From the NCBI GenBank assembly GCA_001821555.1, contig MHMM01000010.1, positions 19,629-83,628 of the forward strand: DNA of 64,000 nt, in the 5' to 3' direction. The notes beneath the pieces were generated by a model, which did not search any database, had not been told where the DNA came from, and was given only the letters and a program-made list of their open reading frames with translations. This document shows positions 1 to 64,000 of this stretch, one piece after another (positions within the stretch are counted from its first letter, which is position 1; the number at the start of each line of letters is the position of its first letter). A program made the position numbers and the translations under genes. Source of the DNA: Candidatus Nealsonbacteria bacterium RIFOXYB1_FULL_40_15 (GTDB lineage Bacteria > Patescibacteriota > Minisyncoccia > Minisyncoccales > GWA2-38-27).

Positions 1-447
1 AAGAATCAAGTTATGCTTTTCAGCTATTTTTTTCAGCGCAATCCAATCGGCCGGATTTCCAAAAATATCAACCGCCAATATCGCCTTTGTTTTGGAGGTA
101 ATCTTCTCCTCTATTTTTGAAACATCAATATTAAAACTCTCTCTGTCTATATCGCAAAATACGGGAACAGCCCCTTCATACAAGATACAGTTTGCAGAAG
201 CAACAAAAGAAAAAGGAGTGGTTATCACTTCGTCCCCCTTTCCTATTCCAAGAGATTTTATTATAAGATGGAGGGCTGAAGTTCCTGAATTTACAGCAAC
301 AGCGTATTTTCTTCCGGCGTATTCTGATATCATCCTTTCAAACTCATCTGTTTTCGGCCCCATAGATAAAAACGGGCTCTTGAGGGCTTCTAAAACCTCT
401 TTTATTTCTTCTTCTGTTATATCAGGCCTTGAAAGCGGAATATGCAT
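1..447 (-). CDS. DegT/DnrJ/EryC1/StrS-family PLP-dependent sugar aminotransferase, N-terminal 149 codons (gene runs off the left edge)
   Basis: Absent from the ORF track because it is truncated. My reverse-complement translation from ATG 447 reads MHIPLSRPDITEEEIKEVLEALKSPFLSMGPKTDEFERMISEYAGRKYAVAVNSGTSALHLIIKSLGIGKGDEVITTPFSFVASANCIL, a canonical DegT N-terminus. The + ORF 92..457 is its antisense shadow. Confidence 0.8.
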   Translation of the reverse strand, partial: MHIPLSRPDITEEEIKEVLEALKSPFLSMGPKTDEFERMISEYAGRKYAVAVNSGTSALHLIIKSLGIGKGDEVITTPFSFVASANCILYEGAVPVFCDIDRESFNIDVSKIEEKITSKTKAILAVDIFGNPADWIALKKIAEKHNLIL

Positions 448-1262
448 ATTCCTATAATTACAAAAATAATCTGAACTGAATAAGATACGACAAGAGTTTT
501 TCGGCTTGAAAATCCTTTCTTTAGAAGCTTGTCATAAAGATGCTCTCTGTCGCCTAAAAATATAGACTTTCCAGATAATATTCTTCTTAGATTAGTATAA
601 ATCCCGTCAAAAAGAGGAAGGCCCGCGACAAATATAGAAGCCAAAATGCTGAAATTACACGCTAACACAGCCAAAACAAATCCTATAAAGTAAGCACCTG
701 AATCTCCCATAAATATCTTTGCCGGAGGAAAATTAAAAAAGAGAAATCCTAAAATTGAAAGAAACATTGAAAAAGAAACAGCTGAAATTAAATTGTCCCC
801 CGAAAGATATCCCAAAATAGCAAATCCTAAAAAGGATATGGCAGTCTCTCCTCCGGCCAGCCCGTCCATTCCGTCCTGATAATTTACCGCGTTAATTAAA
901 ACAAAAATACATGTGAAAGTCAAAATATAATAAGGCCCCGGTAAAAGCCATGCCGAAAAAAGGGAGGACAGAATGAGAAGAATAAATTTAGTTTTAGGTT
1001 TTATTTTTATCCTGTCCCTCCATACAAGGTCGTCCAAAAGGCCTATTAAGAATACGGGGGCGCCCAAAAGAGAGACTTTCCAATTATATGCAGAGAATGC
1101 CAGAAATATAGCTATTCCCCCAAGGCAGGAAACAGGCTTCTTGTGTATTTTTAAGGGATCCCCAGTCGCATTATCGTAAAACTTCAGCTTGTTTCCAAGT
1201 TTGCAAAACAAAAAAGAAAAAACAATAGAAGCTAAAAGTGTAATGCTAAATTTTAAAAACAT
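417..1262 (-). CDS. Polyprenyl-phosphate HexNAc-1-phosphate transferase (MraY/WecA/WbpL family initiating enzyme)
   Basis: ORF 417..1319. Multi-TM protein with family motifs LLDDL, NAVNYQDGMDGLAGG and FMGDSGAYFIG. I prefer the internal ATG at 1262 (MFLKFSITLL, 17-nt overlap with the upstream gene) over ATG 1319 (74-nt overlap). Confidence 0.8.
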   Translation of the reverse strand: MFLKFSITLLASIVFSFLFCKLGNKLKFYDNATGDPLKIHKKPVSCLGGIAIFLAFSAYNWKVSLLGAPVFLIGLLDDLVWRDRIKIKPKTKFILLILSSLFSAWLLPGPYYILTFTCIFVLINAVNYQDGMDGLAGGETAISFLGFAILGYLSGDNLISAVSFSMFLSILGFLFFNFPPAKIFMGDSGAYFIGFVLAVLACNFSILASIFVAGLPLFDGIYTNLRRILSGKSIFLGDREHLYDKLLKKGFSSRKTLVVSYSVQIIFVIIGICIFRFQGLI

Positions 1263-1821
1263 ATATGTTTGAAGGCGAATCTTTGTGGGCAAGTCCCTTC
1301 GAATGAAAAATAAATCCATTCTTGATATAAAACCTGTTAGCCCTTTCCAGCTTCTCGCCTACCATAACTTTAAATGCCTTAACTTCTCTTTTTTTCAGTT
1401 CTGACACAAAGGATTGAAGCAGTTCTTTAGACACGCATTTCCCCTGAAATTCGGGAAGGACAGCTATGCTTAAAAGTTCTGCTTCAGGAAGCCCAGAGTT
1501 TTCTTTGCTAGAAGAATATTTTGCGGTTTCGCAGATTTTTCTCGCCTTTTTTAATTTAAAAAGCAGGATTACAGCTAGTTTGAAAATGTGTTTTTTTATA
1601 AAAAACCTGTAAAAATCTTTTAAAATCAGGCATCCTGAAACAAATCCTATGATTTTGCCGTTTTCCTCGGCTACGATTAAGACTGCCTTTTGAGAAATAG
1701 CCGAATAGAAAATTCTAAGGAATTCTGGCCCCAGTTCGGTCAAGAATCCATCTTTTATCTGGTTTAAATGGATTTCTGAAACCCTGAAACAATCTTTTTC
1801 AGAAGCTATTCTAATAAACAT
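1246..1821 (-). CDS. GNAT-family N-acetyltransferase
   Basis: 191 aa. IIGFVSGC, AELLSIAVLPEFQGKCVSKELL and NRFYIKNGF match the GNAT motif A/B layout. Confidence 0.65.
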   Translation of the reverse strand: MFIRIASEKDCFRVSEIHLNQIKDGFLTELGPEFLRIFYSAISQKAVLIVAEENGKIIGFVSGCLILKDFYRFFIKKHIFKLAVILLFKLKKARKICETAKYSSSKENSGLPEAELLSIAVLPEFQGKCVSKELLQSFVSELKKREVKAFKVMVGEKLERANRFYIKNGFIFHSKGLAHKDSPSNIYVFKI

Positions 1822-4115
1822 TTTTCTTTCAGCTTTTTTTTATATTCTTCTTCTATCCTGCCAAAAACAAGCTTTTCGTCAAATTCTCTTTTTATTTTTT
1901 CCCTTCCCGCCTTGCCCATCTTTTTTGCGTCTTCGGGATTTTTTAAAAGATATATTATGGCTTCTGCAATCCTTTCCGCGTTTCCCGGAGGAACGAGTAT
2001 GCCTGTTTCCCCGTCATCAACCGCCTCCCTGCAACCCCTTATATCCGAAACCACAACCGGCCTTTCCATAGCAGAAGCTTCCAAAATAGAAACTCCAAGC
2101 CCCTCCCTATAAGAAGGAAGAACAAATACATCCATTTTGGGATAAAGCTCGTTCAAATCGCGCCTTTCTCCTAAAAAGAGGATGTTCTTTTCAAGTCCAT
2201 AGCTTTTAATAAGAGAAGATATATCAACCCTGTCCTTTTTTTCTGGCTCTTCGGGACCTATTACCATAAGAACAGCTTCGGGAAAAACTTTTAAAACTCT
2301 GCTGAAAGCAGAGAATAAATCAAGATATCCCTTTTCCTTCACCAGTCTGCCTACTATTCCAACCGTTTTAGAATTTGATGAATAGTCTTTGGGGCTAAAA
2401 AAAGATAAATCTATTCCCCCCCCGAAGTATTTTATTTTCCCCACCGGGCAAATCTTCATTTTTTCAGCATAGACCATATCTTCTCTGTTAACGAAAAAAA
2501 TAGTATCAGAGCACTTTGCCGCTATCCATTCTACAAAAACATAGAAGAGCTTTCTCGTTTTTTTGTCTTTTTCCTGGAAATAAAAACCGTGTATCGTATT
2601 GAATATAATAGGAACTCCCGAAAGCTTTGCCGCCAACTGGCCTAGAAAACCGGGCTTTGGGGTATGAGTATGGACAATAGTGAATTTTTCTTTAGAAAAG
2701 TAAAAGAAAAGCCGGAAAAGAGTCCAAAGATCGTAAAAAGGGCTAATTTTCCTTTTGAACCTGACTGTTTTTACTTTTATGCCCTCCCTCTCTATGTCTT
2801 CTAAAAGCTTTCCTTCAGAGCAGACTATATGGACATCATACCCTTCTTTCTTCAAAAATTTAAGCTGATTAAAAAGTATGAATCTTGCCGACTGATCTAT
2901 GTTGGTGACATAGCACACCTTGTTTTTCTCCTTTTTTTTGAGGCCTGCCGGAATCAGGCAGAAAAGAGCGATAAAACTCGGCATTCTTATTCTGGTTATT
3001 ATTCCAAAGTTAGTGATAAACAAAGCAAGCACGCCTATTGAGATTAAACTAAAAATCAAAAGAGGCAAAGCTGTCCTATTTTTTCTAATAGAAGAATATC
3101 CTCCCTTGAGAACAAAGTAAAAAAGAAAATACCAAGGGATTGTTTCCAAAAGAACGAATAGTTGTTTTGAATTTCTTATTTGCCAGGGCAAGGGGCCCAA
3201 AAGCACGTATATAAAGGATTTTGAAATATTGACAAGAAAGTTAAGCGGAGACTTTAAAAAAGATATTGCAGAAGCAAAGTCATTTCCGGAAGAAGCCCCT
3301 TCGGATAAAACCAAAGGAGGCGCCTGCACCATGGATGAAGCAGAAGACCTGTAGGCCTCTTCCCTGTAATGCTTTACTGTCTGAATGTTCATATAATATT
3401 TGATTGTCTTGGATCCATAATATCCGTTTCCAAAAAACTGCGGAAGAAAACCCAAAAAAATTATCATGATAATTCCCAAGACGAGTTTCTTTTGGGATTT
3501 ATAAAGAAGAAGCCAAGAAAAAATAAAAGTAAAAAGAAGCGCATATCCTATATAGAACCTGAAGTGGATTGAAAAACCCAATAAGGCATACAAAAGAATA
3601 AAATTAAGCAAGGAAAACTTTTTAATCAGCTTCACGGCCAAGAGAAGCGAGGCGAGAGCAAGAGGAACCACAATAGTATCCTTAAGAAGCAATGTCCCAA
3701 AAAAAAGATAGCTGGGGTAAATGCTTGTTATCAAGCTGATGAGGACAGCCAATCTTTTTGACCCTCCTGTTTCTAAAACTATGGAATAAGAAAGAACGCA
3801 TGACAAAGTAGAAAGCAATGCTCCAAAAATATGGCCTGTAAGCATATCCGGCCAGAAAAATGCATAGATATATCCTATTAGAACAGGATAATAGTGGGTA
3901 ATTCTTGAACCGCCCAAATCAAGAGAAAAATTACCCTGATGCAATCTCTGTGAAATCTCCCGAGCCTGTTGATCATAAAGAATATAATCTCCATATCCTC
4001 CGCTGAAAGGCTGGAAATTTGCGAAGTAAATGAAAAAGGCCGCCGCCAAATGGATTATAAAGCAGGCGACAAAAACAAATATTACTGCGTTATATTTTTT
4101 ATCAATTTTATCCAT
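1806..4115 (-). CDS. Fusion protein: N-terminal polytopic GT-C/PMT-ArnT-like membrane domain plus C-terminal GT4 (group 1, GT-B) glycosyltransferase
   Basis: 769 aa. Residues 1-390 hold about 10 hydrophobic helices (YPVLIGYIYAFFWPD, LLLKDTIVVPLALASLLL). Residues 400-769 carry GT4 hallmarks (VLPSYREGLGVSILEASAMERPVVVSDIRGCREAV, the EX7E region). Confidence 0.7.
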   Translation of the reverse strand: MDKIDKKYNAVIFVFVACFIIHLAAAFFIYFANFQPFSGGYGDYILYDQQAREISQRLHQGNFSLDLGGSRITHYYPVLIGYIYAFFWPDMLTGHIFGALLSTLSCVLSYSIVLETGGSKRLAVLISLITSIYPSYLFFGTLLLKDTIVVPLALASLLLAVKLIKKFSLLNFILLYALLGFSIHFRFYIGYALLFTFIFSWLLLYKSQKKLVLGIIMIIFLGFLPQFFGNGYYGSKTIKYYMNIQTVKHYREEAYRSSASSMVQAPPLVLSEGASSGNDFASAISFLKSPLNFLVNISKSFIYVLLGPLPWQIRNSKQLFVLLETIPWYFLFYFVLKGGYSSIRKNRTALPLLIFSLISIGVLALFITNFGIITRIRMPSFIALFCLIPAGLKKKEKNKVCYVTNIDQSARFILFNQLKFLKKEGYDVHIVCSEGKLLEDIEREGIKVKTVRFKRKISPFYDLWTLFRLFFYFSKEKFTIVHTHTPKPGFLGQLAAKLSGVPIIFNTIHGFYFQEKDKKTRKLFYVFVEWIAAKCSDTIFFVNREDMVYAEKMKICPVGKIKYFGGGIDLSFFSPKDYSSNSKTVGIVGRLVKEKGYLDLFSAFSRVLKVFPEAVLMVIGPEEPEKKDRVDISSLIKSYGLEKNILFLGERRDLNELYPKMDVFVLPSYREGLGVSILEASAMERPVVVSDIRGCREAVDDGETGILVPPGNAERIAEAIIYLLKNPEDAKKMGKAGREKIKREFDEKLVFGRIEEEYKKKLKEKCLLE

Positions 4116-5053
4116 TCTTCTGAAAATTTATCTAAGGTAAACTTTTTTGCGAATTCAAAACCCTTTTCTGCAATTTTTTTTCTTCTTTCCGGATTTTGCA
4201 GAAGGTATTCCGCTTTATTCTTGAGTTCGGAAAAATCAGGGCAAACAATCTGGCTCCCTCCCTCAAGAAGCTCTTTCATGCCCCCTAAACCCGATCCTAT
4301 TACCGGTGTTTTGGAGAGCATAGCCTCATGGGCTGTTCTGCACCATCCTTCCTTGAATTTAGACATTGAAATAACTATGGAAGAAGCCTTGAGCAGCTTT
4401 AAATAATTTTTGTGATCCAGTTCAAGATTAAGAACAGGAAGATTGACCTGCCTCCTCCCGGATGTAACGAGCTGAACATCAAGGCATTTTAATGCCTTAT
4501 AGCTTTCTACCACTCCTTTGGCTTTCTGGCAATTGCCAAGATAAATTATCGGCCTTGAAGAAATGCTTTTTTTGAATTCTTCCGCCTCTTGGTCTTTTAT
4601 GCCAAATTCGTTCAAATCAAATCCATTGTATATTTTATAAACATTCTTAAAACCCAGGCCTAAAAAATACTTCTGCCAGTAATCAGAAACTGTAACGATG
4701 CAGTCGGCTTTCTCGAGCTTTTTCAGGAAAATCTTCTGGAGGATATAAAAAGCAGGGCGGGAAACGGGGGGAAATCCTGAAAAATCAAGGTGATGGATCA
4801 TAACAAGACTCTTTCTTTTAATAAAAATGCTGGAGTAAAAGTCCCTAATCCAAAGGTCTTTTTCTTTTTTCAGGCGCCAGATATAAAAAAGTGACTCCGG
4901 TATTTTAAGATATCTTATATTCTTGAATATCTTTGATTCAAGCATTATTTCTTCCACGTCAAAAAAAGGCTCTAAGGCTTTTCTGGCCTGTTCATTATAT
5001 ATAACTCCGCCGTATTTCTTTTTGCTTATTTCAATCCAGCCGATTTTTTTCAT
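4082..5053 (-). CDS. Glycosyltransferase, group 1 (GT4-like)
   Basis: ORF 4082..5104. C-terminal MSKFKEGWCRTAHEAMLSKTPVIGSGLGGMKELL is GT-B/GT4-like. ATG 5053 forms an ATGA overlap with the stop of the upstream gene and is the likely start (MKKIGWIEI). Confidence 0.7.
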   Translation of the reverse strand: MKKIGWIEISKKKYGGVIYNEQARKALEPFFDVEEIMLESKIFKNIRYLKIPESLFYIWRLKKEKDLWIRDFYSSIFIKRKSLVMIHHLDFSGFPPVSRPAFYILQKIFLKKLEKADCIVTVSDYWQKYFLGLGFKNVYKIYNGFDLNEFGIKDQEAEEFKKSISSRPIIYLGNCQKAKGVVESYKALKCLDVQLVTSGRRQVNLPVLNLELDHKNYLKLLKASSIVISMSKFKEGWCRTAHEAMLSKTPVIGSGLGGMKELLEGGSQIVCPDFSELKNKAEYLLQNPERRKKIAEKGFEFAKKFTLDKFSEEWIKLIKNITQ

Positions 5054-5925
5054 AAATAATCCTTTGCTAGAGGGGGATAGAAAGCAAACGAAACCAAGAG
5101 CCAAAAAATCCAGAGAGGTTTTTTCTTGATCCTATTCTTTATGTATTTTGAATAAAAGATCATGGATATCCTGCAAAAAAACAATCCCACTCTGCTTTCT
5201 TTTATTCTAATTGTTTTGCCATCGTCCAAATCATCACGCCCGCTTTTGATTCTTTGCCTGAAAAGCGCGCGGGCTATGTTTTGATACTGCCTTTGGTAAT
5301 ACTTTTTCTCTATGCTTATTTTAGACACTTCAGACTGGCACTCCATTAAGGAGTCTTTAAGGCAGAAGCATTTGCCTTCAAAAAAAAGGCGGAAATAAAG
5401 ATCAAGATCCTGGGAATACCTGAAGAATTCCCTGTATTTTATCCCAGAATTCTTAAAGACTATGCTTGAATGCAGATATATCCCTCTGTTCAAAAGAAGT
5501 CTTTTTCTTATTTCAAGATCTTCCGATTCAAACCAAGTTTTTCCTAAAACATTTCCTTTTTTGTCTATTAGGAAGGACTGGGTTCCGCAAATAATATAAT
5601 CTTTGTTTTTTTCTAGAAATTCAATTTGTTTCTGAAGTTTCTCTTTTTTCCAAATATCTCTTGCGTCTATTCTGGCAATATATTTTCCTTTTGCTTTTTC
5701 AATCCCTTTGTTAAGACTTCTCGTAAGCCCCAGATTCTTTTCGTTCCTTATAATTATAATCCTTCTGTCTTTCGGAAAAACAGGAGTTTCAGAAGAGCAG
5801 TCGTCTATAATAATAAGTTCAAAATCAGAAAAGGTTTGCTCTAAAACGCTTCTGATCGTTGCATCCAGATCTTCCTGCAATTCATTATAAACACCCATTA
5901 TTATTGAGACCTTTGGGAAAACCAT
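5050..5925 (-). CDS. Glycosyltransferase family 2
   Basis: VSIIMGVYNE, FELIIIDDCSSE and ARIDARDIW (DxD region). Paralogous to 10860..11693 and 13582..14361. Confidence 0.8.
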   Translation of the reverse strand: MVFPKVSIIMGVYNELQEDLDATIRSVLEQTFSDFELIIIDDCSSETPVFPKDRRIIIIRNEKNLGLTRSLNKGIEKAKGKYIARIDARDIWKKEKLQKQIEFLEKNKDYIICGTQSFLIDKKGNVLGKTWFESEDLEIRKRLLLNRGIYLHSSIVFKNSGIKYREFFRYSQDLDLYFRLFFEGKCFCLKDSLMECQSEVSKISIEKKYYQRQYQNIARALFRQRIKSGRDDLDDGKTIRIKESRVGLFFCRISMIFYSKYIKNRIKKKPLWIFWLLVSFAFYPPLAKDYL

Positions 5926-6815
5926 TCTACTGTTCTTTTTACGCCTTCTTCAAAAGAAACTTCAGGATGCCAACCTAACAGCTCTTTGGCCTGGCTTATA
6001 TCCGCCTTGCTGTGCTCAATATCTCCTTCTCTTTTTTCAAGATATTTTACCTCTCCTCCGACGAGTTCAGCCAAAAAATTAACCGAATTAGAATCTTCGG
6101 ATCCGGCATTTATAACCTCTCCGCCTTTTAATTCAGAAGATTTCATCGCTTTCAGATTGGCCTGGACTATATCTGAAATATAGCAAAATCCCCTAGTCTG
6201 TTCTCCGGATCCGAAAACAGTCAGAGGTTCTCCTTTTGCCTTCTGCTTCAAGAATTTTCCGAGAACAGAGCTGTACTCGGAATCCGGATTGATCCTAGGG
6301 CCATAAACATTGAAATACCTCAAAGAAACTATGCTTGTTCCGTAAAGCTTGAAAAAAAGCCAGGCAAACTTTTCCCCCGCAAGCTTTTGAAGTCCGTAGG
6401 GGCTTATGGGATCAGGAATCATATCTTCTCTCAATGGAAGCCTGCTTTGATTCCCATAGACAGAAGAGGATGAAGCAAAGACCACTCTTTTTACATTATT
6501 ATCCGAAGCTGCCTTGAAAACATTGATTGTCCCCAAGATATTTGTTTTGGAAGTTCCGATAGGATCCAGTATTGAGACAGGAACCCTGGGGATGGCAGCC
6601 AGATGGAAAACATAATCTACATCCCTGAAAACAGGCAATATCTTCTCAAAATCGCATATATCAAGATTGAAGAAGCTTGTCTTCTTGTTTATATTCTCCT
6701 TTTTCCCCGAAGATAAATTGTCTATTATCAAAACTTCCTTGCCCTCTTCAATAAGCTTATCAGCAAGATTACTGCCTATAAACCCAGCTCCTCCTGTAAT
6801 TAAATATTTCTCCAT
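5901..6815 (-). CDS. NAD-dependent NDP-sugar epimerase/dehydratase (extended SDR, 4-epimerase-like)
   Basis: ITGGAGFIGSNL Rossmann motif and SPYGLQKLAGE (YxxxK). ATG 6815 (MEKYLITGGAG) preferred over ATG 6851. Confidence 0.8.
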   Translation of the reverse strand: MEKYLITGGAGFIGSNLADKLIEEGKEVLIIDNLSSGKKENINKKTSFFNLDICDFEKILPVFRDVDYVFHLAAIPRVPVSILDPIGTSKTNILGTINVFKAASDNNVKRVVFASSSSVYGNQSRLPLREDMIPDPISPYGLQKLAGEKFAWLFFKLYGTSIVSLRYFNVYGPRINPDSEYSSVLGKFLKQKAKGEPLTVFGSGEQTRGFCYISDIVQANLKAMKSSELKGGEVINAGSEDSNSVNFLAELVGGEVKYLEKREGDIEHSKADISQAKELLGWHPEVSFEEGVKRTVEWFSQRSQ

Positions 6816-7534
6816 GCTTTTATATACTCCAATATTGTCGGATGATGCCATAAAAAGCTTTCTTTGGTCCAGCTTTCAACCGGCTTCAGCCTGTTGTTAA
6901 TAAAATCATCTACTGCTTTTGACATAAGTTCTGATCCTTTGACATACTGCCTTGCTTCTATGGCTCTGAAATCTTTTTCGGGCAGAATTCTTGACTGGTA
7001 AATCACTTTTCCAGTGTCTATCCCTTTATCTACCATATGAATCGTAACTCCCAGATTATCAAAGTCTTTTTTGGACATAGCCCAGAAACCGCCGTGAACC
7101 CCTCTGTATTTAGGAGTTATTCCGCAATGTATATTCAAAAAAACCCGGGATAACTTTAATATATTTTCTTTTATTATCCCCGTTCCTGAAACAATTACAA
7201 GGTCCGGAGCTATTTTTTCTATAATCTTTCCCGATTCCAAGCTGTTTATATCCTGTATCTCTTTTGAAGGAATTCCGGGCTTTTTTGGATTTCCCAGAAT
7301 CGCTCCAGCTTTTGAAAATCTGCTAAGGTATATCCTGTCCAGCAAAAGAAATAAAAGCTGGCCTATAACCTTTAAAAATCCCAGCTTTTTTGCCCTATTC
7401 TTCAGAATCTTCAGCTTTTTTTTAAATGACTGCCTTTCGTAAATAACAAAGCAGATTTCAAATCTTTCTGAAAGCTTGTTTATCAGGTAATAATTGTTCT
7501 TTTTTCGCGATGATAAAATCAGGATTTTCGCCAT
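6800..7534 (-). CDS. Formyltransferase-domain protein (probable sugar N-formyltransferase)
   Basis: DLVIVSGTGIIKENIL, LNIHCGITPKYRGVHGGFWA and VDKGIDTGKVIYQ match the Formyl_trans_N catalytic core (N-H-D triad context). Confidence 0.65.
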   Translation of the reverse strand: MAKILILSSRKKNNYYLINKLSERFEICFVIYERQSFKKKLKILKNRAKKLGFLKVIGQLLFLLLDRIYLSRFSKAGAILGNPKKPGIPSKEIQDINSLESGKIIEKIAPDLVIVSGTGIIKENILKLSRVFLNIHCGITPKYRGVHGGFWAMSKKDFDNLGVTIHMVDKGIDTGKVIYQSRILPEKDFRAIEARQYVKGSELMSKAVDDFINNRLKPVESWTKESFLWHHPTILEYIKAWRNI

Positions 7535-8430
7535 AATTCTTCCGCTTCTCCCATTGTTAAGCTTGAAAGGCCGTGTTTTTTTGAAAGAATAAATATCTTT
7601 TCAAGGTCACCTAGGAGCTTCGGGTTTCCGGCAAGATTGAAAGGATGCAGCCACAAATGAAACATCGAATTGTCAGAAGCCGCCTTTTTTATTCCCCTCT
7701 TAGCTCTCAAAACCCTTATTCCGGACGGGATAAGCTTTCTTAATCCGTCGTAAGACGTCAAAAACATTGATTCTTTAATTTCTAGCACATTATCATGCAA
7801 AACCAGGCTTTTCAAAGGAAAAACATCGGGCGTCCTGGCAAAAATCTGGTCTATAATGCGTGATAACCTCTTCTTTTTGGAGTAGCCCCTGAATGTTCTT
7901 ATACCAAGTTCTCCAAGCGCTTTTGTATGGTTTACCCTGTTTCTGGGAAAAACCATGGATTTTATCTTAATACCCTCCTCTTCCGCCAATTCAATGCATT
8001 TTTTAATTTGCGATCTTGCGGTTTCCTCGGCGCACTCTTCATCCATTATCACGTGGGAAAAAGTATGAGTGGCTATTTCCTGCTTAGGCCAAGCATTTTT
8101 AACTTTTAAAAGAATATCTTTTCCATACCAAAAAGGGTCCCTTTCTATGTCCGTGCCAGGATCCAAAGAATGCCAGTCTTTTCCGTACCAGGAATAGAAG
8201 GGTCTAAGGACATCCGAGTGGTTTTTATCGCACCTGTCCAAAAATAAATGGCCGACAAAAGCCCAGGTAGCTTTGATTTCGTATTCTTTTAACAAGTCCA
8301 GAAGACTGTCTATGGCATTCCTCGTTTTTTTAAAATGCCTGCTGTATTTTTTGAGCCCGTTTTTGTCAAAAGTTCCCCAAGCAAGCTCCACATCCAAAGA
8401 AAGAACAAAAATCGGCCTTTTTACATCCAT
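7519..8430 (-). CDS. Polysaccharide deacetylase (CE4-like)
   Basis: FVLSLDVELAWG, ATWAFVGHLF and EIATHTFSH. The track start 8442 is GTG; ATG 8430 (MDVKRPIF) is preferred. Confidence 0.65.
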   Translation of the reverse strand: MDVKRPIFVLSLDVELAWGTFDKNGLKKYSRHFKKTRNAIDSLLDLLKEYEIKATWAFVGHLFLDRCDKNHSDVLRPFYSWYGKDWHSLDPGTDIERDPFWYGKDILLKVKNAWPKQEIATHTFSHVIMDEECAEETARSQIKKCIELAEEEGIKIKSMVFPRNRVNHTKALGELGIRTFRGYSKKKRLSRIIDQIFARTPDVFPLKSLVLHDNVLEIKESMFLTSYDGLRKLIPSGIRVLRAKRGIKKAASDNSMFHLWLHPFNLAGNPKLLGDLEKIFILSKKHGLSSLTMGEAEELWRKS

Positions 8431-10160
8431 CTTTCGTGCCACATCTGGAACGAAAGCAGAACCCAGATTTTTCTTCCGGCTTCGGTTTTCCCTCCCAAAT
8501 ACTCGTCTAAATTTCTTTTAACAGACGCTTCGTTAAATATGCCTCCCCTTTTTAATTTTGAAGGGGATAAATAATCCATAAGAATGGGTTTTAAATCTTC
8601 TTTCAGCCACTCGTGCACCGGTATTCCAAATCCCTGCTTCGGCCTGTCAACCAGCTTTTTTGGAACATATTTGTACAATATCTTTTTTAATTGATTTTTA
8701 TCCTTTGCATGCATTCCGGCCGCATACTCAATAATATTCTGATCCAAAAAGGGTTCTCTCGCCTCAAGCCCTACTGCCATGGAGGCCCGGTCTACTTTGG
8801 CCAGAATATCATCCGGAAGATAAGTTTTAAAATCTGAATCCTGCATTGAAATAAAAGAACTAGGATGTTCTCTGTTAAAGGGAACTTTTAAAATATCTTT
8901 GAGATCGTCCTCCATCCAATAACTCAAAATTATCCTGTAAAAGCTTTCAATATCGTTATTTTCAAGCATCTTTTTCAGCTTTTCCATTCTGATGCTTTTT
9001 GAAGGAATAAACTGCCTTGCCAAAAACAATGGTTTTCTTAATTTGAAAATCCTGCTTATTTTCTTGTAGTAAGTATATCCTGAAAAAAGCTCGTCTCCCC
9101 CGTCGGCCGAAAGCGCCACCTTAACATAATCTCTGGCCATTTTGGAAACAAGATAAGTAGGAATAGCAGAGCTATCTCCGAAGGGCTCGTCATATATTTC
9201 AGGAAGCAAAAAAACGGTTTCAAGAGCTTCTTTCTGTGCACAGTAGAATTCATGATGGTCTGTCTTTAGATAATCGGCCACTCTTTTGGCGTAAGGAGCT
9301 TCGTTATAATTTTTATTATGAAATCCTATCGTAAAAGTTTTAAGGCGGGTTTCAGAGCTTAAGAGAGCAGAAACTGTGCTTGAATCTACCCCTCCGCTCA
9401 AAAATATCCCCACAGGAACATCTGAAACCAATCTGTATCTAAAAGATTCTTTCAATCTTTCTTCAAGCTCTTTCCCGTCATTCTTTTCAGAATAAAAATC
9501 CGAAATATCCCAGTATTTTTCTTCCTTGATTTCTCCTTTTTTGATCTTAAGAAAATGCCCCGGTTTTACTTTAAAGGTATTTTTAAAAATAGTCCTAGGG
9601 CTTTTAATATACCCAAATTGAAGATACAAAGCCAAAGAGTCAAAATCAATTTCTTTTTTAAAGCCCGGGGGGTTGAATATGGCTTTCAGTTCAGAGGCAA
9701 AGACAAGGATTTTCCCGTCAAAGTAGTAATACAAGGGTTTTACACCCGCTCTGTCTCTTGCTAAAAATAATATTCCATTGTCCCAAACAGCCATTGAAAA
9801 CATCCCCCTGAATTTCTTGAGGCATTCTATTCCCCATTCTCTGTATGCCTCCAAAACCACTTCGGTATCCGAATCGCTTCTAAAGCAATGCCCTAGCGAC
9901 AAAAGCTCATTTTTAATTTCTTTATAATTATAAACTTCTCCGTTATAAGTTATCCAAATACCGTTGCTGGACATAGGCTGGCAAGCTCTATCGGTCAGAT
10001 CTATAACAGAAAGTCTCCTGTGCCCTAAAGCAAAACTGCCGTCCAGATAAATTCCCTGGCCGTCAGGACCTCTTCTCTCAAGAGAAGAAGCCATTGATTC
10101 AATAAGATTCTTCTCCACAGATTTTCCGGAAAAATCCCAGATTCCGGCTATTCCGCACAT
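8421..10160 (-). CDS. asnB: Asparagine synthase (glutamine-hydrolysing) family amidotransferase, WbpS/AsnB-like
   Basis: The true start is MCGIAGIWDF at ATG 10160, which places the obligatory Cys2 nucleophile. SGGVDSS PP-loop present. The ORF track start 10265 adds 35 implausible codons. Confidence 0.85.
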   Translation of the reverse strand: MCGIAGIWDFSGKSVEKNLIESMASSLERRGPDGQGIYLDGSFALGHRRLSVIDLTDRACQPMSSNGIWITYNGEVYNYKEIKNELLSLGHCFRSDSDTEVVLEAYREWGIECLKKFRGMFSMAVWDNGILFLARDRAGVKPLYYYFDGKILVFASELKAIFNPPGFKKEIDFDSLALYLQFGYIKSPRTIFKNTFKVKPGHFLKIKKGEIKEEKYWDISDFYSEKNDGKELEERLKESFRYRLVSDVPVGIFLSGGVDSSTVSALLSSETRLKTFTIGFHNKNYNEAPYAKRVADYLKTDHHEFYCAQKEALETVFLLPEIYDEPFGDSSAIPTYLVSKMARDYVKVALSADGGDELFSGYTYYKKISRIFKLRKPLFLARQFIPSKSIRMEKLKKMLENNDIESFYRIILSYWMEDDLKDILKVPFNREHPSSFISMQDSDFKTYLPDDILAKVDRASMAVGLEAREPFLDQNIIEYAAGMHAKDKNQLKKILYKYVPKKLVDRPKQGFGIPVHEWLKEDLKPILMDYLSPSKLKRGGIFNEASVKRNLDEYLGGKTEAGRKIWVLLSFQMWHERWM

Positions 10161-10867
10161 TTTTTGTTTTCTTCCAGGATAAGCTTTGCTATCTTGCTGT
10201 CTAAGAGTTCGCAATTCGGTATTACGCAGTGCCCGCCTATCTTTCCTGGCATATATTTCAAGCAAGGCCTTGCGACTTCCGGCCTGCCGAGCTTTCCGTA
10301 CCCCTCGTTGTAGGATCTGTTCGCTTCTCTATACACTTTTTCAAAGTCCAGGCCCTTTTTATCGCACCATTTTTTGATTTCTTTGTTTAAAACTATCATC
10401 CATCCATACTGGGTGGTATCCCAAAGCTTTAAAGCTTCTGTGGTTTCAGAGGGCATCATTATCCTTGTCTTTAACCCGATCTTTCTTAGATGCTTTTCGG
10501 CCGTCTCTCCTGTTTCTTTACTATCAGCTCCTATATACTTAACGAATGTTTTTATTCCTTTAACAAGGTCGGGGTGCACTCCTCTTACCGGGCTGTGAAC
10601 TGCATTTGGGCCAATCCTCCGAACCGTTCCTATTTTTACAGTTGAGTGGACAATAACCAGATCGGGATTTGACTTTTTAATCTGCTTTTTCACAATTTTA
10701 ACAAAGCTGGCCGAGTATGGGATGCAGATATTCAAAACTCCGAGATTTTCCATACTGTCGTCTCTGTTTAGATCCTTTATCTTTGGCGTAATTCCCGACA
10801 AACGATAAATTTCGGCAATTGCTTTGCCTATTTCGCCAAACCCTAAAATTCCTACATTTTTATCCAT
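10148..10867 (-). CDS. Short NAD(P)-binding dehydrogenase-like protein (UDP-sugar/GDP-mannose dehydrogenase-like, function uncertain)
   Basis: N-terminal VGILGFGEIGKAIA Rossmann motif and C-terminal GKIGGHCVIPN, which resembles the GGxCxxKD catalytic-Cys motif. Only 239 aa. Confidence 0.4.
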   Translation of the reverse strand: MDKNVGILGFGEIGKAIAEIYRLSGITPKIKDLNRDDSMENLGVLNICIPYSASFVKIVKKQIKKSNPDLVIVHSTVKIGTVRRIGPNAVHSPVRGVHPDLVKGIKTFVKYIGADSKETGETAEKHLRKIGLKTRIMMPSETTEALKLWDTTQYGWMIVLNKEIKKWCDKKGLDFEKVYREANRSYNEGYGKLGRPEVARPCLKYMPGKIGGHCVIPNCELLDSKIAKLILEENKKCAE

Positions 10868-11693
10868 TGATTTTTCTATAATTAGGAGGACCGAATATCT
10901 TTATTCCCGACTTCTTTATTTTTTTAAAAGGCATAAAATAATAAAAACTCGCGAGCAAGCTAAAAAATACCGCTTTTTTAAATCCGGAGTAATCTTTCCT
11001 GTAATTTTTTCTGATCTGAAAATTATTCTTTAAATTTTGCCTTAACCCCTGTCTAAAAGTATTTTGTCCGGCCTGGAGATAATAAAGAAAATAATCCTGA
11101 AAATTATAAAGCTTTCCCAGCTTCCCCATTTTTAGGCAAAAATCCCAGTCCTCCGGAAATTCCGAATTTCCGGGATGCTCTTTATACCCTCCTACCTCAT
11201 CCGCCTTGTCTTTTCTGAAAACAATCGTTCCGTGGGAAAAAAGGTTGTCAAAAATAAGAGAACTCTTTATCATTTCATCCGTCTCCGGAAAAAAGCATCT
11301 GAACGCTTCGGCTCCCTTCTTGTCCAAAACAATCATTCCTCCCCCGGTTAAAACATATTCTGGATTATTTTCCAAAAATAAAACTTGTTTTTCAAGTTTT
11401 TTAGGATCCGACCACCAATCATCATCATCCAGCCGGGCTATGTATTTTCCGGAAGAATTCTTAATTCCTATATTAGAAGAAGCGCCTCTGGAAAAAGAAT
11501 CTGGTTCATTAAATATGTATTTTTTTCTGCAATTGAGATTTTTGGCAAGCTCTGCCGTTCCGTCCGAAGAACCATTGTCCACTATGATTAATTCAATGTT
11601 TTTATAGGTCTGGCCCAAAATGCTTGCAACCGCTTTCTTAAGATAATTTGCTCTGTTGCAGGTTGATATTATTATTGAGACTAAAGGAGTCAT
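10860..11693 (-). CDS. Glycosyltransferase family 2
   Basis: VSIIISTCNR, IELIIVDNGSSDGT and ARLDDDDWW. Confidence 0.8.
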   Translation of the reverse strand: MTPLVSIIISTCNRANYLKKAVASILGQTYKNIELIIVDNGSSDGTAELAKNLNCRKKYIFNEPDSFSRGASSNIGIKNSSGKYIARLDDDDWWSDPKKLEKQVLFLENNPEYVLTGGGMIVLDKKGAEAFRCFFPETDEMIKSSLIFDNLFSHGTIVFRKDKADEVGGYKEHPGNSEFPEDWDFCLKMGKLGKLYNFQDYFLYYLQAGQNTFRQGLRQNLKNNFQIRKNYRKDYSGFKKAVFFSLLASFYYFMPFKKIKKSGIKIFGPPNYRKING

Positions 11694-12675
11694 TGAAATC
11701 GTTTATATGATTTTTATACCATTCTATTGTTTCTTTCAGGCCGTTTTGAATTGTCCACTCTGGTTCCCACCCAAGCTCTTTTTTAGCTTTTTCAAAAGAC
11801 ATAAACTGCTTGTCTATCTCTTTTATCACATCTTGATTGGACATCAAAACCGGCTTAATATCCTCTTTTCCCATTAAAGAAGAAATTAATTTTATGAGTT
11901 CTTGTATAGAAATAAGATTGGCTGAGCCAAAATTAAAGGCTTTTCCGCGCACATCTTTTCTATCCAATGCTTCTCCCAATAACAAATATGCTTTCACTGC
12001 GTCTTTTATGTAAATAAAATCTCTTCCCGCGGTTCCTTTGTTCCAGATAACCGGATCCTCCCCTTTCAAAATTTTTAATATCGTAGCGGGAATCACTCGC
12101 GAAATATTCGGATCTCCTCCGCCGTAAGTATTGGCGCACCTCGTGACCGCAATAGGCAAGTCGTAAGTGTTTGAAAAACATCTGGATAAAATATCGGCGC
12201 AAGCTTTTGACGCTTCGTAGGGAGAATTACCCAAAAGAGGCATATCTTCAGTATAGGGAAGGTTTTTATGTTCTCCATAGGCCTTATCACTGGAAGCTAC
12301 GACAATTCTCTCTATTCTAGAATGCATTCTGCACGCCTCAAGGACAATCCACGATCCCCTTATATTGGATTCTAGCGTAGACAAAGGAGACGCATTGGCT
12401 GTGCTTACAATTGGTTGAGCGGCAAGATGAAAAACCGAGTCTATATGATATTCGTTCAAAACTCTTGAAACCAAATCCAGGTCGCAAACAGATCCTGGGG
12501 TTATGGTCACTTTTCTTTCAATGCTTAAAAGATTTAGCGTCCCAAAACGGGGCCAATCCCTTAAGATAACAACGACGTTAGCTCCTTTTTCCACAAGCTC
12601 TGAACTTAAAGCTCCGCCGATAAACCCATTCCCCCCCGTCACAAGCACATTGCGGTTTTTCCAAAAATTATCCAT
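11638..12675 (-). CDS. NAD-dependent NDP-sugar dehydratase/epimerase (extended SDR, CDP/NDP-hexose 4,6-dehydratase-like)
   Basis: FWKNRNVLVTGGNGFIGGAL and SPYEASKACAD (YxxxK). Confidence 0.75.
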   Translation of the reverse strand: MDNFWKNRNVLVTGGNGFIGGALSSELVEKGANVVVILRDWPRFGTLNLLSIERKVTITPGSVCDLDLVSRVLNEYHIDSVFHLAAQPIVSTANASPLSTLESNIRGSWIVLEACRMHSRIERIVVASSDKAYGEHKNLPYTEDMPLLGNSPYEASKACADILSRCFSNTYDLPIAVTRCANTYGGGDPNISRVIPATILKILKGEDPVIWNKGTAGRDFIYIKDAVKAYLLLGEALDRKDVRGKAFNFGSANLISIQELIKLISSLMGKEDIKPVLMSNQDVIKEIDKQFMSFEKAKKELGWEPEWTIQNGLKETIEWYKNHINDFNDSFSLNNNINLQQSKLS

Positions 12676-13585
12676 ATATTTTTTCTTTATTTTCTAAATA
12701 CCATTCTACTGCCAGCTCCATTCCTTTTTCTAAGGGATATTCTGGCTTATAGCCAAGCAACTCTTTGGATTTTGAAATATCAGCCGAATACCTGATAACT
12801 TCTCCCGGCCGATTGGATTTGAAATTTATTCTGCTTGAACTCTTTAAAAGCTCTTTCAACAGCTCTGCTGTCTTAAAAAGGGACTCTCCTTTGCCATATG
12901 CTATGTTATAAGTATTATCTTTTATTTTAGGAAAATTTTCAATACCCTTTATAATGCCGTTTACGCAATCGTCTATATATGTAAAATCAAGGACTTTATC
13001 GGCTCCGTATATATCAACTTCTTCGCCTCTCATCATTTTCCCTATCAAGAGGGGCACAAAACGGTCTGTCAAATCATACATTCCGTAAACATTTGAAAAC
13101 CGGAAAACTACATACTCTATGCCATAGCATCTTTTATAACTGTAAACCATTGCCTCTCCGAAAAGCTTGCTTGCCCCGTAAGAACTTTCAGAAAGATGGA
13201 TATCCACGTCTTCTTCTTTAAAAGAGGGCAGATTCTTGTTTCCATAAACTTCCCTGCTGCTTGAGAAAATGAACTTCTTTATATTCTGCTTTCTTGCAAA
13301 CTCTAAAATGTTATAAATAGAAGAAACATTTTCAAAGGCAAGATCAGGATCCAAAACAAGATTATAAACCCTGGCGTTGGCAGCCAGATGAATTATAAGG
13401 TCAAAATCTCCCGGAAGGCCGTCTAGGCCGTCCAAAAGATCTCCTTTTATCGTGAGCTTGTCCAAATTAGAATGCCATATATTGGGCTTTCTATCAAAAC
13501 CGACAACTTTATGTCCTTTCTCCAAAAGCTTTTCAAAAACTCTTGTTCCTATTGTCCCGCTTGAACCTGTTAAAAGTATTTTCAT
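12668..13585 (-). CDS. NAD-dependent NDP-sugar epimerase/reductase (extended SDR)
   Basis: ILLTGSSGTIGTRV and SSYGASKLFGE. Confidence 0.75.
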   Translation of the reverse strand: MKILLTGSSGTIGTRVFEKLLEKGHKVVGFDRKPNIWHSNLDKLTIKGDLLDGLDGLPGDFDLIIHLAANARVYNLVLDPDLAFENVSSIYNILEFARKQNIKKFIFSSSREVYGNKNLPSFKEEDVDIHLSESSYGASKLFGEAMVYSYKRCYGIEYVVFRFSNVYGMYDLTDRFVPLLIGKMMRGEEVDIYGADKVLDFTYIDDCVNGIIKGIENFPKIKDNTYNIAYGKGESLFKTAELLKELLKSSSRINFKSNRPGEVIRYSADISKSKELLGYKPEYPLEKGMELAVEWYLENKEKIYG

Positions 13586-14361
13586 AAATAAGAGTAAAGG
13601 TAAGAAGAAAAACAGTATCCCAATGACTTTATAAATCCGGGATAATTTTTTCTGTGTTTGTTCCTTAATTTTATAACCAGCTTGAGCTTTCTCCTGATTT
13701 TTCTATTTCTTTCTTCGTAGTTCCCTAAGGCTTCTTTATCTAAATAATTTACAAAATATTCTTGAAAATTATAGAAGACCCCTCTTCCTCCCAGTTTGAG
13801 CCACAAATCATAATCTGCAAAAAAACCAAATTCTTCATCATACCGGCCTGTCTCCTGCCAATCTTTCTTCTTAAACATCGCTGCGCTGTGGTTGAATAAA
13901 TTACTTACTAGGATTTTTTTTCTTATGTCTTTATCGCTTTCGGGGAATAAATGCCTTGAAATCTCTTTTCTCCCATCCGTCTTTATAATTCCTCCTCCCG
14001 ACAGGACGCAATCTTGGTTTTCTTCCATAAATCTCACTTGCTTTCCAAGCTTTTCAGAATCAATCCATATGTCGTCATCATCCAGCCGAGCTATGTATTT
14101 TCCTGTTGAATTTTCTATTCCTATATTCAAGCTTTTCACAAACCCCAGATTCTTTTTATTATCTATAACCCTTGCCTTAAGATTTGAGATAATATTCAGA
14201 GTATTATCTTCCGATCCATCGTTAACAATTACTATTTCAAAATTTTTAAACGTTTGCGAATAAACGCTTTCAACTGCCCTGCCTATAAGCTTGGATCCGT
14301 TATAGGTCGGAATAACCACTGACACCAATGGCCCTGAATATATCCTGGAATCTTTTTTCAT
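13582..14361 (-). CDS. Glycosyltransferase family 2
   Basis: VSVVIPTYNGS, FEIVIVNDGSEDNT and ARLDDDDIW. ATG 14361 overlaps the upstream gene by 62 nt, so a downstream TTG/GTG start is possible. Confidence 0.75.
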   Translation of the reverse strand: MKKDSRIYSGPLVSVVIPTYNGSKLIGRAVESVYSQTFKNFEIVIVNDGSEDNTLNIISNLKARVIDNKKNLGFVKSLNIGIENSTGKYIARLDDDDIWIDSEKLGKQVRFMEENQDCVLSGGGIIKTDGRKEISRHLFPESDKDIRKKILVSNLFNHSAAMFKKKDWQETGRYDEEFGFFADYDLWLKLGGRGVFYNFQEYFVNYLDKEALGNYEERNRKIRRKLKLVIKLRNKHRKNYPGFIKSLGYCFSSYLYSYL

Positions 14362-15355
14362 AAGTATGCTCTTTGAGAGTCCTTTTATAGCCTTTTTCGG
14401 CTATTTCTTCCCTTTCTTTTTCGGCCTTTAAATAATATTTTATTTTATTAATCAAATCTTCCGTGTTTTTATATAGAACAATCTCCTCGTTTTCCTTATA
14501 ATATTCTCCTATATTATCTGCTTTTCCTGTTATCATAAATCCTCCGCAACCAGGAATTTCAAAAGTCCTGCCTTTTATCTGCTCTCTTTTTTTTGCTTGC
14601 ATTGATCTGAAGTTATCTATCCATGTTTTTGGAGGATTTATTTTCAAAGACCTTCCGGATAAAAATATTTTAGCTGAAGACTTTATAAGGTTGTCTTTTG
14701 AGCTTTTCGTAAGATTCAAATTTATCCTGCTTTCTGAAAATATCTTTATCATTTCGTCCTGGGAAATTCGGCCTGCAGGCCATCCCTTTCCCCAGCATTT
14801 AACATTAATCCCCGCTTTTCTCAATTTCTCAATGATCTGGGGCCTGTTTCCGTGCGGCTGGCCGACAAAACTAACATCATGCCTTTTTTCTCCCCCCAAG
14901 GGCTTATAAATAAAATGATTACAGGCCCACTGTGTTTTTATCACATTTTTAATTCCAATCCTATTATATTTTTCTGGGGCTTCGGAGTCGGTTGTCCCCG
15001 CCCAGGTAAAACAGGAAGCCCAATGCCTGGAAAAATTATAAAACCTCCAATGATCATCCGCAAACCAGTTAAATGTCAGAAATTCAGAACTTATCTTTTT
15101 TACGGTTTCTTTTTTTATCTCGTCCCCAAAAAGAAAGAAAAAGCAAAGATCGGGATTTTCTTTTCTGGCTGTCTCCAGCAAAAGTTCGTTCATTTTTTCT
15201 TTTCCATAATTAATCATCGCTTCATCAAATGGAAAGTAAACGACTTCATTCCCCATATTAACGAGAGAGTCGTAAAAGTTATAATGTTCAAATCCGAATC
15301 CTCTTTTTGGATCTCCATAATCATACTTTAAAGCGATGTAAAGAATTTTTGTCAT
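14300..15355 (-). CDS. CgeB-like/DUF3880-type glycosyltransferase (GT-B)
   Basis: N-terminal KILYIALKYDYGDPKRGFGFEHYNFYDSL and C-terminal RTFEIPGCGGFMITG...EREEIAEKGYKRTLKEHTYEKR resemble the CgeB family. Called by recollection only. Confidence 0.5.
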   Translation of the reverse strand: MTKILYIALKYDYGDPKRGFGFEHYNFYDSLVNMGNEVVYFPFDEAMINYGKEKMNELLLETARKENPDLCFFFLFGDEIKKETVKKISSEFLTFNWFADDHWRFYNFSRHWASCFTWAGTTDSEAPEKYNRIGIKNVIKTQWACNHFIYKPLGGEKRHDVSFVGQPHGNRPQIIEKLRKAGINVKCWGKGWPAGRISQDEMIKIFSESRINLNLTKSSKDNLIKSSAKIFLSGRSLKINPPKTWIDNFRSMQAKKREQIKGRTFEIPGCGGFMITGKADNIGEYYKENEEIVLYKNTEDLINKIKYYLKAEKEREEIAEKGYKRTLKEHTYEKRFQDIFRAIGVSGYSDL

Positions 15356-16017
15356 ATGTCTTTAAGCCAGACGTCTAGCATTTCTTTTTCTGTTCCAACT
15401 AGAGACATAGAAAGTATTTCTTTTATTCTTTCTCTTTCGTTTATAAAAGAGGATGACTTTTTCGCTTTCACTTGTATGTTGGGCAAGATATCCCCCGCAA
15501 TTGGCTTCAAAAATCCGGGCAAGACTTTTCCAAGAGCGGCCGAAAAAAAGCTTTTAGCATATAAAGATTTCATCTGATTGAATTCAATATTTTCAAATCC
15601 CATTTTATCCAAGATAAAATTAAATTTATCTCTGCTCCAAAAGTCCTTGTGCACAGCCCAATCTGCCTCATGAGAGCCAAACATGTGCCTTCCTAACCTA
15701 AACTTCTTCTCTATATTGGAAGCAGAAACAAAAAGCTTGGCTGATTCTTCAAAGTCCGGAGTTTCTATAAATAGAACGCCCCCCGGCTTGAGCCATTTTC
15801 TCCAGTCGGAAAGCAGTTTTAAGGATTCCTGCCTTAGAAAATGCTCAAATAAATGATGGCTTCTAATTTCGTCTACGCTGTTTTCTTCATAGCTTAAAGT
15901 CCTGATATCCTGAAAGATATCGGCTTTGGGATTTACCAGGGTATGCTCTGAAGGAGGAAAATCAATATTAATGTATCCTTCTAAATACTTTTCTCCGCAT
16001 CCTAAATGAAGTTTCAT
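15352..16017 (-). CDS. Class I SAM-dependent methyltransferase
   Basis: MKLHLGCGEKYLEGYINID and LKPGGVLFIETPD are typical of the Methyltransf_11/23-like fold. Confidence 0.65.
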   Translation of the reverse strand: MKLHLGCGEKYLEGYINIDFPPSEHTLVNPKADIFQDIRTLSYEENSVDEIRSHHLFEHFLRQESLKLLSDWRKWLKPGGVLFIETPDFEESAKLFVSASNIEKKFRLGRHMFGSHEADWAVHKDFWSRDKFNFILDKMGFENIEFNQMKSLYAKSFFSAALGKVLPGFLKPIAGDILPNIQVKAKKSSSFINERERIKEILSMSLVGTEKEMLDVWLKDI

Positions 16018-18197
16018 GATTTTGTTATCTTATTTAGTAAATTCTTTCCAAAATTATATAATCTTGGCATTTTTCTGATGAGAAAACCGAACCTAACGCT
16101 TACAAACATTTTGAAATTAACTACAAGACTGTCTGTCCTAAACATATATTTTCCCACGAATTTCTTTTTAGAAAAAATTAAAGGAAGAATATTCCCTTTT
16201 GCATCTTTGTACCTGTGCCTCTTTATTCCGAATATAATTTTCAGCTTATAAAGCTTGATTTGCTTAAGATATCTTTTCAGCTGTTTTTTATAACTGCTGT
16301 TCCTTTGTCCCAGCTGATTGCCATGCGTCCTTCCGAAATTAGCTACGGAGGGAATGAATAAAGGAAGATATCCTGATTCGTTAAATCTGTAGTTAAATTC
16401 AAACCAGGGCTCCATATCCTCCTTCGGCTCTTCGGGAAAGCATTCTTCAAGAACTTTCTTTCTGACGCAGAAATTTCCCTCTGGAAGCCAAAAATTAGTT
16501 GAGAGCCAATAATAAATATATTCCTGCTTTTGGGGAGGCATTTCATTGTGGAATTGGAAATAAGATATTTCCTGTAATTTTCCTTCTTCGGACATATATT
16601 CAGGAAGCCCCCATACTAAAGAAATGTCAGGGTTAGCATCCATGGCTTCAATACATTTCTTTATCCAATCTTTATCAAGATAGCCGTCTGAAATTGAACA
16701 TTGAAATATATATTCTCCTTTTGCCATAGCCATCCCTTTTTTGAAAGCATAATATGACCCTTCGTCTTTTTCAGATACAAGGCGGATAAAAGGATATCTT
16801 TTCAGCATTTCCAATGTGCCATCCGTGGAAGCTCCGTCTATAATTAGATGTTCAAAATTATCATAAGTCTGGTTCTGTACGCTCTTCATCGTATCTTCAA
16901 GAAACTTTCCTGTGTTATACGACATTGTTATGACCGTAGCTTTGGGGTGTCCAGCAAGAGATCTTTGCCTGTTTTCAGAAAGTATTTCAGGCCTCTCCTT
17001 TTTTAAGTTATCCAGAGCGTCTTTTTCTTTGATTATTTCCGATTCTTCTTTTTTTATCAGTTCAACTATATCCGAAGATATTTTGTCTTTTTCTCTTATT
17101 TCCGAAACTGCATTTCCGAAAGACTTGATTCTAACTAGACATTCTTCAATTCTTTTTCCTAAAACCAAAGGGTGCATCCTTATATCATTTCCGTTATAAG
17201 AATAGGGGCTTTTAATATTCTTGAGGACCTGTTTTTTCTCCAGCAGTCCCATTATCCTGCTGTAATCCTTCCTGTCTTTCATATAGTCGTTCTTTATCCA
17301 GTTAAGAAGATTTGCCGAATGAACCAGAAAAGAGTCCCTTGAGGATGATTTCATCAGAATTTTCTGCTCAAAAGAGAATCCGCTCTCCTCTATTTCTTTT
17401 TCAATCTCGTTTAAAAAGTAAAGCTGGTGCCTTACGTAATAAAGCCACAGAAGAACAGGAGTTTCTAAACTGGGCATTCCTTTTATCAAGGGAGCGTCCG
17501 AAAGCATTCTCGGCCTGACCCGATAAGAAAAAAGTCTTTCATTTATAAAATGGCATTTCATTCCTTTCAGAAACAGTCTTGCCATCAAAAGATTGTCCAT
17601 ATTAGCTCTTAGATCGTCAAAGGGATCCTTAACTGTAGATTTTATGTAAAACTCGAACCTGAAAATCCCGAAAGCTATAGGCAGGCAGTTCCTTTTGTTT
17701 ATGTAAAAGCAAAAGTTATCCATCGGAGACCTTTCTTCTCCATAGGCGTCTTTGGCATCCAGGAAAGAAGAGCAGGTTATGTTATTATCCACGTCCACGA
17801 AATCCGCGTTAGCATAGGCCATATCAATATCTGGGTTCTGTTCTAAATAAGAAACTAGCTTTGAAATATATTCAGAATTCCAAAAATCATCGTCATTGGC
17901 CACCATCAAATACTTTCCTTTAGACAAGGAACAGCCGAAAAAAATTGCTTCTTCAGCCCTCATTTTTTCTTTGTCTAGAACATATTTTATCCTCTTGTCC
18001 TTCAAGGCATACTCTTTCAAAACTTCAGGCGTCTTATCGGAAGACAAACTGTCTATTATGATAAGTTCAAAATTCCTATAGCTCTGGCTCAAAAGAGAAT
18101 CCAATGCCTGGTTCAAAAGCGGCCTCCCAAAAGTCCGGTAGTCCCTAAAGGAATTATAAACAGGCATTACTATGCTTACTAGGGGTTTATTATCCAT
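16014..18197 (-). CDS. Two-domain glycosyltransferase (GT2 + charged helical linker + GT2)
   Basis: 727 aa. Domain 1 has VSIVMPVYNS, FELIIIDSLSSDKT and ANDDDFW. Domain 2 has ATVITMSYNTGKFL and FEHLIIDGASTDGT. The linker at residues 347-410 is E/K-rich and helical. Confidence 0.75.
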   Translation of the reverse strand: MDNKPLVSIVMPVYNSFRDYRTFGRPLLNQALDSLLSQSYRNFELIIIDSLSSDKTPEVLKEYALKDKRIKYVLDKEKMRAEEAIFFGCSLSKGKYLMVANDDDFWNSEYISKLVSYLEQNPDIDMAYANADFVDVDNNITCSSFLDAKDAYGEERSPMDNFCFYINKRNCLPIAFGIFRFEFYIKSTVKDPFDDLRANMDNLLMARLFLKGMKCHFINERLFSYRVRPRMLSDAPLIKGMPSLETPVLLWLYYVRHQLYFLNEIEKEIEESGFSFEQKILMKSSSRDSFLVHSANLLNWIKNDYMKDRKDYSRIMGLLEKKQVLKNIKSPYSYNGNDIRMHPLVLGKRIEECLVRIKSFGNAVSEIREKDKISSDIVELIKKEESEIIKEKDALDNLKKERPEILSENRQRSLAGHPKATVITMSYNTGKFLEDTMKSVQNQTYDNFEHLIIDGASTDGTLEMLKRYPFIRLVSEKDEGSYYAFKKGMAMAKGEYIFQCSISDGYLDKDWIKKCIEAMDANPDISLVWGLPEYMSEEGKLQEISYFQFHNEMPPQKQEYIYYWLSTNFWLPEGNFCVRKKVLEECFPEEPKEDMEPWFEFNYRFNESGYLPLFIPSVANFGRTHGNQLGQRNSSYKKQLKRYLKQIKLYKLKIIFGIKRHRYKDAKGNILPLIFSKKKFVGKYMFRTDSLVVNFKMFVSVRFGFLIRKMPRLYNFGKNLLNKITKS

Positions 18198-19450
18198 TTT
18201 ACTGCTTCCAATAAATTATTTGCTAAGGGAAGGTCTCTTTTTAAAAGATGCTTTTGGTCTTTCATCCCATACCCTGTTTTTACTCCTATAAATCTGACTC
18301 CTGCGTTTTCTGCAGTTTTGGCATCAATTGTTGAATCTCCTACAAAAAAGCTTTCTTTAAGGTCTATGTTCAATTCGGAAACCGCTTTTTCTATCAGGCC
18401 TATCTTGGGCTTTCTGCAGAAGCAGTCTATTTTTAGCTCTTCTATCTCACCCTTGAATCCTTTCTCGGGATGGTGGGGACAATAATATACAGCGTCTATC
18501 TTAGCTCCTTTTGCCGAAAGCCCCGTTTCCATCTTTTTATGGATTTCTGAAAGGTCTGACTCTGTCATAAAACCCTTTGCTATCATTGCTTGGTTCGTGA
18601 CTATGACAGCCAGCATTCCGGAATCATTTATCATTCTGACTGCCTCTGGAGTGAAGTCATACATTTTAAAATCCTCCGCTCTGCTTAATTGATCCACCTC
18701 CTCATTTATAACCCCGTCTCTGTCCAAAAACACAGCTTTTCTTTTATTCTTTAAATTAAATTTGCTTATTTTCCCTAAAAAGTAATCTTCGTTTACTTTT
18801 TTTAACCTTTCGGGAGTTCCTATATCTTTAAAGTATTCCGGCGTGTTGTAGGCATACATCCTTTTTTCGGCCTGAATAACTTTCGGAAAAACATCTTTTT
18901 CAACGTCGCATTTGCCTTGAGGTATATATCCGAATATTTCGGGAGAAAACATCATTACCGAAGCTATGCTCAAATTCTGAAAGTTTTTAGAAACATCATG
19001 TGGCCTTGTATGAAGGCGGATAATCTCATCCATGCTGTTTTTTTCTACTAAGTCGCTGTCTAAAGGGTGATCGTTGGGATGAACTATTAAAGAAGCTAGA
19101 GGGTTTCTTTTTTGATTATGCCAGCCGACAAATCTTGGAACATCAAAATCCATCATAATATCTCCTGATAGGAATAAAAAATCTTCTTTTATTTCTTTTT
19201 CCAGCTGTTTCAACGCACCTGCTGTTCCTAATGGTTCTTTTTCCTGAACGCAATAAACTTGGCTCTTTAGATAGTCTTTCACCTGATCCCCCATATGCCC
19301 CAAAAGAACCGTGATATCGTCTATTCCGCCTTCTTTCAAAAGCGAAATCTGGTGCTCTATTACAGGTTTTTCTCCTATTTTCACCAGCGCTTTGGGCATA
19401 TTTGCTTTAAGGCGTGTTCCTTTTCCGCCTGCTGCGATAACTGCTTTCAT
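18179..19450 (-). CDS. Bifunctional D-glycero-alpha-D-manno-heptose-1-phosphate nucleotidyl(guanylyl)transferase / heptose 1,7-bisphosphate phosphatase (HddC-GmhB fusion)
   Basis: N-terminal MKAVIAAGGKGTRL (NTP-transferase) and C-terminal VFLDRDGVINEE...IVTNQ...FVGDSTIDAKTA (HAD, GmhB type). Sits next to gmhA and hddA. Confidence 0.8.
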   Translation of the reverse strand: MKAVIAAGGKGTRLKANMPKALVKIGEKPVIEHQISLLKEGGIDDITVLLGHMGDQVKDYLKSQVYCVQEKEPLGTAGALKQLEKEIKEDFLFLSGDIMMDFDVPRFVGWHNQKRNPLASLIVHPNDHPLDSDLVEKNSMDEIIRLHTRPHDVSKNFQNLSIASVMMFSPEIFGYIPQGKCDVEKDVFPKVIQAEKRMYAYNTPEYFKDIGTPERLKKVNEDYFLGKISKFNLKNKRKAVFLDRDGVINEEVDQLSRAEDFKMYDFTPEAVRMINDSGMLAVIVTNQAMIAKGFMTESDLSEIHKKMETGLSAKGAKIDAVYYCPHHPEKGFKGEIEELKIDCFCRKPKIGLIEKAVSELNIDLKESFFVGDSTIDAKTAENAGVRFIGVKTGYGMKDQKHLLKRDLPLANNLLEAVKWIINP

Positions 19451-20010
19451 GAGAAGATATTTTTTTCTATTAGTTCGCAGATAATATGGCCTATCATTAT
19501 ATGGGCCTCTTGGATTCTAGGCGTATCCTTGGAAGGAACTTTTATAATATGCCTGCACAGCTTAAACATTTTGCCTCCTCCCTCGCCCGTCATTCCTATT
19601 GTTATCATTTCCAGGTTGTTTGCGGTTTCCAAAGCTTTTACTATATTTTCTGAATTCCCGGATGTTGATATGCCGACCAAAACATCTCCCTTTTTCCCCA
19701 AAGCTCTTACCATTCTTGAAAAAACCTCTTGATAAGAATAGTCGTTTGCAACGGCGGTTAAAAAAGAGGCATTGCAGTGAAGGGCATCGGCCGGCAATGG
19801 GTCTCTGTCAAAGTAAAACCTTCCCGAAAGCTCGGCTGCCAAATGCTGGGCATCTGCGGCCGACCCCCCGTTTCCGCAAAAAAGGGCTTTTCCTCCTGAT
19901 TTAAAACAAGAAGTCATGACATCAGAAATTTCTTTGATTTCAGAAAGGATTTCTTCGTTTTCTAAAATCTTCTTTTTAACCTCTATTGAAGACAATATCC
20001 TGTTTTTCAT
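19447..20010 (-). CDS. gmhA: Phosphoheptose (sedoheptulose-7-phosphate) isomerase
   Basis: SIS domain with GNGGSAADAQHLAAEL and ISTSGNSENI. Confidence 0.85.
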   Translation of the reverse strand: MKNRILSSIEVKKKILENEEILSEIKEISDVMTSCFKSGGKALFCGNGGSAADAQHLAAELSGRFYFDRDPLPADALHCNASFLTAVANDYSYQEVFSRMVRALGKKGDVLVGISTSGNSENIVKALETANNLEMITIGMTGEGGGKMFKLCRHIIKVPSKDTPRIQEAHIMIGHIICELIEKNIFS

Positions 20011-21004
20011 ATGATTCCTGGGGACCGTTAAATATTATTTGACTTCCAGCAGACTCAAAGCGGAACGGAACATGGAGAAATCCCTGAAGTTTATCCTTTA
20101 CCCTGTCTTGGTTTTCGAGCGGGACAAATAAAAGAAGAAATCCTCCCCCTCCGGCTCCGCAAAGCTTCCCTCCTATAGCTCCCGCCCTTAAAGCCGTTTC
20201 GTAAATCTGGTCTATCTGGCTGTTGGAAATTAAGCTGGTAAGCCCTCTTTTCAAAAGCCAGGATTGATGAAGAAGCTTTCCAAATTCAAAAACATTAAAG
20301 TTATCTTTGCAAAGAATGCCTACGGCCTCGTCAACCATTGATTTCATCATAGACAGCTCGGATTTCTTGGACGGAGTCTTTTGTATCTGCTCTTTTGCGA
20401 TATCGGAGGCGCTTCTGGAAAATCCCGTAAAAAAGAGCATCAAATGGTCCTGCAAGATTTGAAGCTTTTCAGAACTTATTATCACGGGCTGAACGCTGAT
20501 CTCTTCTGCTCCTCCGAAATTTATCCTGTTAAACCCCCCGTAAGCTGCAGCGGTTTGATCTTGAGATCCCACATTTTCTTTTATTATATTCTGCTCTACA
20601 TTTATAGCGTCTAGGGCGAGCTGCCTTTTTGCAGCCATCTTTCCTGAAAGTCCGTAAAGAGAATTCAAAAATCCTACGGTAAAAGCAGAGCTTGACCCTA
20701 TTCCCGACATAGCAGGCAAGTCAGAAGTATGAACCATCTCAACCCCCGAGTCTATATTCATAAATCTCAAACATTCTCTTACGGAGGGATGTTTTATTTC
20801 TGATATTTCAGAAACCTCCTCTCTCGTCGCATATCTTATTCTATATTTATAATTAAAGAAGGGCGGCAGATAACGGCTGCTTATATAGCAGTATTTGTTT
20901 ATCGTCGTGCTCAAAACAGATCCTCCATTTTCCTTATACCAAACAGGATAATCCGTGCCTCCTCCGAAAAAAGATATTCTAAATGGTGTTTTACTTATAA
21001 GCAT
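19976..21004 (-). CDS. hddA: GHMP kinase, D-glycero-alpha-D-manno-heptose-7-phosphate kinase
   Basis: KTPFRISFFGGGTDYP N-terminus and PAMSGIGSSSAFTVG GHMP motif II. Confidence 0.75.
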   Translation of the reverse strand: MLISKTPFRISFFGGGTDYPVWYKENGGSVLSTTINKYCYISSRYLPPFFNYKYRIRYATREEVSEISEIKHPSVRECLRFMNIDSGVEMVHTSDLPAMSGIGSSSAFTVGFLNSLYGLSGKMAAKRQLALDAINVEQNIIKENVGSQDQTAAAYGGFNRINFGGAEEISVQPVIISSEKLQILQDHLMLFFTGFSRSASDIAKEQIQKTPSKKSELSMMKSMVDEAVGILCKDNFNVFEFGKLLHQSWLLKRGLTSLISNSQIDQIYETALRAGAIGGKLCGAGGGGFLLLFVPLENQDRVKDKLQGFLHVPFRFESAGSQIIFNGPQESYEKQDIVFNRG

Positions 21005-21963
21005 TACTTTATTGTCTTATTTTTATACCAGTCAACCATTTTTTTTATGCCTTCTTCTATAGAAGTTCTTGCCTCAAAACCCAAAAGATTTTTCGCCTTG
21101 GCAGGATTTATAAGTCTCTTGGGAATCATTGTCGGCTTTGAAGCGTCAAATGCTATTTTTGCGTCTTCGTAATCAGCAGCTTTTAAGATAGCATTCAGTA
21201 TTTCTTTTATGGTACAGGGTTGGCCCGTTGCAAGATTTACCGGTTCAAAGCTTTCTATTTTCTCCATCGCAAGCATCATTCCTTCAACAAGATCTTCAAT
21301 ATAAATAAAATCTTTGATGTCGTTTCCGTCTCCCCATACCTCTATGGGGTCGTGTCTTTCCACCGCTTTTCTTACCAAAGCCGGTATCACGTGCGATCTT
21401 TCCCAATCAAATTCAGCATAGGGGCCGTAGCTATTAGCCGGCCTGACAACTACTGTTTTCATGGGGTTTTTTACCTTTGTGTACATTTCGCAGAGAACCT
21501 CTGAAAACTGCTTCATCCAGGCGACAAAATAATATTTAGGATAAAGATTTCCGTATTCCATATCTTCTTCCTTTACCGGATCTTCCGAATTAGGATATAC
21601 TGTATTACTGCTTATAAACAAGAACTTTTTTACGCCGGCTTCATAACTTGCCTTGAGCATCAAGCTATTCATCATAATATTGGGTGTAACATGGACTAGG
21701 GGGGTCTTTTCCATCACAGCAGCTCCTGAAGTATTTGCGGCAGCCATAAAAACATAATCCATTCCCTCAACCGCCTTATGGCAGTCTTCTTCTTTGGTAA
21801 AATCGCGCTTAACATACTCTGCCTTAGAATTTCTCAACTGCGGTTCCTGTAGATCAGCAGACCTCACTATGGCTTTATCCTCAAGAAGCTTTATTGCCAG
21901 ATTGGTCCCGATAAATCCGGAGCCACCCGCAACCAAAACTTTTTTATTTTCAAAATATCCCAT
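21004..21963 (-). CDS. NAD-dependent NDP-sugar epimerase/reductase (GDP-fucose-synthase-like SDR)
   Basis: VLVAGGSGFIGTNL. Its stop overlaps the hddA start by 1 nt (TAATG). Confidence 0.7.
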   Translation of the reverse strand: MGYFENKKVLVAGGSGFIGTNLAIKLLEDKAIVRSADLQEPQLRNSKAEYVKRDFTKEEDCHKAVEGMDYVFMAAANTSGAAVMEKTPLVHVTPNIMMNSLMLKASYEAGVKKFLFISSNTVYPNSEDPVKEEDMEYGNLYPKYYFVAWMKQFSEVLCEMYTKVKNPMKTVVVRPANSYGPYAEFDWERSHVIPALVRKAVERHDPIEVWGDGNDIKDFIYIEDLVEGMMLAMEKIESFEPVNLATGQPCTIKEILNAILKAADYEDAKIAFDASKPTMIPKRLINPAKAKNLLGFEARTSIEEGIKKMVDWYKNKTIK

Positions 21964-21969
21964 ATATTT

Positions 21970-22851
21970 TTATCTCCACCTTCCTTTTGGCCCCTGGGTA
22001 ATAGTCAGGAGATGTTTTTCTTCAAAAGGAAAAAATGGCTTTAACCTTTTTTTTGATAATATTCCCATTTCTGGGGCATTATTTAGACAGTGGACTGGAC
22101 CTGAAAATCCAGGATCTTTTGGAACCCAAAAACTGTCCAAAAGCTGCCTGTCCGTAGTAAGCCCGTGCTCCATAAAAAGGCGCGTTTTCTTTTTTCCCTT
22201 TCTAAAAACACTCTGGTAGCACAAAGAAGCTGTCTTATGGATAAATTTATTTTGCATTATTTTGGGCCTTTTTTTAATTATTTTATTCCAAGGATGAAAC
22301 TCTTCAATCCAGGCATCTTTTGAAAGCAAAACTCTTCCTCCTATTTCATACATTCTCATAGCCAAGTCCAAATCCCAAAACATAGACATAAAAGACCTGT
22401 CTATCCCCCCCAGCTCTTTCCACATTTTTTTAGTCATCAGGCCGGCTGCCGGCATAATCGGAGAATTCGGTTCTCTCACCCAATAACGAGCTGATTCTTC
22501 GGCTATGTCTTTTCCAAACAGGACATACCGGCAGGAAAGTATTATTTTTTCATCATTCAGCTCTTTGAAAGCCCGTAAAAGATTGTCCAATGCATGGGGT
22601 GAAAAAACACAGTCGTCCGCAAAAGGCATAATGTACTCTGAAGTCGCGTATCTTGCTGCTATTTCAACGCATTGAACAGGCTTTGTTTCAGAATAGATAA
22701 AATGACAGTTTTCAGGAAGCTTGAATTTGGGAGGGTTGTCTCCGACAAATATTACTTCAAAAGGAACATCATTTTTTTTCAATGACTTGTAGAGTCTCAT
22801 CCAGAGATCAGGCCTCACCGCAGAGCTGAATAGACTTATAACAGGTTTCAT
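21970..22851 (-). CDS. Family X copy 1: uncharacterised divergent GT2/GT-A-like transferase
   Basis: ISLFSSAVRPDLWM, FADDCVF (DxD-like) and FWDLDLAMRMYEIGGRV (GT2-like ED...R...G). C-terminal tail LTITQGPKGRWR. Paralogs at 31633..32547 and 36000..36869. Confidence 0.5.
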   Translation of the reverse strand: MKPVISLFSSAVRPDLWMRLYKSLKKNDVPFEVIFVGDNPPKFKLPENCHFIYSETKPVQCVEIAARYATSEYIMPFADDCVFSPHALDNLLRAFKELNDEKIILSCRYVLFGKDIAEESARYWVREPNSPIMPAAGLMTKKMWKELGGIDRSFMSMFWDLDLAMRMYEIGGRVLLSKDAWIEEFHPWNKIIKKRPKIMQNKFIHKTASLCYQSVFRKGKKKTRLFMEHGLTTDRQLLDSFWVPKDPGFSGPVHCLNNAPEMGILSKKRLKPFFPFEEKHLLTITQGPKGRWR

Positions 22852-23381
22852 ACTACTTTTCCTTCTTCGTCTCTCATTGATATAATTGGGTTTTTAATCG
22901 GCCACCAGATTTTAAACCTGGGATCATCAAATTTATAAGTAAATTGCCGGTTCATCCCCTGGTAGTAGCAAGACTGTTTGTAATTGAAGACCGCGTTATC
23001 GGATAAAACCTGGTAAGCATGCCCGTGCTTAGGAGGGATTAAAAGCTGTCTTCCGTTTTCTCTGGTAAGTATAAAGTTCTGCCACTTTCCGAAATTAGGA
23101 GAGCTTTCGTCGCAGTTAACGACGACTATATAGAATTTCCCGAACAGACAGGTGACCAGCTTCCAGGTTCTATCGTCGCCGTGTATTCCTCTCAAAACAT
23201 TCTTTGTTGACCAGGCATAATCATCTTCAAGGAACTGAACATCTTCGCCCAGTTCTTTTTTTATGGCTTCTTCATAATCCTGCTTATGGTAAAGCTGGGT
23301 ATATGTGCCCCTGTGGTCTTCAAAGTGGTTAAGCTGAAACATCAGCACCCTTTCCAGCCCAGTTCTTGACGCTTGGATCAT
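22848..23381 (-). CDS. RmlC-like cupin (NDP-4-keto-sugar 3,5-epimerase or ketoisomerase)
   Basis: FEDHRGTYTQLY, VLRGIHGD and PPKHGHAYQVLSDNAVFNYK. Confidence 0.7.
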   Translation of the reverse strand: MIQASRTGLERVLMFQLNHFEDHRGTYTQLYHKQDYEEAIKKELGEDVQFLEDDYAWSTKNVLRGIHGDDRTWKLVTCLFGKFYIVVVNCDESSPNFGKWQNFILTRENGRQLLIPPKHGHAYQVLSDNAVFNYKQSCYYQGMNRQFTYKFDDPRFKIWWPIKNPIISMRDEEGKVV

Positions 23382-24367
23382 ATGTTTTTAAAATAATTCT
23401 TTCTTTTTAAATATTCGTCCTGGTGCTGGACAAACCAGTCCCAGGTTTCCTTAAGCCCCTGGACTAAAGGGGTGGAAGGATCGTATCCGATTGTTTCTCT
23501 AGCTAAAGAAATATCCATTACTCTTCTTGGAAAACCGGAAGGCTTTGTGCTATCAAATACATACTTAAAATCTAAAAAACTATTCAAAGATTCCACCAAT
23601 TCCTTGACTGAATATCCCTTGCCGGATCCTAAATTTACAAATCCTCCCTTGGTTCCGTGGTAGAGAGCCAGTATTATTCCTTCAGCGACATCCCTACTGT
23701 AAGCAAAATCCCTTATGGCTTTGCCGTCCCCCCAGACAACGACCGGATTTTCTTTATGAAGAATCCTGTACATCAAAGAAGGTATTACCATTGCGTTTTC
23801 AGGGTCAAAATTGTCTCCCGGCCCGTAGACATTGCATGGCCTCACAACGGCAAAATTCTCCATTCCATACTGTATCTTATACGAAGCAACCTGAAGTTCA
23901 GCCATTCTTTTCGCCCAGCCGGGAAACATATCCATAGGAGGACCCTCTAAGTTTTCGTCTTCTTTAAAAACTTCCGCAGAGCTGTAAGCTCCTATGGAAC
24001 TTGTGTATACTGCCTTTTCCACATTATTTATCCTGCAGGCCTCAAGCATATTGGTATTCATCATCAGCAAAGGAACGAAAAAGCTTGCCGGCATTTTTTT
24101 GGTAACCTCTATGGATCCTTTTATGCCCGAAATATGGAATACGAAATCCATCCCCTTCGTAGCTTCCTTGCAAAAAGAGAGGTCAGTCAAATCTCCGTAA
24201 ACATGCTCTGCTCTGTCATCTACGTTTATTCTGTCCAAAGAGACGATTTTAACAATTCCTCCCTGTTCCGCCAAAATATCAACCACCTGCCTTCCTATGA
24301 GGCCCGTGCCCCCTGTCACTAGGACTTTCTTTCCTCTAAAACTGTCTAAAATATCTTTTTGTATCAT
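23378..24367 (-). CDS. NAD-dependent NDP-sugar epimerase/reductase (extended SDR)
   Basis: VLVTGGTGLIGRQV Rossmann motif; overall length and pattern of an extended SDR. Confidence 0.75.
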   Translation of the reverse strand: MIQKDILDSFRGKKVLVTGGTGLIGRQVVDILAEQGGIVKIVSLDRINVDDRAEHVYGDLTDLSFCKEATKGMDFVFHISGIKGSIEVTKKMPASFFVPLLMMNTNMLEACRINNVEKAVYTSSIGAYSSAEVFKEDENLEGPPMDMFPGWAKRMAELQVASYKIQYGMENFAVVRPCNVYGPGDNFDPENAMVIPSLMYRILHKENPVVVWGDGKAIRDFAYSRDVAEGIILALYHGTKGGFVNLGSGKGYSVKELVESLNSFLDFKYVFDSTKPSGFPRRVMDISLARETIGYDPSTPLVQGLKETWDWFVQHQDEYLKRKNYFKNI

Positions 24368-26262
24368 ATCTTTTTTAATTGGTTTATTTTAAAATTTGAA
24401 ATAGTAAGCCTCGATTTTACAAAATCCACAGGATTCATTTCTTCTGTTCCTTGAGACTCTGCAAAAGATTCTTTCTTATAAACAACGCCCGAAGAATCAA
24501 AGTATTCAGGAATGCTATATCCAAACCTGATCTTTTCCTTTTCTCTTTTTTCCCAAGAAGGGATGGACGAGCTCTGGTATTTGAACACTTCTTTTAAAAT
24601 GTCTTCCTGAAACCTGATATTTCTCATTTTAAGATATTTCTCTACAAGAACCAACAGTTCTTGGTAAAAAGGATCTTTTTCTTTTATCAATAAAAGCAAC
24701 GCTGCCTCATGTGGCTCAAAAAGCAGGTTTTCTGTGAAATCAAGGGTAATCAGATTCATTCTTCCGTCCAGAACAGCCTGCCTGCTTTCGTTTATCACCC
24801 CTATTGCTTTTTTTACTGCAGGAAAAGAATCTTTTTCTGAAATAATATATTCTATAAGGGCTGTAATGCTTACCGAAAATTCAGATTTCAAGTAGTTGAA
24901 GATAAAAAAGCAAAGCCGGAAATTATACATGGCAAGATAAGCATAAACGAAGGTAAAAGCTCTTTTCCAATCTTCAATGGGCAAGGTTGAATTCGCCACC
25001 ACTATTTCCTCTGTTTCTGATATCCCCGAATTCAAATTCCATCTATGCCTCGGAATCCCTATGGGGCAGGTTTTTGTTTTAATCCCGTATCTTTTTACAT
25101 ATTCGGGCTCCGCCATCTTGGTAGCGTCCAGAAGCCTCAAAAGATAAACTACCAGAAAATGATTCCTGCGCCTGTCTAGGCATTTCTCAAGAGTCGCAAG
25201 AATCGTCTCGTAGCTGTCTTCGGGAAGCCCGAGAATAAGCTCCGTGTAAGTGCTGATTCCCCTTTCAGCAGACTCTTTTTTCAGCTCTTCAAATTCTAAA
25301 AAGTCCATATTGGTTCTTCCTATGGCTTCAAGAGTAGCGGGATTTAAGCTCTGCATGCTCATAGTAAGCTGGGTATGCACGCCTCCTTCTTTCAGCTTTT
25401 CAACTATTTGAAGCATTTTTTTATTTGAATTTTTGAGCCAGTTTATAATAAAATACTTGGGATACCCGGTTTTTCTTCCGGATTCGGCTATCATATCCAC
25501 TATTTCCAAATCCTGGGGAAGAATTCCGAAGTTTGCGTCGGTTCCGAATATATACTCCATTTTGTTTTTAGCCATCCACTCAAGCTCTTTCCCCAGCTTC
25601 TCTTTTTTAAAGGGCATAATTCTAGAAAATTTGGAATTTCCCTGAACGCAGTAGGCGCAAGTGTATGGACATCCCCTATTAGTCTCCCATAAGGCGCCTG
25701 TTATTTTATCTGAATAACAAGCCATGATTTGGTCAAAAGTCCCGTCCAGAAAGGGTGAACCCAGCTCGTCCAAATTTCTTATATATTCCGGCTCTTTGGT
25801 TGAGATTCCTTCCTTGGATCTGAACGAAATTCCAGAAATTGAAGAAATTTCTTTTTTTCCTATCCGGCACAAAAGAATTTCAGAAAAAGGCCATTCTCCC
25901 ATGCCATGGACTGCAATATCTATAAAAGGATAGTCTTCAAAGAAAGATTTTATCAGCTCTTTGTGGTTCGGAATCATCGGGCCTCCGAAAATAACCAGTC
26001 CTTTAGGGTTTGTATTTTTAAAATGCCTGGCTAGCTCCAGACTGTGCCTGAAATTCCAGCTATAGGCAGAAAATGCAGACACATCCGCCTTGGGACAATC
26101 TATATCTTTCCTTAATATTTGGATTTCAAAATCATAAGCATCCGCTATTTCAGGAATTTTCCTGGCATAAGAAACAAGCATCGCAGCCGAAAGCGGAAGG
26201 AAATTCTTCCATGAAGCAGACTGTATCTGATAAACCACGGCTTTTAATTTTTCTTTTTCCAT
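24364..26262 (-). CDS. B12-binding-domain radical SAM enzyme (class B, methyltransferase-like)
   Basis: 632 aa. N-terminal cobalamin-binding-like Rossmann region, then ETNRGCPYTCAYCVQG (CxxxCxxC). Confidence 0.8.
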   Translation of the reverse strand: MEKEKLKAVVYQIQSASWKNFLPLSAAMLVSYARKIPEIADAYDFEIQILRKDIDCPKADVSAFSAYSWNFRHSLELARHFKNTNPKGLVIFGGPMIPNHKELIKSFFEDYPFIDIAVHGMGEWPFSEILLCRIGKKEISSISGISFRSKEGISTKEPEYIRNLDELGSPFLDGTFDQIMACYSDKITGALWETNRGCPYTCAYCVQGNSKFSRIMPFKKEKLGKELEWMAKNKMEYIFGTDANFGILPQDLEIVDMIAESGRKTGYPKYFIINWLKNSNKKMLQIVEKLKEGGVHTQLTMSMQSLNPATLEAIGRTNMDFLEFEELKKESAERGISTYTELILGLPEDSYETILATLEKCLDRRRNHFLVVYLLRLLDATKMAEPEYVKRYGIKTKTCPIGIPRHRWNLNSGISETEEIVVANSTLPIEDWKRAFTFVYAYLAMYNFRLCFFIFNYLKSEFSVSITALIEYIISEKDSFPAVKKAIGVINESRQAVLDGRMNLITLDFTENLLFEPHEAALLLLIKEKDPFYQELLVLVEKYLKMRNIRFQEDILKEVFKYQSSSIPSWEKREKEKIRFGYSIPEYFDSSGVVYKKESFAESQGTEEMNPVDFVKSRLTISNFKINQLKKI

Positions 26263-28040
26263 ACCATATATGTAAATCCTTCCATAAAAAGACTCCCGAA
26301 AAACAATCTTTTTACTTTCAATATCTCTATTTTCCCCCGGCTTTCAAGCTCTCTTAACCTAGGGAGATATCCTTCTGTATATCCTCTTTTTCTGTGGAAT
26401 TTTACCGCAAGATAGTCAACAAGATTATTCTCGTCATAAACTTCAACGGTCGGCTCTATGTTAATGCACAGATCAAAGGGTTGTTTGAGAAGATATTCCA
26501 AAAAGGGTTCAAAATCGCTTGCAACCTGCTCCAAGGTTCCTGAAGTAAAAACGCAGCTGCCCGGTTTTATTCTCAAACTGTAATCTGGCTTTCTCATATT
26601 AAACAGAATTCCTTCCATTTTCCAGCCATATGCTTTTGCCAGCCTGTTAATCAGCTCTGGAGAAGAGGGCACAAAATCCATTCCGTAAAGATGTTTCTCG
26701 GGAAACATTTTTGCCATTGGAACTATGTTGTATCCTGATCCCGTTCCAAAATCATATATATTGTCGTAATTTTTCAGGTACTTTTCAAAAAGCCAGGCGC
26801 GGAAAACTGAAAAATAGTCGTTTTCAAAATTATGATCTGCAGGCATTATATACTGCTGGTTAAGCCTTATCGCCTGGTTGGGCCTGATGAACTTAGGCGT
26901 TATACTTGACAGGTCCTGGCTGTTTTTAAAGCTTTCCAAATTTTCATTCCAGCCCTTCTCCCACTGGCCTGTTCTTTCCGGAGCCCCTATGATTTGCGTA
27001 TCGTTTTCTATTTTAAATAATATATGTTTTACGAGCTCGTCTTTCTCTTCCCCCTCAATAATCCTGTACCTAAAATCTGTCTCTTCTATGATTTTAACAG
27101 CAGACGGAGAAAGCTCTTCGGCTCCGAACGACTTCTTAAAATCTTCGACAGAAAGTTCCTTGTCAAAGGGCTTTGCGTTTTTGCTTGAAATCTTCAGTTT
27201 TATTCTAAGCCATGCCCTTGTTCCTGTTTCAAAAATCTGCCTGTCCTCTAGGGCAACTTTATTGAAGCTGATATTCCTGCTATTATCCGCCATTATTTCT
27301 GACAAGACAGATCCTATTCCGCCCGTCTTGCAGTTCTCTTCCATAGTTATTATCTGGTCGGAGCTGTCTATAATCTCAAGAATCTTCTTCTCATTCAAAG
27401 GATTAATCCTCAATAAATCAACAACTCCCATCCCTGATGTTTTTAAAGCTTCGTGGGTCATAAAACCCGTGCTTATAATATTAGTTTTCTCTAATTTTCT
27501 AATAATTTTTAACCCCGAGGAAAGATCTTCCCCCTCCTTATATATTTCACCTCCAAATCCTTTGTCCAATCTCACATAAGTGGGACCCTCGGCCATATAC
27601 GAAGCTTGAGCTGAAAATTTAGCCGAGTACGCATCGGATGGATTAAAAATCGCTATTTCAGGAAGAGTTCTCATTACAGCTATGTCAGAAACCGCGTGGT
27701 GGGTCGGACCGTCAAATTCAAAAGACAACCCGGCCCCCGCTCCCACAATAACGACAGGCAGTTTCATGCTGCAAATATTGGATTTTATATTCTCGTAGCA
27801 TCTCATTGCGATAAAGGGTATGAGGCAATAAATGAAAACTTTTTTTCCGGACAAAGCAAGGCCTGTAGCCAGAGAAACCATATTCTGCTCTGCCACTCCC
27901 GCGTTCACAAACCTGGAGGGAAAATCTCTCTTATATTTTTCCAGGCTAAAAGCATCGGCGTCAGCAGTTATAAAAACAACATTCTTGTTATTTTTGGCTA
28001 TTTGATAAACCTCTTCAAAAAAAGCATCTCTTATATCCAT
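26244..28040 (-). CDS. Fusion: transketolase C-terminal (pyrimidine-binding) subunit + family Y methyltransferase-like domain (Y1)
   Basis: The N-terminal half aligns to 34281..35207 (NAGVAEQNMVSLATGLALSGKKVFIY, GPTHHAVSDIAVMR). The C-terminal 310 aa aligns to 33329..34276 (GAPERTGQWEKGWNENL, DFGTGSGYN). The junction lies near 27165-27180. ATG 28040 (MDIRDAFFEEVY) is preferred to 28094. Confidence 0.75.
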   Translation of the reverse strand: MDIRDAFFEEVYQIAKNNKNVVFITADADAFSLEKYKRDFPSRFVNAGVAEQNMVSLATGLALSGKKVFIYCLIPFIAMRCYENIKSNICSMKLPVVIVGAGAGLSFEFDGPTHHAVSDIAVMRTLPEIAIFNPSDAYSAKFSAQASYMAEGPTYVRLDKGFGGEIYKEGEDLSSGLKIIRKLEKTNIISTGFMTHEALKTSGMGVVDLLRINPLNEKKILEIIDSSDQIITMEENCKTGGIGSVLSEIMADNSRNISFNKVALEDRQIFETGTRAWLRIKLKISSKNAKPFDKELSVEDFKKSFGAEELSPSAVKIIEETDFRYRIIEGEEKDELVKHILFKIENDTQIIGAPERTGQWEKGWNENLESFKNSQDLSSITPKFIRPNQAIRLNQQYIMPADHNFENDYFSVFRAWLFEKYLKNYDNIYDFGTGSGYNIVPMAKMFPEKHLYGMDFVPSSPELINRLAKAYGWKMEGILFNMRKPDYSLRIKPGSCVFTSGTLEQVASDFEPFLEYLLKQPFDLCINIEPTVEVYDENNLVDYLAVKFHRKRGYTEGYLPRLRELESRGKIEILKVKRLFFGSLFMEGFTYMVWKKKN

Positions 28041-28813
28041 AACTCTTTTTTGGCAGATTCCAGATCCTCCCGTTTTAGCGCGGAACTGTGCCATTTTAAA
28101 TTATTTTCCATGAAAGAAACTCCCTTTCCTTTTATAGTATCAGCTATTATCATCAAGGGATGATCTGGCTTTTCAGAAAGAGCTTTTAACAGCTCCTTGA
28201 AAGAATGACCGTCCACTGTCTTGCACTCCCACCCTGAAGCCCTTATTTTTTCTTCAAGCTTATCCTCTATTTTTTCTGTGACCGAAAGTCTGTTCCTGTC
28301 TATTATTCCAACCAAGTTTTTGACCTGCTTTTTCCCTGCGAACATAATTGATTCCCAAATGGATCCTTCTTCGCATTCTCCGTCTCCGACTAAAGCAAAC
28401 GATCTGTAGTTGTTGCCGTCTATTTCCGCAGATAAAGCCATTCCGCAGGCAACCCCTATGGCATGCCCCAAGGATCCTGTATTGTATTCCACTCCCGGAG
28501 TATTTAGATTAAGCTGAACGCCCAAGCTTGATCCATTTTTCCCGTAGCTTTGGATTCTGGAAGGTTCAAAAAATCCAATGTCAGCAAGAATATGATATAA
28601 GGCCAAAGAAGCATGGCCTTTTCCCAAAACAAACCTGTCCCTGCCGTCCCATTTTGGATTTTTAGGATCTACTTTCAAAATATTCCCGTAGTAAAGAGCA
28701 ACTAAAATATCCGTGCAGGAGAATATCCCGCCTATATGCTCCCCCTTTTTTGTCCGGGCAGCAGTTTCTAAAACTTGACTTCTGACCCATCGGGCTTTTT
28801 CTTCCAATGTCAT
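28031..28813 (-). CDS. Transketolase N-terminal (TPP-binding) subunit
   Basis: GHIGGIFSCTDILVALYY, RDRFVLGKGHASLALY and LVGDGECEEGSIWES. Confidence 0.85.
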   Translation of the reverse strand: MTLEEKARWVRSQVLETAARTKKGEHIGGIFSCTDILVALYYGNILKVDPKNPKWDGRDRFVLGKGHASLALYHILADIGFFEPSRIQSYGKNGSSLGVQLNLNTPGVEYNTGSLGHAIGVACGMALSAEIDGNNYRSFALVGDGECEEGSIWESIMFAGKKQVKNLVGIIDRNRLSVTEKIEDKLEEKIRASGWECKTVDGHSFKELLKALSEKPDHPLMIIADTIKGKGVSFMENNLKWHSSALKREDLESAKKELWI

Positions 28814-30462
28814 ATTTGCTTTATAGGTTCTATTATCTTCTGGCAGTTGTCCGAAACAACCTCTATAAATACAGGACCTTTTTTATTTAATATTTCTGTT
28901 ATTTTGCCGTCAACCTCTTCATAATTTTGGATGGACTCGTAAGGAAGTTCAAAAGCATCTGCTATTTTTTTAAAATTAAGGCCTTCGGCCTGGCCGGACC
29001 CCACGTGCCTTCCTCCGCAAAGGGCATCCTGGGTGTTTCTTATAGAAACATACCCTCCGTTGTTTATGACAAACAACTTTATATCCAGCCCGCAGGAAGA
29101 CATTGTTTTGAGCTCTTGTATATTCAGTTCAAGAGAACCGTCTCCTGTAATCGCAAGTATTTGTCTAGAAGGATCGGCACTTGCCGATCCTATGGCTAAG
29201 GGAATGGCAAGCCCCATAGAAGCAAAAGCTCCCGATGTTATTTCCCTCTGCCCTTTTTCAAATCTCAAAGCCTGGCCTGTTACATAATAGGAAGAGCCAG
29301 CATCCGAAACAAAAACACTATTTTCTTTTGACAAGGCATCCAACCGGCTTACAAAATAGTAAAGATCTATCGGGTTTCTGGCAGGGCCAGCCAGAGGATA
29401 GCTTTCTTTATAACCTTGGCAATCCTTTAGCCAGTCCGAAGCATCAACTTTTACATCTTCTTTCAAAAGGCCTTCAATAAATTCCTTTACATCCGAATTT
29501 ATTTGGAGGTCAACTCTAATGCTGGGCTTTTTTAGTTCTGCTTCATCTATATCCACCATTATAATCTTGGCGGATTCAGAAAGAGCGTCGCTCACGAAAG
29601 GAACAGCCAGTCTGCTCCCCAGGCTCAAAATCAAATCGCTCTTGCTCATTATAAGTTTTGTATATCTTAATCCTTTCATCCCTCCATGCCCCAAATTATA
29701 CCTGTAAGAAAAAGGAAGCATATCCTGGCCAAGCCTTGATAGAATAACTGGGATTTTAAGCTTCTCTATCAAATTTTTGAATTCATCCAAGGATTTTGCA
29801 ATCCTTATCCCCTGGCCGGCTATTATCAAGGGCCTTTTTGATTCAGCCAAAAGCATTACTGCTTCTTTCAACTTATTTTTATCCAAATCTTTTTCGGAAG
29901 CTTCAGGATTCCAACCCTCAAGCATTTTTTCGTCTATAATGCTGGACTGCACATCCAAAGGAATATCCAGCCACACAGGCCCAGGCCTTCCGGATTTTGC
30001 AAGATAAACTGCTTTTTCTAAATGATATCGTATGCTATCAGGGTCCTCCACCATTTGAGCATATTTCGTCAAAGAATTAACGATCGGAATTATATCAATT
30101 TCCTGGATTCCTAAGCTTCTCAAGTTTTTGATATTAGCTTTGTGGCAGGTATGCTTCTTATCTACTTGGCCTGAAATAACAAGAACAGGAGCAGAATCCA
30201 CCCATGCTTCGCTTAACCCAGAAACAGCATTTGTCCCGCCTGGACCTGAAGTAATGCAAGCAACTCCTAATTTTCCTGTCAATCTGGCATAGGATTCGGC
30301 CATCATAGGAGCTGTAGCTTCGTTTCTTACGCAGATAAAATCCAAATTCTTTCCGGCTATGCTGTCGTCAAGATAAACAGACCCGCTTCCCGAAAGCATA
30401 AAAATCTTTTTGACTCCCTGCCTGGCTATAAAATCAGCTATATAATCTGAAACTTTCATCAT
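28810..30462 (-). CDS. Thiamine-diphosphate enzyme of the acetolactate-synthase/YerE family
   Basis: GPGGTNAVSGLSEAWVDSAPVLVISGQV (TPP_enzyme_N) and ITGDGSLELNIQELKT...VINNGGY (TPP-binding GDG...NN). Confidence 0.8.
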   Translation of the reverse strand: MMKVSDYIADFIARQGVKKIFMLSGSGSVYLDDSIAGKNLDFICVRNEATAPMMAESYARLTGKLGVACITSGPGGTNAVSGLSEAWVDSAPVLVISGQVDKKHTCHKANIKNLRSLGIQEIDIIPIVNSLTKYAQMVEDPDSIRYHLEKAVYLAKSGRPGPVWLDIPLDVQSSIIDEKMLEGWNPEASEKDLDKNKLKEAVMLLAESKRPLIIAGQGIRIAKSLDEFKNLIEKLKIPVILSRLGQDMLPFSYRYNLGHGGMKGLRYTKLIMSKSDLILSLGSRLAVPFVSDALSESAKIIMVDIDEAELKKPSIRVDLQINSDVKEFIEGLLKEDVKVDASDWLKDCQGYKESYPLAGPARNPIDLYYFVSRLDALSKENSVFVSDAGSSYYVTGQALRFEKGQREITSGAFASMGLAIPLAIGSASADPSRQILAITGDGSLELNIQELKTMSSCGLDIKLFVINNGGYVSIRNTQDALCGGRHVGSGQAEGLNFKKIADAFELPYESIQNYEEVDGKITEILNKKGPVFIEVVSDNCQKIIEPIKQI

Positions 30463-31628
30463 ATCTTTTTATGAAAATCTTCCATTTTGCTTAAAGCTTC
30501 TTCTATCTCCTTTTTTTCTGTACTTGCATAGCAGAACCTTGCATATCCTTCCCCGAAACTGCCGAAACAATTTCCCGAAACAGCTGCTATGCCTGAATTC
30601 TCCAACAGTTCTTCACAATATCTGGCCGAATCCATCCCCGTTCCCTTTATATTGCAAAAAGCGTAGAAAGCTCCTTCGGGCATTACGCACGAAAGGCCTT
30701 TTATCCTGTTCAGTCCTCCTATCAGAAGATTTCTTCTTTCATTTAATTCCTGAATTCTTTTTCCTAAAAAACTGTGATCTCCTTCAAGGGCCGCCTTGCC
30801 TCCCAACTGGGTAAAGGCAGGCAAGCAGGACATTATGGTTTCCAGAAGAAGGCCCATCTTTCTTATAAATGATTCTGGACCTATGGCGAACCCCAGCCTC
30901 CAGCCGGACATAGAATAAATCTTTGAAAGACTTCCCAAGACGATGGTTCTTTCTTTGCATTTGTCCCTCAAACTCGGAGAAAAATGATTTTTCCCTCCAT
31001 AAATTATTTTTGAATAAACTTCATCCGAGAGAAGATAGACATCCGAATGCTCTGCAATTTCGGCCGTTTTAAAAACTTCTTCTTCTGTCATAACAGAGCC
31101 CGTCGGATTCTGGGGCGTATTCATGATTATGAGGCGGGTCTTGTCTGTAATCTTTTCTACTATATCATCAGGATTCATCCTAAAGCTGTTTTCTTCTTTC
31201 AGCCGGACAGGGACAGGAACAAACCCATTGTATTTTATAACCGAGTAATAAGTGGGGAAGCCCGGGCCGGGAAGAATTATCTCCTCTCCCGGATCTGCTG
31301 CGCATCTTGCAGTAAAGTCAATCAAAGCATTGGCCGGGCAGATCAAAACCTGATTCAGGTCCGGCTTGAAGCCCAGGTCTCTTTCTGCATAATTTGCCAC
31401 TGCCTCTCTTAATTCTCTTAACCCCATTGAATTTGTATAATGGGTGAGCTTTTGATCCAGGGCTTTTTTTGCCGCCTCAAGAACATGATCCGGAGAATCA
31501 AAATTAGGATCCCCGAGTTCAAAATGAATAACCTTTTTCCCCTCCCTTTCCATATCTTGGGCTCTGGATAAAAGTCCAAACATGGGCTGGCCTAAAAGAT
31601 TTTCTGCTATTTTTGATAAATGTTTCAT
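30459..31628 (-). CDS. PLP-dependent aminotransferase, class I/II (AspAT fold)
   Basis: MNTPQNPTGSV and SLSKIYSMSGWRLGF (PLP lysine). ATG 31628 (MKHLSKIAENL) is preferred to 31688, which overlaps the upstream gene by 56 nt. Confidence 0.8.
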   Translation of the reverse strand: MKHLSKIAENLLGQPMFGLLSRAQDMEREGKKVIHFELGDPNFDSPDHVLEAAKKALDQKLTHYTNSMGLRELREAVANYAERDLGFKPDLNQVLICPANALIDFTARCAADPGEEIILPGPGFPTYYSVIKYNGFVPVPVRLKEENSFRMNPDDIVEKITDKTRLIIMNTPQNPTGSVMTEEEVFKTAEIAEHSDVYLLSDEVYSKIIYGGKNHFSPSLRDKCKERTIVLGSLSKIYSMSGWRLGFAIGPESFIRKMGLLLETIMSCLPAFTQLGGKAALEGDHSFLGKRIQELNERRNLLIGGLNRIKGLSCVMPEGAFYAFCNIKGTGMDSARYCEELLENSGIAAVSGNCFGSFGEGYARFCYASTEKKEIEEALSKMEDFHKKI

Positions 31629-31632
31629 ATGT

Positions 31633-32547
31633 TTATTTCCATCTTCCCTTAGGGCCTTGGGAGACAGTAAGAATATGCTTATTTTCAAACGCCTGCACTG
31701 GCTGGAGTCTTTTTTTCAACAAAGCTCCTCTGTCTTCCCTGTCGTCAATACAATGAATAAGCTCCGGAGGGATATCTTTTGCATCTTCTTTTTTAACTAC
31801 CCATAAGCTTTCCAGGAGGGGCCTGTCAACAGGAATTCCATATTCCATAAACAAACGTGGCCTCTTTTTTTCCTCGTTTCTCTCCAAAAAGAGGATTATC
31901 TTGATTAAAAAAACTTTAAGGCGGGGAAACATGGCAAGTACTTTGCTTGCAAAACTTGGCTTATTTTTCCAATAAGATTTAGAAGGATGGAATTCTTCAG
32001 CTTTGACATCTTTTGAAAGAACGACCCTGCCTCCTATTTCATAAACCCTCATAACAATGTCAGCATCCCAGAATAAAGCCACAAATCGCTTGTCTATTCC
32101 GCCGATTCTTTCCCAGACTTCTTTTTTCATAAATCCGCTTAGAGCCATTAGAGGAGAGTTATGGTTATCAACCCAATAATAGCCACACTCCCCTGCAATA
32201 TCCTTTCCTTCCAGAACATATCGGCAAGAAAGAACCGCTTTGTCGTCATTCAGTTCCCTGAATTCTCTGTAAAGATTATCCAAAGCGTGCGGAGAAAAGA
32301 CAACATCATCCGCAAAATTCATTATGTATTCGCCCTGGGCATAGCGGGCCCCTATTTCAAGGCATTGGACGGGCTTTGTTTCAGAATATATGAAATGGCA
32401 GTTTTCAGGAAGCTTAAACTGGGGTATTTTATTTCCCACAAAGATCATCTCAAAAGGAATCTTATTTCCAGCCAAAGATTCATATGTCTTCATCCAAAGC
32501 TCGGGTCTCACCGCAGAGCTAAATAAACTTATAATTGGTTTTTCCAT
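31633..32547 (-). CDS. Family X copy 2: uncharacterised GT2/GT-A-like transferase
   Basis: MEKPIISLFSSAVRPELWM, FADDVVF, FWDADIVMRVYEIGGRV and tail LTVSQGPKGRWK. ATG 32547 chosen by alignment to X1. Confidence 0.5.
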   Translation of the reverse strand: MEKPIISLFSSAVRPELWMKTYESLAGNKIPFEMIFVGNKIPQFKLPENCHFIYSETKPVQCLEIGARYAQGEYIMNFADDVVFSPHALDNLYREFRELNDDKAVLSCRYVLEGKDIAGECGYYWVDNHNSPLMALSGFMKKEVWERIGGIDKRFVALFWDADIVMRVYEIGGRVVLSKDVKAEEFHPSKSYWKNKPSFASKVLAMFPRLKVFLIKIILFLERNEEKKRPRLFMEYGIPVDRPLLESLWVVKKEDAKDIPPELIHCIDDREDRGALLKKRLQPVQAFENKHILTVSQGPKGRWK

Positions 32548-32549
32548 AA

Positions 32550-33332
32550 TTAAAAGCTGCTGCTTTCCCCGCCGTCTGCAGGTATACAAGCGCCGTTCAC
32601 AAGGCTTGCTTCTTTAGACACAAGAAAAGCTACTATGCTGGCTACTTCTTCTGGATTTCCCATTCGGCCTAAAGGGAAATCTCTGTCTAGGGCTTTCTTA
32701 AATTCGTCAGGATTTTCTTTCTGCTCCTTTTCCCATCCTGTGCCCAGAATCATTATTGCTCCTGGAGCTACGCTGTTGAAGGTAATTCCGTCTCTGGCTA
32801 AATCATGGTTCATAGCCAATGTTTTCATCATGCTTATTTCCGCCGCCTTGGCCATATTAAACCAAGGCCTCCCTCCTCCTTCCCGCCCCAATTTTGAGGC
32901 TATTGTTATTACTCTTCCCCATTTTTGGCTTCTCATAAAAGGAATCGCTTTAACCGTAAATCTAATAGCCGCTAAAGCGTTTTTTTCGTAAACATCAGTC
33001 CAGACCTGCTCGTCCGTTTCTTCTACTACCGAGCTTCCCCAACGCCCCCCTCCTCCTACATTATTTACAAGAATATGGATTGTTTTCCATTTCTCAATTA
33101 CTTTTTGAAAAGCATTTTCTATATCATTTTTTTTAAGCGCATCGGCCTCCAACCCCAAAGACTCTACTCCTCTTTTTTTTATTTCTTCTTCTGCTTCTTT
33201 GGCTCTTTCAGGATCAATGTCGCACACAGCCACGTTGCATCCTTCTTCTGCGAGTTTCTTTGCTATAGCAAGGCCGATACCGTGGCCCCCTCCTGTAACT
33301 AAGGCATATTTTCCCTTTATTTCCAAATTCAT
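32550..33332 (-). CDS. Classical short-chain dehydrogenase/reductase
   Basis: ALVTGGGHGIGLAIAKKL, LVNNVGGGG and NSVAPGAI. Confidence 0.85.
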   Translation of the reverse strand: MNLEIKGKYALVTGGGHGIGLAIAKKLAEEGCNVAVCDIDPERAKEAEEEIKKRGVESLGLEADALKKNDIENAFQKVIEKWKTIHILVNNVGGGGRWGSSVVEETDEQVWTDVYEKNALAAIRFTVKAIPFMRSQKWGRVITIASKLGREGGGRPWFNMAKAAEISMMKTLAMNHDLARDGITFNSVAPGAIMILGTGWEKEQKENPDEFKKALDRDFPLGRMGNPEEVASIVAFLVSKEASLVNGACIPADGGESSSF

Positions 33333-34276
33333 ATTTTTTTGGGTTGCCAGATTATTAATGTAAATCCTTCCATAAAAAGACTGCCGAAAAACAGTCTTTT
33401 TATCTTAAGTATTTCTATTTTTCCCTCTTTTTCAAGTTCTTTCAGCCGCGGAAGAAGGCCTTCCGTATACCCTCTTTTTCTGTGAAATCTCGCCGCCAGA
33501 TAATCAAAAAGAATATTCTCATCGTATTCTTCAACTATAGGCTCTGAATGAATACATAAAGAAAAAGGATTCTTAAAAAGATACTGCAGGAATGGCTCAA
33601 AATCGCTGGCAAGCTGTTCCATTGTTCCTGCGGTGAATACAGCAGAACCCGGCTTTATCTTGTAGCTTTCATCCGGATGGCGCATATCAAAGAGCATTCC
33701 TTCTATTTTAAGATTAAATTTCTTGGCTATTTGGTTAATAAGCTCGGGGGAAGAAGGAACAAAATCCGACCCGTAAATGTTTTTTTCTGGATACATCTTT
33801 GCCAGAGGAACTAAATTAAACCCGGATCCTGCTCCAAATTCATAAATATCATTAAAATCCTTAAAATATTTCGTAAAAAGCCAGCATCTGAAAACACTGA
33901 AATAATCGTGCTCAAAATTTGAATTAGAGGGCATTATATACTCCCCCATAAATCTTATCGGCTGATTCGGCCTGATAAATTTGGGAATAAGCTTTCCGAT
34001 CTCTCCTCCGCTTTTTAAAAACTCTTGGAGGTTTTCATTCCACCCCTTCTCCCATTGGTCTGTCCTCTCGGGAGCTCCTATCACCTGCCTATCTGTTTCC
34101 AATTTTTTCAAAACACTCAAAAAAACATCGTCCCTTTCTTTTCCCTTTATTATTCTGTATTTAAAATCGCTCTGCTTGATTATCTCCCTGCATTCCTGGC
34201 CTATATCCTCTACGGTCGTTCCAAATGATTCTGCAAAATCTTCCACGGAAACCTCTCTGTCAAAATTATTTTCCAT
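33329..34276 (-). CDS. Family Y copy 2: uncharacterised N-terminal domain + class I SAM methyltransferase-like fold
   Basis: GAPERTDQWEKGWNENL, PKFIRPNQPIR and EFGAGSGFN (motif I). Confidence 0.55.
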   Translation of the reverse strand: MENNFDREVSVEDFAESFGTTVEDIGQECREIIKQSDFKYRIIKGKERDDVFLSVLKKLETDRQVIGAPERTDQWEKGWNENLQEFLKSGGEIGKLIPKFIRPNQPIRFMGEYIMPSNSNFEHDYFSVFRCWLFTKYFKDFNDIYEFGAGSGFNLVPLAKMYPEKNIYGSDFVPSSPELINQIAKKFNLKIEGMLFDMRHPDESYKIKPGSAVFTAGTMEQLASDFEPFLQYLFKNPFSLCIHSEPIVEEYDENILFDYLAARFHRKRGYTEGLLPRLKELEKEGKIEILKIKRLFFGSLFMEGFTLIIWQPKKI

Positions 34277-34280
34277 ATTT

Positions 34281-35207
34281 TTATATGATATTTTTAATTT
34301 GTTTTATTATGCTTTCTGCGTCCAGGCCTTCTTCTTTACACATATATCTTTTGTCGCCGTAGCAGAAACATTCTTTGTCTTTGATTCCAAACCTTTTAAA
34401 TTTTGCAGTGATCCCATAATCGCACAATAAGTCGCAAATAGAAGTTCCGACTCCTCCGTAAGACAAGTGATCCTCTATAGCTACTACTATTCTGGCTTTC
34501 TTGAGAATTTCTGATAACAAGGCTTCGTTAAGCGGCTTAATCCTGTACAGATCAATCAGTCCTGCGTTGATTTTATCCGCTACTTCCAAAGCAGTATGCG
34601 TCATGGATCCTGAAGAGATAATTATTGTGTCTTCTCCCTCTCTTAACAGGGAAAATCCTGCGTCAAAATTTTCTTTTTCGTACAAAAAAGGAGAAACTCC
34701 TTTGTCAAAACGCAAGTAAGAAGGTCCTGAAATCCTGCAGCATAAATCTACAAATGAAGACGCCTGAACAGGATCTGAAGCAGATAAAATAGTCATGCCG
34801 GGAATTCCTTTCATTATGGAAATATCCTGGATTGAATGATGAGTAGGGCCGTCTGATTCGTAAGAATACCCTCCTCCTATTCCGATTATTGAAACAGGAA
34901 GATTCATTATTCCTATGTCAATTTTTATCTGCTCGTAGCATCTTGCCGTAATAAAGCATGCTATGGCATGAACAAACACTTTTTTCCCGCCCAAAGCAAG
35001 ACCGGAGGCTACGCTTATCAAATTTTGCTCTGCAGGCCCCGCGTTTATTATCTGATCGGGTATGTTTTCCTTAAACTTCTCAAAGCTTTTGGCGCCCTGA
35101 TCCCCCAAAAGCAGGATTATATTCTTGTCTTTCAGGGCAACAGAATAAAGACTGTCAAAAACAGCATCTCTCATGTCCTGCTCTTTAATTGCAGTTTTAT
35201 TTTCCAT
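34281..35207 (-). CDS. Transketolase C-terminal (pyrimidine-binding) subunit
   Basis: NAGPAEQNLISVASGLALGGKKVFVH and GPTHHSIQDISIMKGIPG. Confidence 0.85.
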   Translation of the reverse strand: MENKTAIKEQDMRDAVFDSLYSVALKDKNIILLLGDQGAKSFEKFKENIPDQIINAGPAEQNLISVASGLALGGKKVFVHAIACFITARCYEQIKIDIGIMNLPVSIIGIGGGYSYESDGPTHHSIQDISIMKGIPGMTILSASDPVQASSFVDLCCRISGPSYLRFDKGVSPFLYEKENFDAGFSLLREGEDTIIISSGSMTHTALEVADKINAGLIDLYRIKPLNEALLSEILKKARIVVAIEDHLSYGGVGTSICDLLCDYGITAKFKRFGIKDKECFCYGDKRYMCKEEGLDAESIIKQIKNII

Positions 35208-36009
35208 ATTCTAATTCAATCCTGGCTTTTTCCAAAAGCTCTCCTTTTGGAACGCCATGATGCCAATGAAAATCATTTTCCATAAAAGAAACTCCCTTGC
35301 CTTTTATCGTATTTGCAACAATGGCCAGGGGCCTTCCGCTATTTCTAGAATGAATATCCGATAAAACCGAAAATATTTCGTTAAAGTTATGCCCTGATAT
35401 TTCTCTTGTATCCCATCCAAAGCCTTCCCATTTTTCTTTCAAGGGAGATATTCCTGAATATTCTTGGGTTGGACAAGTGGCCCCCACTTTGTTGTTGTCT
35501 ATTATGGCTACAAGGTTATCAAGATTTCTGGCTGAAGCGAAGTTTGCCGCCTCCCAAACAGATCCTTCGCAACATTCTCCGTCTCCCAGCAGAACAAGGA
35601 CGGAAAAAGGCTTTTTATCAAGCTTTGCTGAAAGAGCAAGGCCCGATCCTATGCCTAAACCGTGTCCCAAAGATCCTGACGAAACCTCTACTCCCGGAAT
35701 GCGGTGGTCCGGATGCCCTCCCAGTATAGAGCCGTTTCTGCCATAATTTTTAAGCTTTTCCGGGCTGAAGAATCCCAGATCGGAAAGCACCGAATATAGG
35801 GTAAGGCAGGCATGCCCTTTGCTTAAAATAAACCTGTCCCTTCCTTCCATATCGGGATTTTCAGGAGAAAAATTCATTATTTTTCCGTAATACAATGCTG
35901 TTATAATCTCAACGCAGGAAAAAGCTCCCCCCAAATGGGCCTTTCCGGCTAAAACCGCCGTTTCCAAAATTTGCCTGCGGATCCAATTTGATTTTTCCTT
36001 TAAGTCCAT
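35197..36009 (-). CDS. Transketolase N-terminal (TPP-binding) subunit
   Basis: AHLGGAFSCVEIITALYY, RDRFILSKGHACLTLY and LLGDGECCEGSVWEA. Confidence 0.85.
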   Translation of the reverse strand: MDLKEKSNWIRRQILETAVLAGKAHLGGAFSCVEIITALYYGKIMNFSPENPDMEGRDRFILSKGHACLTLYSVLSDLGFFSPEKLKNYGRNGSILGGHPDHRIPGVEVSSGSLGHGLGIGSGLALSAKLDKKPFSVLVLLGDGECCEGSVWEAANFASARNLDNLVAIIDNNKVGATCPTQEYSGISPLKEKWEGFGWDTREISGHNFNEIFSVLSDIHSRNSGRPLAIVANTIKGKGVSFMENDFHWHHGVPKGELLEKARIELEYGK

Positions 36010-36869
36010 TTTCCTTTGGGCCCCTGCGAGACCGTTAAAAAATGCTCTTCTTTAAATGGTTCTACAGTATGCAATCTTTTTTTTGAAAGTTTCCCCCTCC
36101 CTTCCTTTTCGCAGTAAAATTCACTCAAGGATTCTCCCACCCAGAAGCTGTCTAAAAGTGGCCTATCCAAGCTCACTCCGTATTGCGAAAAAAGGCGGGC
36201 AGGTGGAACTTTCGGCTTTGAAATTTTATGATAGCCCCAGGCCACAACCTTATATATCAAGGGATTTTTCAGTATAGGAAACTTTCTTTTTAAAACCTCC
36301 CTGCCCGTTAACTCCTCTACATAAGCATCCTTGGCAAAGACCAACCTGCCCCCTATTTCATACATCCTCATAGCTATATCAAGATCCCAATACAGAGCAA
36401 TAAATCTTTTGTCTATTCCGCCTATTTTTTCCCAAACTCTTTTTTTCATTAAACTTCCTGCTGGCATTCTAGGAGAGCTTTTTTCATCAGTCCAATAATA
36501 GCCATGCTTGTCGGTAAGATCCTCCCCCTCAAAAACAAACCTGCAGGAAACCATAGCTTTCTCGTCATTCATCTTTATAAATTCTTCGTATAGCTTGTCC
36601 AGGGCATGGGGAGAAAAAACGCAATCGTCTCCAAAGTGCATTATCAAATCTCCCGTTGAATAACGGGCTCCTATCTCAAAACATTGGGCTGGCTTTGTTT
36701 TAGAGTATATAAAATGGCAGTTTTCGGGCATTTCAAATTCCGGAGGATTATTCCCCACAAAAATCATTTCAAAGGGAATTTCATTTGAAGACAAAGAATT
36801 ATAAATCCTCATCCACAATTCAGGACGAATGGTTGAACCGAACAAGCTTATAATAGGACTTCTAGCCAT
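36000..36869 (-). CDS. Family X copy 3: uncharacterised GT2/GT-A-like transferase
   Basis: MARSPIISLFGSTIRPELWM, FGDDCVF, YWDLDIAMRMYEIGGRL and tail LTVSQGPKGKWT. ATG 36869 preferred to 36908. Confidence 0.5.
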   Translation of the reverse strand: MARSPIISLFGSTIRPELWMRIYNSLSSNEIPFEMIFVGNNPPEFEMPENCHFIYSKTKPAQCFEIGARYSTGDLIMHFGDDCVFSPHALDKLYEEFIKMNDEKAMVSCRFVFEGEDLTDKHGYYWTDEKSSPRMPAGSLMKKRVWEKIGGIDKRFIALYWDLDIAMRMYEIGGRLVFAKDAYVEELTGREVLKRKFPILKNPLIYKVVAWGYHKISKPKVPPARLFSQYGVSLDRPLLDSFWVGESLSEFYCEKEGRGKLSKKRLHTVEPFKEEHFLTVSQGPKGKWT

Positions 36870-37788
36870 TTTTGGTTGGTTCCCAGGCACAGAAGCAATA
36901 GCCGTCATGAAAAAGATTGCCCAAGCCCGTCTTTTTTATTTTTATTATATTTATTTTTCCTTTTGACTCCAGGTCTTTTAAAGCGGAAATAAAATTTCCC
37001 AGATATCCTCTCTTTTTATGAAATTCCAATCCTAAATAATCCACCAGAGAATTTTGATCATACAGCTCTTTAAGAGGCTCCATATGGACGCATACTTTGA
37101 AATTTTTTCTGCAAAGATATTCAAGAAAAGGCATGAAATTTTCGCCTAATTGTTCAAACCCTCCCATTGTCAAACAAGCTCCGCCTTCTTTTATTTCAAG
37201 CCCTTCGTCCGGAGAAAACATATCAAACACATGGCCTTTCATATTCCAATTATAATTTTCCGCCATTTTATCCACTATTATTTTAGAAGATTCCGACCAG
37301 TCCAATCCGTGAAGCTCTTTGTCTGGAAAAAGCTCTGCTAAAATAGGAAGGTTGTATCCCGATCCTGATCCAAATTCATAAATAGCTGAAGCGTCTTTGA
37401 AGTAATTCTCAAAAAGCCAGGTTCTGAAAACAAGATACCAATTGACTTCAAAGTCAGAATCTAGGGGCATAACATAGTCCCCCGAAAATCTTATTGATTG
37501 ATCTTGTTTTATATATTTTGGAACGAGCATTTTTAAATCGCATCCTTTGCCAACAAAATCTTTCAAATTTTCCGACCATCCCTTTTCCCAAGAGTCTTTT
37601 CTTTCTTTCCCTGAAAAAGAAAGATTTTTAGAGTTTAGTCTTTCTATCACCTTTAAAATCACTGCGTCCCGCTCTTTCTCGTCCAGCTTTCTATACCTGA
37701 AATCAAACTTTTCTATAAGTTTCCGGCAGTTTTCCGAAACCTCCCCCAAAATAGAGGAAAAATCCAAATTGTAAACAGTATTGTTCAT
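36862..37788 (-). CDS. Family Y copy 3 (more divergent): methyltransferase-like protein
   Basis: RKDSWEKGWSENL, PKYIKQDQSIR and EFGSGSGYN. Confidence 0.55.
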   Translation of the reverse strand: MNNTVYNLDFSSILGEVSENCRKLIEKFDFRYRKLDEKERDAVILKVIERLNSKNLSFSGKERKDSWEKGWSENLKDFVGKGCDLKMLVPKYIKQDQSIRFSGDYVMPLDSDFEVNWYLVFRTWLFENYFKDASAIYEFGSGSGYNLPILAELFPDKELHGLDWSESSKIIVDKMAENYNWNMKGHVFDMFSPDEGLEIKEGGACLTMGGFEQLGENFMPFLEYLCRKNFKVCVHMEPLKELYDQNSLVDYLGLEFHKKRGYLGNFISALKDLESKGKINIIKIKKTGLGNLFHDGYCFCAWEPTKNG

Positions 37789-38534
37789 TCCACTACAAAA
37801 TAAGAGGTTCTGGACGCATATCTGAATCTCTTAAGCTTTATATTATTCAATCCGAAAACTTCTTTTACCGCAGCTGTTTCTCCGGGCGAGTCATGGTCAT
37901 TCAGTTCATCAAACCCCAGCACGCTTCCTTTTATCAAATGCGGTTTTATCGCTTCAAGGCATTTTTTAGTCGGCTCATATATATCAAAATCAAAATAAGC
38001 GAGACTTATTATTGTTTCAGGATACTTTTTCAGATACTCGTCTATTGTCTGGACAGCGTCTCCTGGAACTACTTCAAACTTTTTAATATGAGAAAGGGGA
38101 TTGTCTTTTTCCTGAAATTCCATTACTTTCTCCAAATAAGCTGTGTAATTTTCGGGCAGTCCCAAGTTTCCCTGGAACATAAGATTTGAATTGCTGTCTT
38201 TTTCTGATATGGAGGGAAAACCCGTGAAAGTGTCAAATCCGACAATCTTTCTGTGGCGGTTGAATGGCTCATATATTCCCCTTAAGCTGGCAAACAAAGC
38301 CATATTCTGCCCCCACCAAGTTCCGAATTCAACAACAATACCCTGGGTGTCAATTATCTTTTTGTATATATGATCCATAAAAAGAATCCTTGCAAGATTT
38401 TTTGAATTTAAAAAAAGTCCTAAGTTAGAAAGTATTTGATCATCCGGAATCGGACAGCTTCTAAAATGCTCTGCGAACTGGCCTCTTGCTTTTGATTCTT
38501 CTTCGCTGTTGTAAAATTTTGGTATATTTTGCAT
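37785..38534 (-). CDS. TylF/MycF (macrocin O-methyltransferase)-family SAM methyltransferase
   Basis: VEFGTWWGQNMALFASLRG, VGFDTFTGFP and LAYFDFDIYEPTKKCL...GSVLGFDE. Confidence 0.6.
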   Translation of the reverse strand: MQNIPKFYNSEEESKARGQFAEHFRSCPIPDDQILSNLGLFLNSKNLARILFMDHIYKKIIDTQGIVVEFGTWWGQNMALFASLRGIYEPFNRHRKIVGFDTFTGFPSISEKDSNSNLMFQGNLGLPENYTAYLEKVMEFQEKDNPLSHIKKFEVVPGDAVQTIDEYLKKYPETIISLAYFDFDIYEPTKKCLEAIKPHLIKGSVLGFDELNDHDSPGETAAVKEVFGLNNIKLKRFRYASRTSYFVVE

Positions 38535-38543
38535 ATTAATTTA

Positions 38544-39641
38544 TTAAAGTTTTTTTCTAATATATGCCGGAATCGGCTTTTGTCCATTATGCGCGATAAC
38601 CCAAGCCCAATAGCGTATCCTTCCCTCCACTAAAGAATACCCTCCCTTTCCGTCCGATATTAGTCTTACCGGCTTTATATCTTCTTCAGGATGTTCCGAA
38701 AAATACAGGGCTAGGTCAGAAGGGCTTGGAATAAAACCCAGTTTATTTTCCAGGGCCTCGCTTTTTGTCCTGTAAACCATCCTGTTGCTCTGGCCATCGG
38801 GGCTTACCTCTATCTTATCTACCGGCGCATAGGTTGGTTTTCTGCTATAAAGAGAGCTTATCGTTTCAAAATCTTCTTTTGAAATTTTAAATCCAGAAGC
38901 TCCGGCATTTTCTTCAATATGCTTTTCAGAAACTGTGGGAATGGCGATTACCGTAGGATGCATAGTTAGCCAGTTCAGGGCTATCTGGGCAGAAGTCCTA
39001 TCGTATTTTTCAGCTATTGCATTAAAAACCTTTGTTTTTTCTTCGTCATCGTCCGGTATAATTCTCCCCTGGTCCAAAGGGCTGCACGCTATTGTTATTA
39101 TCTTTTTTTCTTCGCAATAAGGAAGAATCTTGTCTTCAATAAAATGATCAAATAAATTGTATTCTGTCTGGAAAGAAGAAATTTCTCCGAGGATTTCTGC
39201 TTCTTTCAGCTGTCCAAGATAAAAGTTGCCCACCCCTATATATCTTATTTTCCCTTGCTCTTTTAGCATTTTAAGCCCCTCCATGGTTTCTTCCATATTT
39301 ACTTTAGGATTGTGCCAATGGAACTGATATATATCTATATAATCTGTTTGGAGTCTTTTCAGACTTCCTTCGGCAGCTTTTATAACATCTTTATATGAAC
39401 TATGATCTGAAGCAAATTTACTGCAGATAATAACCTTCTCCCTCAATCCCTTGATTGCTTTTCCGACAATTATCTCTGAATTCCCCTTATCGTAGCTTTC
39501 TGCCGTATCAATTAAATTCATGCCAAGGACTATCCCTTTTTTAAGCGTAGCAACATGGCTTTCATTCCAGGGATAATCTCCCATGCCCATTCCTACAGCC
39601 GGAAAATTTAGATTAAAATGGTCCCTTAAATTTGTTTTCAT
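38544..39641 (-). CDS. Aldo/keto reductase fused to a C-terminal ParB/sulfiredoxin-like domain
   Basis: AKR region: DTAESYDKGNSEIIVGKAI and YIDIYQFHW. C-terminal ~95 aa: PVDKIEVSPDGQSNR...IKPVRLISDGKGGYSLVEGRIRYWAWVIAHNGQKPIPAYI, which follows the ParB N-terminal domain pattern (xDGxxR..A..). Confidence 0.65.
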   Translation of the reverse strand: MKTNLRDHFNLNFPAVGMGMGDYPWNESHVATLKKGIVLGMNLIDTAESYDKGNSEIIVGKAIKGLREKVIICSKFASDHSSYKDVIKAAEGSLKRLQTDYIDIYQFHWHNPKVNMEETMEGLKMLKEQGKIRYIGVGNFYLGQLKEAEILGEISSFQTEYNLFDHFIEDKILPYCEEKKIITIACSPLDQGRIIPDDDEEKTKVFNAIAEKYDRTSAQIALNWLTMHPTVIAIPTVSEKHIEENAGASGFKISKEDFETISSLYSRKPTYAPVDKIEVSPDGQSNRMVYRTKSEALENKLGFIPSPSDLALYFSEHPEEDIKPVRLISDGKGGYSLVEGRIRYWAWVIAHNGQKPIPAYIRKKL

Positions 39642-40653
39642 AGCTGTAAAATTCTTCTTCAGAAAGATCAGCCGGGGAAAGGCCCAGCATTTCTTCGGCC
39701 GTTCTTATTATTTTTTCTGCGTTGGGATAAAACTCGTTTTCAAGATGTCTCGCCGTAGGACAATGAATGTGGGAAAATCCTATTCTTTTTACGGGAAACT
39801 TAAGCTTCCCAAAGCATTTTTCTGAAACCCTAGCAGCTACTTCAGAACCAAATCCGCAGTCAATCCAGTCATTGTCGGCTACAATGCATCTTCCGGTTTT
39901 TTCAACCGATCTAATAATCATTTCGTCGTTAAAAGGAGCTATGGTTCTAGGATCTATAATTTCCGCTTCTATGCCTCTTTTTTTAAGAACTTCTGCCGCT
40001 TTTAATGCTTCTACATTCATCCAAGAAACAGCGACTATGGTAAGATCTTTCCCCTCTCTCAATATATTAGGAAGGCCTATTGGTATTTCAAATAAATTTT
40101 CGGGCACCTCTTCTTCCTGATAGTAAAGCCATCTGTGTTCCATTACTATAACCGGATTATCGTCCCTTATGGCCGAAACAAGGAGGCCTTTGGCGTCTTT
40201 GGCCGTGGTAGGAAGAACAACTTTTAGCCCTGGAATATGAGCAAAAACAGAATACATGCTTTTTGAATGCTGGAATCCCTGCCCCCATCCTCTTCCTATA
40301 ACAGCCCTTATAGTGAGAGGGACTTTCATTTTCCCTGCAGATCCGTATCTCCAGCTTGAAATAATATTAGCCAACTGATTCATCGCCAGAAGCATAAAAT
40401 CAACCCTTTCATGAATGTGCACCGGCCTCAATCCGTTTAAAGAAGCGCCCAGTCCAAAGCCAGTCATTGCATCTTCTGAAATCGGGGTGTCAAAACATCT
40501 TTCCTCTCCGAACTTCTCCACCAGATTCTCGGTCGTTCCAAATATTCTTTTCACGTCAGGAACCCCGATTCCATAAACAAAAACACTCGGGTCTCTTTCC
40601 ATCTCCTGAATCAAAGCTTCGTTTATCGCTTGTTTATAGCTTATCTTTCTCAT
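39613..40653 (-). CDS. 2-oxoacid dehydrogenase E1 component beta subunit-like (AviB2-like)
   Basis: ISYKQAINEALIQEMERDPSVFVYG and FDTPISEDAMTGFGLGASLNG. ATG 40653 preferred. Confidence 0.85.
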   Translation of the reverse strand: MRKISYKQAINEALIQEMERDPSVFVYGIGVPDVKRIFGTTENLVEKFGEERCFDTPISEDAMTGFGLGASLNGLRPVHIHERVDFMLLAMNQLANIISSWRYGSAGKMKVPLTIRAVIGRGWGQGFQHSKSMYSVFAHIPGLKVVLPTTAKDAKGLLVSAIRDDNPVIVMEHRWLYYQEEEVPENLFEIPIGLPNILREGKDLTIVAVSWMNVEALKAAEVLKKRGIEAEIIDPRTIAPFNDEMIIRSVEKTGRCIVADNDWIDCGFGSEVAARVSEKCFGKLKFPVKRIGFSHIHCPTARHLENEFYPNAEKIIRTAEEMLGLSPADLSEEEFYSYENKFKGPF

Positions 40654-41581
40654 AAAAAATATCTTTATGCGCTTCTTCTTTTCCGGCAAAAGGAGCTGAT
40701 TCCGCCAGAGATATGCTTTTTTCTATCTGTTCATCCTGCTCTTTTTCTATTCTAACCGCGTCTTCTTCTGAAACTCTTTTTCTTAATAATTCCACGGGGT
40801 CTTTCTTCCTCCATTCTTCAAACTCTTCTTTTGGGCGATATTCGTCAAAATATTGGTTGACTCCAACATGTTCTAAATATCTGTAGTAGTTAAAATGCAA
40901 AAAACAGGGCATTCTGTTCTCTTTCATTATATCCAAAGCTTTCTTTGTTGTATTATAAACAACTTCTGCATCCACGCCCTCTTCTTCAAAAACATTGCAT
41001 CTGAATTTGGATGCTATTTCTGAAATTGATTCGTACCCATGCCTCTTGGATATGGGCGTATTTTTGGCGAAACCGTTGTCTTCGCAGATAAATAAAATAG
41101 GAAGCTCCATAAGGCAGGCGATATTTATGCTTTCCCAAAAACACCCTTCTTCAATAGCCCCGTCTCCGAAGAATATAGCTGTTATTTTATTGTTTTTAAT
41201 CCTTTTATTGGCAAAAGCGGCTCCCACAGCCACTGATATCCCTCCCGAAACAATAGCCAATGTGCTCATAAGGCCGTTTTCAGGAGAATTAAGATGCATT
41301 GATCCTGCCTTTCCTTTTGATCCTCCGGTCGCCTTGCCGAACATTTCAGCAAAGAATTCGTCTGTTTCTCCTGTTTTGGAAAGATACAAGGCATGGCTTC
41401 TGCAGCTTCCCAAAACCTGATCTTCTTTATTTAATGCTTGGCACACTCCAGCCGAAATCGCCTCTCCGCCCATAGACATATGCATAGGAGTCTTCATTTT
41501 GTCTTCAGGATAAAGCTGGCAGATTCTTTCTTCGGCTTTTCTGATCAAATAAACCTTTTTGTATAAATCCAGAATTGTCAT
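40634..41581 (-). CDS. TPP-dependent 2-oxoacid dehydrogenase E1 component alpha subunit-like (AviB1-like)
   Basis: FFGDGAIEEGCFWESINIACLMELPILFICEDNGFA. The track start 41602 is TTG. ATG 41581 forms an ATGA overlap with the upstream stop. Confidence 0.85.
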   Translation of the reverse strand: MTILDLYKKVYLIRKAEERICQLYPEDKMKTPMHMSMGGEAISAGVCQALNKEDQVLGSCRSHALYLSKTGETDEFFAEMFGKATGGSKGKAGSMHLNSPENGLMSTLAIVSGGISVAVGAAFANKRIKNNKITAIFFGDGAIEEGCFWESINIACLMELPILFICEDNGFAKNTPISKRHGYESISEIASKFRCNVFEEEGVDAEVVYNTTKKALDIMKENRMPCFLHFNYYRYLEHVGVNQYFDEYRPKEEFEEWRKKDPVELLRKRVSEEDAVRIEKEQDEQIEKSISLAESAPFAGKEEAHKDIFYEKDKL

Positions 41582-43587
41582 TTGCTTAAATAATTCCTCC
41601 AATAATTAAGAATATCTTTTAAAGTGTCATCAAACTTAATTTCTGCTTCCCAGCCAGTTTCTTTCTTGAACTTGTCCGTGCAAGGAATCTGCAAAGTAAC
41701 ATCAGACGGCCTTAATCTTTCAGGGTCCTGCTCCACTCTTATATCCTTGACTGTAGAAAGAGCCAGGAGTTTCTGCAACATCTCTTTTACAGTCATGGTT
41801 TCAACGCCTCCCACATTATATACTTCTCCGGGGGTGCATTTTTCGGGTAAAATCCAGTATGCCCTTACAGCATCTTTCACGTCTAGAAAAGTCCTTATGC
41901 TTTCAAGATTTCCCACTTTAACAACCGGATCTTTTAGCCCTGCTTCTATTTCAGCTATCTGCTTTGCAAAGGTTGATTCAACGAAGACTTCGCCCCTCCT
42001 TGGACCAGTATTGTGGACAATATTGCCTCCAATCCCCGCGTGAAACCAATGATTTTCGGTTTCAAGATCCCAGACTTCGCCAGAATATTGCAATTCTGTT
42101 ATTTTTACAATATCGTTATCTCCTTTCAATAAATGTCTTCCTCTATTGGTTTTCAGTTGAGAAAGACATCTGATTTCAAAATATCTTTTTTCATCTCTAT
42201 GCTCTACAATAATTCTGTATTTACAGTTCAATGCGGTTTCTATAATAAAACAAATTCCTAATGCTAAAATAGGTGATTTTGTTTTAAATCTGTAAAACTT
42301 GCTTTTTACTTTATTTCTCAAGTCTCCGTCTCCGTCATTATAGCCAGAAAGAAAAGCTAATTTAGATTTTTTATCGGCATTAAGAATAATTTGAGGAATT
42401 TTTTTATTTTTATCGACAGCATAACAATCTTGATAAAAACGTTTAGCAATATAAAAAGGTTTTCTTAAATATAATCTGTAAACGCCGCCTTCCCCTGGGA
42501 TTATCTTACTATCAATTGCTAAATTTTTAATCAAAATATTTTGAGCTTTTTTTAATTTACTTTCGTCTTTATTGTCAATGTGCATCCGGCCGCCGCTCAC
42601 ACAGCCTTCCGCGACAAAAAAACCATACAACCAAGCAACTTCTTCGTTCACGGAAGTAATTTCTATTTTAGGAAAAAATGTCAATTTAATTTTATTTCCG
42701 ATTTTTAACTCTCCTGCCTTTACTTCCATGCCAGATTCGTCTATCAAAGAATGATTGTCTGTGGCATCTATCACTCCTCCGCGGCAAGCCACTTCTAGCA
42801 TTTTAACACCATTAATCGGATGGCAAGATATATGCTTAATCTTTATCCAATTTCCGTCATTCCATACCTCCATGCTATTTCTATTCAAGTCCCAAACTTG
42901 TGTACCATCCTTTAACAATGTTCCAGAAAGATAGCCACCCCTTTTTAACGGAGACCTGATCTCTGAAATATATTTTATATCTATCAACCCGCTTATAGAG
43001 TCTCTTAAAATAATAGGCGTCCATTTGCTTACGCTATGCGTAAAAAGTCTTGTTCTTATAGTTCTTATCTTCCAGGACAGCCAGTATTGCAATCCGAGCA
43101 TATCTTCTGCCACCTTGCTCACAGCATAAGGGGAGGCCGGACGAAAAGGATTCTCCTCTTTGATCGGAGTCTCCCCTTCTTTTACCTGCCCGTAGACTTC
43201 CGAAGAAGAACAGATATGCACCACAGGATCGTACCCCGAACCTAACTTTAACTTTTTGACTGCCTCCAAAAGATTAGCTGTCCCTATGACATTGGACTGC
43301 AGAGTGGCTATGGGGGCCTGAAAACTAAAGTCAACATAAGATTGGGCCGCCAGATGAAAAATAACATCCGGCCTGTGCTTTTCCAGCATTGACTGCAAAG
43401 AAGAAAGATCAACCAAGTCTCCCTGACAAAGAGTGATTTTCCCTAAACAGTGTTTTATATTCTCTTTCGGAGACCTCCACCGAACCAGCCCTACAATCTG
43501 AACTTCGGGATGATTTTCCAATATGAAATCCGCCAAATGGCTTCCTACAAAACCGGTTATTCCTGTTATTAAAACTTTTTTTATCAT
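41578..43587 (-). CDS. GDP-mannose 4,6-dehydratase/Rmd-family extended SDR, interrupted by an intein
   Basis: Exteins: MIKKVLITGITGFVGSHL...FHLAAQSYV...SPYAVSKVAED...RTRLFTH | TGPRRGEVFVESTFAKQIAEIEAG. ATG 43587 forms an ATGA overlap with the wzt stop; ATG 43605 is an alternative. The 72 extra N-terminal codons of the ORF track (to 43803) lie inside wzt and are rejected. Confidence 0.85.
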   Translation of the reverse strand: MIKKVLITGITGFVGSHLADFILENHPEVQIVGLVRWRSPKENIKHCLGKITLCQGDLVDLSSLQSMLEKHRPDVIFHLAAQSYVDFSFQAPIATLQSNVIGTANLLEAVKKLKLGSGYDPVVHICSSSEVYGQVKEGETPIKEENPFRPASPYAVSKVAEDMLGLQYWLSWKIRTIRTRLFTHSVSKWTPIILRDSISGLIDIKYISEIRSPLKRGGYLSGTLLKDGTQVWDLNRNSMEVWNDGNWIKIKHISCHPINGVKMLEVACRGGVIDATDNHSLIDESGMEVKAGELKIGNKIKLTFFPKIEITSVNEEVAWLYGFFVAEGCVSGGRMHIDNKDESKLKKAQNILIKNLAIDSKIIPGEGGVYRLYLRKPFYIAKRFYQDCYAVDKNKKIPQIILNADKKSKLAFLSGYNDGDGDLRNKVKSKFYRFKTKSPILALGICFIIETALNCKYRIIVEHRDEKRYFEIRCLSQLKTNRGRHLLKGDNDIVKITELQYSGEVWDLETENHWFHAGIGGNIVHNTGPRRGEVFVESTFAKQIAEIEAGLKDPVVKVGNLESIRTFLDVKDAVRAYWILPEKCTPGEVYNVGGVETMTVKEMLQKLLALSTVKDIRVEQDPERLRPSDVTLQIPCTDKFKKETGWEAEIKFDDTLKDILNYWRNYLSK
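42010..43035 (-). mobile_element. Intein (342 aa) with LAGLIDADG homing-endonuclease domain
   Basis: Inserted exactly in the conserved FxH|TGPRRGE motif. Ser1 (SVSKWTPIIL, block A), TDNH (block B), LAGLIDADG motifs LYGFFVAEGCV and AFLSGYNDGDGDL, C-terminal GNIVHN followed by Thr+1. I checked the junction codons by hand (CAC AAT | ACT at 42015..42007). Confidence 0.8.
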
Positions 43588-44834
43588 AATTTTTCGGTCT
43601 GCCATTCCAAAAGGGGGCGGATGGCTCCCAAATGCTGGCCGGGCATATAAATTATTCTTTCTTCTGAATTTTCTTCGTAGATCCTGAAAAAAACCGCAGG
43701 CTCTGCTATAGCATCCGCAGGCATTGAAATATCGGAACTCAAATAAGCATTTACCGTATAAGTACCCTCGTTCAAAAGATTGGCGGGTATTCTGCAGGAG
43801 CATTTATAAAGGCCGGGTGCATATTCTTTTTTTCCCCACTTTTTATCGTGCAGATTAGTAGCATAAAACACTAAGCTTCCAAACTGGTTATAAATATGGA
43901 AAACGGGGTTCATCTTTGATTTTTTAAGGCACCAAAATTCAAATTGGACGATAACAGGATCTTCTTTCTTTATATTTTGAGACACCTCTCCTTTTTCATT
44001 GACAGCTTTCACAGATTTGAACTTAAGAGTATCCGATCCCGGAGCATCCTCCAAACTCCATGAAATTTGGCTTGAAGACCCTCCGTCAAGTGAAAGATAT
44101 TCATTTACCACTTCATCAGTCCTGCCCTGTTTTTTAATCTTCCCCTGGCTCAATAATATGGCTTTATTGCATAAAGAAGACACTGCAGACATATTGTGGC
44201 TTACAAACAGCACCGTTCTCCCTCCTTTTGCCACGCCCTCCATTCTTTTAAGGCATTTTTTCTGAAAAGCAGTATCGCCGACTGCCAAAACCTCGTCTAT
44301 TATAAGAATTTCGGGCTCTAAATGGGCAGCCACCGAAAAGGCCAGCCGGACATACATCCCGCTTGAATATCTCTTTACGGGAGTGTCTAGAAACTGCCCG
44401 ATTTCAGCAAATTCCACTATCTCATCAAATTTGGATTCTATTTCTTTTTTAGTCATGCCCAGTATGGCTCCATTCAGATAAACATTCTCCCTGCCGGTAA
44501 GTTCAGGATGAAATCCTGTTCCGACTTCAAGAAGACTTCTGACCCGCCCCCGGATCACAGCCCTCCCTTCTGTGGGCGGAGTAATTCTAGAAAGTATTTT
44601 TAAAAGCGTGCTTTTTCCGGCTCCATTAAGCCCTATTATCCCAAGGACTTCTCCTTCTTCAACCGAAAAATTCACCCCGTCCAAAGCCCAAAAGTTTCCC
44701 TTGCTCCGGTTTTTGATCCAATCTTTTGGATTTCTTATAAAATTAGAAATGTCTTCCCTCAAAGAAAAATACGCTTCCTTTCTTAACCCTATGCGATAAC
44801 TCTTTGAAAGATTTTCAACCTCAATGACTTTCAT
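43584..44834 (-). CDS. wzt: Polysaccharide ABC exporter ATP-binding protein with C-terminal carbohydrate-binding (Wzt_C-like) domain
   Basis: GIIGLNGAGKSTLL (Walker A), YSSGMYVRLAF (signature), ILIIDEVLAVGD (Walker B), plus a ~160-aa beta-rich C-terminal extension. Confidence 0.85.
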   Translation of the reverse strand: MKVIEVENLSKSYRIGLRKEAYFSLREDISNFIRNPKDWIKNRSKGNFWALDGVNFSVEEGEVLGIIGLNGAGKSTLLKILSRITPPTEGRAVIRGRVRSLLEVGTGFHPELTGRENVYLNGAILGMTKKEIESKFDEIVEFAEIGQFLDTPVKRYSSGMYVRLAFSVAAHLEPEILIIDEVLAVGDTAFQKKCLKRMEGVAKGGRTVLFVSHNMSAVSSLCNKAILLSQGKIKKQGRTDEVVNEYLSLDGGSSSQISWSLEDAPGSDTLKFKSVKAVNEKGEVSQNIKKEDPVIVQFEFWCLKKSKMNPVFHIYNQFGSLVFYATNLHDKKWGKKEYAPGLYKCSCRIPANLLNEGTYTVNAYLSSDISMPADAIAEPAVFFRIYEENSEERIIYMPGQHLGAIRPLLEWQTEKL

Positions 44835-45646
44835 ATAAGGTCAGCGAAGAACATTTCTGTCCTGCGAAAATAAATAATGCCCGCAAAGAATAAAACAATG
44901 CCAATCAGGGCTGATGTTCCTAAAAGACTCCAGTTGATCGCTCCCGTCCCCAAAAGGCCGGCTCTCATTGTTTCTATGACTCCTGACATTGGATTCAAAT
45001 ACCAAAGCCATTGGTATCTTCCTAAAATGCTAGTCGGGTATATGACCGGCGTTATAAAAATAAGAAGCTGGAGAAAAAAAGGCAAAGCATATCTCACATC
45101 CCTGTATTTTACGTTAATAGCAGCCAGCATTAATCCCAATCCCGAAAAAGAAAGAAATGTTATTACAAGACAGGGAATTACCAGAATTATACCCAAAAAT
45201 GTCGGGACAAAGCCGTAATAAACCATTAGAGCCGCAAAAATAACAGTTGCCAGCAGAAAATCTACGAAATAAACAATTGTTGAAGAAAGCGGAAGAATAA
45301 GCCGGGGAAAATAGACTTTTTGAATAAGGTTCTGGCCTCCCAGCAAGCTTGAGGATATCCCGCTCAAAGATCCCGAAAAAAAAGTCCAGAAAAGAAGGCC
45401 AGTATAAACAAAAATAGGATAAGGTATGTCCCCAGAATTTATGCCAGCCACTCTTCCAAAAAAAATAGTGAAAACAAACATAGTTACAAATGGCTGGAGA
45501 ATCGCCCAAAGAACTCCCAGAACCGTCTGCTTGTATCTCACTTTAAGATCGCGCCAGGCAAAAAAATACAGAAGCTCCCTGTATATCCAAAATTCCTTAA
45601 AATCCAGTTTGAATTTTCTTTTAGAGTCTATAACGATTGTATTCAT
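44831..45646 (-). CDS. wzm: ABC-2 type polysaccharide exporter permease
   Basis: RDLKVRYKQTVLGVLWAILQP and six predicted TM segments. Confidence 0.85.
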   Translation of the reverse strand: MNTIVIDSKRKFKLDFKEFWIYRELLYFFAWRDLKVRYKQTVLGVLWAILQPFVTMFVFTIFFGRVAGINSGDIPYPIFVYTGLLFWTFFSGSLSGISSSLLGGQNLIQKVYFPRLILPLSSTIVYFVDFLLATVIFAALMVYYGFVPTFLGIILVIPCLVITFLSFSGLGLMLAAINVKYRDVRYALPFFLQLLIFITPVIYPTSILGRYQWLWYLNPMSGVIETMRAGLLGTGAINWSLLGTSALIGIVLFFAGIIYFRRTEMFFADLI

Positions 45647-46146
45647 GCCCTCCTTATCTTATTGATTATTTCGGTTGAAGAAACCATCTTCAAGAAATCA
45701 GGAACAACTCTTTTAACCGTTTTAAGTTCTATCCCCAAAGTCTCGGACAATTTTCTTTTCTCTTCAATAGCGGAATCGTCGTCGTTCAAAATATAAAAAT
45801 CTGGTTTTAGTTTTTTCAAAAGAGAAACAAAATGAACTTTTCCCGAACTTAATTCTTCGTCAGCTAAGAGAACATAATCCACATCTTTCATTGAGGCCAA
45901 TAAAAAAAGTCTGTTCTGCTCGTTATTAACAGGCCTTTCGGAACCCTTAAGCTCTTTTATTATTCGATCGGTTCCCAACCCTACCACCAATAAATCGGCA
46001 AATTCTTTGCATTGGCCAAAGAATACGGCATGGCCTGAATGTAGAATATCAAAACACCCGGAGCAAAAAGCAATCTTTTTATCTTTATTCTCAATTCTTA
46101 TCCTCTCTAGATCCTGATAGCTTATAATATTTTTTAGGATTACCAT
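45643..46146 (-). CDS. Cytidylyltransferase-fold nucleotidyltransferase (RfaE domain II / TagD-like)
   Basis: FCSGCFDILHSGHAVFF (HxGH) and KELKGSERPVNNEQNRLFLLASMKDVDYV. Confidence 0.65.
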   Translation of the reverse strand: MVILKNIISYQDLERIRIENKDKKIAFCSGCFDILHSGHAVFFGQCKEFADLLVVGLGTDRIIKELKGSERPVNNEQNRLFLLASMKDVDYVLLADEELSSGKVHFVSLLKKLKPDFYILNDDDSAIEEKRKLSETLGIELKTVKRVVPDFLKMVSSTEIINKIRRA

Positions 46147-46388
46147 CTTTTTATTATCTCCTTTGTCTTGCCTTTTATTTTATAGTACGCCTTTTCAAGC
46201 GGAGTCTCCCTCTCTGGAGAAACCAATCTCAATAGCTCATAACCCAGTATTTTATACCTTCCGCCTACCTTATTTGCTTTGATAATTCCGTTTTTAAGAA
46301 GGCGCTTGATGGTGCTATTGCTCACTTTAAGATATTCTTGAGCTTCTTCTGTCGTATAAACATTATTCGGCTTAATTTCTTCTGCCAT
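46140..46388 (-). CDS. Small excisionase/MerR-type (HTH_17-like) DNA-binding protein, first gene of the glycan operon
   Basis: VYTTEEAQEYLKVSNSTIKRLLKNGIIKANKVGGRYKI. The track start 46454 is GTG and the ORF also contains ATG 46397. ATG 46388 sits 7 nt after a -10 element and is preferred. Confidence 0.55.
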   Translation of the reverse strand: MAEEIKPNNVYTTEEAQEYLKVSNSTIKRLLKNGIIKANKVGGRYKILGYELLRLVSPERETPLEKAYYKIKGKTKEIIKRW

Positions 46389-46395
46389 TAATTTC

Positions 46396-46424
46396 ATCTT
46401 AGATAAAAGAAAGGCCCCTGTCAA
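46396..46424 (-). promoter_or_regulatory. Sigma-70-type promoter, apparently giving a leaderless transcript
   Basis: Minus strand reads TTGACA (46424..46419), a 17-nt spacer, TAAGAT (46401..46396), GAAATTA, then ATG 46388. Confidence 0.45.
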
Positions 46425-46432
46425 CAAGGGCC
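46401..46432 (-). terminator. Rho-independent terminator after the SemiSWEET gene (overlaps the -35 above)
   Basis: Minus strand: GGCCCTTG-TTGA-CAGGGGCC (8-bp stem with one G-U pair) followed by TTTCTTTTATC. Confidence 0.5.
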
Positions 46433-46455
46433 AAAAAGGGTCAAAAGAGCTCACA

Positions 46456-46713
46456 CTACCCGAACTTCTTCTTCAGAAACAGCTGAACTAAGCTTATAGC
46501 CACTCCTGCTCCGTTTGCCATTATCATGGGCAAAGAAGCTATAAGGAGGCCGTAGATAAGCCAAAGACAGCAATTGGCAAAGTACAAGAAGGCCATTCCC
46601 CAGGACAGGTCTCCTGTTTTTCCGCTTTTCCAAGACTTTACTATCTGGGGTAGCATTATGGAAATGCCTACCGCAGTCGCCAAATACCCTATAACATTAG
46701 TTAAGATATCCAT
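46456..46713 (-). CDS. SemiSWEET / PQ-loop sugar transporter
   Basis: 85 aa, three TM helices, with the PQ motif in MLPQIVKSWKSGKTGDLS. Confidence 0.75.
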   Translation of the reverse strand: MDILTNVIGYLATAVGISIMLPQIVKSWKSGKTGDLSWGMAFLYFANCCLWLIYGLLIASLPMIMANGAGVAISLVQLFLKKKFG

Positions 46714-47230
46714 AGTTTCTCCTTGAAAAGTTCTTATGCTTGACTATTGACTCTGCTGTTTTATAGGCGCCAAAAAAGACTGCTACATAGAAAAGATCTC
46801 CAAAAAGGGCGTTCCGAAAGAAAGGCAAAGCCATCAAATAGCAGTTTACTAATCCCGCCAGATCTCTGGAATACCATGGATAAAAAGCCCAAACAGCAAA
46901 ATTAGTTATCAGAAAGAAGGAAAATGAAGCTACGATTGAAAGAATAAAAATATTGCCCCACTTTTTGTTTTTTTTAATTAAAAAACCGAGGAATATCGGC
47001 ATAAGCAGGGAGAAGTAGACAAAAACCATCAGCTTTAAGTCATAAAAACCTATGATTGCGTCCGAAACCAGCATAATCGCAACCGGGGCCGCAAAAGACA
47101 GTTTTCGGGAGAGATAAGCTCCGCCGAAAAGCCCTATTGCCATCAAAGGAGTGGCATTGGGAAAATGGGGCAGGAGACGGGCGCTTACGCCTATAAATAT
47201 GAAAATAAGGATGAGAATAAATTTATTCAT
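46697..47230 (-). CDS. Polytopic membrane protein (DUF6580/ECF S-component-like, possible vitamin transporter)
   Basis: 177 aa with 5-6 TM helices. Translationally coupled to the DUF4430-like gene. Family assigned by recollection only. Confidence 0.4.
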   Translation of the reverse strand: MNKFILILIFIFIGVSARLLPHFPNATPLMAIGLFGGAYLSRKLSFAAPVAIMLVSDAIIGFYDLKLMVFVYFSLLMPIFLGFLIKKNKKWGNIFILSIVASFSFFLITNFAVWAFYPWYSRDLAGLVNCYLMALPFFRNALFGDLFYVAVFFGAYKTAESIVKHKNFSRRNYGYLN

Positions 47231-47585
47231 ATCTAAACTCCACTTTATCCCCTTTGTTAACTATATATTTATCTGCTGAAACCATAGGCATTTCACCGTT
47301 TACATAATAAGACCAGTACCTCCCTTCTTCCCCGTTCTTTTTCCCTTTTATTGATTCTACCAAAACTCCAAAACTGAAATCTTTTGTTTCAAAGGGAATC
47401 TTGGTTTTTGCCAAAAGTTCAAGCGCGCTGGCATTTTCTTCAAAAAAAACAAATGCCTCTGATTCAACGGAGAAAATAATCCCCCCTTCTTTCTTTTCCT
47501 TTGCGGGAGAATCCGCGCTTTTAAAAGAAAAAATTACCGCAAAAGTAATAATTAATAAGAATAATGCTGTTAGAATCTTCTTCAT
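47223..47585 (-). CDS. Secreted DUF4430 (transcobalamin-like) domain protein
   Basis: Signal/anchor MKKILTALFLLIITFAVIF. C-terminal GRYWSYYVNGEMPMVSADKYIVNKGDKVEFRY matches the DUF4430 signature (W.Y.VNG...GD.i.f.Y). Confidence 0.55.
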   Translation of the reverse strand: MKKILTALFLLIITFAVIFSFKSADSPAKEKKEGGIIFSVESEAFVFFEENASALELLAKTKIPFETKDFSFGVLVESIKGKKNGEEGRYWSYYVNGEMPMVSADKYIVNKGDKVEFRYE

Positions 47586-48022
47586 AATGCTTTTTTAGCA
47601 GCTTTTTTGATAAGCCAGGAGGAGCTTTGAACCTTGTCTCCGCCGACATTGCCCAAAACCTCTATTCCATATCTCGCGCAAATTTCTTTTTCGTTTTCAG
47701 GTATATTATCTATGCTCCTATCCCCTCCTTTGGCAAAGATAAGTTTTCCCTTCGTTTTTTTAGCTATTTTCTCTAGGCTTTTTGCCACAGAAGAGTCTTT
47801 ATCTATTGAGAGGACAACCTTATCCGGATATTTCAGGCTTTCTACAATCTCCGCCCTTTCCTCTTCTGTCATAAAAGGGACGCTTCCTTTTATCTTGACC
47901 TGCTTATCGTTATTAACTATGACTATTAATTCGTCCCCCAGCTTTTTGGCTTCTCTTATCAGTCTCACATGCCCCATATGCAGGGGGTTAAAGTAACCTG
48001 AAGTTATGACAGTTATCTTCAT
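47582..48022 (-). CDS. Cytidylyltransferase-fold nucleotidyltransferase
   Basis: ITSGYFNPLHMGHVRLIREAKKLGDELIVIVNND (HxGH). Confidence 0.7.
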   Translation of the reverse strand: MKITVITSGYFNPLHMGHVRLIREAKKLGDELIVIVNNDKQVKIKGSVPFMTEEERAEIVESLKYPDKVVLSIDKDSSVAKSLEKIAKKTKGKLIFAKGGDRSIDNIPENEKEICARYGIEVLGNVGGDKVQSSSWLIKKAAKKAL

Positions 48023-48043
48023 AGAAATAATTGTAGTATAAAT

Positions 48044-48910
48044 TCAAAATATGTCCAGCCATTTTGCCAGTTTTTCCAAGGTTTTCTTTGAATTATCGGA
48101 AGATATAAAATCCTCTCTTAAAACTTCTATAACTATGTTAACATCTGAAAGCTTCTTTAAAAAAGGAGTTATTTCTTCCTTAAACACCCTGATTGATATA
48201 TCTCCCTCTCCCGGAACAAGCCCCCCCTCAAACCCATCAGACCCCGTCTTGCCGTCGTTAAAATGTATCTCCTTGATTATGGGAGCGATCTTTTCCATTT
48301 CTTTAACCAGGTCATTAGAAAGGGTTGCCAAATGGCACAAATCCACAGTGGCGAAAACTCCGCCAGGCAGATTTTTGAAATCTTCTAGATTATTAAAGCC
48401 CACCCCGAATCCAAAGCCAGGATCATAACAGGCGGGAATGTTTTCAAGGCAGATTATTCCTTTAAAGTCTGCTTTTGAAACATATTCAGACACTTTTTTT
48501 ATCTGTTTTTCAACTAAAGAAGCTGATTCTTCTTTGGGAGGCAAGACCTCTGAAAATACAGGAGCATGGAAATTAACAAGAGAAGCCCCGAAACGCTCTG
48601 CAACAGCAAGAATGTGGGAAAAGTCCTCAAATCCCTTGTTATTCTCCAAACCGAATGTATCGCTTGCTATATCCTCTACTTTTATGGGAGCATGCAGAGA
48701 AAAAAAGAAGTTTTCTCCGGCTTCTTTCCTGAATTTTTTAAGATTCTTTTCTGCATTTTTTAAGGATTCCAAATCAAAGAAATCTTTCCACTTTCCGCAA
48801 AGCTCCAAACCGATAGGATAATTTTTGCCCAAACAACTTTCCAAAATATCTTTTCTAGCATAAAGCTCTTCTTCTTTGAAGGGAGAGCAAGGCAGGCTTA
48901 TTCTCAACAT
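48044..48910 (-). CDS. Xylose-isomerase-like TIM-barrel protein (sugar phosphate isomerase/epimerase family)
   Basis: FSLHAPI, LVNFHAP, ICLENIP, VDLCHLA and EIHFNDG fit the AP_endonuc_2 metal-ligand spacing. Confidence 0.55.
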   Translation of the reverse strand: MLRISLPCSPFKEEELYARKDILESCLGKNYPIGLELCGKWKDFFDLESLKNAEKNLKKFRKEAGENFFFSLHAPIKVEDIASDTFGLENNKGFEDFSHILAVAERFGASLVNFHAPVFSEVLPPKEESASLVEKQIKKVSEYVSKADFKGIICLENIPACYDPGFGFGVGFNNLEDFKNLPGGVFATVDLCHLATLSNDLVKEMEKIAPIIKEIHFNDGKTGSDGFEGGLVPGEGDISIRVFKEEITPFLKKLSDVNIVIEVLREDFISSDNSKKTLEKLAKWLDIF

Positions 48911-48938
48911 ATTTTTAAGTATAACAATTTAATGGAAA

Positions 48939-48979
48939 TAAAAAAAGCTCTCAACAATAACTTGCGTTTTTGTGAGAGC
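48939..48979 (-). terminator. Rho-independent terminator downstream of the HD-domain gene
   Basis: Minus strand: GCTCTCA...TGAGAGC stem (48979..48973 / 48953..48947), then a run of Ts (48946..48940). Confidence 0.5.
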
Positions 48980-49009
48980 AAAGAGCATTATGTCTGCACA
49001 ATCTCCTTC

Positions 49010-49681
49010 TTATTCTTCAGAAGGTATGGCAGAATTATTCGGACACTCAAACTCATCAACTCTCGCCTGGACCAATTGGTGCTGAAGCCTTCCAATCAGA
49101 AATTCCAATAAACCAAACCATTCCCTGCCGAGATTAATCGCAATGGGGCATCTCAGCATGTCCCTCCATTCAAGCGTAAAGCGTAGCCCGCTTAGCACTG
49201 TAAATGCACTCTGGAAACTTTCTCCCGGAAGAAATTGGAAGATGTGTCCAGGATCAAAGACAGGAATATTGTGGAGATGTTGTCCCGCCCTAATTGGACA
49301 AAGAACACCAGCCCCGGCAAGACGATCGGCGTCCTTTAAGATGACCGTAACAGAGTTGTCATCGTCTTTATTCTTCTCGCTGTGGTGCAGAACAGCCTCC
49401 AAAACTAGTCGTTTCTCTTCTTCTGTAAAATCCGTAAGCTCTAGATATCCGCGCACCCTTTCTTTCTCTTCATCCGGAGAGAAAATTCTGTCCGTATTGT
49501 GGCAAATTCCAGCTACCCAGGCCAGTTTGGCCAAGACCGCATCTTCTCCTGCAATTATGTCCCCGTATTGGGCGACAAGCAAGGCATGAGTAAAGTCGTG
49601 ACCAAGAACTGCCCTTCCCGAATGATCATCCCAAACCTTCTTTGTCAAACACGGATACACCTGCCACCATCTACGATCCAT
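49010..49681 (-). CDS. HD-domain metal-dependent phosphohydrolase
   Basis: GHDFTHALLVAQYG, CHNTDR, LHHSE and KDADRL. Visibly higher G+C than its neighbours. Confidence 0.6.
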   Translation of the reverse strand: MDRRWWQVYPCLTKKVWDDHSGRAVLGHDFTHALLVAQYGDIIAGEDAVLAKLAWVAGICHNTDRIFSPDEEKERVRGYLELTDFTEEEKRLVLEAVLHHSEKNKDDDNSVTVILKDADRLAGAGVLCPIRAGQHLHNIPVFDPGHIFQFLPGESFQSAFTVLSGLRFTLEWRDMLRCPIAINLGREWFGLLEFLIGRLQHQLVQARVDEFECPNNSAIPSEE

Positions 49682-49779
49682 ACAGCTATTCCTTTCAAAA
49701 TCAATTACTCTAGATTTCTTGGGGCAAGAACTTTAACGAACTGCTTCATACCTTATCACTTATTTCCAACTAGTCAAGC

Positions 49780-49808
49780 TTGATTTTGAGAATTCAAAAT
49801 AGCATAAT
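49780..49808 (+). promoter_or_regulatory. Sigma-70-type promoter giving an apparently leaderless transcript of the ligase-like gene
   Basis: TTGATT (49780..49785), 17-nt spacer, CATAAT (49803..49808), GAACCA, then ATG 49815. Confidence 0.4.
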
Positions 49809-49814
49809 GAACCA

Positions 49815-52058
49815 ATGGTAATTCCCGACAAATACTACAAGGTTTTTTTGTATTCCTTTTGTTTTATTTTGCTTCTTCCATTTTTTTCAGCTCCTCCCTG
49901 GCTTCACCCTTCTGCCTGGGGAAAGGCGATAATCTTCAGAATAATTTCTTCTATTCTTATTTTCCTATTTATATATCTTTTGGCCTCAAAAAAAGGATAT
50001 ATAAAAAGGGAGGATTTTTTGGATAAGAAAAGTGGCGTTTTCTGGCCATCCTGGACACTTGCCGTATTTTTAGCACTTGTCTTTATATCTGTTATCTTTT
50101 CCAAAGATCCCTTTTACAGCTTTTGGGAATCTCCTTTCAGGGGAGGAGGATTCCTTAATTATTTCTTGTGCGTAGCCACGGCTATTCTGGCTTTTTTGAT
50201 AATTAAGAAAGGGGACTGGCCTAGGATTTGGTTCTTTGCGACAATTTCAGGCATTTTAGTCTCGTTCGTGGCTGTATTCCAAAAATTCGGCATATTTTCA
50301 AAAACCATTATTCCCTATGCCGAAAGGCCTCCGGGGACAATGGGAGGACCTACTTTTTTAGCGGTTTATCTTTTGCTTTTGGCTTTTGCGGCTCTTTCTT
50401 TTTTATTTAAAGAAAAGGGCTGGAAAAAGATTTTTTACGTCTTCGCATTTATTTTATTCTTTTACGTAATCCTGCTTACCGGAAGCAGAGCTTCTTATTT
50501 CGGGCTTTTAGCAGGAATTCTTTACTTTCTTTTCTTCTTCCCCCAAAAAAAGCTTTGGGCAGTTAAAATTATTGCTGTTTTGATTCTTTTCCTTGCTGTT
50601 TACAGCGTCTATAGGGTCAATTATGTATCTAGAGATCTTTTTCTCCCCGCCCTAAACAACAACAAAGAAGCGCAGGAACTTTTAAACAGAATGTCTGTAA
50701 GACTATTTTTGGAAGATCCTAGGTTTTCTGCTTGGAAGCTTTCTGCAGAAGCCATAAAAGAAAATCCTGTTCTGGGATGGGGCCCCGAAAATTACTCTAT
50801 TGCTTTTGACAAGTATTATGACCCTGCTCTGCCGTTTATAAACAGAGCATGGGGAAGCTGGTACGACAAAGCCCATAATTTTTTGATTGACATAGCCGTC
50901 TCGTCTGGAATCCCCGCCCTAATTGCATTCCTCTCTTTTATTGCAGTTCTTTTTCTAAAACTAAGAAAGTCTGAAGATCCTTTAATGTCGCACGGTGTCC
51001 GGACCAGCATCTTTGCTTACTTTGGAGCCAATCTTTTTAGCTTTGACACATTTTCAACTTATTTGATATTCTTTTTTGTTATTGCTTTTGGATTAAAAAT
51101 TATCTCAAAAGATGAACTAGGCGAAGAGAAAAAGAGAGCAGATGTTTCTCTCTGGAAAACAGGCCTTATTTTCGTTTCCTTTTTTGTTCTTATAGCATTT
51201 CTTTGGCATGGATGCTTAAAGCCCCTAAAGATAAACAAAGAAATAAACTACGCTGATTTTTATTTGAAGCAGGGGAACTGCGATAAAGCTCTGGAAAAAA
51301 TGGGGATCATCGCCTCTTCAAAAAGCATTATAGACAGTTATTTGCGGCTCCAGTACACAGATATTATAAGGGGCTGTATCCAGCAAAATGCCAAAACTAA
51401 AGCCGAACTGGCCCCTTTAGCTGTTTCTATTTTAAAAGAAGAAAAAGAATTAAGGCCTTTTTACACTAGAACCTGGATAACATTAGCATCATACCTAAAC
51501 GCTTTGGACAAAGCAGAAGAAGCTATTTTGGCCTTTGAAGGGGCGCTGGAATTAAGCCCCAAAAGAGAAGAATCGTTTTCCGGCCTTATAGATTCTCTTT
51601 TCCTCTCAAAAAATTATGAAAGGGCAACAAAAGAAGCTGATAAATGCTTAGATAATATTCCTGAATCTGCGCTCTGCTGGTGGAAAAAATCCCTATCGCA
51701 TATTTATCTAGAAGAGCTGGATAATGCGGATTTTGCCGAAAAAGAAGCCATAAAAAGAGGGTTTAATCCTATTTCCCCCAAGCCTATTTCCGAAACAATA
51801 ATAGCTTACATGGATTTAGCTTTAAAAACCAAAGATAAAAAGATAAAAGAAGCTTCTTATCTTAAGCTGGCTGACTGTTATCAAAAGCTGATACTTTATG
51901 TGGACTACAACAACTACCAATACCATGCCTCTCTTGCATATGCCTATAAGGAGCTGGGAGAAACAAAGAAGGCCAAGGAAGAAGCCCTTGTTGTGATAAA
52001 ACTTGCTCCCGAACTGAAGAGCCAGGTTGAAGAGTTTATTAAAAATCTCACAAAATGA
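49815..52058 (+). CDS. O-antigen ligase/Wzy_C-family polytopic membrane protein with C-terminal TPR domain (candidate O-oligosaccharyltransferase)
   Basis: 747 aa with ~12 TM helices. LLTGSRASYFGLLAG and GWGPENYSIAFDKYYD are Wzy_C-like. The C-terminal 250 aa form TPR-like helical repeats. Confidence 0.75.
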   Translation: MVIPDKYYKVFLYSFCFILLLPFFSAPPWLHPSAWGKAIIFRIISSILIFLFIYLLASKKGYIKREDFLDKKSGVFWPSWTLAVFLALVFISVIFSKDPFYSFWESPFRGGGFLNYFLCVATAILAFLIIKKGDWPRIWFFATISGILVSFVAVFQKFGIFSKTIIPYAERPPGTMGGPTFLAVYLLLLAFAALSFLFKEKGWKKIFYVFAFILFFYVILLTGSRASYFGLLAGILYFLFFFPQKKLWAVKIIAVLILFLAVYSVYRVNYVSRDLFLPALNNNKEAQELLNRMSVRLFLEDPRFSAWKLSAEAIKENPVLGWGPENYSIAFDKYYDPALPFINRAWGSWYDKAHNFLIDIAVSSGIPALIAFLSFIAVLFLKLRKSEDPLMSHGVRTSIFAYFGANLFSFDTFSTYLIFFFVIAFGLKIISKDELGEEKKRADVSLWKTGLIFVSFFVLIAFLWHGCLKPLKINKEINYADFYLKQGNCDKALEKMGIIASSKSIIDSYLRLQYTDIIRGCIQQNAKTKAELAPLAVSILKEEKELRPFYTRTWITLASYLNALDKAEEAILAFEGALELSPKREESFSGLIDSLFLSKNYERATKEADKCLDNIPESALCWWKKSLSHIYLEELDNADFAEKEAIKRGFNPISPKPISETIIAYMDLALKTKDKKIKEASYLKLADCYQKLILYVDYNNYQYHASLAYAYKELGETKKAKEEALVVIKLAPELKSQVEEFIKNLTK

Positions 52059-54274
52059 GCCGGAAAATATATCTTGCCTGCATTTTTATAGTCTTAGCCC
52101 TGCCCCTTCTTTCTTCGCCCTTGCTTTTTTATCCTCCGGCATGGGGAAAGACAATTATTTTTAAAATAGTAATGAGCATAGTGTTTTTCTTTTTCTTAAA
52201 AGATATAATCTCTGGCAAAATATCATATAAAGAAAAAATTAAAGAGCTTTTAGATAAAAAAAGCCGCGTTTTCCTGCCTTTTTGGATTTTAGCGGTATTT
52301 CTCTGCATAAATGCTATTTCTCTTATTTTTTCAAAAGATCTTTATTTCAGCTTCTTTGGATCCCCCTTAAGGGCGGGCGGATTTTTAAATTTAGTTTTTT
52401 ATTTCTTTTTTTCTATATTTATTTTTTTATTTTTAAAACAAAAAGAATGGGAAAAAGTTTGGAAGTTCTCCTTTGTCGTAGGACTCCTCGTATCTCTTTT
52501 TGCTTTAATCCAGCAGTTTAGGATATTCGGAGACAAAATAATTCCATATCCCATAAGGCCTCCTTCTACTTTGGGCTCTCCCGTATTCTTAGCCCTCTAT
52601 CTGGCAATACTTTCCTTTCTTTGTCTGGCTTTCGCAATAAAAGAAGAAAAGAAAAGTTCAAGAATATTTTATTTCGCCTGTTTTCTAATCTATATGCTTG
52701 TTATATTCCTAACCGGAACAAGAGCCGCCTATTTTGGAATTTTTGCGGGATTGATATACTTTTTGTTTTTTTATCCCAAAAAACATCCCTGGCCGAAGAT
52801 TGCGGCCGGATCTATTTTGGTTTTTGCTGTGGTCTTGATTTATCTCTTCAATGTTTTTTCTGGATTCGGTTTTATCAAAGAAAACCCGACTCTTTTTTCT
52901 CTTTCTGAAAGATTTACCGCCAGGCTTTTTACGACTGATCCCAGGCCAGCAGGCTGGAGTATTCTTCTTAACGCTGTAAAGGAAAGGCCCTTTTTCGGCT
53001 GGGGACTAGAAAATATATCTGTCGCCTTTGACAAATACTATGATTCTGGGCTTCCCAATATCCACAAAGAAGGAGGGGCTTGGTGGGACAGATCGCATAA
53101 CATTTTTCTTGATATTGCGGTTTCAACCGGAATCCCCGCTTTGATAATTTATCTTTCTCTTCTGGGAATTATTTTCTATAGACTAAGGCATGATAAATCT
53201 CTTTATGCCCATGGGATAAAAACATCTTTTATCGCCTATCTTGCAACGGCTTTTTTCAGCTTTGACACATTTTCAACTTATCTTATCTTTTTCGTCCTTA
53301 TTGCTTTTTCTCTAAATATCTTGTCAAGCCAAAAAGAGCCCGCAAAAGAAAAAATCCTCTTAGGATACTTAAGCTGGCCAAAATATGCTTTAATTGCATT
53401 ATTATTTCTGCTAATTTTTATTTTTGCATACCAATTTAATATAAAGCCCCTTTTTTTGAACAGGGAAATAAATATAGCAGTTAAAAATAATTGCGAAGAA
53501 GCTGTCCAAAAAATGGATTCTGTTTTTTATAAAAAAGGATTTATACAACAATATGCAGGCCTTGAATATGTAGATATGCTGGCAAAATGCATAAAGAATA
53601 ATCCTAAAAAAGAAGAAGAGCTTTCTAGAAAAGCAGTCTCTGTTTTGGATGACATTGTTAGAATAAGACCCGAAAATACCAGGGGGTGGCTTTTGTCCGC
53701 AGAATATTCAAATATCCTTATTCAATTTTCAGAGAACAAAAATGAGCTTCTAGAAAAATCTTATTCTAGTTTAGAAAAAGCCCAAGAATTAAGCCCAAAA
53801 AGAAAGGAAATTATCATAGAATGGATAAATTGGATTAGATCGGCTATTGCTTTGGGAGATTACAACAAAGCCATAGAAAAAACAGATGAATTAATATCCA
53901 AAACAAATATCCCTGATTTCTGGTGGGAAAAAGGAATCGCGAATATTTATTCGGGAAATATAGAGGAAGGGAAAGAAAATATCAGGACAGCCGGAGAAAA
54001 CGGATACTCCATAGAAAGCCCGGATTCCCTAAAGAGGATCTTAAACGCTTATGCCAGTATTCCTAAGAGTCCTGAAATATATGGACAGCTTAAAGAAATT
54101 TATAAGAATCTAATTGTTTTTGAACCGGATAACTTTCAATATCATGCTTCTCTTGCATTTGTCTATAAGGAATTGAAAGAATATAATAAAGCAAGAGAAG
54201 AAGCTAATATAGTTTTGAGGATTTCTCCGGAATCCGAAGAGAATATAAGAAAGTTTTTGAACAGCTTAAAATAA
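52055..54274 (+). CDS. Second O-antigen ligase/Wzy_C + TPR protein (tandem paralog)
   Basis: 739 aa, colinear with the previous gene (FLTGTRAAYFGIFAG, GWGLENISVAFDKYYD, identical FSFDTFSTYLIFF). ATGA overlap at 52055. Confidence 0.75.
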   Translation: MSRKIYLACIFIVLALPLLSSPLLFYPPAWGKTIIFKIVMSIVFFFFLKDIISGKISYKEKIKELLDKKSRVFLPFWILAVFLCINAISLIFSKDLYFSFFGSPLRAGGFLNLVFYFFFSIFIFLFLKQKEWEKVWKFSFVVGLLVSLFALIQQFRIFGDKIIPYPIRPPSTLGSPVFLALYLAILSFLCLAFAIKEEKKSSRIFYFACFLIYMLVIFLTGTRAAYFGIFAGLIYFLFFYPKKHPWPKIAAGSILVFAVVLIYLFNVFSGFGFIKENPTLFSLSERFTARLFTTDPRPAGWSILLNAVKERPFFGWGLENISVAFDKYYDSGLPNIHKEGGAWWDRSHNIFLDIAVSTGIPALIIYLSLLGIIFYRLRHDKSLYAHGIKTSFIAYLATAFFSFDTFSTYLIFFVLIAFSLNILSSQKEPAKEKILLGYLSWPKYALIALLFLLIFIFAYQFNIKPLFLNREINIAVKNNCEEAVQKMDSVFYKKGFIQQYAGLEYVDMLAKCIKNNPKKEEELSRKAVSVLDDIVRIRPENTRGWLLSAEYSNILIQFSENKNELLEKSYSSLEKAQELSPKRKEIIIEWINWIRSAIALGDYNKAIEKTDELISKTNIPDFWWEKGIANIYSGNIEEGKENIRTAGENGYSIESPDSLKRILNAYASIPKSPEIYGQLKEIYKNLIVFEPDNFQYHASLAFVYKELKEYNKAREEANIVLRISPESEENIRKFLNSLK

Positions 54275-54287
54275 AATCAACATCAAC

Positions 54288-54317
54288 AAAAGAGCCCCCG
54301 CAAGGGGGCTCTTTTTA
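54288..54317. terminator. Bidirectional rho-independent terminator between convergent genes
   Basis: AGAGCCCCC-GCAA-GGGGGCTCT (54291..54312), flanked by an A run on the 5' side and a T run on the 3' side. Confidence 0.8.
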
Positions 54318-54370
54318 TTCTCTTCAAACTTCCACCCCGAACCAGAACAAGTTCGGTACGGGGCAAGCAA

Positions 54371-54402
54371 GAGAAAACGTCCCCAATAATGAGGACGCTT
54401 TC
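54371..54402 (-). terminator. Terminator-like hairpin in the 3' UTR of the surface-protein gene
   Basis: Minus strand: GAAAGCGTCC-TCATTATTGG-GGACGTTTTC followed by TCTT. Confidence 0.45.
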
Positions 54403-54453
54403 TGCTATCCCTCGCTCCGTCTCCACAAGTGACGTGAGGGTTCAGTTCAAGAA

Positions 54454-57400
54454 TTAGTTGCTGTGAGTTACTGCCCAGATATCTCCGCGGAAGATTATAG
54501 CACCTTCGGCGTAGTCTCCAGATCCATCAATTCCGAATTGGCAGTTGTTGTTAGCAGCATCGTCCAGCCAGAGTTGGATAGAATTGTTTCCAGTGGTTCC
54601 TTCGGCTTCAAAGTCTGAAAGATCGCCGTAGATGTACATCTTCTTTGTCTGGCCCGCAGGAACAGTGAATGTGTTGTTATTGAAGGCAAAGGTAACGCTG
54701 CTGCCTGCCGCCAAAGAAGCGTCTGCTACTTCGGTAGTGGCATAAGTCGTTCCTGCTTCATCCTTCAAATACCAATTACCTGCTGTTCCATTCGTATCAT
54801 ACGGGCTGGCTTCGATATTGACAATCACCTGATGAGAAGAGTTAAACGTAACATCCTCTGCAGAAGCTGCTGTCACATCAAATACGGCCAAGAGATAGGT
54901 TGAGCTTGGAGCAGATATTGTTCCAGAAGGTTGTACTGATGCAAGCGAGAAGTAAGGTCTTGTCTCATATAATTGATGAGAAAGGCCTGCAATGCCCACA
55001 TCGGTTGAGGATATTGACTGTTGTGAAGATAATCCCGTCAAACCCACGTATCCTGCTGTAGAAATGCTGGCTCCTACTGTAGTGTCGGACGTTGTTATAG
55101 ATCCGTCTACATTCTTCATCTTGGCCTTAAGAGTAATCTTTGCATATCCATTTGCAGGAATTGTAACTGTTCCGTCAGCAAAATCAACTCTCGGAGTAAG
55201 CGTAGAACCGGGCACCGATCCGACTAGCGTATCTCCATTGTAGAAGTAGTATGTATCCACATCATCGCCACCCGTTACGGTAACTCTGATATTATCAAGA
55301 TCCATATCTTCCACATTGTTGGCTGCTATTCTGAATACGTTCAGAGTAGCTGTCTGTCCGCCTAATATAATGTCGGCATTCTGAATTGAAGAATCCCTCG
55401 TGACAGTTACAACCCCATAAGAAGATACTGTAAATGACTGCTTATATGTGGTTGTTACATCTTCTTGTATAGAAGATCCTGTGTCCACTCCAGTGCTCGT
55501 CATATCTCCGTGAGCAGCTATGCTGAAGACGTGACTGCCAGATGTGTTTGCGGAAGCATCCAAATCAGCAACCAAAGCCAATCTCACAGATGTTCCCTTC
55601 GCAACTGTAATTGTCGTTGATAAAGGAAATGCCTGGGTTGTGGCTGCTGGCTGCTTGGTGTCAGAAATCTTTGTCTCATAAACATCACCTCTTGAGCTGT
55701 TTGCAGAAGTAAGATCCGCCCACAGTTCGGCATTGTTTATGTCTGCATAGTAAGTGCTATCATCATTAGTTACAGTAATGGAGGTTACGCTAATGTCTTC
55801 CCCTGAAGTTCCTGCGTCAAGAGAGAAAGTAGCCCAGACAAAATCACTTGTTCCTTTGGCTACTGCTCTTCCTGAAGGACTTGAAAGGGTTACAACATTA
55901 AGATCTCCAGCTGCAACTGTTAGCGTATTGCATGCAACATCAGAAGAGGGAGTTATTGTCGGAGAATCGTTGGTGGTCATTCCTCTTGCAGTTATAGAAC
56001 TGTCAGGAGTCTGGGCATCCACAATTATAGTATCCCCCGTAGCCGCGTCAGTTCCAACTTTAGCTCTCAAGGTATATTTGTGAATTCCTACTGGCACGAT
56101 AAACGTATCGGTAAAGGTGACGTCTCCAGACGAAGGATCGTTTGGACCTGCCACTATACTGCCGTTTTCGTCATACAGTTTGACGTTGGTTACATCAGCT
56201 GCTGTGAAAGAGGAACCAGTTAAGTCAGTAACGGTTACTGTTACTATAAATTGGGTAATCCTCATTTCCTCTCCGCGAGCTTCTATGTCCCATGCACCTA
56301 AGGTAATATCGTCTCCTACGGCTATATTTCCCGTAGCAGGACCGGTAGATGATTTGGAAACCACTAGAGTTCCCGAACCAATCGTCTGGTTAGTTCCGAG
56401 ACCGTCAGAGCTTGTCCAGCTGTTTGACGGAGTAATATAGAATCCGTAAGTGTTGCCTTTGACATTAACCAATACGTCTGTTCCGTCAATAAGGTCAATA
56501 TTCGTGGTTAAGCTGGCTCCGCCAACTACGTCCACCAATATCTTAAACCTGTGGGTTTCCCCTTTTCCGACAACTATATTCAAGTTGCTCCAGGTTACCT
56601 TGCCTTCGGCATTGTAGCTAGCTACTGTTCCAAGGCTTTTGCCGTCAGTCACATCATACAGTTCAATGTTCTTGACATCAGTCAGAGAAGCTGATCCATA
56701 TTCCATGCCCGTTATAGACTCAATGGTAATGGCTTCTGTTGATCCTGCTGATATTTTGAAGGCCGAAACCTGAACATCGTTATCTCCGATGTCAGGAGTA
56801 GAATCTGTTGTTGTTTCTTCGTATATAGTTGCTGTTCCTATATCCAAGGTTACAACTGTTTTGTTGGCCCCTGTTATCGGAAAAGCCCCTGCGACAGAAG
56901 AAGCATCAGACACTATATCTGAAGCCGAAGCTATACCCAAAGCAACTGTCTTTCCGGCTGATACGCCGTTATTTACAGCAGCTCTGATATAAAAAGTTCT
57001 TGATGTTCCTGCCGCTATTTCTAATGCAGGAGTAAAGGTTACCATTGCCCTGTTGTCAACATTCAAGCTAGCTATGTTTCCATAGTAAGCTCCGTTAGCC
57101 GCGTCAACTATTTTGATATTTTCTATATCTGAATTTGTTGAAAGGCCTGTTCTTGTAACATAGATCTTTGTAATCTTAACGGGGCCTGATCCTGCCGTCA
57201 AAATAAATTTCGTAAAGTCAGCGTTTGCTCCGACGCTTGTTCCAGAAGCAATGCTTCCTGCAACCGGAGTATCGCCTGCCAGCATCGCACTAAGTCCGCC
57301 TGCTGCCGGAGGAGGAGTCGTTCCGCAATCAGCTGGACAGCTGGTTGAAGTTTCTCCTGTTTCGCAAACTCCGTTTCCGCAAACTGGCGTAGTCGGAGTT

Positions 57401-57849
57401 GGCCCCGCAGCTAATATCTGGTTCATTTTGGCTCTGGTGTTAGGACCTACTGTCCCCAAAGAACCAGTGCCGTATTTTGCCTGGAATTTCTTAACAGCCG
57501 CTGTGGTTAAAGAACCGTAGTAGGTTGTTTCATTTCCAGGAGAGCCGGCTCCCGTAGAAGCCACTCTTGTCGTAGCATCAGAATTCAAAATAATCTGGAC
57601 GCATTTTACATCTGCGCCGGTTGAACCCTGAGCAAGATTTCTCGTTAATGAAGTTACTGTGCAGCCTGTGATAGTTCCGCCAGTTGTGCCACCCATTTGG
57701 CCAAGTTGGGCCTGCAAAGATGACAATTGATTTAACAGCTGGTTGATCTGAAGCTGAAGCTCTTCAGCTGTTAATGCTTTGGCTGGAGCCGGAACAATCA
57801 TTACGGCCGCGACCGCAAAAACTGTAAAAAGTGTAAATAATCGTTTCAT
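54454..57849 (-). CDS. Large secreted cell-surface protein: signal peptide, coiled coil, peptidoglycan-binding domain, Cys knot, then ~900 aa of divergent beta-rich T/S/A/G/V repeats (S-layer-like)
   Basis: Start at ATG 57849 (MKRLFTLFTVFAVAAVMIVPAPAKA); the track start 57879 is TTG. PG_binding_1-like GSTGADVKCVQIILN...YGSLTTAAVKKFQAKYG. VCGNGVCETGETSTSCPADCG. No further Cys until near the C-terminus. Confidence 0.75.
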   Translation of the reverse strand: MKRLFTLFTVFAVAAVMIVPAPAKALTAEELQLQINQLLNQLSSLQAQLGQMGGTTGGTITGCTVTSLTRNLAQGSTGADVKCVQIILNSDATTRVASTGAGSPGNETTYYGSLTTAAVKKFQAKYGTGSLGTVGPNTRAKMNQILAAGPTPTTPVCGNGVCETGETSTSCPADCGTTPPPAAGGLSAMLAGDTPVAGSIASGTSVGANADFTKFILTAGSGPVKITKIYVTRTGLSTNSDIENIKIVDAANGAYYGNIASLNVDNRAMVTFTPALEIAAGTSRTFYIRAAVNNGVSAGKTVALGIASASDIVSDASSVAGAFPITGANKTVVTLDIGTATIYEETTTDSTPDIGDNDVQVSAFKISAGSTEAITIESITGMEYGSASLTDVKNIELYDVTDGKSLGTVASYNAEGKVTWSNLNIVVGKGETHRFKILVDVVGGASLTTNIDLIDGTDVLVNVKGNTYGFYITPSNSWTSSDGLGTNQTIGSGTLVVSKSSTGPATGNIAVGDDITLGAWDIEARGEEMRITQFIVTVTVTDLTGSSFTAADVTNVKLYDENGSIVAGPNDPSSGDVTFTDTFIVPVGIHKYTLRAKVGTDAATGDTIIVDAQTPDSSITARGMTTNDSPTITPSSDVACNTLTVAAGDLNVVTLSSPSGRAVAKGTSDFVWATFSLDAGTSGEDISVTSITVTNDDSTYYADINNAELWADLTSANSSRGDVYETKISDTKQPAATTQAFPLSTTITVAKGTSVRLALVADLDASANTSGSHVFSIAAHGDMTSTGVDTGSSIQEDVTTTYKQSFTVSSYGVVTVTRDSSIQNADIILGGQTATLNVFRIAANNVEDMDLDNIRVTVTGGDDVDTYYFYNGDTLVGSVPGSTLTPRVDFADGTVTIPANGYAKITLKAKMKNVDGSITTSDTTVGASISTAGYVGLTGLSSQQSISSTDVGIAGLSHQLYETRPYFSLASVQPSGTISAPSSTYLLAVFDVTAASAEDVTFNSSHQVIVNIEASPYDTNGTAGNWYLKDEAGTTYATTEVADASLAAGSSVTFAFNNNTFTVPAGQTKKMYIYGDLSDFEAEGTTGNNSIQLWLDDAANNNCQFGIDGSGDYAEGAIIFRGDIWAVTHSN

Positions 57850-57978
57850 TTTATTAACCTTTAATTTTTCCTGCCTCAATCTTTAATAAGGTTGTGGCAA
57901 GAAATTTAATTTATGTTCGACCTTTGTTTGTAAATACTTAAAACCCCCGTTAGGGGAGGTTTTTCAAAAAATAATGTC

Positions 57979-58689
57979 CTACTTTCCAATTTCCAATATC
58001 TGCTCTAATGCTTTGCTGTATTCTTCTTTTTCAAAAAGTTCTTTTGCTACCGCAAGCATTTCCGATTCTTCTACTGTCAAGAAAGTCCTTTCTAGAGTCT
58101 TTATTTCTCTTTCAATCAATTCAGCTAATGCATTTTCAAGTTCTTCGGTTTCTCCCGTCTCCACCCCCAAAGATCGGACAATAGCTTCGTTCTCTGCCAG
58201 CTTCTTTATTTCTCCTGCTATTTCTTCAATGTTTCCGGCTTCTTTTATGCTTTTTGCCGCCTCTTCCGCCGAATTCTTATATTCCCTTATCGCCGGCTGG
58301 ACATCTCCATTTAAAGAAGCAATTTTTGTAAGATCGTTTAGTCTCTTGTTAACCATTTCTAAATCATGTCTTGGCTTGTCTTTTCCGGAAACTAGAACTG
58401 CCTGGCCTTTTTCAGTGATTTTTTTTAGAGGAAATAATGAATCTCCGGGAACCGAATTTTGGGCGAACCCGAATAATCCAATGAAAATGACTGCCGAAAA
58501 AACTGCCGCAAATGCCGGCTTATGATTGAATACGAATCTTTCTCCCCTTCGCAACTCTTTTATAAAGCCAATAAGGGTGAACTTGGGCTCTTCTTTGAAC
58601 AGGTTTTCTTTAGTTAAAACAACCCATTCCTGACTGGGCTTTATTTCTTTAAGCGCTCTAAGTTGCTCTATGAGATTTTTGTCGGTCAT
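57979..58689 (-). CDS. Single-pass membrane protein, putative anti-sigma factor (DUF5667-like)
   Basis: Cytoplasmic N-terminus, TM helix AFAAVFSAVIFIGLFGFA, helical E/K-rich ectodomain. Lies downstream of the ECF sigma gene. Confidence 0.45.
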   Translation of the reverse strand: MTDKNLIEQLRALKEIKPSQEWVVLTKENLFKEEPKFTLIGFIKELRRGERFVFNHKPAFAAVFSAVIFIGLFGFAQNSVPGDSLFPLKKITEKGQAVLVSGKDKPRHDLEMVNKRLNDLTKIASLNGDVQPAIREYKNSAEEAAKSIKEAGNIEEIAGEIKKLAENEAIVRSLGVETGETEELENALAELIEREIKTLERTFLTVEESEMLAVAKELFEKEEYSKALEQILEIGK

Positions 58690-58727
58690 TATACTGTTAT
58701 GACGGGAAAACTAGCTATTTGTTACAG

Positions 58728-58752
58728 TAATCCGATACTCTGTATCGGATTA
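58728..58752. repeat. Perfect 10-bp stem hairpin
   Basis: TAATCCGATA-CTCTG-TATCGGATTA. Confidence 0.7.
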
Positions 58753-58866
58753 GAATTTTGAATAAATAATTTTGCGGGACCCTGCGAGCGCGGCGGCGGG
58801 AGCACGAGGAATTTTTCAGCAGAAAAATATCCGTGTCCAGCAAAATTCGTTTATTCAAAAAATTCT
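58752..58866. repeat. 115-nt imperfect palindrome with a GC-rich core (candidate structured RNA or MITE-like element)
   Basis: The left arm AGAATTTTGAATAAATAATTTTGCGGGAC (58752..58780) pairs with the right arm GTCCAGCAAAATTCGTTTATTCAAAAAATTCT (58835..58866). I counted about 26 of 29 positions complementary by hand. The core contains GCGAGCGCGGCGGCGGGAGCACGAGG and an inner hairpin ATTTTTC-AGCA-GAAAAAT (58811..58828). Confidence 0.6.
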
Positions 58867-58880
58867 GACTATTGGATATT

Positions 58881-59396
58881 TTATGCTATTTTGACCTTAT
58901 TGTCAAGAGTATTTTTAAGGGATTTCAAAGCCCTATGGAGCTGAACCCTTACCGCCCCCTCCGATTTGCCCATCAGCTCCGCTATCTCCGGAACAGTATA
59001 TTCGTCAATATAGTGCCAAACTATAATTTCCTGGTATTCGTCTTTTAGATCAGATAGGGCCATTTTAACCATATTTAGATCCGAATTCATAAAAACAGCT
59101 TCTTCCATATTTTCGGATGAATCAACAATAGGCAAAGAATCCGAAGAAACAGTTGGTGTCCTACCCTTTTCTCTATAGTGATCAATAACTAGATTCCGCG
59201 CTATCTGATAAAGAAAAGCCGAAGGATTTTCTATTTCTTTTGAGTTTTGCTTAAAGGTCTGCCATCCCCTTAGAAATACTTCAGAGCAAATATCCTCCGC
59301 TATGTCTTTTGAATTGACTTTAAAGAAAATAAAACGATATATTCTTTCTATGTTATCGTCGTATATTTTACTGAAAATATCTTTTGCTTTACTCAT
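58881..59396 (-). CDS. ECF-type (sigma-70 family, group 4) RNA polymerase sigma factor
   Basis: Region 2: RFIFFKVNSKDIAEDICSEVFLRGW...YQIARNLVIDHYR. Region 4: YQEIIVWHYIDEYTVPEIAELMGKSEGAVRVQLHRALKSLK. Confidence 0.85.
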   Translation of the reverse strand: MSKAKDIFSKIYDDNIERIYRFIFFKVNSKDIAEDICSEVFLRGWQTFKQNSKEIENPSAFLYQIARNLVIDHYREKGRTPTVSSDSLPIVDSSENMEEAVFMNSDLNMVKMALSDLKDEYQEIIVWHYIDEYTVPEIAELMGKSEGAVRVQLHRALKSLKNTLDNKVKIA

Positions 59397-59402
59397 TTTG
59401 TT

Positions 59403-59455
59403 GGGACATTTTAATAGGACAATGTTATACTTCTGTCTGTCCTATCGTGTCCTAT
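59403..59455 (-). promoter_or_regulatory. Operator-like array of the octamer ATAGGACA overlapping a putative promoter of the sigma gene
   Basis: Plus strand: ATAGGACA (59414..59421), 16 nt, TGTCCTAT (59438..59445), CG, TGTCCTAT (59448..59455), plus a partial GGGACA at 59403..59408. A TATAAC -10 candidate (minus strand, 59429..59424) lies inside the 16-nt spacer. Confidence 0.4.
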
Positions 59456-60045
59456 CTAATCAATTCGTAAAATGTGTTATTATTTTCTCCTAATCTTTTG
59501 ACTAATTTCTTTTCAAGCAAAACATCAAAGTCTCTCCTTATGGTTCTTTTAGAAACGTTCGGCATCGCGTCTTTTATATCTTTTACCTGGATTTTCCCCT
59601 TTTCTTTCAAAATGCTAATTATCTTGTTCTTCCTTTCATCCATAAGGTCTTCTGTTATTTCTTTCTTTGGGGCTACAGGTTTTTCTTTGACAAATGACAA
59701 TTCAAGGACTTGTTTTTTGAAATAACCTTCCAGATCTTTATATTCCTCTTCAAGCTTGAGAATATCAAAATAACTGATCCAGTTCTGCCACTTAGCTAAT
59801 TTAAAATAGCTTTTTATAAGCTCAAGGTTCTTTTCTACTTCAAATATTATATCTCTTTTCTCTGAAATATTTGCGTTCAAAAGCTTTCCAGGGTTCGGCT
59901 TGTGCCCAACTTGCCATTCTATAACAGAAGAAAGAATATTATCAGCAGTTTCCCTTATTTTGTACCTTAAGGGCTCTTTTTTAGGAAACAGCAACGTCTG
60001 CTTGTACACCCTGCCGGTGAGTTCTATTATATCCTTCTCGTCCAT
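59452..60045 (-). CDS. Transcriptional regulator: N-terminal four-helix-bundle-like domain + C-terminal DeoR-type winged HTH
   Basis: C-terminal KNKIISILKEKGKIQVKDIKDAMPNVSKRTIRRDFDVLLEKKLVKRLG. Confidence 0.55.
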   Translation of the reverse strand: MDEKDIIELTGRVYKQTLLFPKKEPLRYKIRETADNILSSVIEWQVGHKPNPGKLLNANISEKRDIIFEVEKNLELIKSYFKLAKWQNWISYFDILKLEEEYKDLEGYFKKQVLELSFVKEKPVAPKKEITEDLMDERKNKIISILKEKGKIQVKDIKDAMPNVSKRTIRRDFDVLLEKKLVKRLGENNNTFYELIR

Positions 60046-60052
60046 ATTGTTG

Positions 60053-60547
60053 TTATATAGAGCTTACCGGATATCCTTCGGAAACTGCGGAGGCAATCTT
60101 TATCCCCTCTGTGATTTCCGCCAGCATTTCTGCTATATCTTCCACCTGCTCGTTTATTTCCCTTAATGCTACTAGTTCCTTTACCTTAACCTCCAATTCT
60201 TTGGTTTCTTGCGCTATTCTCCGGATCTCGCTTTCTATCCTCTTTAAATCTTCCGGCTCATCAGCTTCTTTTATCCGGATAATTTGTTTTTGAACGGGCT
60301 CGGGCTCAATTGCTTCAGGATCATTCTCCCTGTCTCCGCCAAATGCATCCATATCTATCTCTGAAAAAGTTATCTCTTCCAAATTGATTATCTTCCTATT
60401 TGCAAAAGCAAACCTGGAAATAACCGACTCAAGATTTCCCAAAAGACCCTCTCTTGTTCCATCATTTTTAATCAAATAAACAGCAGTCATTGCTATCAAT
60501 AACAAAACCAGAACGCCTGCTTTCTTGGCTAACCCTTTTAAACCCAT
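60053..60547 (-). CDS. N-terminally membrane-anchored acidic coiled-coil protein (hypothetical)
   Basis: ATG 60547 (MGLKGLAKKAGVLVLLLIAMTAVYLI) is preferred to GTG 60565. A TATAAT box lies at 60562..60557 (minus strand), 9 nt upstream. Confidence 0.45.
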   Translation of the reverse strand: MGLKGLAKKAGVLVLLLIAMTAVYLIKNDGTREGLLGNLESVISRFAFANRKIINLEEITFSEIDMDAFGGDRENDPEAIEPEPVQKQIIRIKEADEPEDLKRIESEIRRIAQETKELEVKVKELVALREINEQVEDIAEMLAEITEGIKIASAVSEGYPVSSI

Positions 60548-60606
60548 ATTATTACAATTATACACAAATAAAGAGACAGGTAAAGCTCTTGTCTGCTGTG
60601 GAAAAG

Positions 60607-60638
60607 TAAAACAAAAACGGCCCTTGAAAAGGCCGTTT
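60607..60638 (-). terminator. Rho-independent terminator
   Basis: Minus strand: AAACGGCC-TTTTCAAG-GGCCGTTT followed by TTGTTTT, immediately after the TAA at 60641. Confidence 0.7.
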
Positions 60639-60640
60639 GT

Positions 60641-61381
60641 TTATAGGATTTCTGTTTCCTCGACAGGAAACCCAACTCTCAATTTATCTAATGCCTCTCT
60701 TAATGAATTATGGAATTCGTCTCTTGCCGATTCCATTGCCCCCCTCTTGGCTTCAGCAAGTCCCTGCATTTCTTGACCATGATTCATTGTCTGGATTCTT
60801 TCTCTGTAAGTCTGCCTTGCTTGCGTTAGGGTGTTTCTAAGATTCTGCTGTATATCTTTCATATCTGATCCTTTTCCGCAGTCGGACAGAGCTTCTTCAA
60901 AAGCATCTGCTTCTTTTTCTTTATAATTTTGGATCCTATTTTCCGCCTCCTCCCTTCTTCTTGCTTTTAGATTATCCGTTCCCTCGTGAAAAATACGGAT
61001 TGCTTCGTCAAACTTTTCCCTTCTTTCAAGAACCGCCTCCTCTACAGAAGCGATGAAATCCAGAACTGCCTTTTTTTGCGTCTCGTCCTGCGCTCTGTCC
61101 AGCAATTTCTGGAAGCGTTCTGCTCTGTTATTGTCCCACTGCTCTCTTTTTTGCTCCAAATTTTGCTCTCTTTGAATTCTTTTCTGATCCATATCCTGCG
61201 ATATGCCTTCCTGCCTATACCTTATTTTTTCTTCCTCCTGCTGGGTTTTTTGTCCAATCCTTTCTAGGGCATTTGAAATCCTCTGGCAGGCATTATCCTG
61301 TCCGGCTCTGTTTTGCGCAAAGACAGCCAAGGGCAGGATGATAAGCGCCGAAAGTGCTAAAATTGTTAGTTTCTTCTTCAT
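60641..61381 (-). CDS. Secreted, highly charged (E/R/Q/K-rich) all-helical protein (hypothetical)
   Basis: Signal peptide MKKKLTILALSALIILPLAVFA; the rest is low-complexity helical sequence. Confidence 0.45.
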   Translation of the reverse strand: MKKKLTILALSALIILPLAVFAQNRAGQDNACQRISNALERIGQKTQQEEEKIRYRQEGISQDMDQKRIQREQNLEQKREQWDNNRAERFQKLLDRAQDETQKKAVLDFIASVEEAVLERREKFDEAIRIFHEGTDNLKARRREEAENRIQNYKEKEADAFEEALSDCGKGSDMKDIQQNLRNTLTQARQTYRERIQTMNHGQEMQGLAEAKRGAMESARDEFHNSLREALDKLRVGFPVEETEIL

Positions 61382-61385
61382 ATTT

Positions 61386-61673
61386 TTATAGCTCCAAATT
61401 ATCAGACGACTCTCCGAGAGACTCTAGTTCATTTGAGTCGTTTAGAACTTCTTCTGAATCTTCGACTGCTTCTTGATATAGAGAATTAAACTCTTCATCA
61501 AGCTCTTTTTCTAAAGAGTCTACCAGGTCATCCACCCTGCCGGTAGTCTCCTGTTCTTTTTCCAGTGGAGCAAATTCCCATTTATTACCCCAGTAGAGAA
61601 ATGCTCCTACGGCAATAATCGCAGCTACTCCAACGATAACAGCGATTAAAAAAAGTTTATTACTTCTGATCAT
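61386..61673 (-). CDS. Small membrane-anchored acidic protein (hypothetical)
   Basis: TM helix LFLIAVIVGVAAIIAVGAFLYW followed by a D/E-rich tail. Confidence 0.4.
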   Translation of the reverse strand: MIRSNKLFLIAVIVGVAAIIAVGAFLYWGNKWEFAPLEKEQETTGRVDDLVDSLEKELDEEFNSLYQEAVEDSEEVLNDSNELESLGESSDNLEL

Positions 61674-61756
61674 ATGATTTTAGTTATTTTTTAAAAAAGA
61701 CCTTTAAAACGATATTACTTTAGAATATCACAATTTGCTTGGATAGTTTTGCACAG

Positions 61757-62506
61757 CTATTCTGTTTTCTTAAAACCTTCAAAAGATTTTAATATTTCCA
61801 GAGGAACGGTGAATACAACTGTATTGGACTGATCCGAAGAAAGATCGTTTATTGATTGCAACGTCCTCAAATGGAGAGCCCCTTTGGTAGCGCCCAAGAT
61901 CTTAGCCGCTTCGGCCATATTTTGGGCGGCGGCAAGTTCTCCCTCCGAGTTTATAATCACAGCTCTTTTCTCTCTTTCTGCCTCTGCCTGCTTTGCGATA
62001 GTTCTCTCCATATCCGCAGGCAAACTTACGTCTTTGAGTTCTACATTATTGACTTTTAGGCCCCACTCATCGGTTTCTTTATCCACAATCTCCCTTATTC
62101 TCTCTGCTATCTTTTCTCTGTTGGCCAAAAGCTCGTCCAAAGTCGCCTCTCCGACAATATTTCTCATTGTCGTCTGGGCATATTGGGATATTGCATATCT
62201 AAAATCCTCCACCTCAAGAACAGCCTTTGAGGCGTCCGACACCTTATAATATATAACAGCGTTCACCATAACAGAAACATTATCCCTAGTTATGGCTTTT
62301 TGGTCAGGAACGTCAACCGCCTTGACCCTCATATCAACTTTTCTATAGCCCTGGAAAATAGGAATGACAATCCTCCACCCGGGATTCATTATTCCCGAGA
62401 ACCTTCCCATGGTAAATCTTACCCCTCTCTGGTACTGGTTTATCTGCCTCAAGCTGACCAAAAAAAGAGCTACCAGAACAATTAGAACTATTGTTAATAT
62501 AGACAT
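61757..62506 (-). CDS. SPFH/band-7 (stomatin/prohibitin-like) membrane protein
   Basis: QYQRGVRFTMGRF, AITRDNVSVMVNAVIYYKV and AEAEREKRA. ATG 62506 (MSILTIVLIVLV) lies 1 nt after the upstream stop and is preferred to ATG 62560. Confidence 0.85.
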   Translation of the reverse strand: MSILTIVLIVLVALFLVSLRQINQYQRGVRFTMGRFSGIMNPGWRIVIPIFQGYRKVDMRVKAVDVPDQKAITRDNVSVMVNAVIYYKVSDASKAVLEVEDFRYAISQYAQTTMRNIVGEATLDELLANREKIAERIREIVDKETDEWGLKVNNVELKDVSLPADMERTIAKQAEAEREKRAVIINSEGELAAAQNMAEAAKILGATKGALHLRTLQSINDLSSDQSNTVVFTVPLEILKSFEGFKKTE

Positions 62507-62507
62507 A

Positions 62508-63083
62508 TTATTTTTTGAAATAAAAGAGGCAAAGGCAATGGCCATTCTCCTTAATTTCATTTTTATGATAATAGCAAGGGCAGGTTTTCTTTTCGTCCTC
62601 TTCTGTTCCCGTTATTCTTCTGCAGGGGCAGTATTTTTTACCGTATTTCTTCTTGTTTCCGATAATGCCCGTGGCGATTCTTTTTACCGCCTCCCTGTCG
62701 GGATTCAAGATAAAACCGTTATCTTCAGCATATTTTTCTGATTCGGATATCAAAGAAGATATATCGTCTTTTATAAACTCCGACAGCCATTCTTTTATCG
62801 CGCTTTCTGGTCTTAAACCGAGAAATCCGCTCACCGGCTTGCCCTCTTTAAAAAGAATAACCGTAGGAATTTGATCTATCCCAAACTTCTGAGCTATTAG
62901 GGGAACTTCGTCAAGGTTGGCCTTCATCAAAACAAACTCTTCTGATTCTCCGGCTATCTTTTCCAAAATAGGAGCCAGCATTCTGCACGGCTGGCACCAA
63001 TCAGCATAAAAATCAACCAAAATCGGCTTTCCGGCATTGTTTATCTCGCTTTCAAAGTTTTGATCTTTTAATTCAAAAATCAC
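62508..63083 (-). CDS. Thioredoxin fused to a ferredoxin:thioredoxin-reductase catalytic-subunit-like domain
   Basis: GTG start at 63083. Trx region: VDFYADWCQPCRMLAPI. C-terminus: YCPCRRITGTEEDEKKTCPCYYHKNEIKENGHCLCLFY (CPC...CPC...CxC spacing of FTR beta). Confidence 0.7.
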   Translation of the reverse strand: MIFELKDQNFESEINNAGKPILVDFYADWCQPCRMLAPILEKIAGESEEFVLMKANLDEVPLIAQKFGIDQIPTVILFKEGKPVSGFLGLRPESAIKEWLSEFIKDDISSLISESEKYAEDNGFILNPDREAVKRIATGIIGNKKKYGKKYCPCRRITGTEEDEKKTCPCYYHKNEIKENGHCLCLFYFKK

Positions 63084-63123
63084 AGTAAATATATTTTACC
63101 TTATTTTTCCCAAAAAAACAAAT

Positions 63124-63207
63124 TTATGCTTTTGCCGGTATTCTGCTTATAGGCAATTCAATGAAGAAAGTACTTCCATTGCCCTTTCCTTCGGACTCAA
63201 CCCAAAT
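63124..63207 (-). pseudogene. Remnant duplicate of a histidine-kinase 3' end
   Basis: Minus-strand reading gives IWVESEGKGNGSTFFIELPISRIPAKA*. The 64 nt at 63144..63207 match 63346..63409 with 4 mismatches by hand alignment. Confidence 0.5.
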
Positions 63208-63313
63208 GTCGCTCTCGCTCCTTAGAAACCTCACAGTTTCTAACCCCTTCCGCCAACTTGGCGTCAGGGTGTTTTCCTTCACGGGAGGACACCCAGTCCT
63301 CCCGACCCCTCTT

Positions 63314-64000
63314 TTAAAATTTGGGTTGATTCCCTGAAATTTCCTTGCTTATAGGCAATTCAATAAAGAAAGTACTTCCCTTGCTTTTTCCTTCGGACTC
63401 AACCCAAATTTTGCCTTTATGGGCTTCAACAATCTTATAGGTTATGTATAGTCCTATTCCCCTTCCGGTGGTAAAGAGCTTTTCGGCCTGCTCTCCCCTC
63501 TCAAATAGTTTTCCAAAGAGTTTGTCTTTTTCTTCCTTAGATAGTCCTACTCCTGTATCTTTTATTATAATCTGGAGCTTGTCCCCTTTTTCCTTCAGCC
63601 CCACAGTAACGCCTCCTTTTCTTGTGTACTTCACAGCATTATCCACTATGTTATAGACAGCGGCCTTGAGTTTTTGTTCGTCCGCCCTTGCTTTTGGAGC
63701 ATCTTCTGGAACTTCTGATTTGACATAAATCCCCTTGATTTTCGCCTCAATCTCAACATCCTGGACAGCTTCCCTTACAATAGCGTCTACATCAACGCCT
63801 TCTCGTAAAACAACAACATCTTTTCCCATTTGAAATTGGGAGATGTCAAGGAATTCATTCACCAGTTTTATTTCGTTTTTAGTGGAAGCAGCAAATTTAT
63901 CCAGCACATCCTTTATCTTCGGGGGCACATCTCCATAGCTCCCCCCAAAGATAAGGTCCAGATATCCCTGCATAGAAGTCAGGGGAGTCCTTAAATGGTG
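63314..64000 (-). CDS. Sensor histidine kinase, C-terminal part (gene continues past the right edge)
   Basis: The reading frame is open to base 64000, where it reads HHLRTPLTSMQGYLDLI (H-box). HATPase_c motifs: NAVKYT, IKDTGVGLS and GRGIGLYITYKIVEAHKGKIWVESE. Confidence 0.85.
   Translation of the reverse strand, partial: HHLRTPLTSMQGYLDLIFGGSYGDVPPKIKDVLDKFAASTKNEIKLVNEFLDISQFQMGKDVVVLREGVDVDAIVREAVQDVEIEAKIKGIYVKSEVPEDAPKARADEQKLKAAVYNIVDNAVKYTRKGGVTVGLKEKGDKLQIIIKDTGVGLSKEEKDKLFGKLFERGEQAEKLFTTGRGIGLYITYKIVEAHKGKIWVESEGKSKGSTFFIELPISKEISGNQPKF
63316..63412. repeat. Perfect 14-bp inverted repeat bracketing the last ~28 codons of the histidine kinase
   Basis: AAAATTTGGGTTGA (63316..63329) and TCAACCCAAATTTT (63399..63412), with a 69-nt spacer. 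Confidence 0.7.

Follow-up and report, generated by a model that had tools for sequence, protein, structure and literature searches.

In Yersinia pseudotuberculosis, the ThDP-dependent enzyme YerE uses pyruvate as the donor to branch the C4 carbonyl of an NDP-4-keto-deoxy sugar in yersiniose A biosynthesis, and the reductase YerF acts next; no aminotransferase is mentioned for YerE in these accounts (PMC9306805, PMC12247030). In ErwE with ErwI/ErwJ (erwiniose), MMAR_2332 with MMAR_2331 (caryophyllose) and MygE with MygI (gastriose), a neighboring gene makes a special 2-oxo-acid donor (PMC9306805). Transamination is mentioned in that paper solely as an in vitro route to donors. Characterized YerE-like enzymes take C2–C8 2-oxo acids, some of which were prepared by in vitro transamination (PMC9306805, PMC12247030), and JanthE from Janthinobacterium sp. 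HH01 (PDB 8RPH) has a broad 2-oxo-acid donor range, with unknown physiological substrates (PMC12188165). Two other ThDP superfamilies, the split-gene transketolases (miharamycin/amipurimycin) and the E1 alpha/beta-type alphaKADH2 enzymes, have been proposed or shown to branch keto sugars; split-gene transketolases have been reported only from Streptomycetes, and transketolase and alphaKADH2 enzymes mainly from antibiotic pathways (PMC12247030).

An aminotransferase gene paired with a putative carboligase gene in a surface-glycan operon

The window, that is, the whole 64,000-nucleotide stretch of DNA analyzed, comes from an uncultivated Nealsonbacteria (CPR). Inside a large cell-surface sugar gene cluster, it carries an aminotransferase gene followed by a gene of the acetolactate synthase (ALS)/decarboxylase superfamily (Table 1). 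The aminotransferase ORF spans 30459-31688 on the minus strand, with the start placed at 31628. This start is judged correct because homologues share the 15 N-terminal residues (MKHLSKIAENLLGQP...) that it adds; the database gene calls, at 374 aa, omit them. The aminotransferase stop (TGA) and the carboligase start (ATG) overlap by 4 nt as ATGA (30459-30462). The carboligase stop in turn overlaps the start of the Transketolase_N gene by 4 nt, and the Transket_pyr/Transketolase_C gene comes next. Both ORFs, the start at 31628, the translational coupling of the pair and its position directly upstream of a split transketolase were thus as the original prediction had described them.

Table 1. Features of the sugar gene cluster, with positions counted from the first nucleotide of the window
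Feature	Position	Strand	Evidence
NDP-heptose activation: HddA-like kinase, GmhA isomerase, nucleotidyltransferase fused to GmhB-type phosphatase	18179..21004	-	
Two Fcl-like extended SDRs, RmlC-like epimerase, GT2-like protein	21004..24367	-	
B12-binding radical-SAM enzyme, KedN5-like C-methyltransferase	24364..26262	-	Pfam Radical_SAM, B12-binding
Split transketolase, C-terminal half (pyrimidine-binding and C domains)	26244..28094	-	Transket_pyr 2e-28, Transketolase_C 6e-09
Split transketolase, N-terminal (ThDP-binding) half	28031..28813	-	Pfam Transketolase_N, E 4e-34
Putative YerE-like ThDP-dependent carboligase (ALS/decarboxylase superfamily), 550 aa	28810..30462	-	Pfam, PDB, tree
Class-I (AspAT-fold) aminotransferase, 389 aa, GQPMF subfamily	30459..31628	-	Pfam Aminotran_1_2, E 9.8e-65
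Second split transketolase, N and C halves	34281..36009	-	Pfam
Pyruvate-dehydrogenase-E1-like alpha and beta subunits (alphaKADH2-type ThDP enzyme)	39613..41602	-	E1_dh 3e-46, Transket_pyr, Transketolase_C
NDP-sugar 4,6-dehydratase split by a LAGLIDADG intein	41578..43803	-	GDP_Man_Dehyd (two pieces), LAGLIDADG_3, Intein_splicing

The carboligase shares its operon with the NDP-heptose activation genes, the 4,6-dehydratase, the RmlC-like epimerase and the Fcl-like reductases. Among the activation genes, GmhA clears the TIGR00441 cut-off, the kinase has HddA as its best match and GmhB phosphatase models match the phosphatase domain; Pfam matches were also obtained. The dehydratase, which NCBIfam models for dTDP-glucose and GDP-mannose dehydratases likewise match in two stretches, is the proposed origin of a 4-keto acceptor, and the two Fcl-like SDRs are candidate reductases of the 4-keto or the branch carbonyl. 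The product containing the C-terminal transketolase half is also fused to a methyltransferase-like domain of ~300 aa (Pfam Methyltransf_25, 2.5e-05). The radical-SAM product matches NCBIfam NF033712 with an E value of 3e-78, under the cut-off, and the E1-like pair matches the NCBIfam models for pyruvate dehydrogenase E1 alpha and beta, also under cut-off. The split-gene transketolase and alphaKADH2 types are both encoded in the operon of the YerE-like gene. All three of the ThDP superfamilies with a known role in keto-sugar branching thus occur together here, in surface-glycan operons of uncultivated phyla. In contrast to the earlier reports, the loci seen here are surface-glycan loci of CPR, Omnitrophota, Margulisiibacteriota, Chloroflexota, Planctomycetota and Syntrophobacteraceae.

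The ThDP enzyme groups with YerE-like carboligases

Pfam identified TPP_enzyme_N, M and C domains in the 550-aa protein (E 1e-30, 1e-27 and 2e-31, respectively). Its ThDP motif (GDG at 440-442 and NN at 467-468) and the cofactor-activating Glu48 are invariant in 22 homologues. The top PDB match, and thus the closest solved structure, was the YerE-like JanthE (331 bits, E 8e-98, residues 2-537), compared with 250 bits for the top ALS structure. The best ALS model, TIGR00118, gave 345.4 bits against a cut-off of 538.35, and the other ALS models fell further under theirs. In a neighbor-joining tree with JanthE as the sole characterized YerE-like anchor (YerE, ErwE and MMAR_2332 sequences were left out), the protein was split from E. 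coli IlvB, IlvI, Gcl and PoxB with 100% bootstrap support and fell in its own clade, sister to the canonical YerE-like clade, also at 100%.

As with YerE, the enzyme is a ThDP-dependent member of the ALS superfamily encoded in a glycan cluster; the canonical clade shares the RfbF-RfbG-RfbH context of YerE. It differs from YerE in its length (550 aa versus ~600 aa, without the C-terminal extension), in its separate sister clade and in its context, which is NDP-heptose with flanking transketolases rather than CDP-3,6-dideoxyhexose. JanthE, a member of the canonical clade, has a CDG motif where the window enzyme has GDG, and a C-terminal tail ~60 aa longer that contains K567.

The best NCBIfam names for the two proteins are ALS large subunit and aspartate aminotransferase, as would be expected of a housekeeping pair lying in the glycan locus by accident. 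However, all equivalog cut-offs were failed, and a Pfam scan of ORFs of at least 100 aa tiling 417-57879 of the window (minus weak overlapping ORFs) found no ilvC, ilvD or ALS small-subunit gene, in line with what the original prediction had stated. With the 100% bootstrap separation from E. coli ALS and the conservation of the pairing across phyla described below, a housekeeping origin is effectively refuted. Taken together with the nucleotide-sugar context, the JanthE match, the ALS scores and the tree position support the earlier assignment of the 550-aa protein as a putative YerE-like ThDP carboligase and not a housekeeping ALS.

The aminotransferase belongs to a distinct subfamily

The upstream protein, which contains SLSKIYSMSGWRLGF, matched Aminotran_1_2 over residues 32-381. 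By contrast, its match to DegT was partial (E 8e-06, 94 residues, 109-202), in support of the earlier view that it is an AspAT-fold and not a DegT-type enzyme. The top PDB matches were 1DJU/1GD9, Pyrococcus ArAT/AspAT, at 254 bits. Across 13 orthologues, residues N174, D202, Y205, K236, R244 and R364 do not vary, and their spacing is AspAT-like; we take them to be equivalent to AspAT N194, D222, Y225, K258, R266 and R386, with R364 as the alpha-carboxylate arginine. Because none of the AspAT catalytic residues, R364 among them, has been lost, amino acids and 2-oxo acids are indicated as substrates.

In bacterial AspATs, the GGKQ lysine binds the distal carboxylate and marks Asp/Glu specificity. 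This site reads GGKQ or GAKQ in true AspATs, GANQ in Pyrococcus ArAT and PANA in the window enzyme, which, lacking the lysine, is probably not a dedicated aspartate aminotransferase. It falls in a distinct subfamily marked by an N-terminal GQPMF motif, with 59-61% identity to the aminotransferases of sister cassettes and 43-49% to those of CDP-dideoxyhexose cassettes.

The pair recurs across phyla

In ~20 loci, spread over more than ten phyla, a GQPMF-subfamily aminotransferase gene immediately precedes a YerE-like gene. A carboligase-first search covering 80 genome loci plus metagenome contigs placed the orthologous aminotransferase immediately before the TPP gene, in many cases with an overlap, in the window and 12 other loci (L007, L087, L088, L090, L018, L022, L023, L024, L033, L062, L069 and L078). 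The paired loci fall in two pathways, namely heptose/transketolase cassettes and RfbF-RfbG-RfbH CDP-3,6-dideoxyhexose cassettes. In an aminotransferase-first search, all GQP[ML]F enzymes with enough contig had a YerE-like gene immediately after them (L097, L099, L101, L102 and L134), and none of ~70 generic aminotransferases without the motif was followed by one. Its recurrence in many independent loci makes the pairing more than chance; rather than a one-off, it represents a conserved module that includes a separate aminotransferase subfamily. No description of this pair was found in the literature searched. Two findings weigh against the donor-supply reading given below: monophyly of the aminotransferase-associated TPP proteins had only moderate support (44% bootstrap for the heptose clade and 80% for the canonical core), and the two groups have no donor-pocket signature in common.

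Downstream of the carboligase, the order TPP-TKN-TKC was conserved in all clade loci with sequence available there, except for both Streptomycetaceae loci (L010 and L011), which have TKN-TKC-TPP. This adjacency in the heptose clade would fit an Ehrlich-type scheme in which the aminotransferase makes a 2-oxo acid, the ThDP enzyme only decarboxylates it to an aldehyde, the split transketolase extends the aldehyde and other enzymes branch the keto sugar. An aminotransferase working together with an ALS-family decarboxylase is an established arrangement: in the AruH/AruI arginine transaminase pathway, which like the Ehrlich pathway is catabolic and releases an aldehyde, a class-I aminotransferase similarly supplies the neighboring ThDP enzyme with a 2-oxo acid. 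The ThDP enzyme here, however, falls among YerE-like carboligases, apart from the decarboxylases, lies in a glycan operon and scored 228.7 bits against the AruI-type 2-ketoarginine (5-guanidino-2-oxopentanoate) decarboxylase model NF005712, far under its cut-off of 500. The same pair also occurs in transketolase-free, otherwise textbook yersiniose cassettes (L024, L033 and L078), and we consider a purely decarboxylating role quite unlikely.

Hydroxypyruvate is the classical irreversible transketolase donor, so the true partner of the aminotransferase could be the split transketolase, supplied for example with hydroxypyruvate from serine as a ketol donor, with adjacency to the YerE-like gene being incidental. 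In six metagenome loci with a generic aminotransferase (L111, L133, L137, L140, L146 and L149), a split transketolase does follow downstream, 0.1-1.7 kb from the aminotransferase match. Such a partnership is nonetheless highly improbable, as GQPMF aminotransferases adjoin YerE-like genes in cassettes without a transketolase, and heptose cassettes without the aminotransferase retain the transketolase (L008, L091, L092, L179 and L180).

Other 2-oxo-acid-making genes fill the aminotransferase slot

In other loci, the slot upstream of the carboligase holds different genes. A DmpF/DmpG aldolase pair, an ErwI/ErwJ-type supply, was found there in ten loci (the sister cassette L092 and nine canonical loci), PanB in L091 and L180, and a UxaA-type (sugar-acid) dehydratase in L014 and L177. 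Given this alternation with other 2-oxo-acid makers, the aminotransferase is best read as a supplier of the 2-oxo-acid donor. The logic would be that of the ErwE-type systems, the proposed difference being that a PLP aminotransferase that uses an amino acid takes the place of a pyruvate aldolase as supplier. No locus among ~85 had both the aminotransferase and the aldolase, a result that is not statistically decisive, with ~1.6 co-occurrences expected by chance. A blind test based on tree position partly failed, which speaks against this reading: the aminotransferase was predicted beside P0038 and P0098 and found at neither, the genes present in both loci being cytidylyltransferase-like, IMPase-like and PdxA-family ones. 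Characterized relatives of that PdxA-family gene yield ketones, not 2-oxo acids.

The original prediction had allowed either donor supply or amination of a side-chain carbonyl. In the latter case, the aminotransferase would act after the carboligase on the new acyl-branch carbonyl, giving a 1-aminoalkyl-branched sugar. The tight gene coupling is compatible with consecutive steps in either order, and transaminases are said to modify acetyl branches in some secondary-metabolite sugars (PMC9306805). However, extended-SDR reductases still follow the TPP gene, in the YerF position, in aminotransferase-type loci, so the branch carbonyl is probably reduced rather than aminated. The retained R364 and the ordinary amino-acid-aminotransferase appearance of the enzyme also argue against amination, because an acyl branch from a simple donor has no alpha-carboxylate, as does the alternation with 2-oxo-acid makers, which do not modify sugars. 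Amination thus appears unlikely, and comparative genomics favors the donor-supply half of the prediction.

A proposed route from an amino acid to a sugar branch

What was observed directly is the order of the genes, the families to which they belong, their conserved pairing and the way the aminotransferase alternates with other 2-oxo-acid-making genes. From the sequences, we consider it reasonably probable that the two genes form a donor-supply and branching module, leading from an amino acid through a 2-oxo acid to a branch on an NDP-4-keto-heptose; we infer the catalytic steps, the acceptor and the amino acid. The aminotransferase, with a 2-oxo-acid co-substrate, would convert a free L-amino acid to the matching 2-oxo acid. 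The YerE-like enzyme would decarboxylate this acid to an acyl-anion equivalent and add it to the C4 carbonyl of an NDP-6-deoxy-4-keto-heptose, itself presumably built by the GmhA, kinase, phosphatase, nucleotidyltransferase and intein-bearing 4,6-dehydratase of the operon. The product would be a 4-C-acyl tertiary alcohol, the branch carbonyl of which an operon reductase would then reduce. Further elaboration of the sugar may fall to the flanking split transketolases and the E1 alpha/beta pair, along with methyltransferases and the B12 radical-SAM enzyme.

Cells already contain the 2-oxo acids that correspond to common amino acids, which counts against the scheme: only an unusual donor would account for a dedicated aminotransferase. 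With low confidence in each, we suggest a hydroxylated amino acid, either L-serine (yielding hydroxypyruvate) or L-homoserine (yielding 4-hydroxy-2-oxobutanoate). The predicted link to YerE-type branching is supported, but the branch need not be two-carbon, since known YerE-like enzymes use C2–C8 donors (PMC12247030). The chemistry, which had been anticipated to be unusual, is no new kind of chemistry but builds on the "unifying scheme" already published for acyl-branched sugars (PMC9306805).

Implications

Yersiniose, erwiniose, caryophyllose and other acyl-branched sugars act as surface determinants of immunological importance. The synthesis of chiral tertiary alcohols is actively pursued in biocatalysis, a field in which narrow donor scope is named as a limitation (PMC12188165, PMC12247030); if true, the route proposed here would offer ready aminotransferase/ThDP cascades for this purpose. 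The idea is directly testable because one carrier, Methylophilaceae LSUCC0401 (locus L024), is a cultured isolate with a complete genome. More tentatively, the GQPMF subfamily may feed amino-acid skeletons to YerE-like enzymes, which would attach them to NDP-4-keto sugars as C-branches, across more than ten phyla and at least one archaeon; in this window the pair, acting together with the E1 alpha/beta enzyme, a B12 radical-SAM methyltransferase and both split transketolases, may yield a multiply C-branched or chain-extended heptose of a type so far unseen in characterized glycans. In the published scheme, the donor 2-oxo acid comes from an aldolase. If true, the aminotransferase route would be a second general entry point and would predict a family of sugars with amino-acid-derived branches.

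An overlapping gene pair in a long glycan operon

The aminotransferase and ThDP enzyme genes lie in a single long glycan operon on the minus strand (approximately 400–46,000), which begins with a Wzm/Wzt ABC exporter and ends with numerous glycosyltransferases and a GT4-family initiating transferase. The contig is present in 13 assemblies and belongs to a Candidatus Nealsonbacteria (CPR/Patescibacteria) genome from groundwater metagenomes. The junction between the two genes reads ATGA, and the ThDP enzyme gene overlaps the following split transketolase by 4 nt. Deposited proteins OGZ27152.1 and OGZ27153.1 share 90%-identity clusters with the pair (549 versus 550 aa for the ThDP enzyme).

ORFs and domains placed both genes exactly at the originally predicted coordinates. 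The predicted aminotransferase start (31628) was also correct, because the 15 additional N-terminal residues, including the family motif, are conserved in all orthologues. Database calls of this protein (P0124, 374 aa) begin 15 codons late and lose the conserved GQPMF motif. A 287-aa version (P0127, locus L004) is neither a pseudogene nor a true truncation; it is explained by 10 N in the scaffold of a single assembly.

Features of the window operon and of the compared loci (L numbers)
Feature	Locus	Position	Strand	Details
ThDP enzyme	Window	28810-30462	-	550 aa; TPP_enzyme_N, M and C domains (Pfam); GDG...NN motif
Aminotransferase	Window	30459-31628	-	389 aa; Aminotran_1_2 (Pfam), 9.8e-65; contains SLSKIYSMSGWRLGF
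Split transketolase 2	Window	26244-28813	-	ThDP system; parts 28031-28813 and 26244-28094
Split transketolase 1	Window	34281-36009	-	ThDP system
E1 alpha/beta	Window	39613-41602	-	ThDP system
NDP-sugar 4,6-dehydratase with intein	Window	41578-43803	-	GDP_Man_Dehyd in two pieces (Pfam); LAGLIDADG homing-endonuclease domain; Intein_splicing at residues ~284-598
B12 radical-SAM methyltransferase	Window	24364-26262	-	KedN5-like; same operon
GT2-like paralogues (three)	Window	21970-22851, 31633-32589, 36000-36908	-	~290-300 aa; N-termini near-identical (..ISLFSSAVRPELWM..)
Methyltransferase-like paralogous units (three)	Window	33329-34276, 36862-37788, C-terminal half of 26244-28094	-	~310 aa; last fused to C-terminal transketolase half
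PanB-family gene	L091	9025-9975		3-methyl-2-oxobutanoate hydroxymethyltransferase; panB equivalog cut-off passed
PanB-family gene	L180	6992-7963		Second case in aminotransferase slot
Inserts upstream of YerE-like genes	L177; L178	3199-7663; 5334-7980		Cytidylyltransferase-like, IMPase-like phosphatase, PdxA-family dehydrogenase, with or without UxaA/GarD-type dehydratase
Insert upstream of YerE-like gene	L014	5834-10004		UxaA-like and mannitol-dehydrogenase family

The ThDP enzyme belongs to a distinct YerE-like clade

The top NCBIfam names for the ThDP enzyme were acetolactate synthase (ALS) large subunits, all far under the curated cut-off (345 versus 538 bits). Among solved structures, 8RPH ranked first by a wide margin (331 bits, versus 250 for the best ALS). 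This structure is JanthE, a "YerE-like" carboligase that joins 2-oxo acids to ketones (PMC12188165). A scan for YerE-like homologues gave at least 595. A neighbour-joining tree was computed for 109 sequences, comprising those of 80 genome loci and of metagenome homologues plus JanthE and, from E. coli, IlvB, IlvI, Gcl and PoxB; JanthE is its sole characterised anchor, the YerE, ErwE and MMAR_2332 sequences not being included. Every glycan-cluster enzyme, that of the window included, was separated from the E. coli sequences with 100/100 bootstrap support. Taking this placement together with the structure scores and the failed ALS cut-offs, the enzyme is YerE-like rather than a housekeeping ALS, as had been proposed. 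It carries all the features examined for membership among YerE-like enzymes, and is predicted to act like YerE/ErwE.

Within the tree, the window enzyme groups in a separate clade (100/100) whose sister is the canonical YerE-like clade with JanthE; members of the window clade are shorter (550–590 aa versus about 600). The aminotransferase-associated groups had bootstrap values of 44% (heptose clade) and 80% (canonical core). Residue comparison found no donor-pocket signature common to both groups as against "plain" YerE-like enzymes. Specific markers (F30, C74 and K60) occur only in the canonical aminotransferase-associated clade; residue 30 varies between groups, being H, F or Y.

The closest actinomycete relatives of the window enzyme (44–45% identity), in Streptomyces sp. 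NRRL F-6131 (L010) and Kitasatospora misakiensis (L011), directly follow a split transketolase at ~8300–11650. The Streptomyces gene adjoins genes for a PhyH-domain protein, an MFS transporter and a Zn-ADH, and these two loci may represent a secondary-metabolite sugar cluster. Five loci of one canonical subclade (L020, L025, L028, L037 and L044) have ORFs of ~855–864 aa with a ~255-aa N-terminal extension that gave no Pfam match. Either the extension is real or the ORF caller ran through a separate, unrecognised gene upstream.

The aminotransferase is conserved next to the YerE-like gene

Starting from the ThDP enzyme, we found an orthologous aminotransferase (43–61% identity) directly upstream in the window and twelve other loci: an unclassified bacterium (L007), Margulisiibacteriota (L087), Syntrophobacteraceae (L088), Omnitrophota (L090), Sedimenticola (L018), a Methanobacteriaceae archaeon (L022), Patescibacteria (L023), Methylophilaceae isolate LSUCC0401 (L024, CP103442; order RfbF-RfbG-RfbH-aminotransferase-ThDP enzyme-SDR), Marinamargulisbacteria (L033), a spirochaete symbiont (L062), Lentisphaerae (L069) and Opitutales (L078). 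The L053 and L029 aminotransferases were not counted as orthologues, belonging to another subfamily that lacks GQPMF (34–38% identity). Starting from the aminotransferase in 80 metagenome loci, a YerE-like gene followed 5 out of 5 GQP[ML]F aminotransferases with enough flank; two more on truncated contigs are preceded by RfbH. None of about 70 generic aminotransferases without the motif in the same set had a YerE-like neighbour.

RfbH/E1 3-dehydrase was discounted as a functional partner of the aminotransferase, as the window and sister cassettes keep the pair without RfbH. The partner shared by both sugar pathways is the YerE-like enzyme and neither RfbH nor transketolase, because RfbH is absent from the window and transketolase is absent from canonical cassettes. 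Six soil or peat metagenome contigs (L111, L133, L137, L140, L146 and L149) have a generic AspAT-like aminotransferase without GQPMF and a split transketolase 0.1–1.7 kb downstream, which may be a separate association.

The aminotransferase is a putative donor supplier

The aminotransferase has the AspAT fold, as originally predicted: in addition to its Aminotran_1_2 match, its nearest structures are Pyrococcus aromatic/aspartate aminotransferases (254 bits, 38% identity). Its top NCBIfam match, GntC (gamma-hydroxy-arginine), was uninformative, being under cut-off, and GntC structure 8FFT scored just 89 bits. N174, D202, Y205, K236, R244 and R364 are invariant across the 13-orthologue alignment, with a spacing that we take to be that of AspAT N194, D222, Y225, K258, R266 and R386; the alpha-carboxylate-binding arginine is therefore retained. 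The GGKQ lysine, which binds the distal carboxylate in true bacterial AspATs, is replaced (PANA). Shared motifs set the orthologues apart from generic AspATs: THY, CPANA, GFPTY and SCxPxFxQ, as well as GQPMF close to the N-terminus.

The "unifying scheme" for acyl-branched sugars assigns production of the 2-oxo-acid donor to an aldolase encoded next to the YerE-like enzyme: ErwI/ErwJ for ErwE, MMAR_2331 for MMAR_2332 and MygI for MygE (PMC9306805). An aldolase pair of this kind, DmpF/DmpG-type, adjoins the ThDP enzyme gene in 10 loci, including sister cassette L092, which has no aminotransferase and in which both genes exceed equivalog cut-offs. The aminotransferase and aldolase pair were never found together among the compared loci. 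In two heptose cassettes, a PanB-family gene occupies the exact aminotransferase slot, directly upstream of the YerE-like gene, which implies ketopantoate or a similar gamma-hydroxy-2-oxo acid as the branch donor. UxaA/GarD-type sugar-acid dehydratases occupy the slot in L014 and L177. Aldolase, PanB and dehydratase alike produce 2-oxo acids.

The original prediction offered two roles for the aminotransferase, donor supply and amination of a branch carbonyl. Our results favour it as a putative 2-oxo-acid donor supplier for the YerE-like enzyme and disfavour amination, because its slot alternates with 2-oxo-acid makers, reductases persist in the YerF position after the ThDP enzyme gene and the alpha-carboxylate arginine is retained. 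With low confidence, we ranked serine (which would give hydroxypyruvate) and homoserine (4-hydroxy-2-oxobutanoate) highest as the amino acid, because a dedicated supply suits a non-abundant 2-oxo acid and ErwE-type enzymes prefer gamma-hydroxy-2-oxo acids.

A blind test predicting the supplier from tree position gave mixed results, and such prediction is not reliable. P0038 and P0098, predicted to have an aminotransferase, instead carry the cytidylyltransferase-like, IMPase-like and PdxA-family trio. P0109 and P0103, predicted to lack one, both did so; P0109 had PanB and P0103 had nothing.

The operon most likely builds an NDP-heptose

Window-clade enzymes all occur in one cassette type, containing a 4,6-dehydratase, E1 alpha/beta or transketolase, the ThDP enzyme and both halves of a split transketolase. 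The cassette also encodes an aldo/keto reductase or SDR, a methyltransferase, Fcl-like SDRs and an RmlC-like epimerase, together with a GHMP kinase and nucleotidyltransferase. In the window, GmhA exceeds its equivalog cut-off, the kinase best matches HddA and a single protein combines the nucleotidyltransferase with a GmhB-type phosphatase; the sugar is thus most likely an NDP-heptose, judging from these genes. The canonical clade mostly adjoins RfbF-RfbG-RfbH, the CDP-3,6-dideoxy-4-keto-hexose pathway through which yersiniose is made (PMC9306805).

Four ThDP-dependent C–C bond-forming systems from three superfamilies lie within 26244–41602 (minus strand). Their presence in one operon with a B12 radical-SAM methyltransferase suggests that the heptose is heavily C-modified. 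The operon is modular, with three GT2-like and three methyltransferase-like paralogues. Since the ORF of the intein-containing 4,6-dehydratase runs into the Wzt gene, its 5' end probably extends too far.

Distal operon genes (6800–10265, minus strand) encode asparagine-synthase-like amidotransferase, polysaccharide-deacetylase-like and formyltransferase-domain proteins, which point to more N-acyl or amide modifications on another sugar. Elsewhere (49815–54274, plus strand; 54454–57879, minus strand) are two tandem ~740-aa proteins with a Wzy_C/O-antigen-ligase-like domain and TPR, which may be glycan ligases, and an adjoining 1141-aa protein with a peptidoglycan-binding domain, which may be the glycan target or anchor. 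Patescibacteria are generally considered to lack an outer membrane.

Relationship to known systems

We found no paper on a YerE-like enzyme paired with an aminotransferase in the accessible literature; a 2024 survey (Krug et al., Angew. e202403535) may already list such clusters. According to a 2025 review, Streptomycetes are the only reported source of split-gene transketolases, and antibiotic pathways the main source of TK and alphaKADH2 enzymes (PMC12247030). The aminotransferase itself is a regular class-I enzyme. In the ErwE, MMAR_2332 and MygE systems, a neighbouring aldolase is the donor source, whereas in the window pair an aminotransferase takes that proposed role. What is new is this coupling to a dedicated aminotransferase subfamily as proposed donor supplier, together with its setting: NDP-heptose cassettes in which YerE-like enzymes of a separate clade occur alongside split transketolases and E1 alpha/beta.

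Follow-up and report, generated by a model that had tools for sequence, protein, structure and literature searches.

A stand-alone E1 alpha/beta pair in a surface-glycan cluster of Candidatus Nealsonbacteria as a likely alphaKADH2-type carboligase

Why an E1 alpha/beta pair should be encoded among genes for sugar biosynthesis in a Candidatus Nealsonbacteria (CPR) MAG is the question raised by the stretch of 64,000 nucleotides analysed here (the window), in which the pair is located within a Wzm/Wzt-type glycan cluster of about 46 kb (Table 1). A first-pass annotation had reported a complete pair at 39613-41581 in a glycan operon and had proposed that it is an AviB1/B2-type enzyme, acting independently of E2 and E3, that attaches a two-carbon branch to a keto-sugar. 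With regard to the genes themselves we fully agree: both reading frames are intact, the coordinates are exact, both subunits match Pfam families, the motifs quoted for the alpha subunit (GDGAIEEG...EDNGFA) are present and the pair is flanked by genes for a sugar dehydratase and an aldo-keto reductase (AKR). With regard to function, we consider it likely that the pair constitutes a stand-alone alpha2beta2 carboligase of the alphaKADH2 type (AviB1/B2, Pau11/12, AlmDI/DII, KbDH) that would transfer a C2 unit from pyruvate to C4 of GDP-6-deoxy-4-keto-heptose, followed by AKR-catalyzed reduction. The enzyme class is most likely one that is already known, the setting is new, and the chemistry is suggested by genomic context and by comparison with characterized pathways.

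Table 1. Positions of the features discussed in the text, numbered along the window
Feature	Position	Strand	Remarks
GDP-D-glycero-D-manno-heptose supply genes	18179..21004	minus	GmhA, HddA-like kinase, NTP-transferase-GmhB phosphatase fusion
Split transketolase 2	28031-28813 with 26244-28094
ALS/YerE-like enzyme	28810-30462		single polypeptide, TPP_enzyme_N/M/C architecture
Split transketolase 1	35197-36009 with 34281-35207
Methyltransferase-like gene	36862-37788	minus	GSGSG motif, no Pfam match
Methyltransferase-like gene	37785-38534	minus	borderline Methyltransf_24 (26.0, cut-off 26.3)
AKR	38544..39641	minus	365 aa; PF00248, 195.6 bits; C-terminal extension of ~100 aa; downstream of E1 pair
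C-terminal extension of E1 beta	39613..39684	minus	~23 aa; ...LSPADLSEEEFYSYENKFKGPF (stop); F-x-G-P-F signature at the end
E1 beta-like subunit	39613..40653	minus	346 aa; Pyr and C-terminal domains; OGZ27163.1; ORF 39613..40689, ATG at 40653; tail ...FYSYENKFKGPF
E1 alpha-like subunit	40634..41581	minus	315 aa; ThDP/PP-domain subunit; NCBI OGZ27164.1; ORF 40634..41602, true ATG at 41581
GDP-heptose 4,6-dehydratase-like SDR	41578..43590	minus	intein-interrupted; extein 327 aa; directly upstream of E1 pair
LAGLIDADG-type intein	42010..43035	minus	342 aa, within the dehydratase; PF14528 (LAGLIDADG_3) and Intein_splicing matches

The alpha subunit matches PF00676 (E1_dh; 158 bits, E 2.7e-46) and the beta subunit combines Transket_pyr (PF02779; 108 bits) with Transketolase_C (PF02780; 122 bits), an arrangement with the PP domain in alpha and the Pyr and C-terminal domains in beta that corresponds to the two-subunit architecture of alphaKADH2 enzymes. 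The start codon of the alpha gene overlaps the stop codon of the dehydratase gene as ATGA, the beta gene starts 20 nt inside the alpha gene, and the start of the AKR gene lies 29 nt inside the beta gene, overlapping its last 29 nt. The E1 pair is translationally coupled to the upstream dehydratase.

Fold, domain order, ThDP motif and the catalytic His and Glu residues are shared with the alpha2beta2 E1s of the PDH/acetoin/BCKA type, and the first half-reaction, in which pyruvate is decarboxylated to the enamine, presumably does not differ. The pair might accordingly be read as an ordinary pyruvate or acetoin dehydrogenase E1 whose E2 and E3 genes reside at another locus of the genome and which is placed in the glycan cluster by chance or in order to supply acetyl-CoA for sugar acetylation. 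In alpha, the ThDP motif GDG-x27-EDN is intact and the His in YRYLEH corresponds to human E1 alpha His263 in the alignment, while beta retains the catalytic His (FQHS, equivalent to beta-His128) and the ThDP-activating Glu (ISE). As the window pair keeps both histidines on which true E1s rely for reductive acetylation, the active site alone leaves lipoyl transfer possible. In line with this, relatives of the pair are named "pyruvate dehydrogenase E1" or "acetoin:DCPIP oxidoreductase" in databases, and its top PDB matches are PDH and BCKDH E1s, headed in the case of beta by Geobacillus stearothermophilus PDH E1 beta with 241 bits, a similarity about equal to that to Pau12 (43% identity). Among NCBIfam models, those for PDH E1 alpha and beta rank first; nonetheless, neither subunit reaches the curated thresholds of the models for PDH/acetoin/BCKA E1s, with scores for alpha of 251.6 (TIGR03182, PDH E1 alpha; cut-off 393.85) and 141.5 (TIGR03181; cut-off 411.35) and for beta of 306.9 (NF006667; cut-off 321) and 284.6 (NF008854; cut-off 454). 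Furthermore, the active-site loop of beta reads GRGWGQGxQHS in the window pair as opposed to GSGTGAAAQHS in complex-forming E1s, and the GRGWGQ sequence is clade-specific.

The earlier statement that neither a lipoyl-E2 nor an E3 is encoded in the window was borne out by three approaches. Lipoyl, 2-oxoacid_dh and pyridine-nucleotide-disulphide oxidoreductase domains were not detected by Pfam in the 54 ORFs taken as likely genes out of 62 that encode 150 aa or more, four reference sequences (three of E2, one of E3) gave no phmmer match to any six-frame ORF of the window, and a scan of the window for the motifs DHRxxDG and GxCxNxGCxP[ST]K was negative. The 10-kb flanks of all members of the 35-leaf clade to which the pair belongs are likewise free of E2 and E3, whereas the positive controls were all detected in the same flank search (L033, L039, L084, L087 and L089-L092 among the related loci, which we number with the prefix L); every E2-linked pair tested falls outside this clade. 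The absence applies to the 64-kb window and to flanks of ±10 kb in the relatives, a span compatible with partner genes at more distant sites. Sugar clusters devoid of E2 and E3, as is typical for alphaKADH2 pairs, surround the E1 genes in the window and in 25 or more related loci, and the context of window-type pairs is exclusively sugar-biosynthetic. In addition, the pair is present in many genomes of CPR bacteria, a group from which the TCA cycle is largely absent (PMC13293708), which again speaks against a conventional E1.

A further difference from complex-forming E1s concerns the C-terminus of beta, which extends about 23 aa beyond that of the tail-less G. stearothermophilus E1 beta. All full-length beta subunits of the 35-leaf clade, including Pau12 and the Kibdelosporangium homologue, end in F-x-G-P-[F/Y] (KFKGPF in the window, GFQGPF in Pau12, DFVGPY in the kibdelomycin-type protein), while such a tail was seen in no sampled E1 beta outside the clade, all E2-linked ones included. 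This shared derived character was found in the present analysis and is not drawn from the literature. In complexes, the PSBD of E2 docks on the C-terminal region of E1 beta at the two-fold axis (PMC2663715; PMC11754459). The tail lies at this very end of the protein, which may speak against assembly with E2, and might replace or block docking.

Phylogenetic analysis was performed by neighbor joining (NJ) on simple distances, without sequences of AviB1/B2, AlmDI/DII and authentic KbDH, and with an outgroup sample that is biased as it was fetched with two peptide patterns. The window pair resides in a core clade of 26-27 leaves with bootstrap values of 99/100 for beta and 100/100 for alpha. In the beta tree, this core clade is united with Pau12, the Kibdelosporangium (kibdelomycin-type) homologue and a protein from S. 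griseofuscus (80/100), and the E2-linked pairs are placed outside. The alpha tree exhibits the same topology, with a value of 33/100 for the link between the core clade and Pau11. The phylogenetic placement proposed in the first-pass annotation as a check thus sets beta, together with Pau12 from a sugar pathway, apart from E2-linked E1s, while the corresponding alpha-Pau11 connection is weak.

The order dehydratase-E1 alpha-E1 beta, in part continued by an AKR, split transketolase or B12 rSAM gene, is shared by relatives belonging to more than 15 phyla. It was found on metagenome contigs and in GTDB genomes of CPR lineages, Chloroflexota, Acidobacteriota, Planctomycetota, Elusimicrobia, Omnitrophota, Nitrospira, Gemmatimonadota, Verrucomicrobia and Proteobacteria, and also on plasmid AZO_p6 of Azospirillum lipoferum 4B. 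Wherever core-clade members have informative flanks, the pair is located among NDP-sugar genes. Homologues of the dehydratase with 52-76% identity are situated directly upstream of the pair in 15 related loci; eight of the 26 core-clade loci have no close dehydratase homologue beside it, a few of them (e.g., L010 and L016) with about 2 kb of upstream sequence. AKR homologues accompany the pair in L001-L005, L013 and L019, and both methyltransferase-like genes, which in the window (36862..38534) follow the AKR gene and abut or overlap their neighbors, recur beside it in L001-L004, L013 and L014; they probably serve to tailor the branched sugar. That the pair is translationally coupled to dehydratase and AKR genes across phyla adds to the points raised above, and we regard an ordinary E1 as very improbable. 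The assignment as an AviB1/B2-type pair that acts without E2 and E3 and places a C2 branch on a keto-sugar is supported by the scores below the cut-offs, the clade, the tail and the gene order, and it would extend an enzyme type of antibiotic pathways to the surface glycans of many phyla.

In paulomycin biosynthesis, Pau11 and Pau12, the homologues of AviB1 and AviB2, have been proposed to form the C-4' acetyl branch of paulomycose, and reduction of this branch by the AKR Pau7 has been demonstrated in vitro (PMC4753412). The systems from Streptomyces albidoflavus/S. paulus and from the window are alike in the sizes of alpha (314-315 aa) and beta (345-346 aa), in the F-x-G-P-F end of both beta subunits, in the lack of E2/E3 in either cluster and in the presence of a sugar dehydratase and an AKR in both, and the gene order dehydratase-E1 alpha-E1 beta-AKR in the window matches the paulomycose logic of branching by Pau11/12 and reduction by Pau7. 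They differ in sequence (35% identity for alpha, 43% for beta over the full length) and in setting: paulomycin stems from an actinomycete antibiotic cluster with TDP-deoxyhexose chemistry, a hexose 2,3-dehydratase and an EryCIII-type GT, whereas the window pair belongs to a CPR Wzm/Wzt surface-glycan cluster and is directly coupled to a GDP-heptose-type 4,6-dehydratase. The window AKR is distant from Pau7 (27% identity, E 9e-25), has an extra C-terminal region of about 100 aa, and is by analogy predicted to reduce the C-acetyl branch.

KbDH from the kibdelomycin pathway uses pyruvate and ketone acceptors in vitro, and branching by AlmDI/DII in aldgamycin formation is backed by knockout and feeding evidence (PMC12247030). 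The comparison with KbDH-alpha/beta and AlmDI/DII, made through the K. banguiense homologue, indicates the same enzyme class and the same predicted reaction, in which the C2 unit of pyruvate and a sugar ketone yield a tertiary alcohol; the Kibdelosporangium homologue belongs to the tail-bearing clade and resides in an NRPS/PKS/GT cluster. In contrast to what we propose for the window pair, KbDH and AlmDI/DII branch C3 of TDP-sugars in secondary metabolites. From the genomic context and these precedents (PMC4753412; PMC12247030) we infer pyruvate-dependent addition of an acetyl group to the carbonyl of an NDP-ketosugar. In the YerE-type pathways to yersiniose, erwiniose and caryophyllose, a C-acyl branch is likewise placed at C4 of a nucleotide-activated 4-keto-sugar and then ketoreduced, the destination being LPS or surface polysaccharide (PMC9306805). 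However, YerE is a single-chain, ALS-like, FAD-containing enzyme of the decarboxylase type with CDP-3,6-dideoxy-4-keto-glucose as substrate. A YerE-like identity of the E1 pair was rejected, as it consists of E1_dh and transketolase-like domains and not of a TPP_enzyme_N/M/C chain.

As to the acceptor, the best PDB match of the dehydratase extein is 7US5, the GDP-D-glycero-D-manno-heptose 4,6-dehydratase from Campylobacter jejuni (328.5 bits, 52% identity), with an alignment unbroken across the intein excision site; the runner-up reaches 209 bits, and the scores of GDP-mannose dehydratases are near 130. From this similarity the enzyme is predicted to supply a 4-keto-6-deoxy acceptor sugar. An interrupted dehydratase gene in the immediate vicinity and the reduced nature of CPR genomes may raise the suspicion that the E1 pair is a non-functional remnant or a ThDP-independent structural part of the glycan machinery. 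In the intein, however, Ser1, TDNH, a pair of LAGLIDADG motifs and the C-terminal HN with the ensuing Thr+1 are readable, and with all splicing motifs present the dehydratase should mature normally. The E1 reading frames, too, are intact, with cofactor and catalytic motifs all kept, and a mean column identity of 76% over 12 diverse family members indicates purifying selection, so that a remnant or purely structural role is barely credible. Genes for the supply of GDP-D-glycero-D-manno-heptose are found in the same cluster: GmhA scores just above the TIGR00441 cut-off (210.1 vs. 209.45), the kinase is matched best by the HddA model, and the third gene joins a nucleotidyltransferase to GmhB. In 16 related loci, a gene for an HddA-like kinase (42-67% identity) lies no more than 10 kb from the E1 pair; the 10-kb flanks of L001-L003, the closest relatives, contain none.

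In the pathway that we favor, GmhA, the HddA-like kinase and the GmhB-nucleotidyltransferase fusion would provide GDP-D-glycero-D-manno-heptose, which the spliced dehydratase would convert to GDP-6-deoxy-4-keto-heptose. The E1 pair would decarboxylate pyruvate to hydroxyethylidene-ThDP and add the C2 unit to the C4 carbonyl instead of to lipoamide, and C4 of the resulting GDP-4-C-acetyl-6-deoxyheptose would bear a tertiary alcohol. The downstream AKR would then turn the acetyl into a 1-hydroxyethyl group, and the sugar, tailored by the adjacent methyltransferases, would be incorporated into the Wzm/Wzt-exported surface glycan.

The same class of enzyme in the same sugar pathway could also perform different chemistry, be it with another 2-oxo acid, with a GDP-4-keto-6-deoxy-hexose, by attack at C3 after keto-isomerization or by building a composite branch on the product of another ThDP enzyme. 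Branching by alphaKADH2 enzymes takes place at C3 or C4, depending on the pathway, while those characterized so far use pyruvate as sole donor and yield C2 branches only (PMC12247030). The heptose assignment is based on 52% identity to a single characterized dehydratase, and the lack of HddA near the pair in L001-L003 would be in accordance with a different acceptor; on the other hand, the extein matches the heptose enzyme far better than GDP-mannose dehydratases, and no 3,4-ketoisomerase adjoins the pair. Overall, we judge such a deviation unlikely. Transfer from pyruvate to C4 of the ketoheptose has to be viewed together with the other ThDP enzymes of the cluster, for which the count of four given in the first-pass annotation is correct: besides the E1 pair, two split transketolases and one ALS/YerE-like enzyme are encoded. 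With these three further enzymes and several reductases present, the assignment of enzymes to substrates is uncertain, and since the split transketolases and the YerE-like enzyme accompany the E1 pair in other loci as well, branching could conceivably be sequential or follow alternative routes.

Tentatively, all three classes of C-C bond-forming ThDP enzymes may use GDP-6-deoxy-4-keto-heptose or one another's products as substrates, giving rise to surface-exposed C-branched higher-carbon sugars (C9 and above). If so, sugars such as 4-C-acetyl- or 4-C-hydroxyethyl-6-deoxyheptose would be formed, a type never described chemically, surface glycans throughout uncultured phyla would commonly be built with a GDP-heptose branching module, which may serve episymbiont-host recognition, and the F-x-G-P-F tail would represent a structural device that frees E1 from the E2 core. 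The combination of ThDP enzymes had been called extraordinary for one cluster, which goes too far: several related loci combine an E1 pair with a split transketolase and an ALS-like enzyme, the split transketolases and YerE-like enzyme accompanying the pair in L004, L006, L012, L013, L014 and L027.

The intact E1 alpha/beta pair that the first-pass annotation had placed in a glycan cluster is borne out by open reading frames and Pfam domains in full agreement, and the motifs claimed for it (GDGAIEEG...EDNGFA) are found in the sequence. This also holds true for the remaining inventory of ThDP enzymes, two split transketolases and one ALS-like enzyme, as judged by Pfam. The surrounding cluster encodes ABC export by Wzm/Wzt, along with numerous glycosyltransferases and a wide array of enzymes acting on nucleotide sugars. 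Split transketolases have been proposed for hydroxyacetyl branching of keto-sugars and were so far "all from Streptomycetes" (2025 review, PMC12247030). Unlike that set, those described here reside in a CPR glycan cluster, and split transketolases also stand beside the E1 pair in related loci from our genome scan (L004, L006, L012, L013, L014 and L027). The ALS/YerE-like enzyme scores under every acetolactate-synthase cut-off; its gene is directly followed by that of a class I/II aminotransferase, a pair also present in L001-L003, and the two may constitute a second branching route in which formation of an acyl branch is followed by transamination. A B12-binding radical SAM enzyme is likewise encoded in the window and adjoins the E1 pairs in L005, L010, L011, L016, L017, L019, L021, L024 and L029, a recurrence suggestive of an additional step, C-methylation or rearrangement, tied to the branched sugar.

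Features of the glycan gene cluster and its surroundings (window coordinates)
Feature	Position	Strand	Remarks
Glycan gene cluster	417-46146	minus	~46 kb; GC about 0.39; fills nearly all of the window
B12-binding radical SAM enzyme	24364-26262	minus
Split transketolase 2	28031-28813 with 26244-28094	minus	C-half fused to methyltransferase domain
ALS/YerE-like ThDP enzyme	28810-30462	minus	TPP_enzyme_N/M/C domains
ALS/YerE-like gene plus aminotransferase	28810-31688	minus
Split transketolase 1	35197-36009 with 34281-35207	minus	Domain matches
Methyltransferase-like gene	37785-38534	minus	Borderline Methyltransf_24
AKR C-terminal extension	38547-38846	minus	~100 aa; no Pfam match; AKR gene at 38544-39641
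E1 beta (E1b)	39613-40653	minus	346 aa; Transket_pyr + Transketolase_C; ORF intact; OGZ27163.1
E1 alpha (E1a)	40634-41581	minus	315 aa; PF00676, 158 bits; ORF intact; OGZ27164.1
SDR dehydratase with intein	41578-43590	minus	Directly upstream of E1a
LAGLIDADG intein	42010-43035	minus	342 aa, complete; Ser1, TDNH, two LAGLIDADG motifs, C-terminal HN then Thr+1
Two tandem Wzy_C + TPR proteins	49815-54274	plus	~740 aa each
Thioredoxin-FTR catalytic-chain fusion	62508-63083	minus	191 aa, single ORF

In agreement with the first-pass annotation, neither a lipoyl-E2 nor an E3 was detected in the window, be it as a Pfam domain in the 54 likely genes (of 62 ORFs of at least 150 aa), in a scan for E2/E3 motifs or by phmmer with three E2 and one E3 references against every six-frame ORF. 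When applied to the related loci, the same references matched only the E2/E3-linked controls (L033, L039, L084 and L087-L092) and nothing in the local flanks of the sugar-context loci. An E2 motif in the Azospirillum locus proved to be a false positive stemming from a spurious antisense ORF. The nearest family models for both subunits are those of pyruvate dehydrogenase (PDH) E1, yet the scores fall under the curated cut-offs (alpha 251.6 vs. 393.85, beta 306.9 vs. 321), and the nearest solved structures are human PDH E1a (110 bits) and G. stearothermophilus PDH E1b (241 bits). E1 alpha keeps the GDG-x27-EDN motif and the histidine of 'YRYLEH' (human His263), while E1 beta keeps the histidine of 'FQHS' (His128) and the ThDP-activating glutamate. 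As all cofactor-binding and catalytic residues are retained, the pair should decarboxylate a 2-oxo acid. That it is decayed or non-catalytic is scarcely credible in view of its strong conservation (76% mean column identity). Loss of the lipoyl-directed histidines was looked for in the E1 pair, but the equivalents of alpha His263 and beta His128 are both present, so that the active site cannot discriminate between lipoamide and a carbonyl compound as acceptor of the enamine. By exact sequence identity, E1a and E1b are proteins of Candidatus Nealsonbacteria MAGs from the Candidate Phyla Radiation (CPR). A literature search yielded no usable statement on PDH in Nealsonbacteria or Parcubacteria; the TCA cycle is largely missing from the phylum of the Nealsonbacteria, for which an association with Methanothrix has been described (PMC13293708).

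Phylogenetic analysis was performed by neighbor joining on Kimura distances with 100 bootstraps, leaving out the columns of the beta C-terminal tail and including an outgroup sample retrieved by two peptide patterns. The window pair fell into a core clade of 26 leaves for alpha (100% support) and 27 leaves for beta (99%). With a Streptomyces plasmid E1b as query, Pau12 from S. albidoflavus (UniRef name) and a homologue from Kibdelosporangium banguiense were recovered. The former lies in a locus recognizable as the paulomycin cluster, with genes for an acyltransferase, the aldo-keto reductase (AKR) Pau7, Pau11, Pau12, a SARP regulator, a P450, a glycosyltransferase, a hexose 2,3-dehydratase, a chorismate-utilizing enzyme and an isochorismatase, the latter in a kibdelomycin-like NRPS/PKS/glycosyltransferase cluster. 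Along its whole length, window E1b shares 43% identity with Pau12, and E1a is 35% identical to Pau11. The beta tree has a 35-leaf clade (80% support) that unites the window clade with the Azospirillum and Pelagibacter pairs, Pau12 and the Kibdelosporangium and S. griseofuscus proteins, and all E2-linked pairs are located outside; this grouping is recovered in the alpha tree with a support of only 33%. The phylogenetic placement proposed as a check in the first-pass annotation sets the window pair apart from E2-linked enzymes, together with Pau12 for beta at 80% and with Pau11 for alpha at 33%. Pairs from Streptomyces sp. BHT-5-2, Embleya and S. fungicidicus were discarded as references, being ordinary, E2-linked and devoid of the tail described below, and the pair on S. 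griseofuscus plasmid pSGRIFU1 (L086, 11986-14032) was rejected as a sugar-cluster reference, as it is Pau12-like (beta 73% identical) but has a PKS/NRPS context. Its neighbors encode a condensation-domain protein, an ACP, a PPTase, a thioesterase and KS proteins, with no sugar genes within 12 kb, and therefore some tail-bearing E1 pairs may serve non-sugar acceptors.

All full-length beta subunits of the 35-leaf clade carry a C-terminal extension of ~23 aa ending in F-x-G-P-[F/Y] (window ...FYSYENKFKGPF, Pau12 ...GFQGPF, Kibdelosporangium protein ...DFVGPY), which no sampled E1 beta outside the clade possesses. Since these columns were excluded from the tree, the tail constitutes an independent character. 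It coincides with an active-site loop reading GRGWGQGxQHS in the clade vs. GSGTGAAAQHS in E2-linked enzymes. The tail may replace or block docking of the PSBD, the E2 domain that binds at the C-terminal region of E1 beta on the two-fold axis (PMC2663715; PMC11754459). When 1.84 billion cluster representatives were searched, the GRGWGQ loop was present in 70 of the 150 best matches, 53 of which also had the tail. Six proteins of about 650-710 aa (P0158, P0163, P0165, P0167, P0183 and P0206) are natural alpha-beta fusions with the GRGWGQ loop and an F-x-G-P-F end, and many of the representatives share a second tail subtype, '...HDVPxxxFxGPF'; fusions and second subtype thus indicate a tail-bearing superfamily much larger than the sampled sugar clade. 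The database names of ten high-GC tail-bearing representatives are generic only.

Gene overlaps point to co-translational packing of dehydratase, E1a, E1b and AKR: the dehydratase stop and the E1a start share ATGA, the E1b ATG is located 20 nt inside E1a, and that of the downstream AKR gene 29 nt inside E1b. A methyltransferase-like gene follows after 9 nt and overlaps a second one by 4 nt. The dehydratase is interrupted by the intein at a conserved motif (RLFTH|TGPRRG); homologues of 52-76% identity in the related loci are ~339 aa long and none has an intein-sized insertion. Upon removal of the intein, the 327-aa extein aligns without break to C. jejuni GDP-D-glycero-D-manno-heptose 4,6-dehydratase (PDB 7US5; 328.5 bits, 52% identity), with the next match at 209 bits and GDP-mannose dehydratases at ~130. 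With GmhA (above the TIGR00441 cut-off), an HddA-like kinase and a nucleotidyltransferase-GmhB fusion, the cluster also has the genes needed for heptose nucleotide synthesis. AKRs similarly long to that of the window occur in L001 (368 aa) and L004 (358 and 378 aa), compared with 258 aa for Pau7. The gene at 37785-38534, named 'crotonobetainyl-CoA--carnitine CoA-transferase' by NCBI/UniRef, accompanies the E1/AKR module across loci; it probably encodes a sugar methyltransferase and has been misannotated.

Apart from identical sequences, the closest E1a homologues (69% identity) stem from metagenome contigs with the matching gene order Wzm-Wzt-dehydratase-E1a-E1b-AKR-methyltransferases, and a 538-kb metagenome contig with a 59% homologue features dehydratase-E1a-E1b-split transketolase-B12 radical SAM-...-AKR. 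Screening of the GTDB species, each represented by one genome, gave 80 loci. Homologues with an identity of 40% or more, in all of which E1b directly follows E1a, occur in the CPR (Peribacteria, Jorgensenbacteria, Microgenomates, Levybacteria, Sungiibacteriota and Saccharibacteria) as well as in Dehalococcoidia, Terriglobia, Phycisphaerales, Magnetococcales, Omnitrophota, Elusimicrobia, Nitrospira, Gemmatimonadota, Verrucomicrobia, Oligoflexia and other Proteobacteria. The dehydratase homologue is located immediately upstream of the pair in 15 loci, and 16 loci have an HddA-like kinase no more than 10 kb away; further NDP-sugar neighbors are RmlC-like epimerases, reductases, AKRs, B12 radical SAM enzymes and split transketolases. 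A cultured carrier is Azospirillum lipoferum 4B (plasmid AZO_p6), with the pair between an NAD-oxidoreductase and a DegT aminotransferase. A supposed E1 pair in the Coxiella burnetii O-antigen region was dropped, as it is unmentioned in two Coxiella LPS papers and Coxiella is absent from the 80 loci. Two different E1 pairs occur within one sugar cluster in L015 (Sungiibacteriota; 5110-7000 and 9962-12200) and L019 (Gemmatimonadota; 1911-3800 and 9983-12000). Three features make it very unlikely that the pair is an ordinary PDH or acetoin E1 with E2/E3 encoded at a distance, outside the window and local flanks that were searched: a coupling to sugar genes that is kept in many phyla, an exclusive clade and tail, and a CPR host.

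The first-pass annotation had correctly named the kind of enzyme, an AviB-type E1 pair lacking E2/E3, which is a known one: alphaKADH2 enzymes are E1-type ThDP carboligases that branch keto-sugars and comprise AviB1/B2, Pau11/12, AlmDI/DII (aldgamycin) and KbDH (kibdelomycin). The role proposed for Pau11/12 and AviB1/B2 is to attach a pyruvate-derived acetyl branch at C-4, and Pau7 reduces that acetyl group to hydroxyethyl in vitro (PMC4753412). Aldgamycin branching is backed by knockout and feeding evidence, and KbDH accepts pyruvate as its only donor and adds it to ketones in vitro (PMC12247030). For the gene identities, synteny and clade membership observed, the simplest way to read the window operon would be a four-step order, in which we infer donor, acceptor, branch position and sequence of steps. 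The dehydratase would convert GDP-D-glycero-D-manno-heptose to GDP-6-deoxy-4-keto-heptose, to which the E1 pair would add a 4-C-acetyl branch from pyruvate; reduction by the AKR would yield 4-C-(1-hydroxyethyl), and methylation would precede glycan incorporation and Wzm/Wzt export. In general terms, it is highly probable that the pair is an E2-independent sugar-pathway carboligase, the comparison within the class having been made with Pau11/12 and the Kibdelosporangium homologue, while chances are about even for the specific heptose/C4/acetyl chemistry. The alphaKADH2 class forms C2 branches at C3 or C4 (PMC12247030). A member of this class that serves the same pathway with another donor, acceptor or position, or acts in sequence with the other ThDP enzymes, appears rather unlikely. 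The best overall explanation, judged likely, is E2-independent alphaKADH2-type branching of a heptose-derived sugar.

The 2025 review assigns E1-type and split-transketolase branching enzymes to the secondary metabolism of actinomycetes, leaving LPS to the YerE type alone (PMC12247030). The co-occurrence of all three types in one CPR surface-glycan cluster appears to be a new setting. Judging by its distribution, which takes in many uncultured phyla, the E1 type seems to have spread horizontally and to be common in surface-glycan clusters of over 15 phyla, above all in the CPR. The pair seems to be partnered with a GDP-heptose-type dehydratase, not with TDP-hexose chemistry, and the likely acceptor, a heptose-derived one, appears to be new as well; the locus hints at undescribed branched heptose-derived sugars, and new carboligases forming tertiary alcohols are of interest for biocatalysis. 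Such genes are routinely annotated as 'pyruvate dehydrogenase E1' or 'acetoin:DCPIP oxidoreductase', so that minimal-genome organisms can be wrongly credited with pyruvate oxidation. Tail and GRGWGQ loop together provide a simple sequence rule for distinguishing them from true PDH E1s, a point of practical importance when the metabolism of MAGs is annotated. Outside the cluster and in opposite orientation, the window encodes two tandem proteins combining Wzy_C (O-antigen ligase/polymerase) with TPR repeats, and a 738-aa protein of this type adjoins a PG_binding_1 protein in the flank of L004. Lastly, one further window protein joins a thioredoxin domain to the catalytic-chain domain of a ferredoxin-thioredoxin reductase.

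What the first reader, a model, noticed from the sequence alone, without database searches (positions are those of the whole stretch)
42010..43035. LAGLIDADG intein splitting the catalytic FxH|TGPRRGE motif of a Gmd/Rmd-family sugar-nucleotide dehydratase
The 741-codon ORF has a 342-aa insert. Removing it restores a contiguous ~327-aa extended SDR (RTRLFTH+TGPRRGEVFV). All splicing elements are present: Ser1, block B TDNH, the penultimate His-Asn (GNIVHN) and Thr+1. There are also two LAGLIDADG motifs (LYGFFVAEGCV, AFLSGYNDGDGDL). Inteins usually target replication, recombination or nucleotide-metabolism genes. A sugar-nucleotide enzyme is a rare host; the only classic parallel I recall is the UDP-glucose dehydrogenase intein of Methanocaldococcus. 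This is also the first biosynthetic gene after wzt/wzm, so splicing efficiency could gate the whole pathway.
Basis: partly seen in the sequence, partly recalled or inferred. Interest (0 to 1): 0.75.

Follow-up and report, generated by a model that had tools for sequence, protein, structure and literature searches.

The report
Homing-endonuclease intein in a sugar dehydratase
A self-splicing, mobile protein insert (a LAGLIDADG intein) really does interrupt a GDP-sugar 4,6-dehydratase-like gene in this Candidatus Nealsonbacteria glycan locus, but the same intein sits at the same site in well over a hundred public protein clusters, so it is a genuine yet fairly ordinary member of a known kind.

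Summary
Window 42010..43035 (minus strand) encodes a 342-aa insert inside an extended-SDR gene. The gene most likely starts at ATG 43587, giving a 669-aa precursor rather than 741 aa. Removing the insert gives a 327-aa protein that aligns without a gap across FTH|TGPRRGE to 120 intein-free homologs (73-81% identity) and to PDB 7US5.

The insert passes the tests for an intein:
- Pfam Intein_splicing and LAGLIDADG_3 are above cut-off.
- An AlphaFold model (pLDDT 85.7) matches the TliVMA, PhoVMA, PI-PfuI, PI-PkoII and PI-SceI inteins.
- Ser1, T-x-x-H, block F Asp, His-Asn, Thr+1 and both LAGLIDADG acidic residues are conserved among sampled intein-bearing homologs.

The host is not rare. All 120 listed hits carry this intein, and about 21 species-representative genomes do, including archaea. 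Related inteins sit one residue downstream in canonical Gmd, and a gmd intein is mentioned for Thermosynechococcus. UniRef already names this protein a DOD-type homing-endonuclease-domain protein.

Low intein GC, intein-free nearest extein neighbours and at least 10 gains or losses on the extein tree point to a mobile element. Splicing and cleavage remain inferred. Interest is modest: a new member of a known kind.

The parts
41578..43587 (-). Precursor gene: 669-aa intein-containing GDP-sugar 4,6-dehydratase-like extended SDR. ATG 43587 overlaps the wzt stop as ATGA. The stop codon is 41578-41580.
   Evidence: called as 669 aa on public contigs; NCBI OGZ27165.1 / UniRef100_A0A1G2ETV1.
43036..43587 (-). 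N-extein, aa 1-184. It holds the Rossmann motif GITGFVGS, the catalytic SSSE and YAVSK, and ends ...RTRLFTH.
   Evidence: Pfam GDP_Man_Dehyd stretch 6-185. Motif positions. Translation.
42010..43035 (-). Intein, 342 aa (SVSKWTP...GNIVHN).
42685..43035 (-). N-terminal part of the splicing (HINT) domain, intein aa 1-117. It includes Ser1 (43033-43035) and block B TDNH (42751-42762). The boundary is approximate, taken from the AlphaFold secondary structure.
   Evidence: (block A Ser nearly invariant, 1 Cys of 13; block B T and H invariant in 13 diverse homologs).
42160..42684 (-). LAGLIDADG (DOD) homing-endonuclease domain, intein aa 118-292. Motif 1 is AWLYGFFVAEG (42604-42636, acidic residue Glu143). 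Motif 2 is AFLSGYNDGDG (42325-42357, acidic residue Asp236).
   Evidence: Pfam LAGLIDADG_3 with 2 stretches. Sequence matches to PI-PkoII, VMA inteins and I-DmoI. Fold matches. E-G and G-D-G invariant.
42010..42159 (-). C-terminal part of the splicing domain, intein aa 293-342. It holds block F VWDLETENHWFH (42040-42075) and block G ending His341-Asn342 (42010-42015).
41578..42009 (-). C-extein (143 aa plus stop), beginning with Thr+1 (42007-42009) in TGPRRGEVF.

Best explanation
The gene encodes a 669-aa precursor in which a full-length (class-1-type) intein carrying a LAGLIDADG homing endonuclease is inserted between His184 and Thr185 of a 327-aa GDP-sugar 4,6-dehydratase-like extended SDR. 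This site lies in the conserved F-T/N-H-T-G-P-R-R-G loop.

Inferred splicing steps:
1. After translation the HINT domain folds.
2. Ser1 makes an N-to-O acyl shift on the His184 carbonyl.
3. The ester is passed to the Thr+1 hydroxyl.
4. Asn342 cyclises and releases the intein.
5. An O-to-N shift restores the peptide bond, giving the contiguous FTH-TGPRRGE enzyme.

That enzyme would supply an NDP-4-keto-6-deoxy sugar to the downstream thiamine-diphosphate enzymes and reductase of the glycan locus.

The freed 342-aa intein is inferred to be a monomeric double-motif LAGLIDADG endonuclease. It would cut intein-less alleles at the DNA encoding FTH/TGPRRG, so that repair copies the intein in (homing). 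This would explain its patchy spread across bacteria and archaea.

Shown here: the anatomy, the conserved residues, the predicted fold, the presence/absence polymorphism, the compositional foreignness and the partial decoupling of intein and extein histories. Inferred: actual splicing, endonuclease activity and the enzyme's substrate.
For: 1. Exact excision restores the host. The spliced sequence aligns end to end without a gap at the junction to PDB 7US5, a GDP-D-glycero-D-manno-heptose 4,6-dehydratase (E 4e-97, TH|SGPRR), and to Rmd 2PK3. All 120 intein-free homologs (73-81% identity, 325-359 aa) have 0 residues in the insert columns.

2. Intein signatures. Pfam Intein_splicing scores 37.3 (cut-off 35.8) and LAGLIDADG_3 scores 43.6 (cut-off 22.5). 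There are sequence hits to PI-PkoII and to the TliVMA/PhoVMA inteins. The AlphaFold model has pLDDT 85.7 and pTM 0.88. Foldseek's top hits are 7QSU, 7QSS, 7QST, 1DQ3, 2CW7 and PI-SceI, with E from 6e-22 to 1e-10, and I-DmoI matches the endonuclease lobe.

3. Functional residues are conserved.
   - In the junction motif scan of the 120 listed hits, nearly all show H|S (2 with Cys) and HN|T/S followed by GPRR.
   - In 13 diverse homologs T92, H95, E143-G144, G235-D236-G237, D323, H341 and N342 are invariant, and Ser1 is nearly invariant (one Cys).
   - In 113 aligned intein-bearing proteins the -1 residue is His in all 113, and the +1 residue is Thr in 107 and Ser in 6.

4. Purifying selection acts on the whole element. 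Mean pairwise identity is 0.56 for the intein and 0.57 for the extein. The endonuclease domain (0.554) is about as conserved as the HINT parts (0.568 and 0.590).

5. Mobility.
   - Intein GC is 34.0% against 43.8% and 41.2% for the exteins, and GC3 is 29% against 45% and 38%. That puts it in the lowest 0.7% of 1026-nt windows of this region.
   - The query's 15 nearest extein neighbours are all intein-free, and at least 10 state changes are needed on an NJ extein tree.
   - An intein-free ortholog (P0127, 79% identity) sits in similar synteny: wzm, wzt, two extra genes, gmd, E1alpha, E1beta.
   - Some pairs are discordant. P0001/P0035 have extein 0.51 and intein 0.75. QUERY/P0075 have extein 0.65 and intein 0.37.
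   - Carriers include Omnitrophica, Desulfobacteraceae, Rokubacteria, Limnocylindria, Fervidibacter and Aenigmatarchaeota.

6. It is not an assembly artefact. The same 669-aa protein is present in several sources, and contigs 100% and 99.7% identical to the window exist.
Against: - No experiment shows splicing or DNA cleavage for this intein or, as far as I could find, for any member of its group.
- The Ser1/Thr+1 pair of oxygen nucleophiles is less common than the Cys versions and can splice slowly.
- Extein and intein identities correlate strongly overall (r = 0.88), so most of the history is co-inheritance with the host gene rather than frequent independent homing.
- The tree test rests on a quick NJ tree and on an intein-free sample chosen for similarity to the query.
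- The extein reaches no NCBIfam equivalog cut-off (gmd 166 against 415; dTDP-glucose dehydratase 174 against 365), so its substrate is unknown.
Confidence: 0.9

Rival explanations
1. A splicing-competent intein whose endonuclease is no longer active: a fixed, decaying or domesticated passenger that is simply co-inherited with the dehydratase gene.
For: Extein and intein identities correlate strongly (r = 0.88), as expected for mostly vertical co-inheritance. No cleavage data exist.
Against: - Both LAGLIDADG acidic residues and a conserved Lys (NKK/RIP) are invariant across 13 diverse homologs.
- The endonuclease domain is about as conserved as the splicing domain (0.554 against 0.568 and 0.590). 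An inactive endonuclease would be expected to decay or be deleted to a mini-intein.
- Presence is patchy, with at least 10 state changes, and the query's nearest extein relatives are intein-free.
- The intein GC is foreign to its surroundings.
Confidence: 0.2
2. Conditional protein splicing. The intein would act as a post-translational switch that holds the first committed dehydratase of the glycan pathway inactive until some signal permits splicing.
For: - The insert splits a loop that must be contiguous for a functional SDR, so the unspliced precursor is probably inactive (inference from the gapless alignment to 7US5).
- The intein is as conserved as its host.
- Pro at +3 is kept in 110 of 113 intein-bearing alleles but in only 87 of 120 intein-free ones (Fisher p = 4e-8; not corrected for phylogeny).
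Against: - Nothing in the sequence points to a sensor.
- The junction nucleophiles are Ser and Thr, so the known redox (disulfide) traps of Cys1/Cys+1 inteins cannot operate at the junction.
- The closest orthologs work without any intein in similar gene neighbourhoods, so it is dispensable.
- The conservation is equally explained by selection for efficient splicing and for homing.
Confidence: 0.07
3. A non-splicing inserted domain, retained in the mature enzyme, or a disrupted pseudogene.
For: One public variant contig (L037) has the gene split into 172-aa and 469-aa calls, caused by a short deletion just upstream of the intein.
Against: - The window ORF is intact and is identical in several sources.
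- All residues needed only for splicing (Ser1, T-x-x-H, block F Asp, His-Asn, +1 Thr/Ser) are conserved or nearly so across phyla.
- The insert is exactly absent from homologs that are 73-81% identical.
- Its predicted fold is that of solved splicing inteins.
Confidence: 0.02

Closest known systems
Endonuclease-containing archaeal inteins with solved structures: TliVMA and PhoVMA (PDB 7QSU, 7QSS, 7QST), PI-PfuI (1DQ3), PI-PkoII (2CW7) and yeast PI-SceI (1VDE)
   Same: The architecture is the same: a HINT splicing domain interrupted by a two-motif LAGLIDADG endonuclease. These are the best fold matches (E 6e-22 to 1e-10, TM about 0.55-0.64 for the top five archaeal inteins and about 0.4 for PI-SceI) and the best sequence matches. 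The block A, B, F and G residues are the same.
   Different: - Sequence identity is only 10-21%.
- The host protein is a sugar-nucleotide SDR rather than V-ATPase, RNR or a DNA polymerase.
- The nucleophiles are Ser1/Thr+1 rather than the Cys1 of the VMA inteins.
- It lacks the extra DNA-recognition or stirrup domains that make PI-PfuI, PI-PkoII and PI-SceI larger (342 aa against 454-537 aa).
Inteins in canonical GDP-mannose 4,6-dehydratase (gmd): representatives P0256, P0259, P0265, P0286 and P0324, plus the 'type II intein in gmd' mentioned for Thermosynechococcus sp. TA-1/CL-1 (PMC9403480)
   Same: The host superfamily is the same (Pfam GDP_Man_Dehyd, 332-431 bits for P0256, P0259, P0265 and P0286). 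The loop is the same. The intein lineage is related (about 31-33% identity over the full length, E about 1e-32 to 1e-25).
   Different: - The insertion point is one residue downstream: FNHE|C...HN|SPRRG there, FTH|S...HN|TGPRRG here.
- Those inteins use Cys1/Ser+1; this one uses Ser1/Thr+1.
- The host subfamily differs. The window's extein is closest to 7US5 and Rmd and does not reach the gmd equivalog score.
- I could not read the Thermosynechococcus sequence itself, so its exact site is unknown to me.
   Same: It is an intein in a nucleotide-sugar enzyme rather than a replication or recombination protein.
   Different: The enzyme family is unrelated (COG1004 dehydrogenase, not an extended SDR dehydratase). 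The site and the taxa are different. No sequence comparison was made here.
Extein: Campylobacter jejuni GDP-D-glycero-D-manno-heptose 4,6-dehydratase (PDB 7US5) and the GDP-6-deoxy-D-lyxo-4-hexulose reductase Rmd (2PK3, 6X3B)
   Same: These are the best solved relatives of the spliced protein (328.5, 209.5 and 162.8 bits). The alignment covers the full length and crosses the junction without a gap. The SSSE and YxxxK motifs are shared with 7US5.
   Different: None of them contains an intein. The substrate of the window enzyme is untested, and no NCBIfam equivalog cut-off is reached.

Membership tests
Intein (HINT-domain protein-splicing element, class 1) | An in-frame insertion that is precisely absent from orthologs, whose removal restores a contiguous conserved host sequence | tested here: met
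   120 of 120 intein-free homologs (73-81% identity) have 0 residues in the insert columns, and FTH|TG is contiguous in them. The alignment to 7US5 is gapless at the junction. An intein-free ortholog lies in similar synteny.
Intein (HINT-domain protein-splicing element, class 1) | N-terminal nucleophile (Cys/Ser) at intein position 1 (block A) | tested here: met
   Ser1 is at 43033-43035. Ser is nearly universal, with Cys in 2 proteins, where the motif scan matched.
Intein (HINT-domain protein-splicing element, class 1) | Block B T-x-x-H | tested here: met
   TDNH is at 42751-42762. T and H are invariant in 13 diverse homologs.
Intein (HINT-domain protein-splicing element, class 1) | Blocks F and G: conserved Asp in block F, penultimate His, C-terminal Asn, and a Cys/Ser/Thr at +1 | tested here: met
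   VWDLETENHWFH...IVHN|T. D323, H341 and N342 are invariant. The +1 residue is Thr in 107 and Ser in 6 of 113 proteins.
Intein (HINT-domain protein-splicing element, class 1) | HINT fold | tested here: met
   The AlphaFold model has pLDDT 85.7. Foldseek probability is 1.00 to solved inteins, including the mini-inteins 5O9I and 5O9J. Pfam Intein_splicing scores 37.3 against a cut-off of 35.8. This is a predicted structure, not a solved one.
Intein (HINT-domain protein-splicing element, class 1) | Demonstrated protein splicing (ligated exteins plus free intein) | not testable with these tools
   This needs expression followed by SDS-PAGE or mass spectrometry.
LAGLIDADG (DOD) homing endonuclease, two-motif monomeric type | Two LAGLIDADG helices, each ending in a catalytic Asp/Glu followed by Gly | tested here: met
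   The motifs are AWLYGFFVAEG and AFLSGYNDGDG. E-G and G-D-G are invariant. Pfam LAGLIDADG_3 scores 43.6 bits with 2 stretches.
LAGLIDADG (DOD) homing endonuclease, two-motif monomeric type | Pseudo-dimeric alpha-beta-beta-alpha-beta-beta-alpha fold | tested here: met
   The predicted secondary structure of model residues 139-298 follows this pattern twice. There are fold matches to I-DmoI (TM normalised to target about 0.6) and I-Tsp061I.
LAGLIDADG (DOD) homing endonuclease, two-motif monomeric type | Site-specific cleavage of the intein-less allele, and homing | not testable with these tools
   Only indirect support is available: patchy distribution with at least 10 gains or losses, discordant intein and extein identities, and low intein GC.
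GDP-mannose 4,6-dehydratase (Gmd, NCBIfam TIGR01472 equivalog), for the extein | Score at or above the curated equivalog cut-off | tested here: not met
   The spliced extein scores 166 bits against a cut-off of 415. The dTDP-glucose 4,6-dehydratase model gives 174 against 365. It belongs to the Pfam GDP_Man_Dehyd/Epimerase superfamily, and its closest solved relatives are 7US5 and Rmd.
Extended SDR NDP-sugar 4,6-dehydratase (general) | GxxGxxG Rossmann motif, Ser/Thr-x-Glu, and the YxxxK catalytic set | tested here: met
   GITGFVGS is at aa 9, SSSE at aa 127-130 and YAVSK at aa 154, all in the N-extein. These columns are conserved in the alignment.

The most novel reading that the evidence does not exclude
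The intein is more than a passenger. It has persisted, with an intact endonuclease and host-level sequence conservation, in one loop of GDP-sugar dehydratases of both bacteria and archaea. Sister inteins sit one codon away in canonical Gmd, and a second intein occupies the catalytic Ser site in some alleles. One reading is that this reflects a functional role: conditional splicing that tunes surface-glycan synthesis. Another is that glycan loci, as hot spots of gene exchange, sustain an unusually long-lived homing cycle outside the usual replication and nucleotide-metabolism hosts.
Probability: 0.1. Interest if true: 0.6.

Novelty: new member of a known kind. Interest (0 to 1): 0.3.

Why it matters
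It adds a well-supported example, in fact a large and uncharacterised family, of inteins in a cell-surface glycan enzyme rather than in replication, recombination or nucleotide-metabolism proteins.

Practical points:
- Genome annotators should treat these ~670-aa 'GDP-mannose dehydratases' or 'hypothetical proteins' as a ~327-aa enzyme plus an intein.
- The Ser1/Thr+1 all-oxygen nucleophile pair and the compact 342-aa size could interest intein engineers.
- The many natural intein-plus and intein-minus allele pairs, and the one-codon-shifted sister site in canonical Gmd, give a tidy natural system for studying homing-site specificity.

It does not open a new kind of biology.

Tried and rejected
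- **Literature.**
  - 'intein' with 'Ndse' (an InBase name I half-remembered for a sugar epimerase intein) found nothing.
  - 'intein' with 'nucleotide sugar' and 'LAGLIDADG' found nothing.
  - The supplementary tables of Novikova et al. 2016, which might list minor hosts, are not held.
  - A search for the 7US5 structure paper did not find it. The role of the F-x-H-x-G-P-R-R loop in substrate binding therefore rests on my own knowledge of Gmd structures, not on a paper read here.
- **Genome scan.** The genome-contig scan did not return the window's own genome (best match 72%). The organism was identified instead by exact protein look-up as Candidatus Nealsonbacteria, GCA_001821575.1.
- **Artefact or pseudogene.** I considered an assembly artefact or pseudogene because one variant contig splits the gene. 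I rejected this for the window, whose ORF is intact and is reproduced in several sources.
- **Canonical Gmd.** I considered whether the extein is canonical Gmd and rejected it on the NCBIfam score.
- **Other inteins.** I looked for further inteins in the nine largest other ORFs of the window and found none.
- **dN/dS.** I did not attempt dN/dS. The nearest intein relatives are about 73% identical in protein, so synonymous sites would be saturated, and the 99.7%-identical strain has too few differences.
Full report

Yes. The longest ORF on the minus strand at 41578..43803 has 741 codons.

The true start is almost certainly ATG 43587. It overlaps the stop codon of the upstream wzt gene in an ATGA arrangement. 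Independent gene calls on public contigs that are 100% and 99.7% identical to the window give a 669-aa product.

Translating the individual coordinates confirms every motif quoted:
- Ser1: 43033-43035
- TDNH: 42751-42762
- AWLYGFFVAEG: 42604-42636
- AFLSGYNDGDG: 42325-42357
- VWDLETENHWFH: 42040-42075
- His-Asn: 42010-42015
- Thr+1: 42007-42009

**2. What is it?**

*Family matches.* On the precursor, Pfam finds GDP_Man_Dehyd and Epimerase each split into two stretches around the insert. On the insert alone, LAGLIDADG_3 scores 43.6 bits (cut-off 22.5, two stretches) and Intein_splicing scores 37.3 bits (cut-off 35.8). NCBIfam matches the insert only to intein-containing archaeal proteins, namely RNA polymerase A'', V-ATPase A, Tes, RFC and IF-2.

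*Solved structures, by sequence.* The insert matches the intein PI-PkoII, three V-ATPase inteins and I-DmoI. The conceptually spliced 327-aa protein aligns over its full length, with no gap at the junction (TH|TGPRR against TH|SGPRR), to 7US5, a GDP-D-glycero-D-manno-heptose 4,6-dehydratase (E 4e-97). It also aligns to the Rmd reductases 2PK3 and 6X3B and to many Gmd and RmlB structures.

*Predicted structure.* An AlphaFold model of the insert, built on a 13-sequence alignment, is confident (mean pLDDT 85.7, pTM 0.88). Its best structural neighbours are all endonuclease-bearing inteins: TliVMA, PhoVMA, PI-PfuI, PI-PkoII and PI-SceI, with E from 6e-22 to 1e-10. I-DmoI-type enzymes match the central lobe, and mini-inteins match the HINT lobe.

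**3. Homologs with and without the insert**

*With the insert.* A search with the precursor returned 689 proteins at E <= 1e-5. All 120 listed carry the LAGLIDADG domain. Most are 653-697 aa, a few are fragments, and two are about 1040 aa. In nearly all of them a simple motif scan finds H|S (two have Cys) at the N-junction and HN|T/S followed by GPRR at the C-junction.

The best 120 are 325-359 aa, 73-81% identical over 98-100% of the query, and lack the insert. Aligned with the precursor, all 120 place zero residues in the insert columns and read ...FTH TG... contiguously.

*Shared neighbourhood.* One intein-free ortholog (P0127, 79% identity) sits in similar surroundings: wzm, wzt, two extra genes, gmd, E1alpha, E1beta. 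The intein-bearing relative P0001 also has the E1 pair nearby.

Together this is the classical signature of an intein: an insertion that is either precisely present or precisely absent, at a highly conserved site.

**4. Conservation of the functional residues**

In 13 diverse intein-bearing homologs (40-73% identical to the query) the following are invariant in intein numbering:
- the block B Thr92 and His95
- E143-G144 of LAGLIDADG motif 1
- G235-D236-G237 of motif 2
- a Lys in the NKK/RIP segment
- the block F Asp323
- His341 and Asn342

Ser1 is nearly invariant, with one Cys among the 13.

Across 113 aligned full-length proteins, His at -1 is invariant, and +1 is Thr in 107 and Ser in 6.

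Mean pairwise identity is 0.56 for the intein and 0.57 for the extein. The endonuclease domain (0.554) is about as conserved as the two HINT segments (0.568 and 0.590). The whole element, nuclease included, therefore looks to be under purifying selection. That argues for an active or recently active homing endonuclease rather than a decaying one.

**5. Evidence for mobility**

- *Composition.* The intein DNA is compositionally foreign: GC 34.0% against 43.8% and 41.2% in the two extein parts, and GC3 29% against 45% and 38%. It lies in the lowest 0.7% of 1026-nt windows across the 64 kb.
- *Extein tree.* On a neighbour-joining tree of 113 intein-bearing and 120 intein-free exteins, intein presence needs at least 10 changes. 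The 15 nearest extein neighbours of the window gene are all intein-free.
- *Intein against extein history.* Intein and extein identities correlate overall (r = 0.88), so co-inheritance dominates. Clear discordances exist: P0001/P0035 have extein 0.51 and intein 0.75, P0004/P0016 have 0.68 and 0.90, and QUERY/P0075 have 0.65 and 0.37.
- *Taxonomic spread.* Among GTDB species representatives, about 21 genomes carry this intein allele. They come from an unclassified bacterial MAG, Syntrophaceae, Desulfobacteraceae, Omnitrophica, Rokubacteria/Methylomirabilota, Binatia, Acidimicrobiia, Limnocylindria, Fervidibacter/Armatimonadota, Aenigmatarchaeota and another archaeon.
- *Wider intein family.* An exhaustive profile-free search with the intein alone found 1764 representative relatives (685 at E <= 1e-10) in many different host proteins. 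Some are canonical Gmd enzymes in which a related intein (about 31-33% identity) sits one residue further on: FNHE|C...HN|SPRRG.

**6. Mechanism**

The most likely mechanism is standard class-1 splicing with oxygen nucleophiles:
1. N-to-O acyl shift at Ser1.
2. Transesterification to Thr+1.
3. Asn342 cyclisation.
4. O-to-N shift.

This regenerates the FTH-TGPRRGE loop of a 327-aa NDP-sugar 4,6-dehydratase-like SDR and releases a 342-aa LAGLIDADG endonuclease that targets intein-less alleles. These steps are inferred from conserved residues and from the predicted fold. None is demonstrated.

The catalytic SDR residues (SSSE at aa 127-130, Y154-x-x-x-K158) lie entirely in the N-extein. From my own knowledge of Gmd structures, the split loop is a nucleotide-sugar-binding element. 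'Catalytic motif' is therefore imprecise, but the site is typical of inteins in being highly conserved and functionally critical.

**7. Comparison with what is known, and novelty**

The window comes from a Candidatus Nealsonbacteria (CPR/Patescibacteria) genome from the Rifle aquifer data set (GCA_001821575.1, contig MHMN01000012.1). The protein is already in NCBI as OGZ27165.1 ('hypothetical protein'). UniRef names it 'DOD-type homing endonuclease domain-containing protein', so automatic annotation has flagged the nuclease domain.

In the searchable literature I found a single passing mention of a full-length intein in gmd, in Thermosynechococcus (PMC9403480). The Novikova et al. 2016 survey lists only UDP-glucose/GDP-mannose dehydrogenase among sugar-nucleotide hosts in its main tables.

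The finding is therefore a genuine but uncharacterised member of a known kind.

The extein itself does not reach the NCBIfam equivalog score for Gmd or RmlB. Its nearest characterised relatives are the C. jejuni GDP-heptose 4,6-dehydratase and Rmd. Its substrate is open.

**8. The 'gating' idea**

The precursor is probably inactive until spliced, but nothing indicates regulation:
- The junction residues are Ser and Thr, so there is no junction Cys for the known redox traps.
- The nearest orthologs lack the intein in similar operon contexts.
- The gene is preceded in the operon by a cytidylyltransferase-like gene as well as by wzm and wzt.

I give this reading a low probability.

**9. Verdict**

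Novelty is 'new member of a known kind', and interest is about 0.3.

Noticed in passing
Related proteins P0080 and P0115 (1039 and 1040 aa); no counterpart in the window: Some homologs carry two inteins. One is at the FTH|S site. The second is a LAGLIDADG intein at HVCS|C...CGN|SSE, directly in front of the catalytic Ser-x-Glu of the SDR. Pfam splits GDP_Man_Dehyd into three stretches in both proteins.
   Followed up: partly
Representative proteins P0256, P0259, P0265, P0286, P0324 and P0387: Canonical GDP-mannose 4,6-dehydratases host related inteins (about 31-33% identity to this one). They are inserted one residue downstream in the same loop (FNHE|C...HN|SPRRG) and use Cys1/Ser+1 instead of Ser1/Thr+1. 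It is unclear whether this reflects independent invasions or a shift of the site.
   Followed up: partly
Extein position 187 (+3 after the splice site); window codon 42001-42003: Pro at +3 is kept in 110 of 113 intein-bearing alleles but in only 87 of 120 close intein-free alleles, where it is replaced by Ala, Glu, Lys, Ser or Asn. Fisher p = 4e-8 without phylogenetic correction. This could be a splicing-context constraint or target-site escape from the endonuclease.
   Followed up: partly
Locus L037 (ENA ERZ28563639 scaffold_6719), corresponding to window ~43074-43100: A 99.8%-identical variant contig lacks about 27-35 nt of the N-extein just upstream of the intein. The gene there is called as two pieces of 172 aa and 469 aa. 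It is either an assembly error or a disrupted allele in the population.
   Followed up: partly
window 417..46146 (-), especially 26244-30462 and 33329-41602: About 46 kb of tightly packed same-strand genes form a glycan locus unusually rich in thiamine-diphosphate enzymes. These are an E1alpha/E1beta pair directly after the dehydratase, a split transketolase pair, a further Transket_pyr/C protein and an acetolactate-synthase-like TPP enzyme. The locus also holds an aldo-keto reductase, a radical SAM protein, an asparagine synthase and glycosyltransferases. This suggests branched or chain-extended deoxysugars built on the 4-keto product of the intein-bearing enzyme.
   Followed up: partly
window 49815..54274 (+): Two tandem paralogous proteins of about 740 aa have Wzy_C (O-antigen ligase/polymerase) domains. 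One also has TPR repeats. They are transcribed divergently from the ABC-transporter-type (wzm/wzt) glycan operon.
   Followed up: no
window 53100..54300 and 58850..60000: These are the only other stretches of the window with GC as low as the intein (0.32-0.34 over 1026 nt). They could be further horizontally acquired segments.
   Followed up: no
Intein-free extein homologs P0138, P0140, P0187 and P0203: Very close intein-free homologs of the extein (74-79% identity) are labelled as coming from Patescibacteria (Staskawiczbacteria), Candidatus Methanoperedens and Nanoarchaeota. The dehydratase gene itself seems to move across domains, independently of the intein.
   Followed up: no
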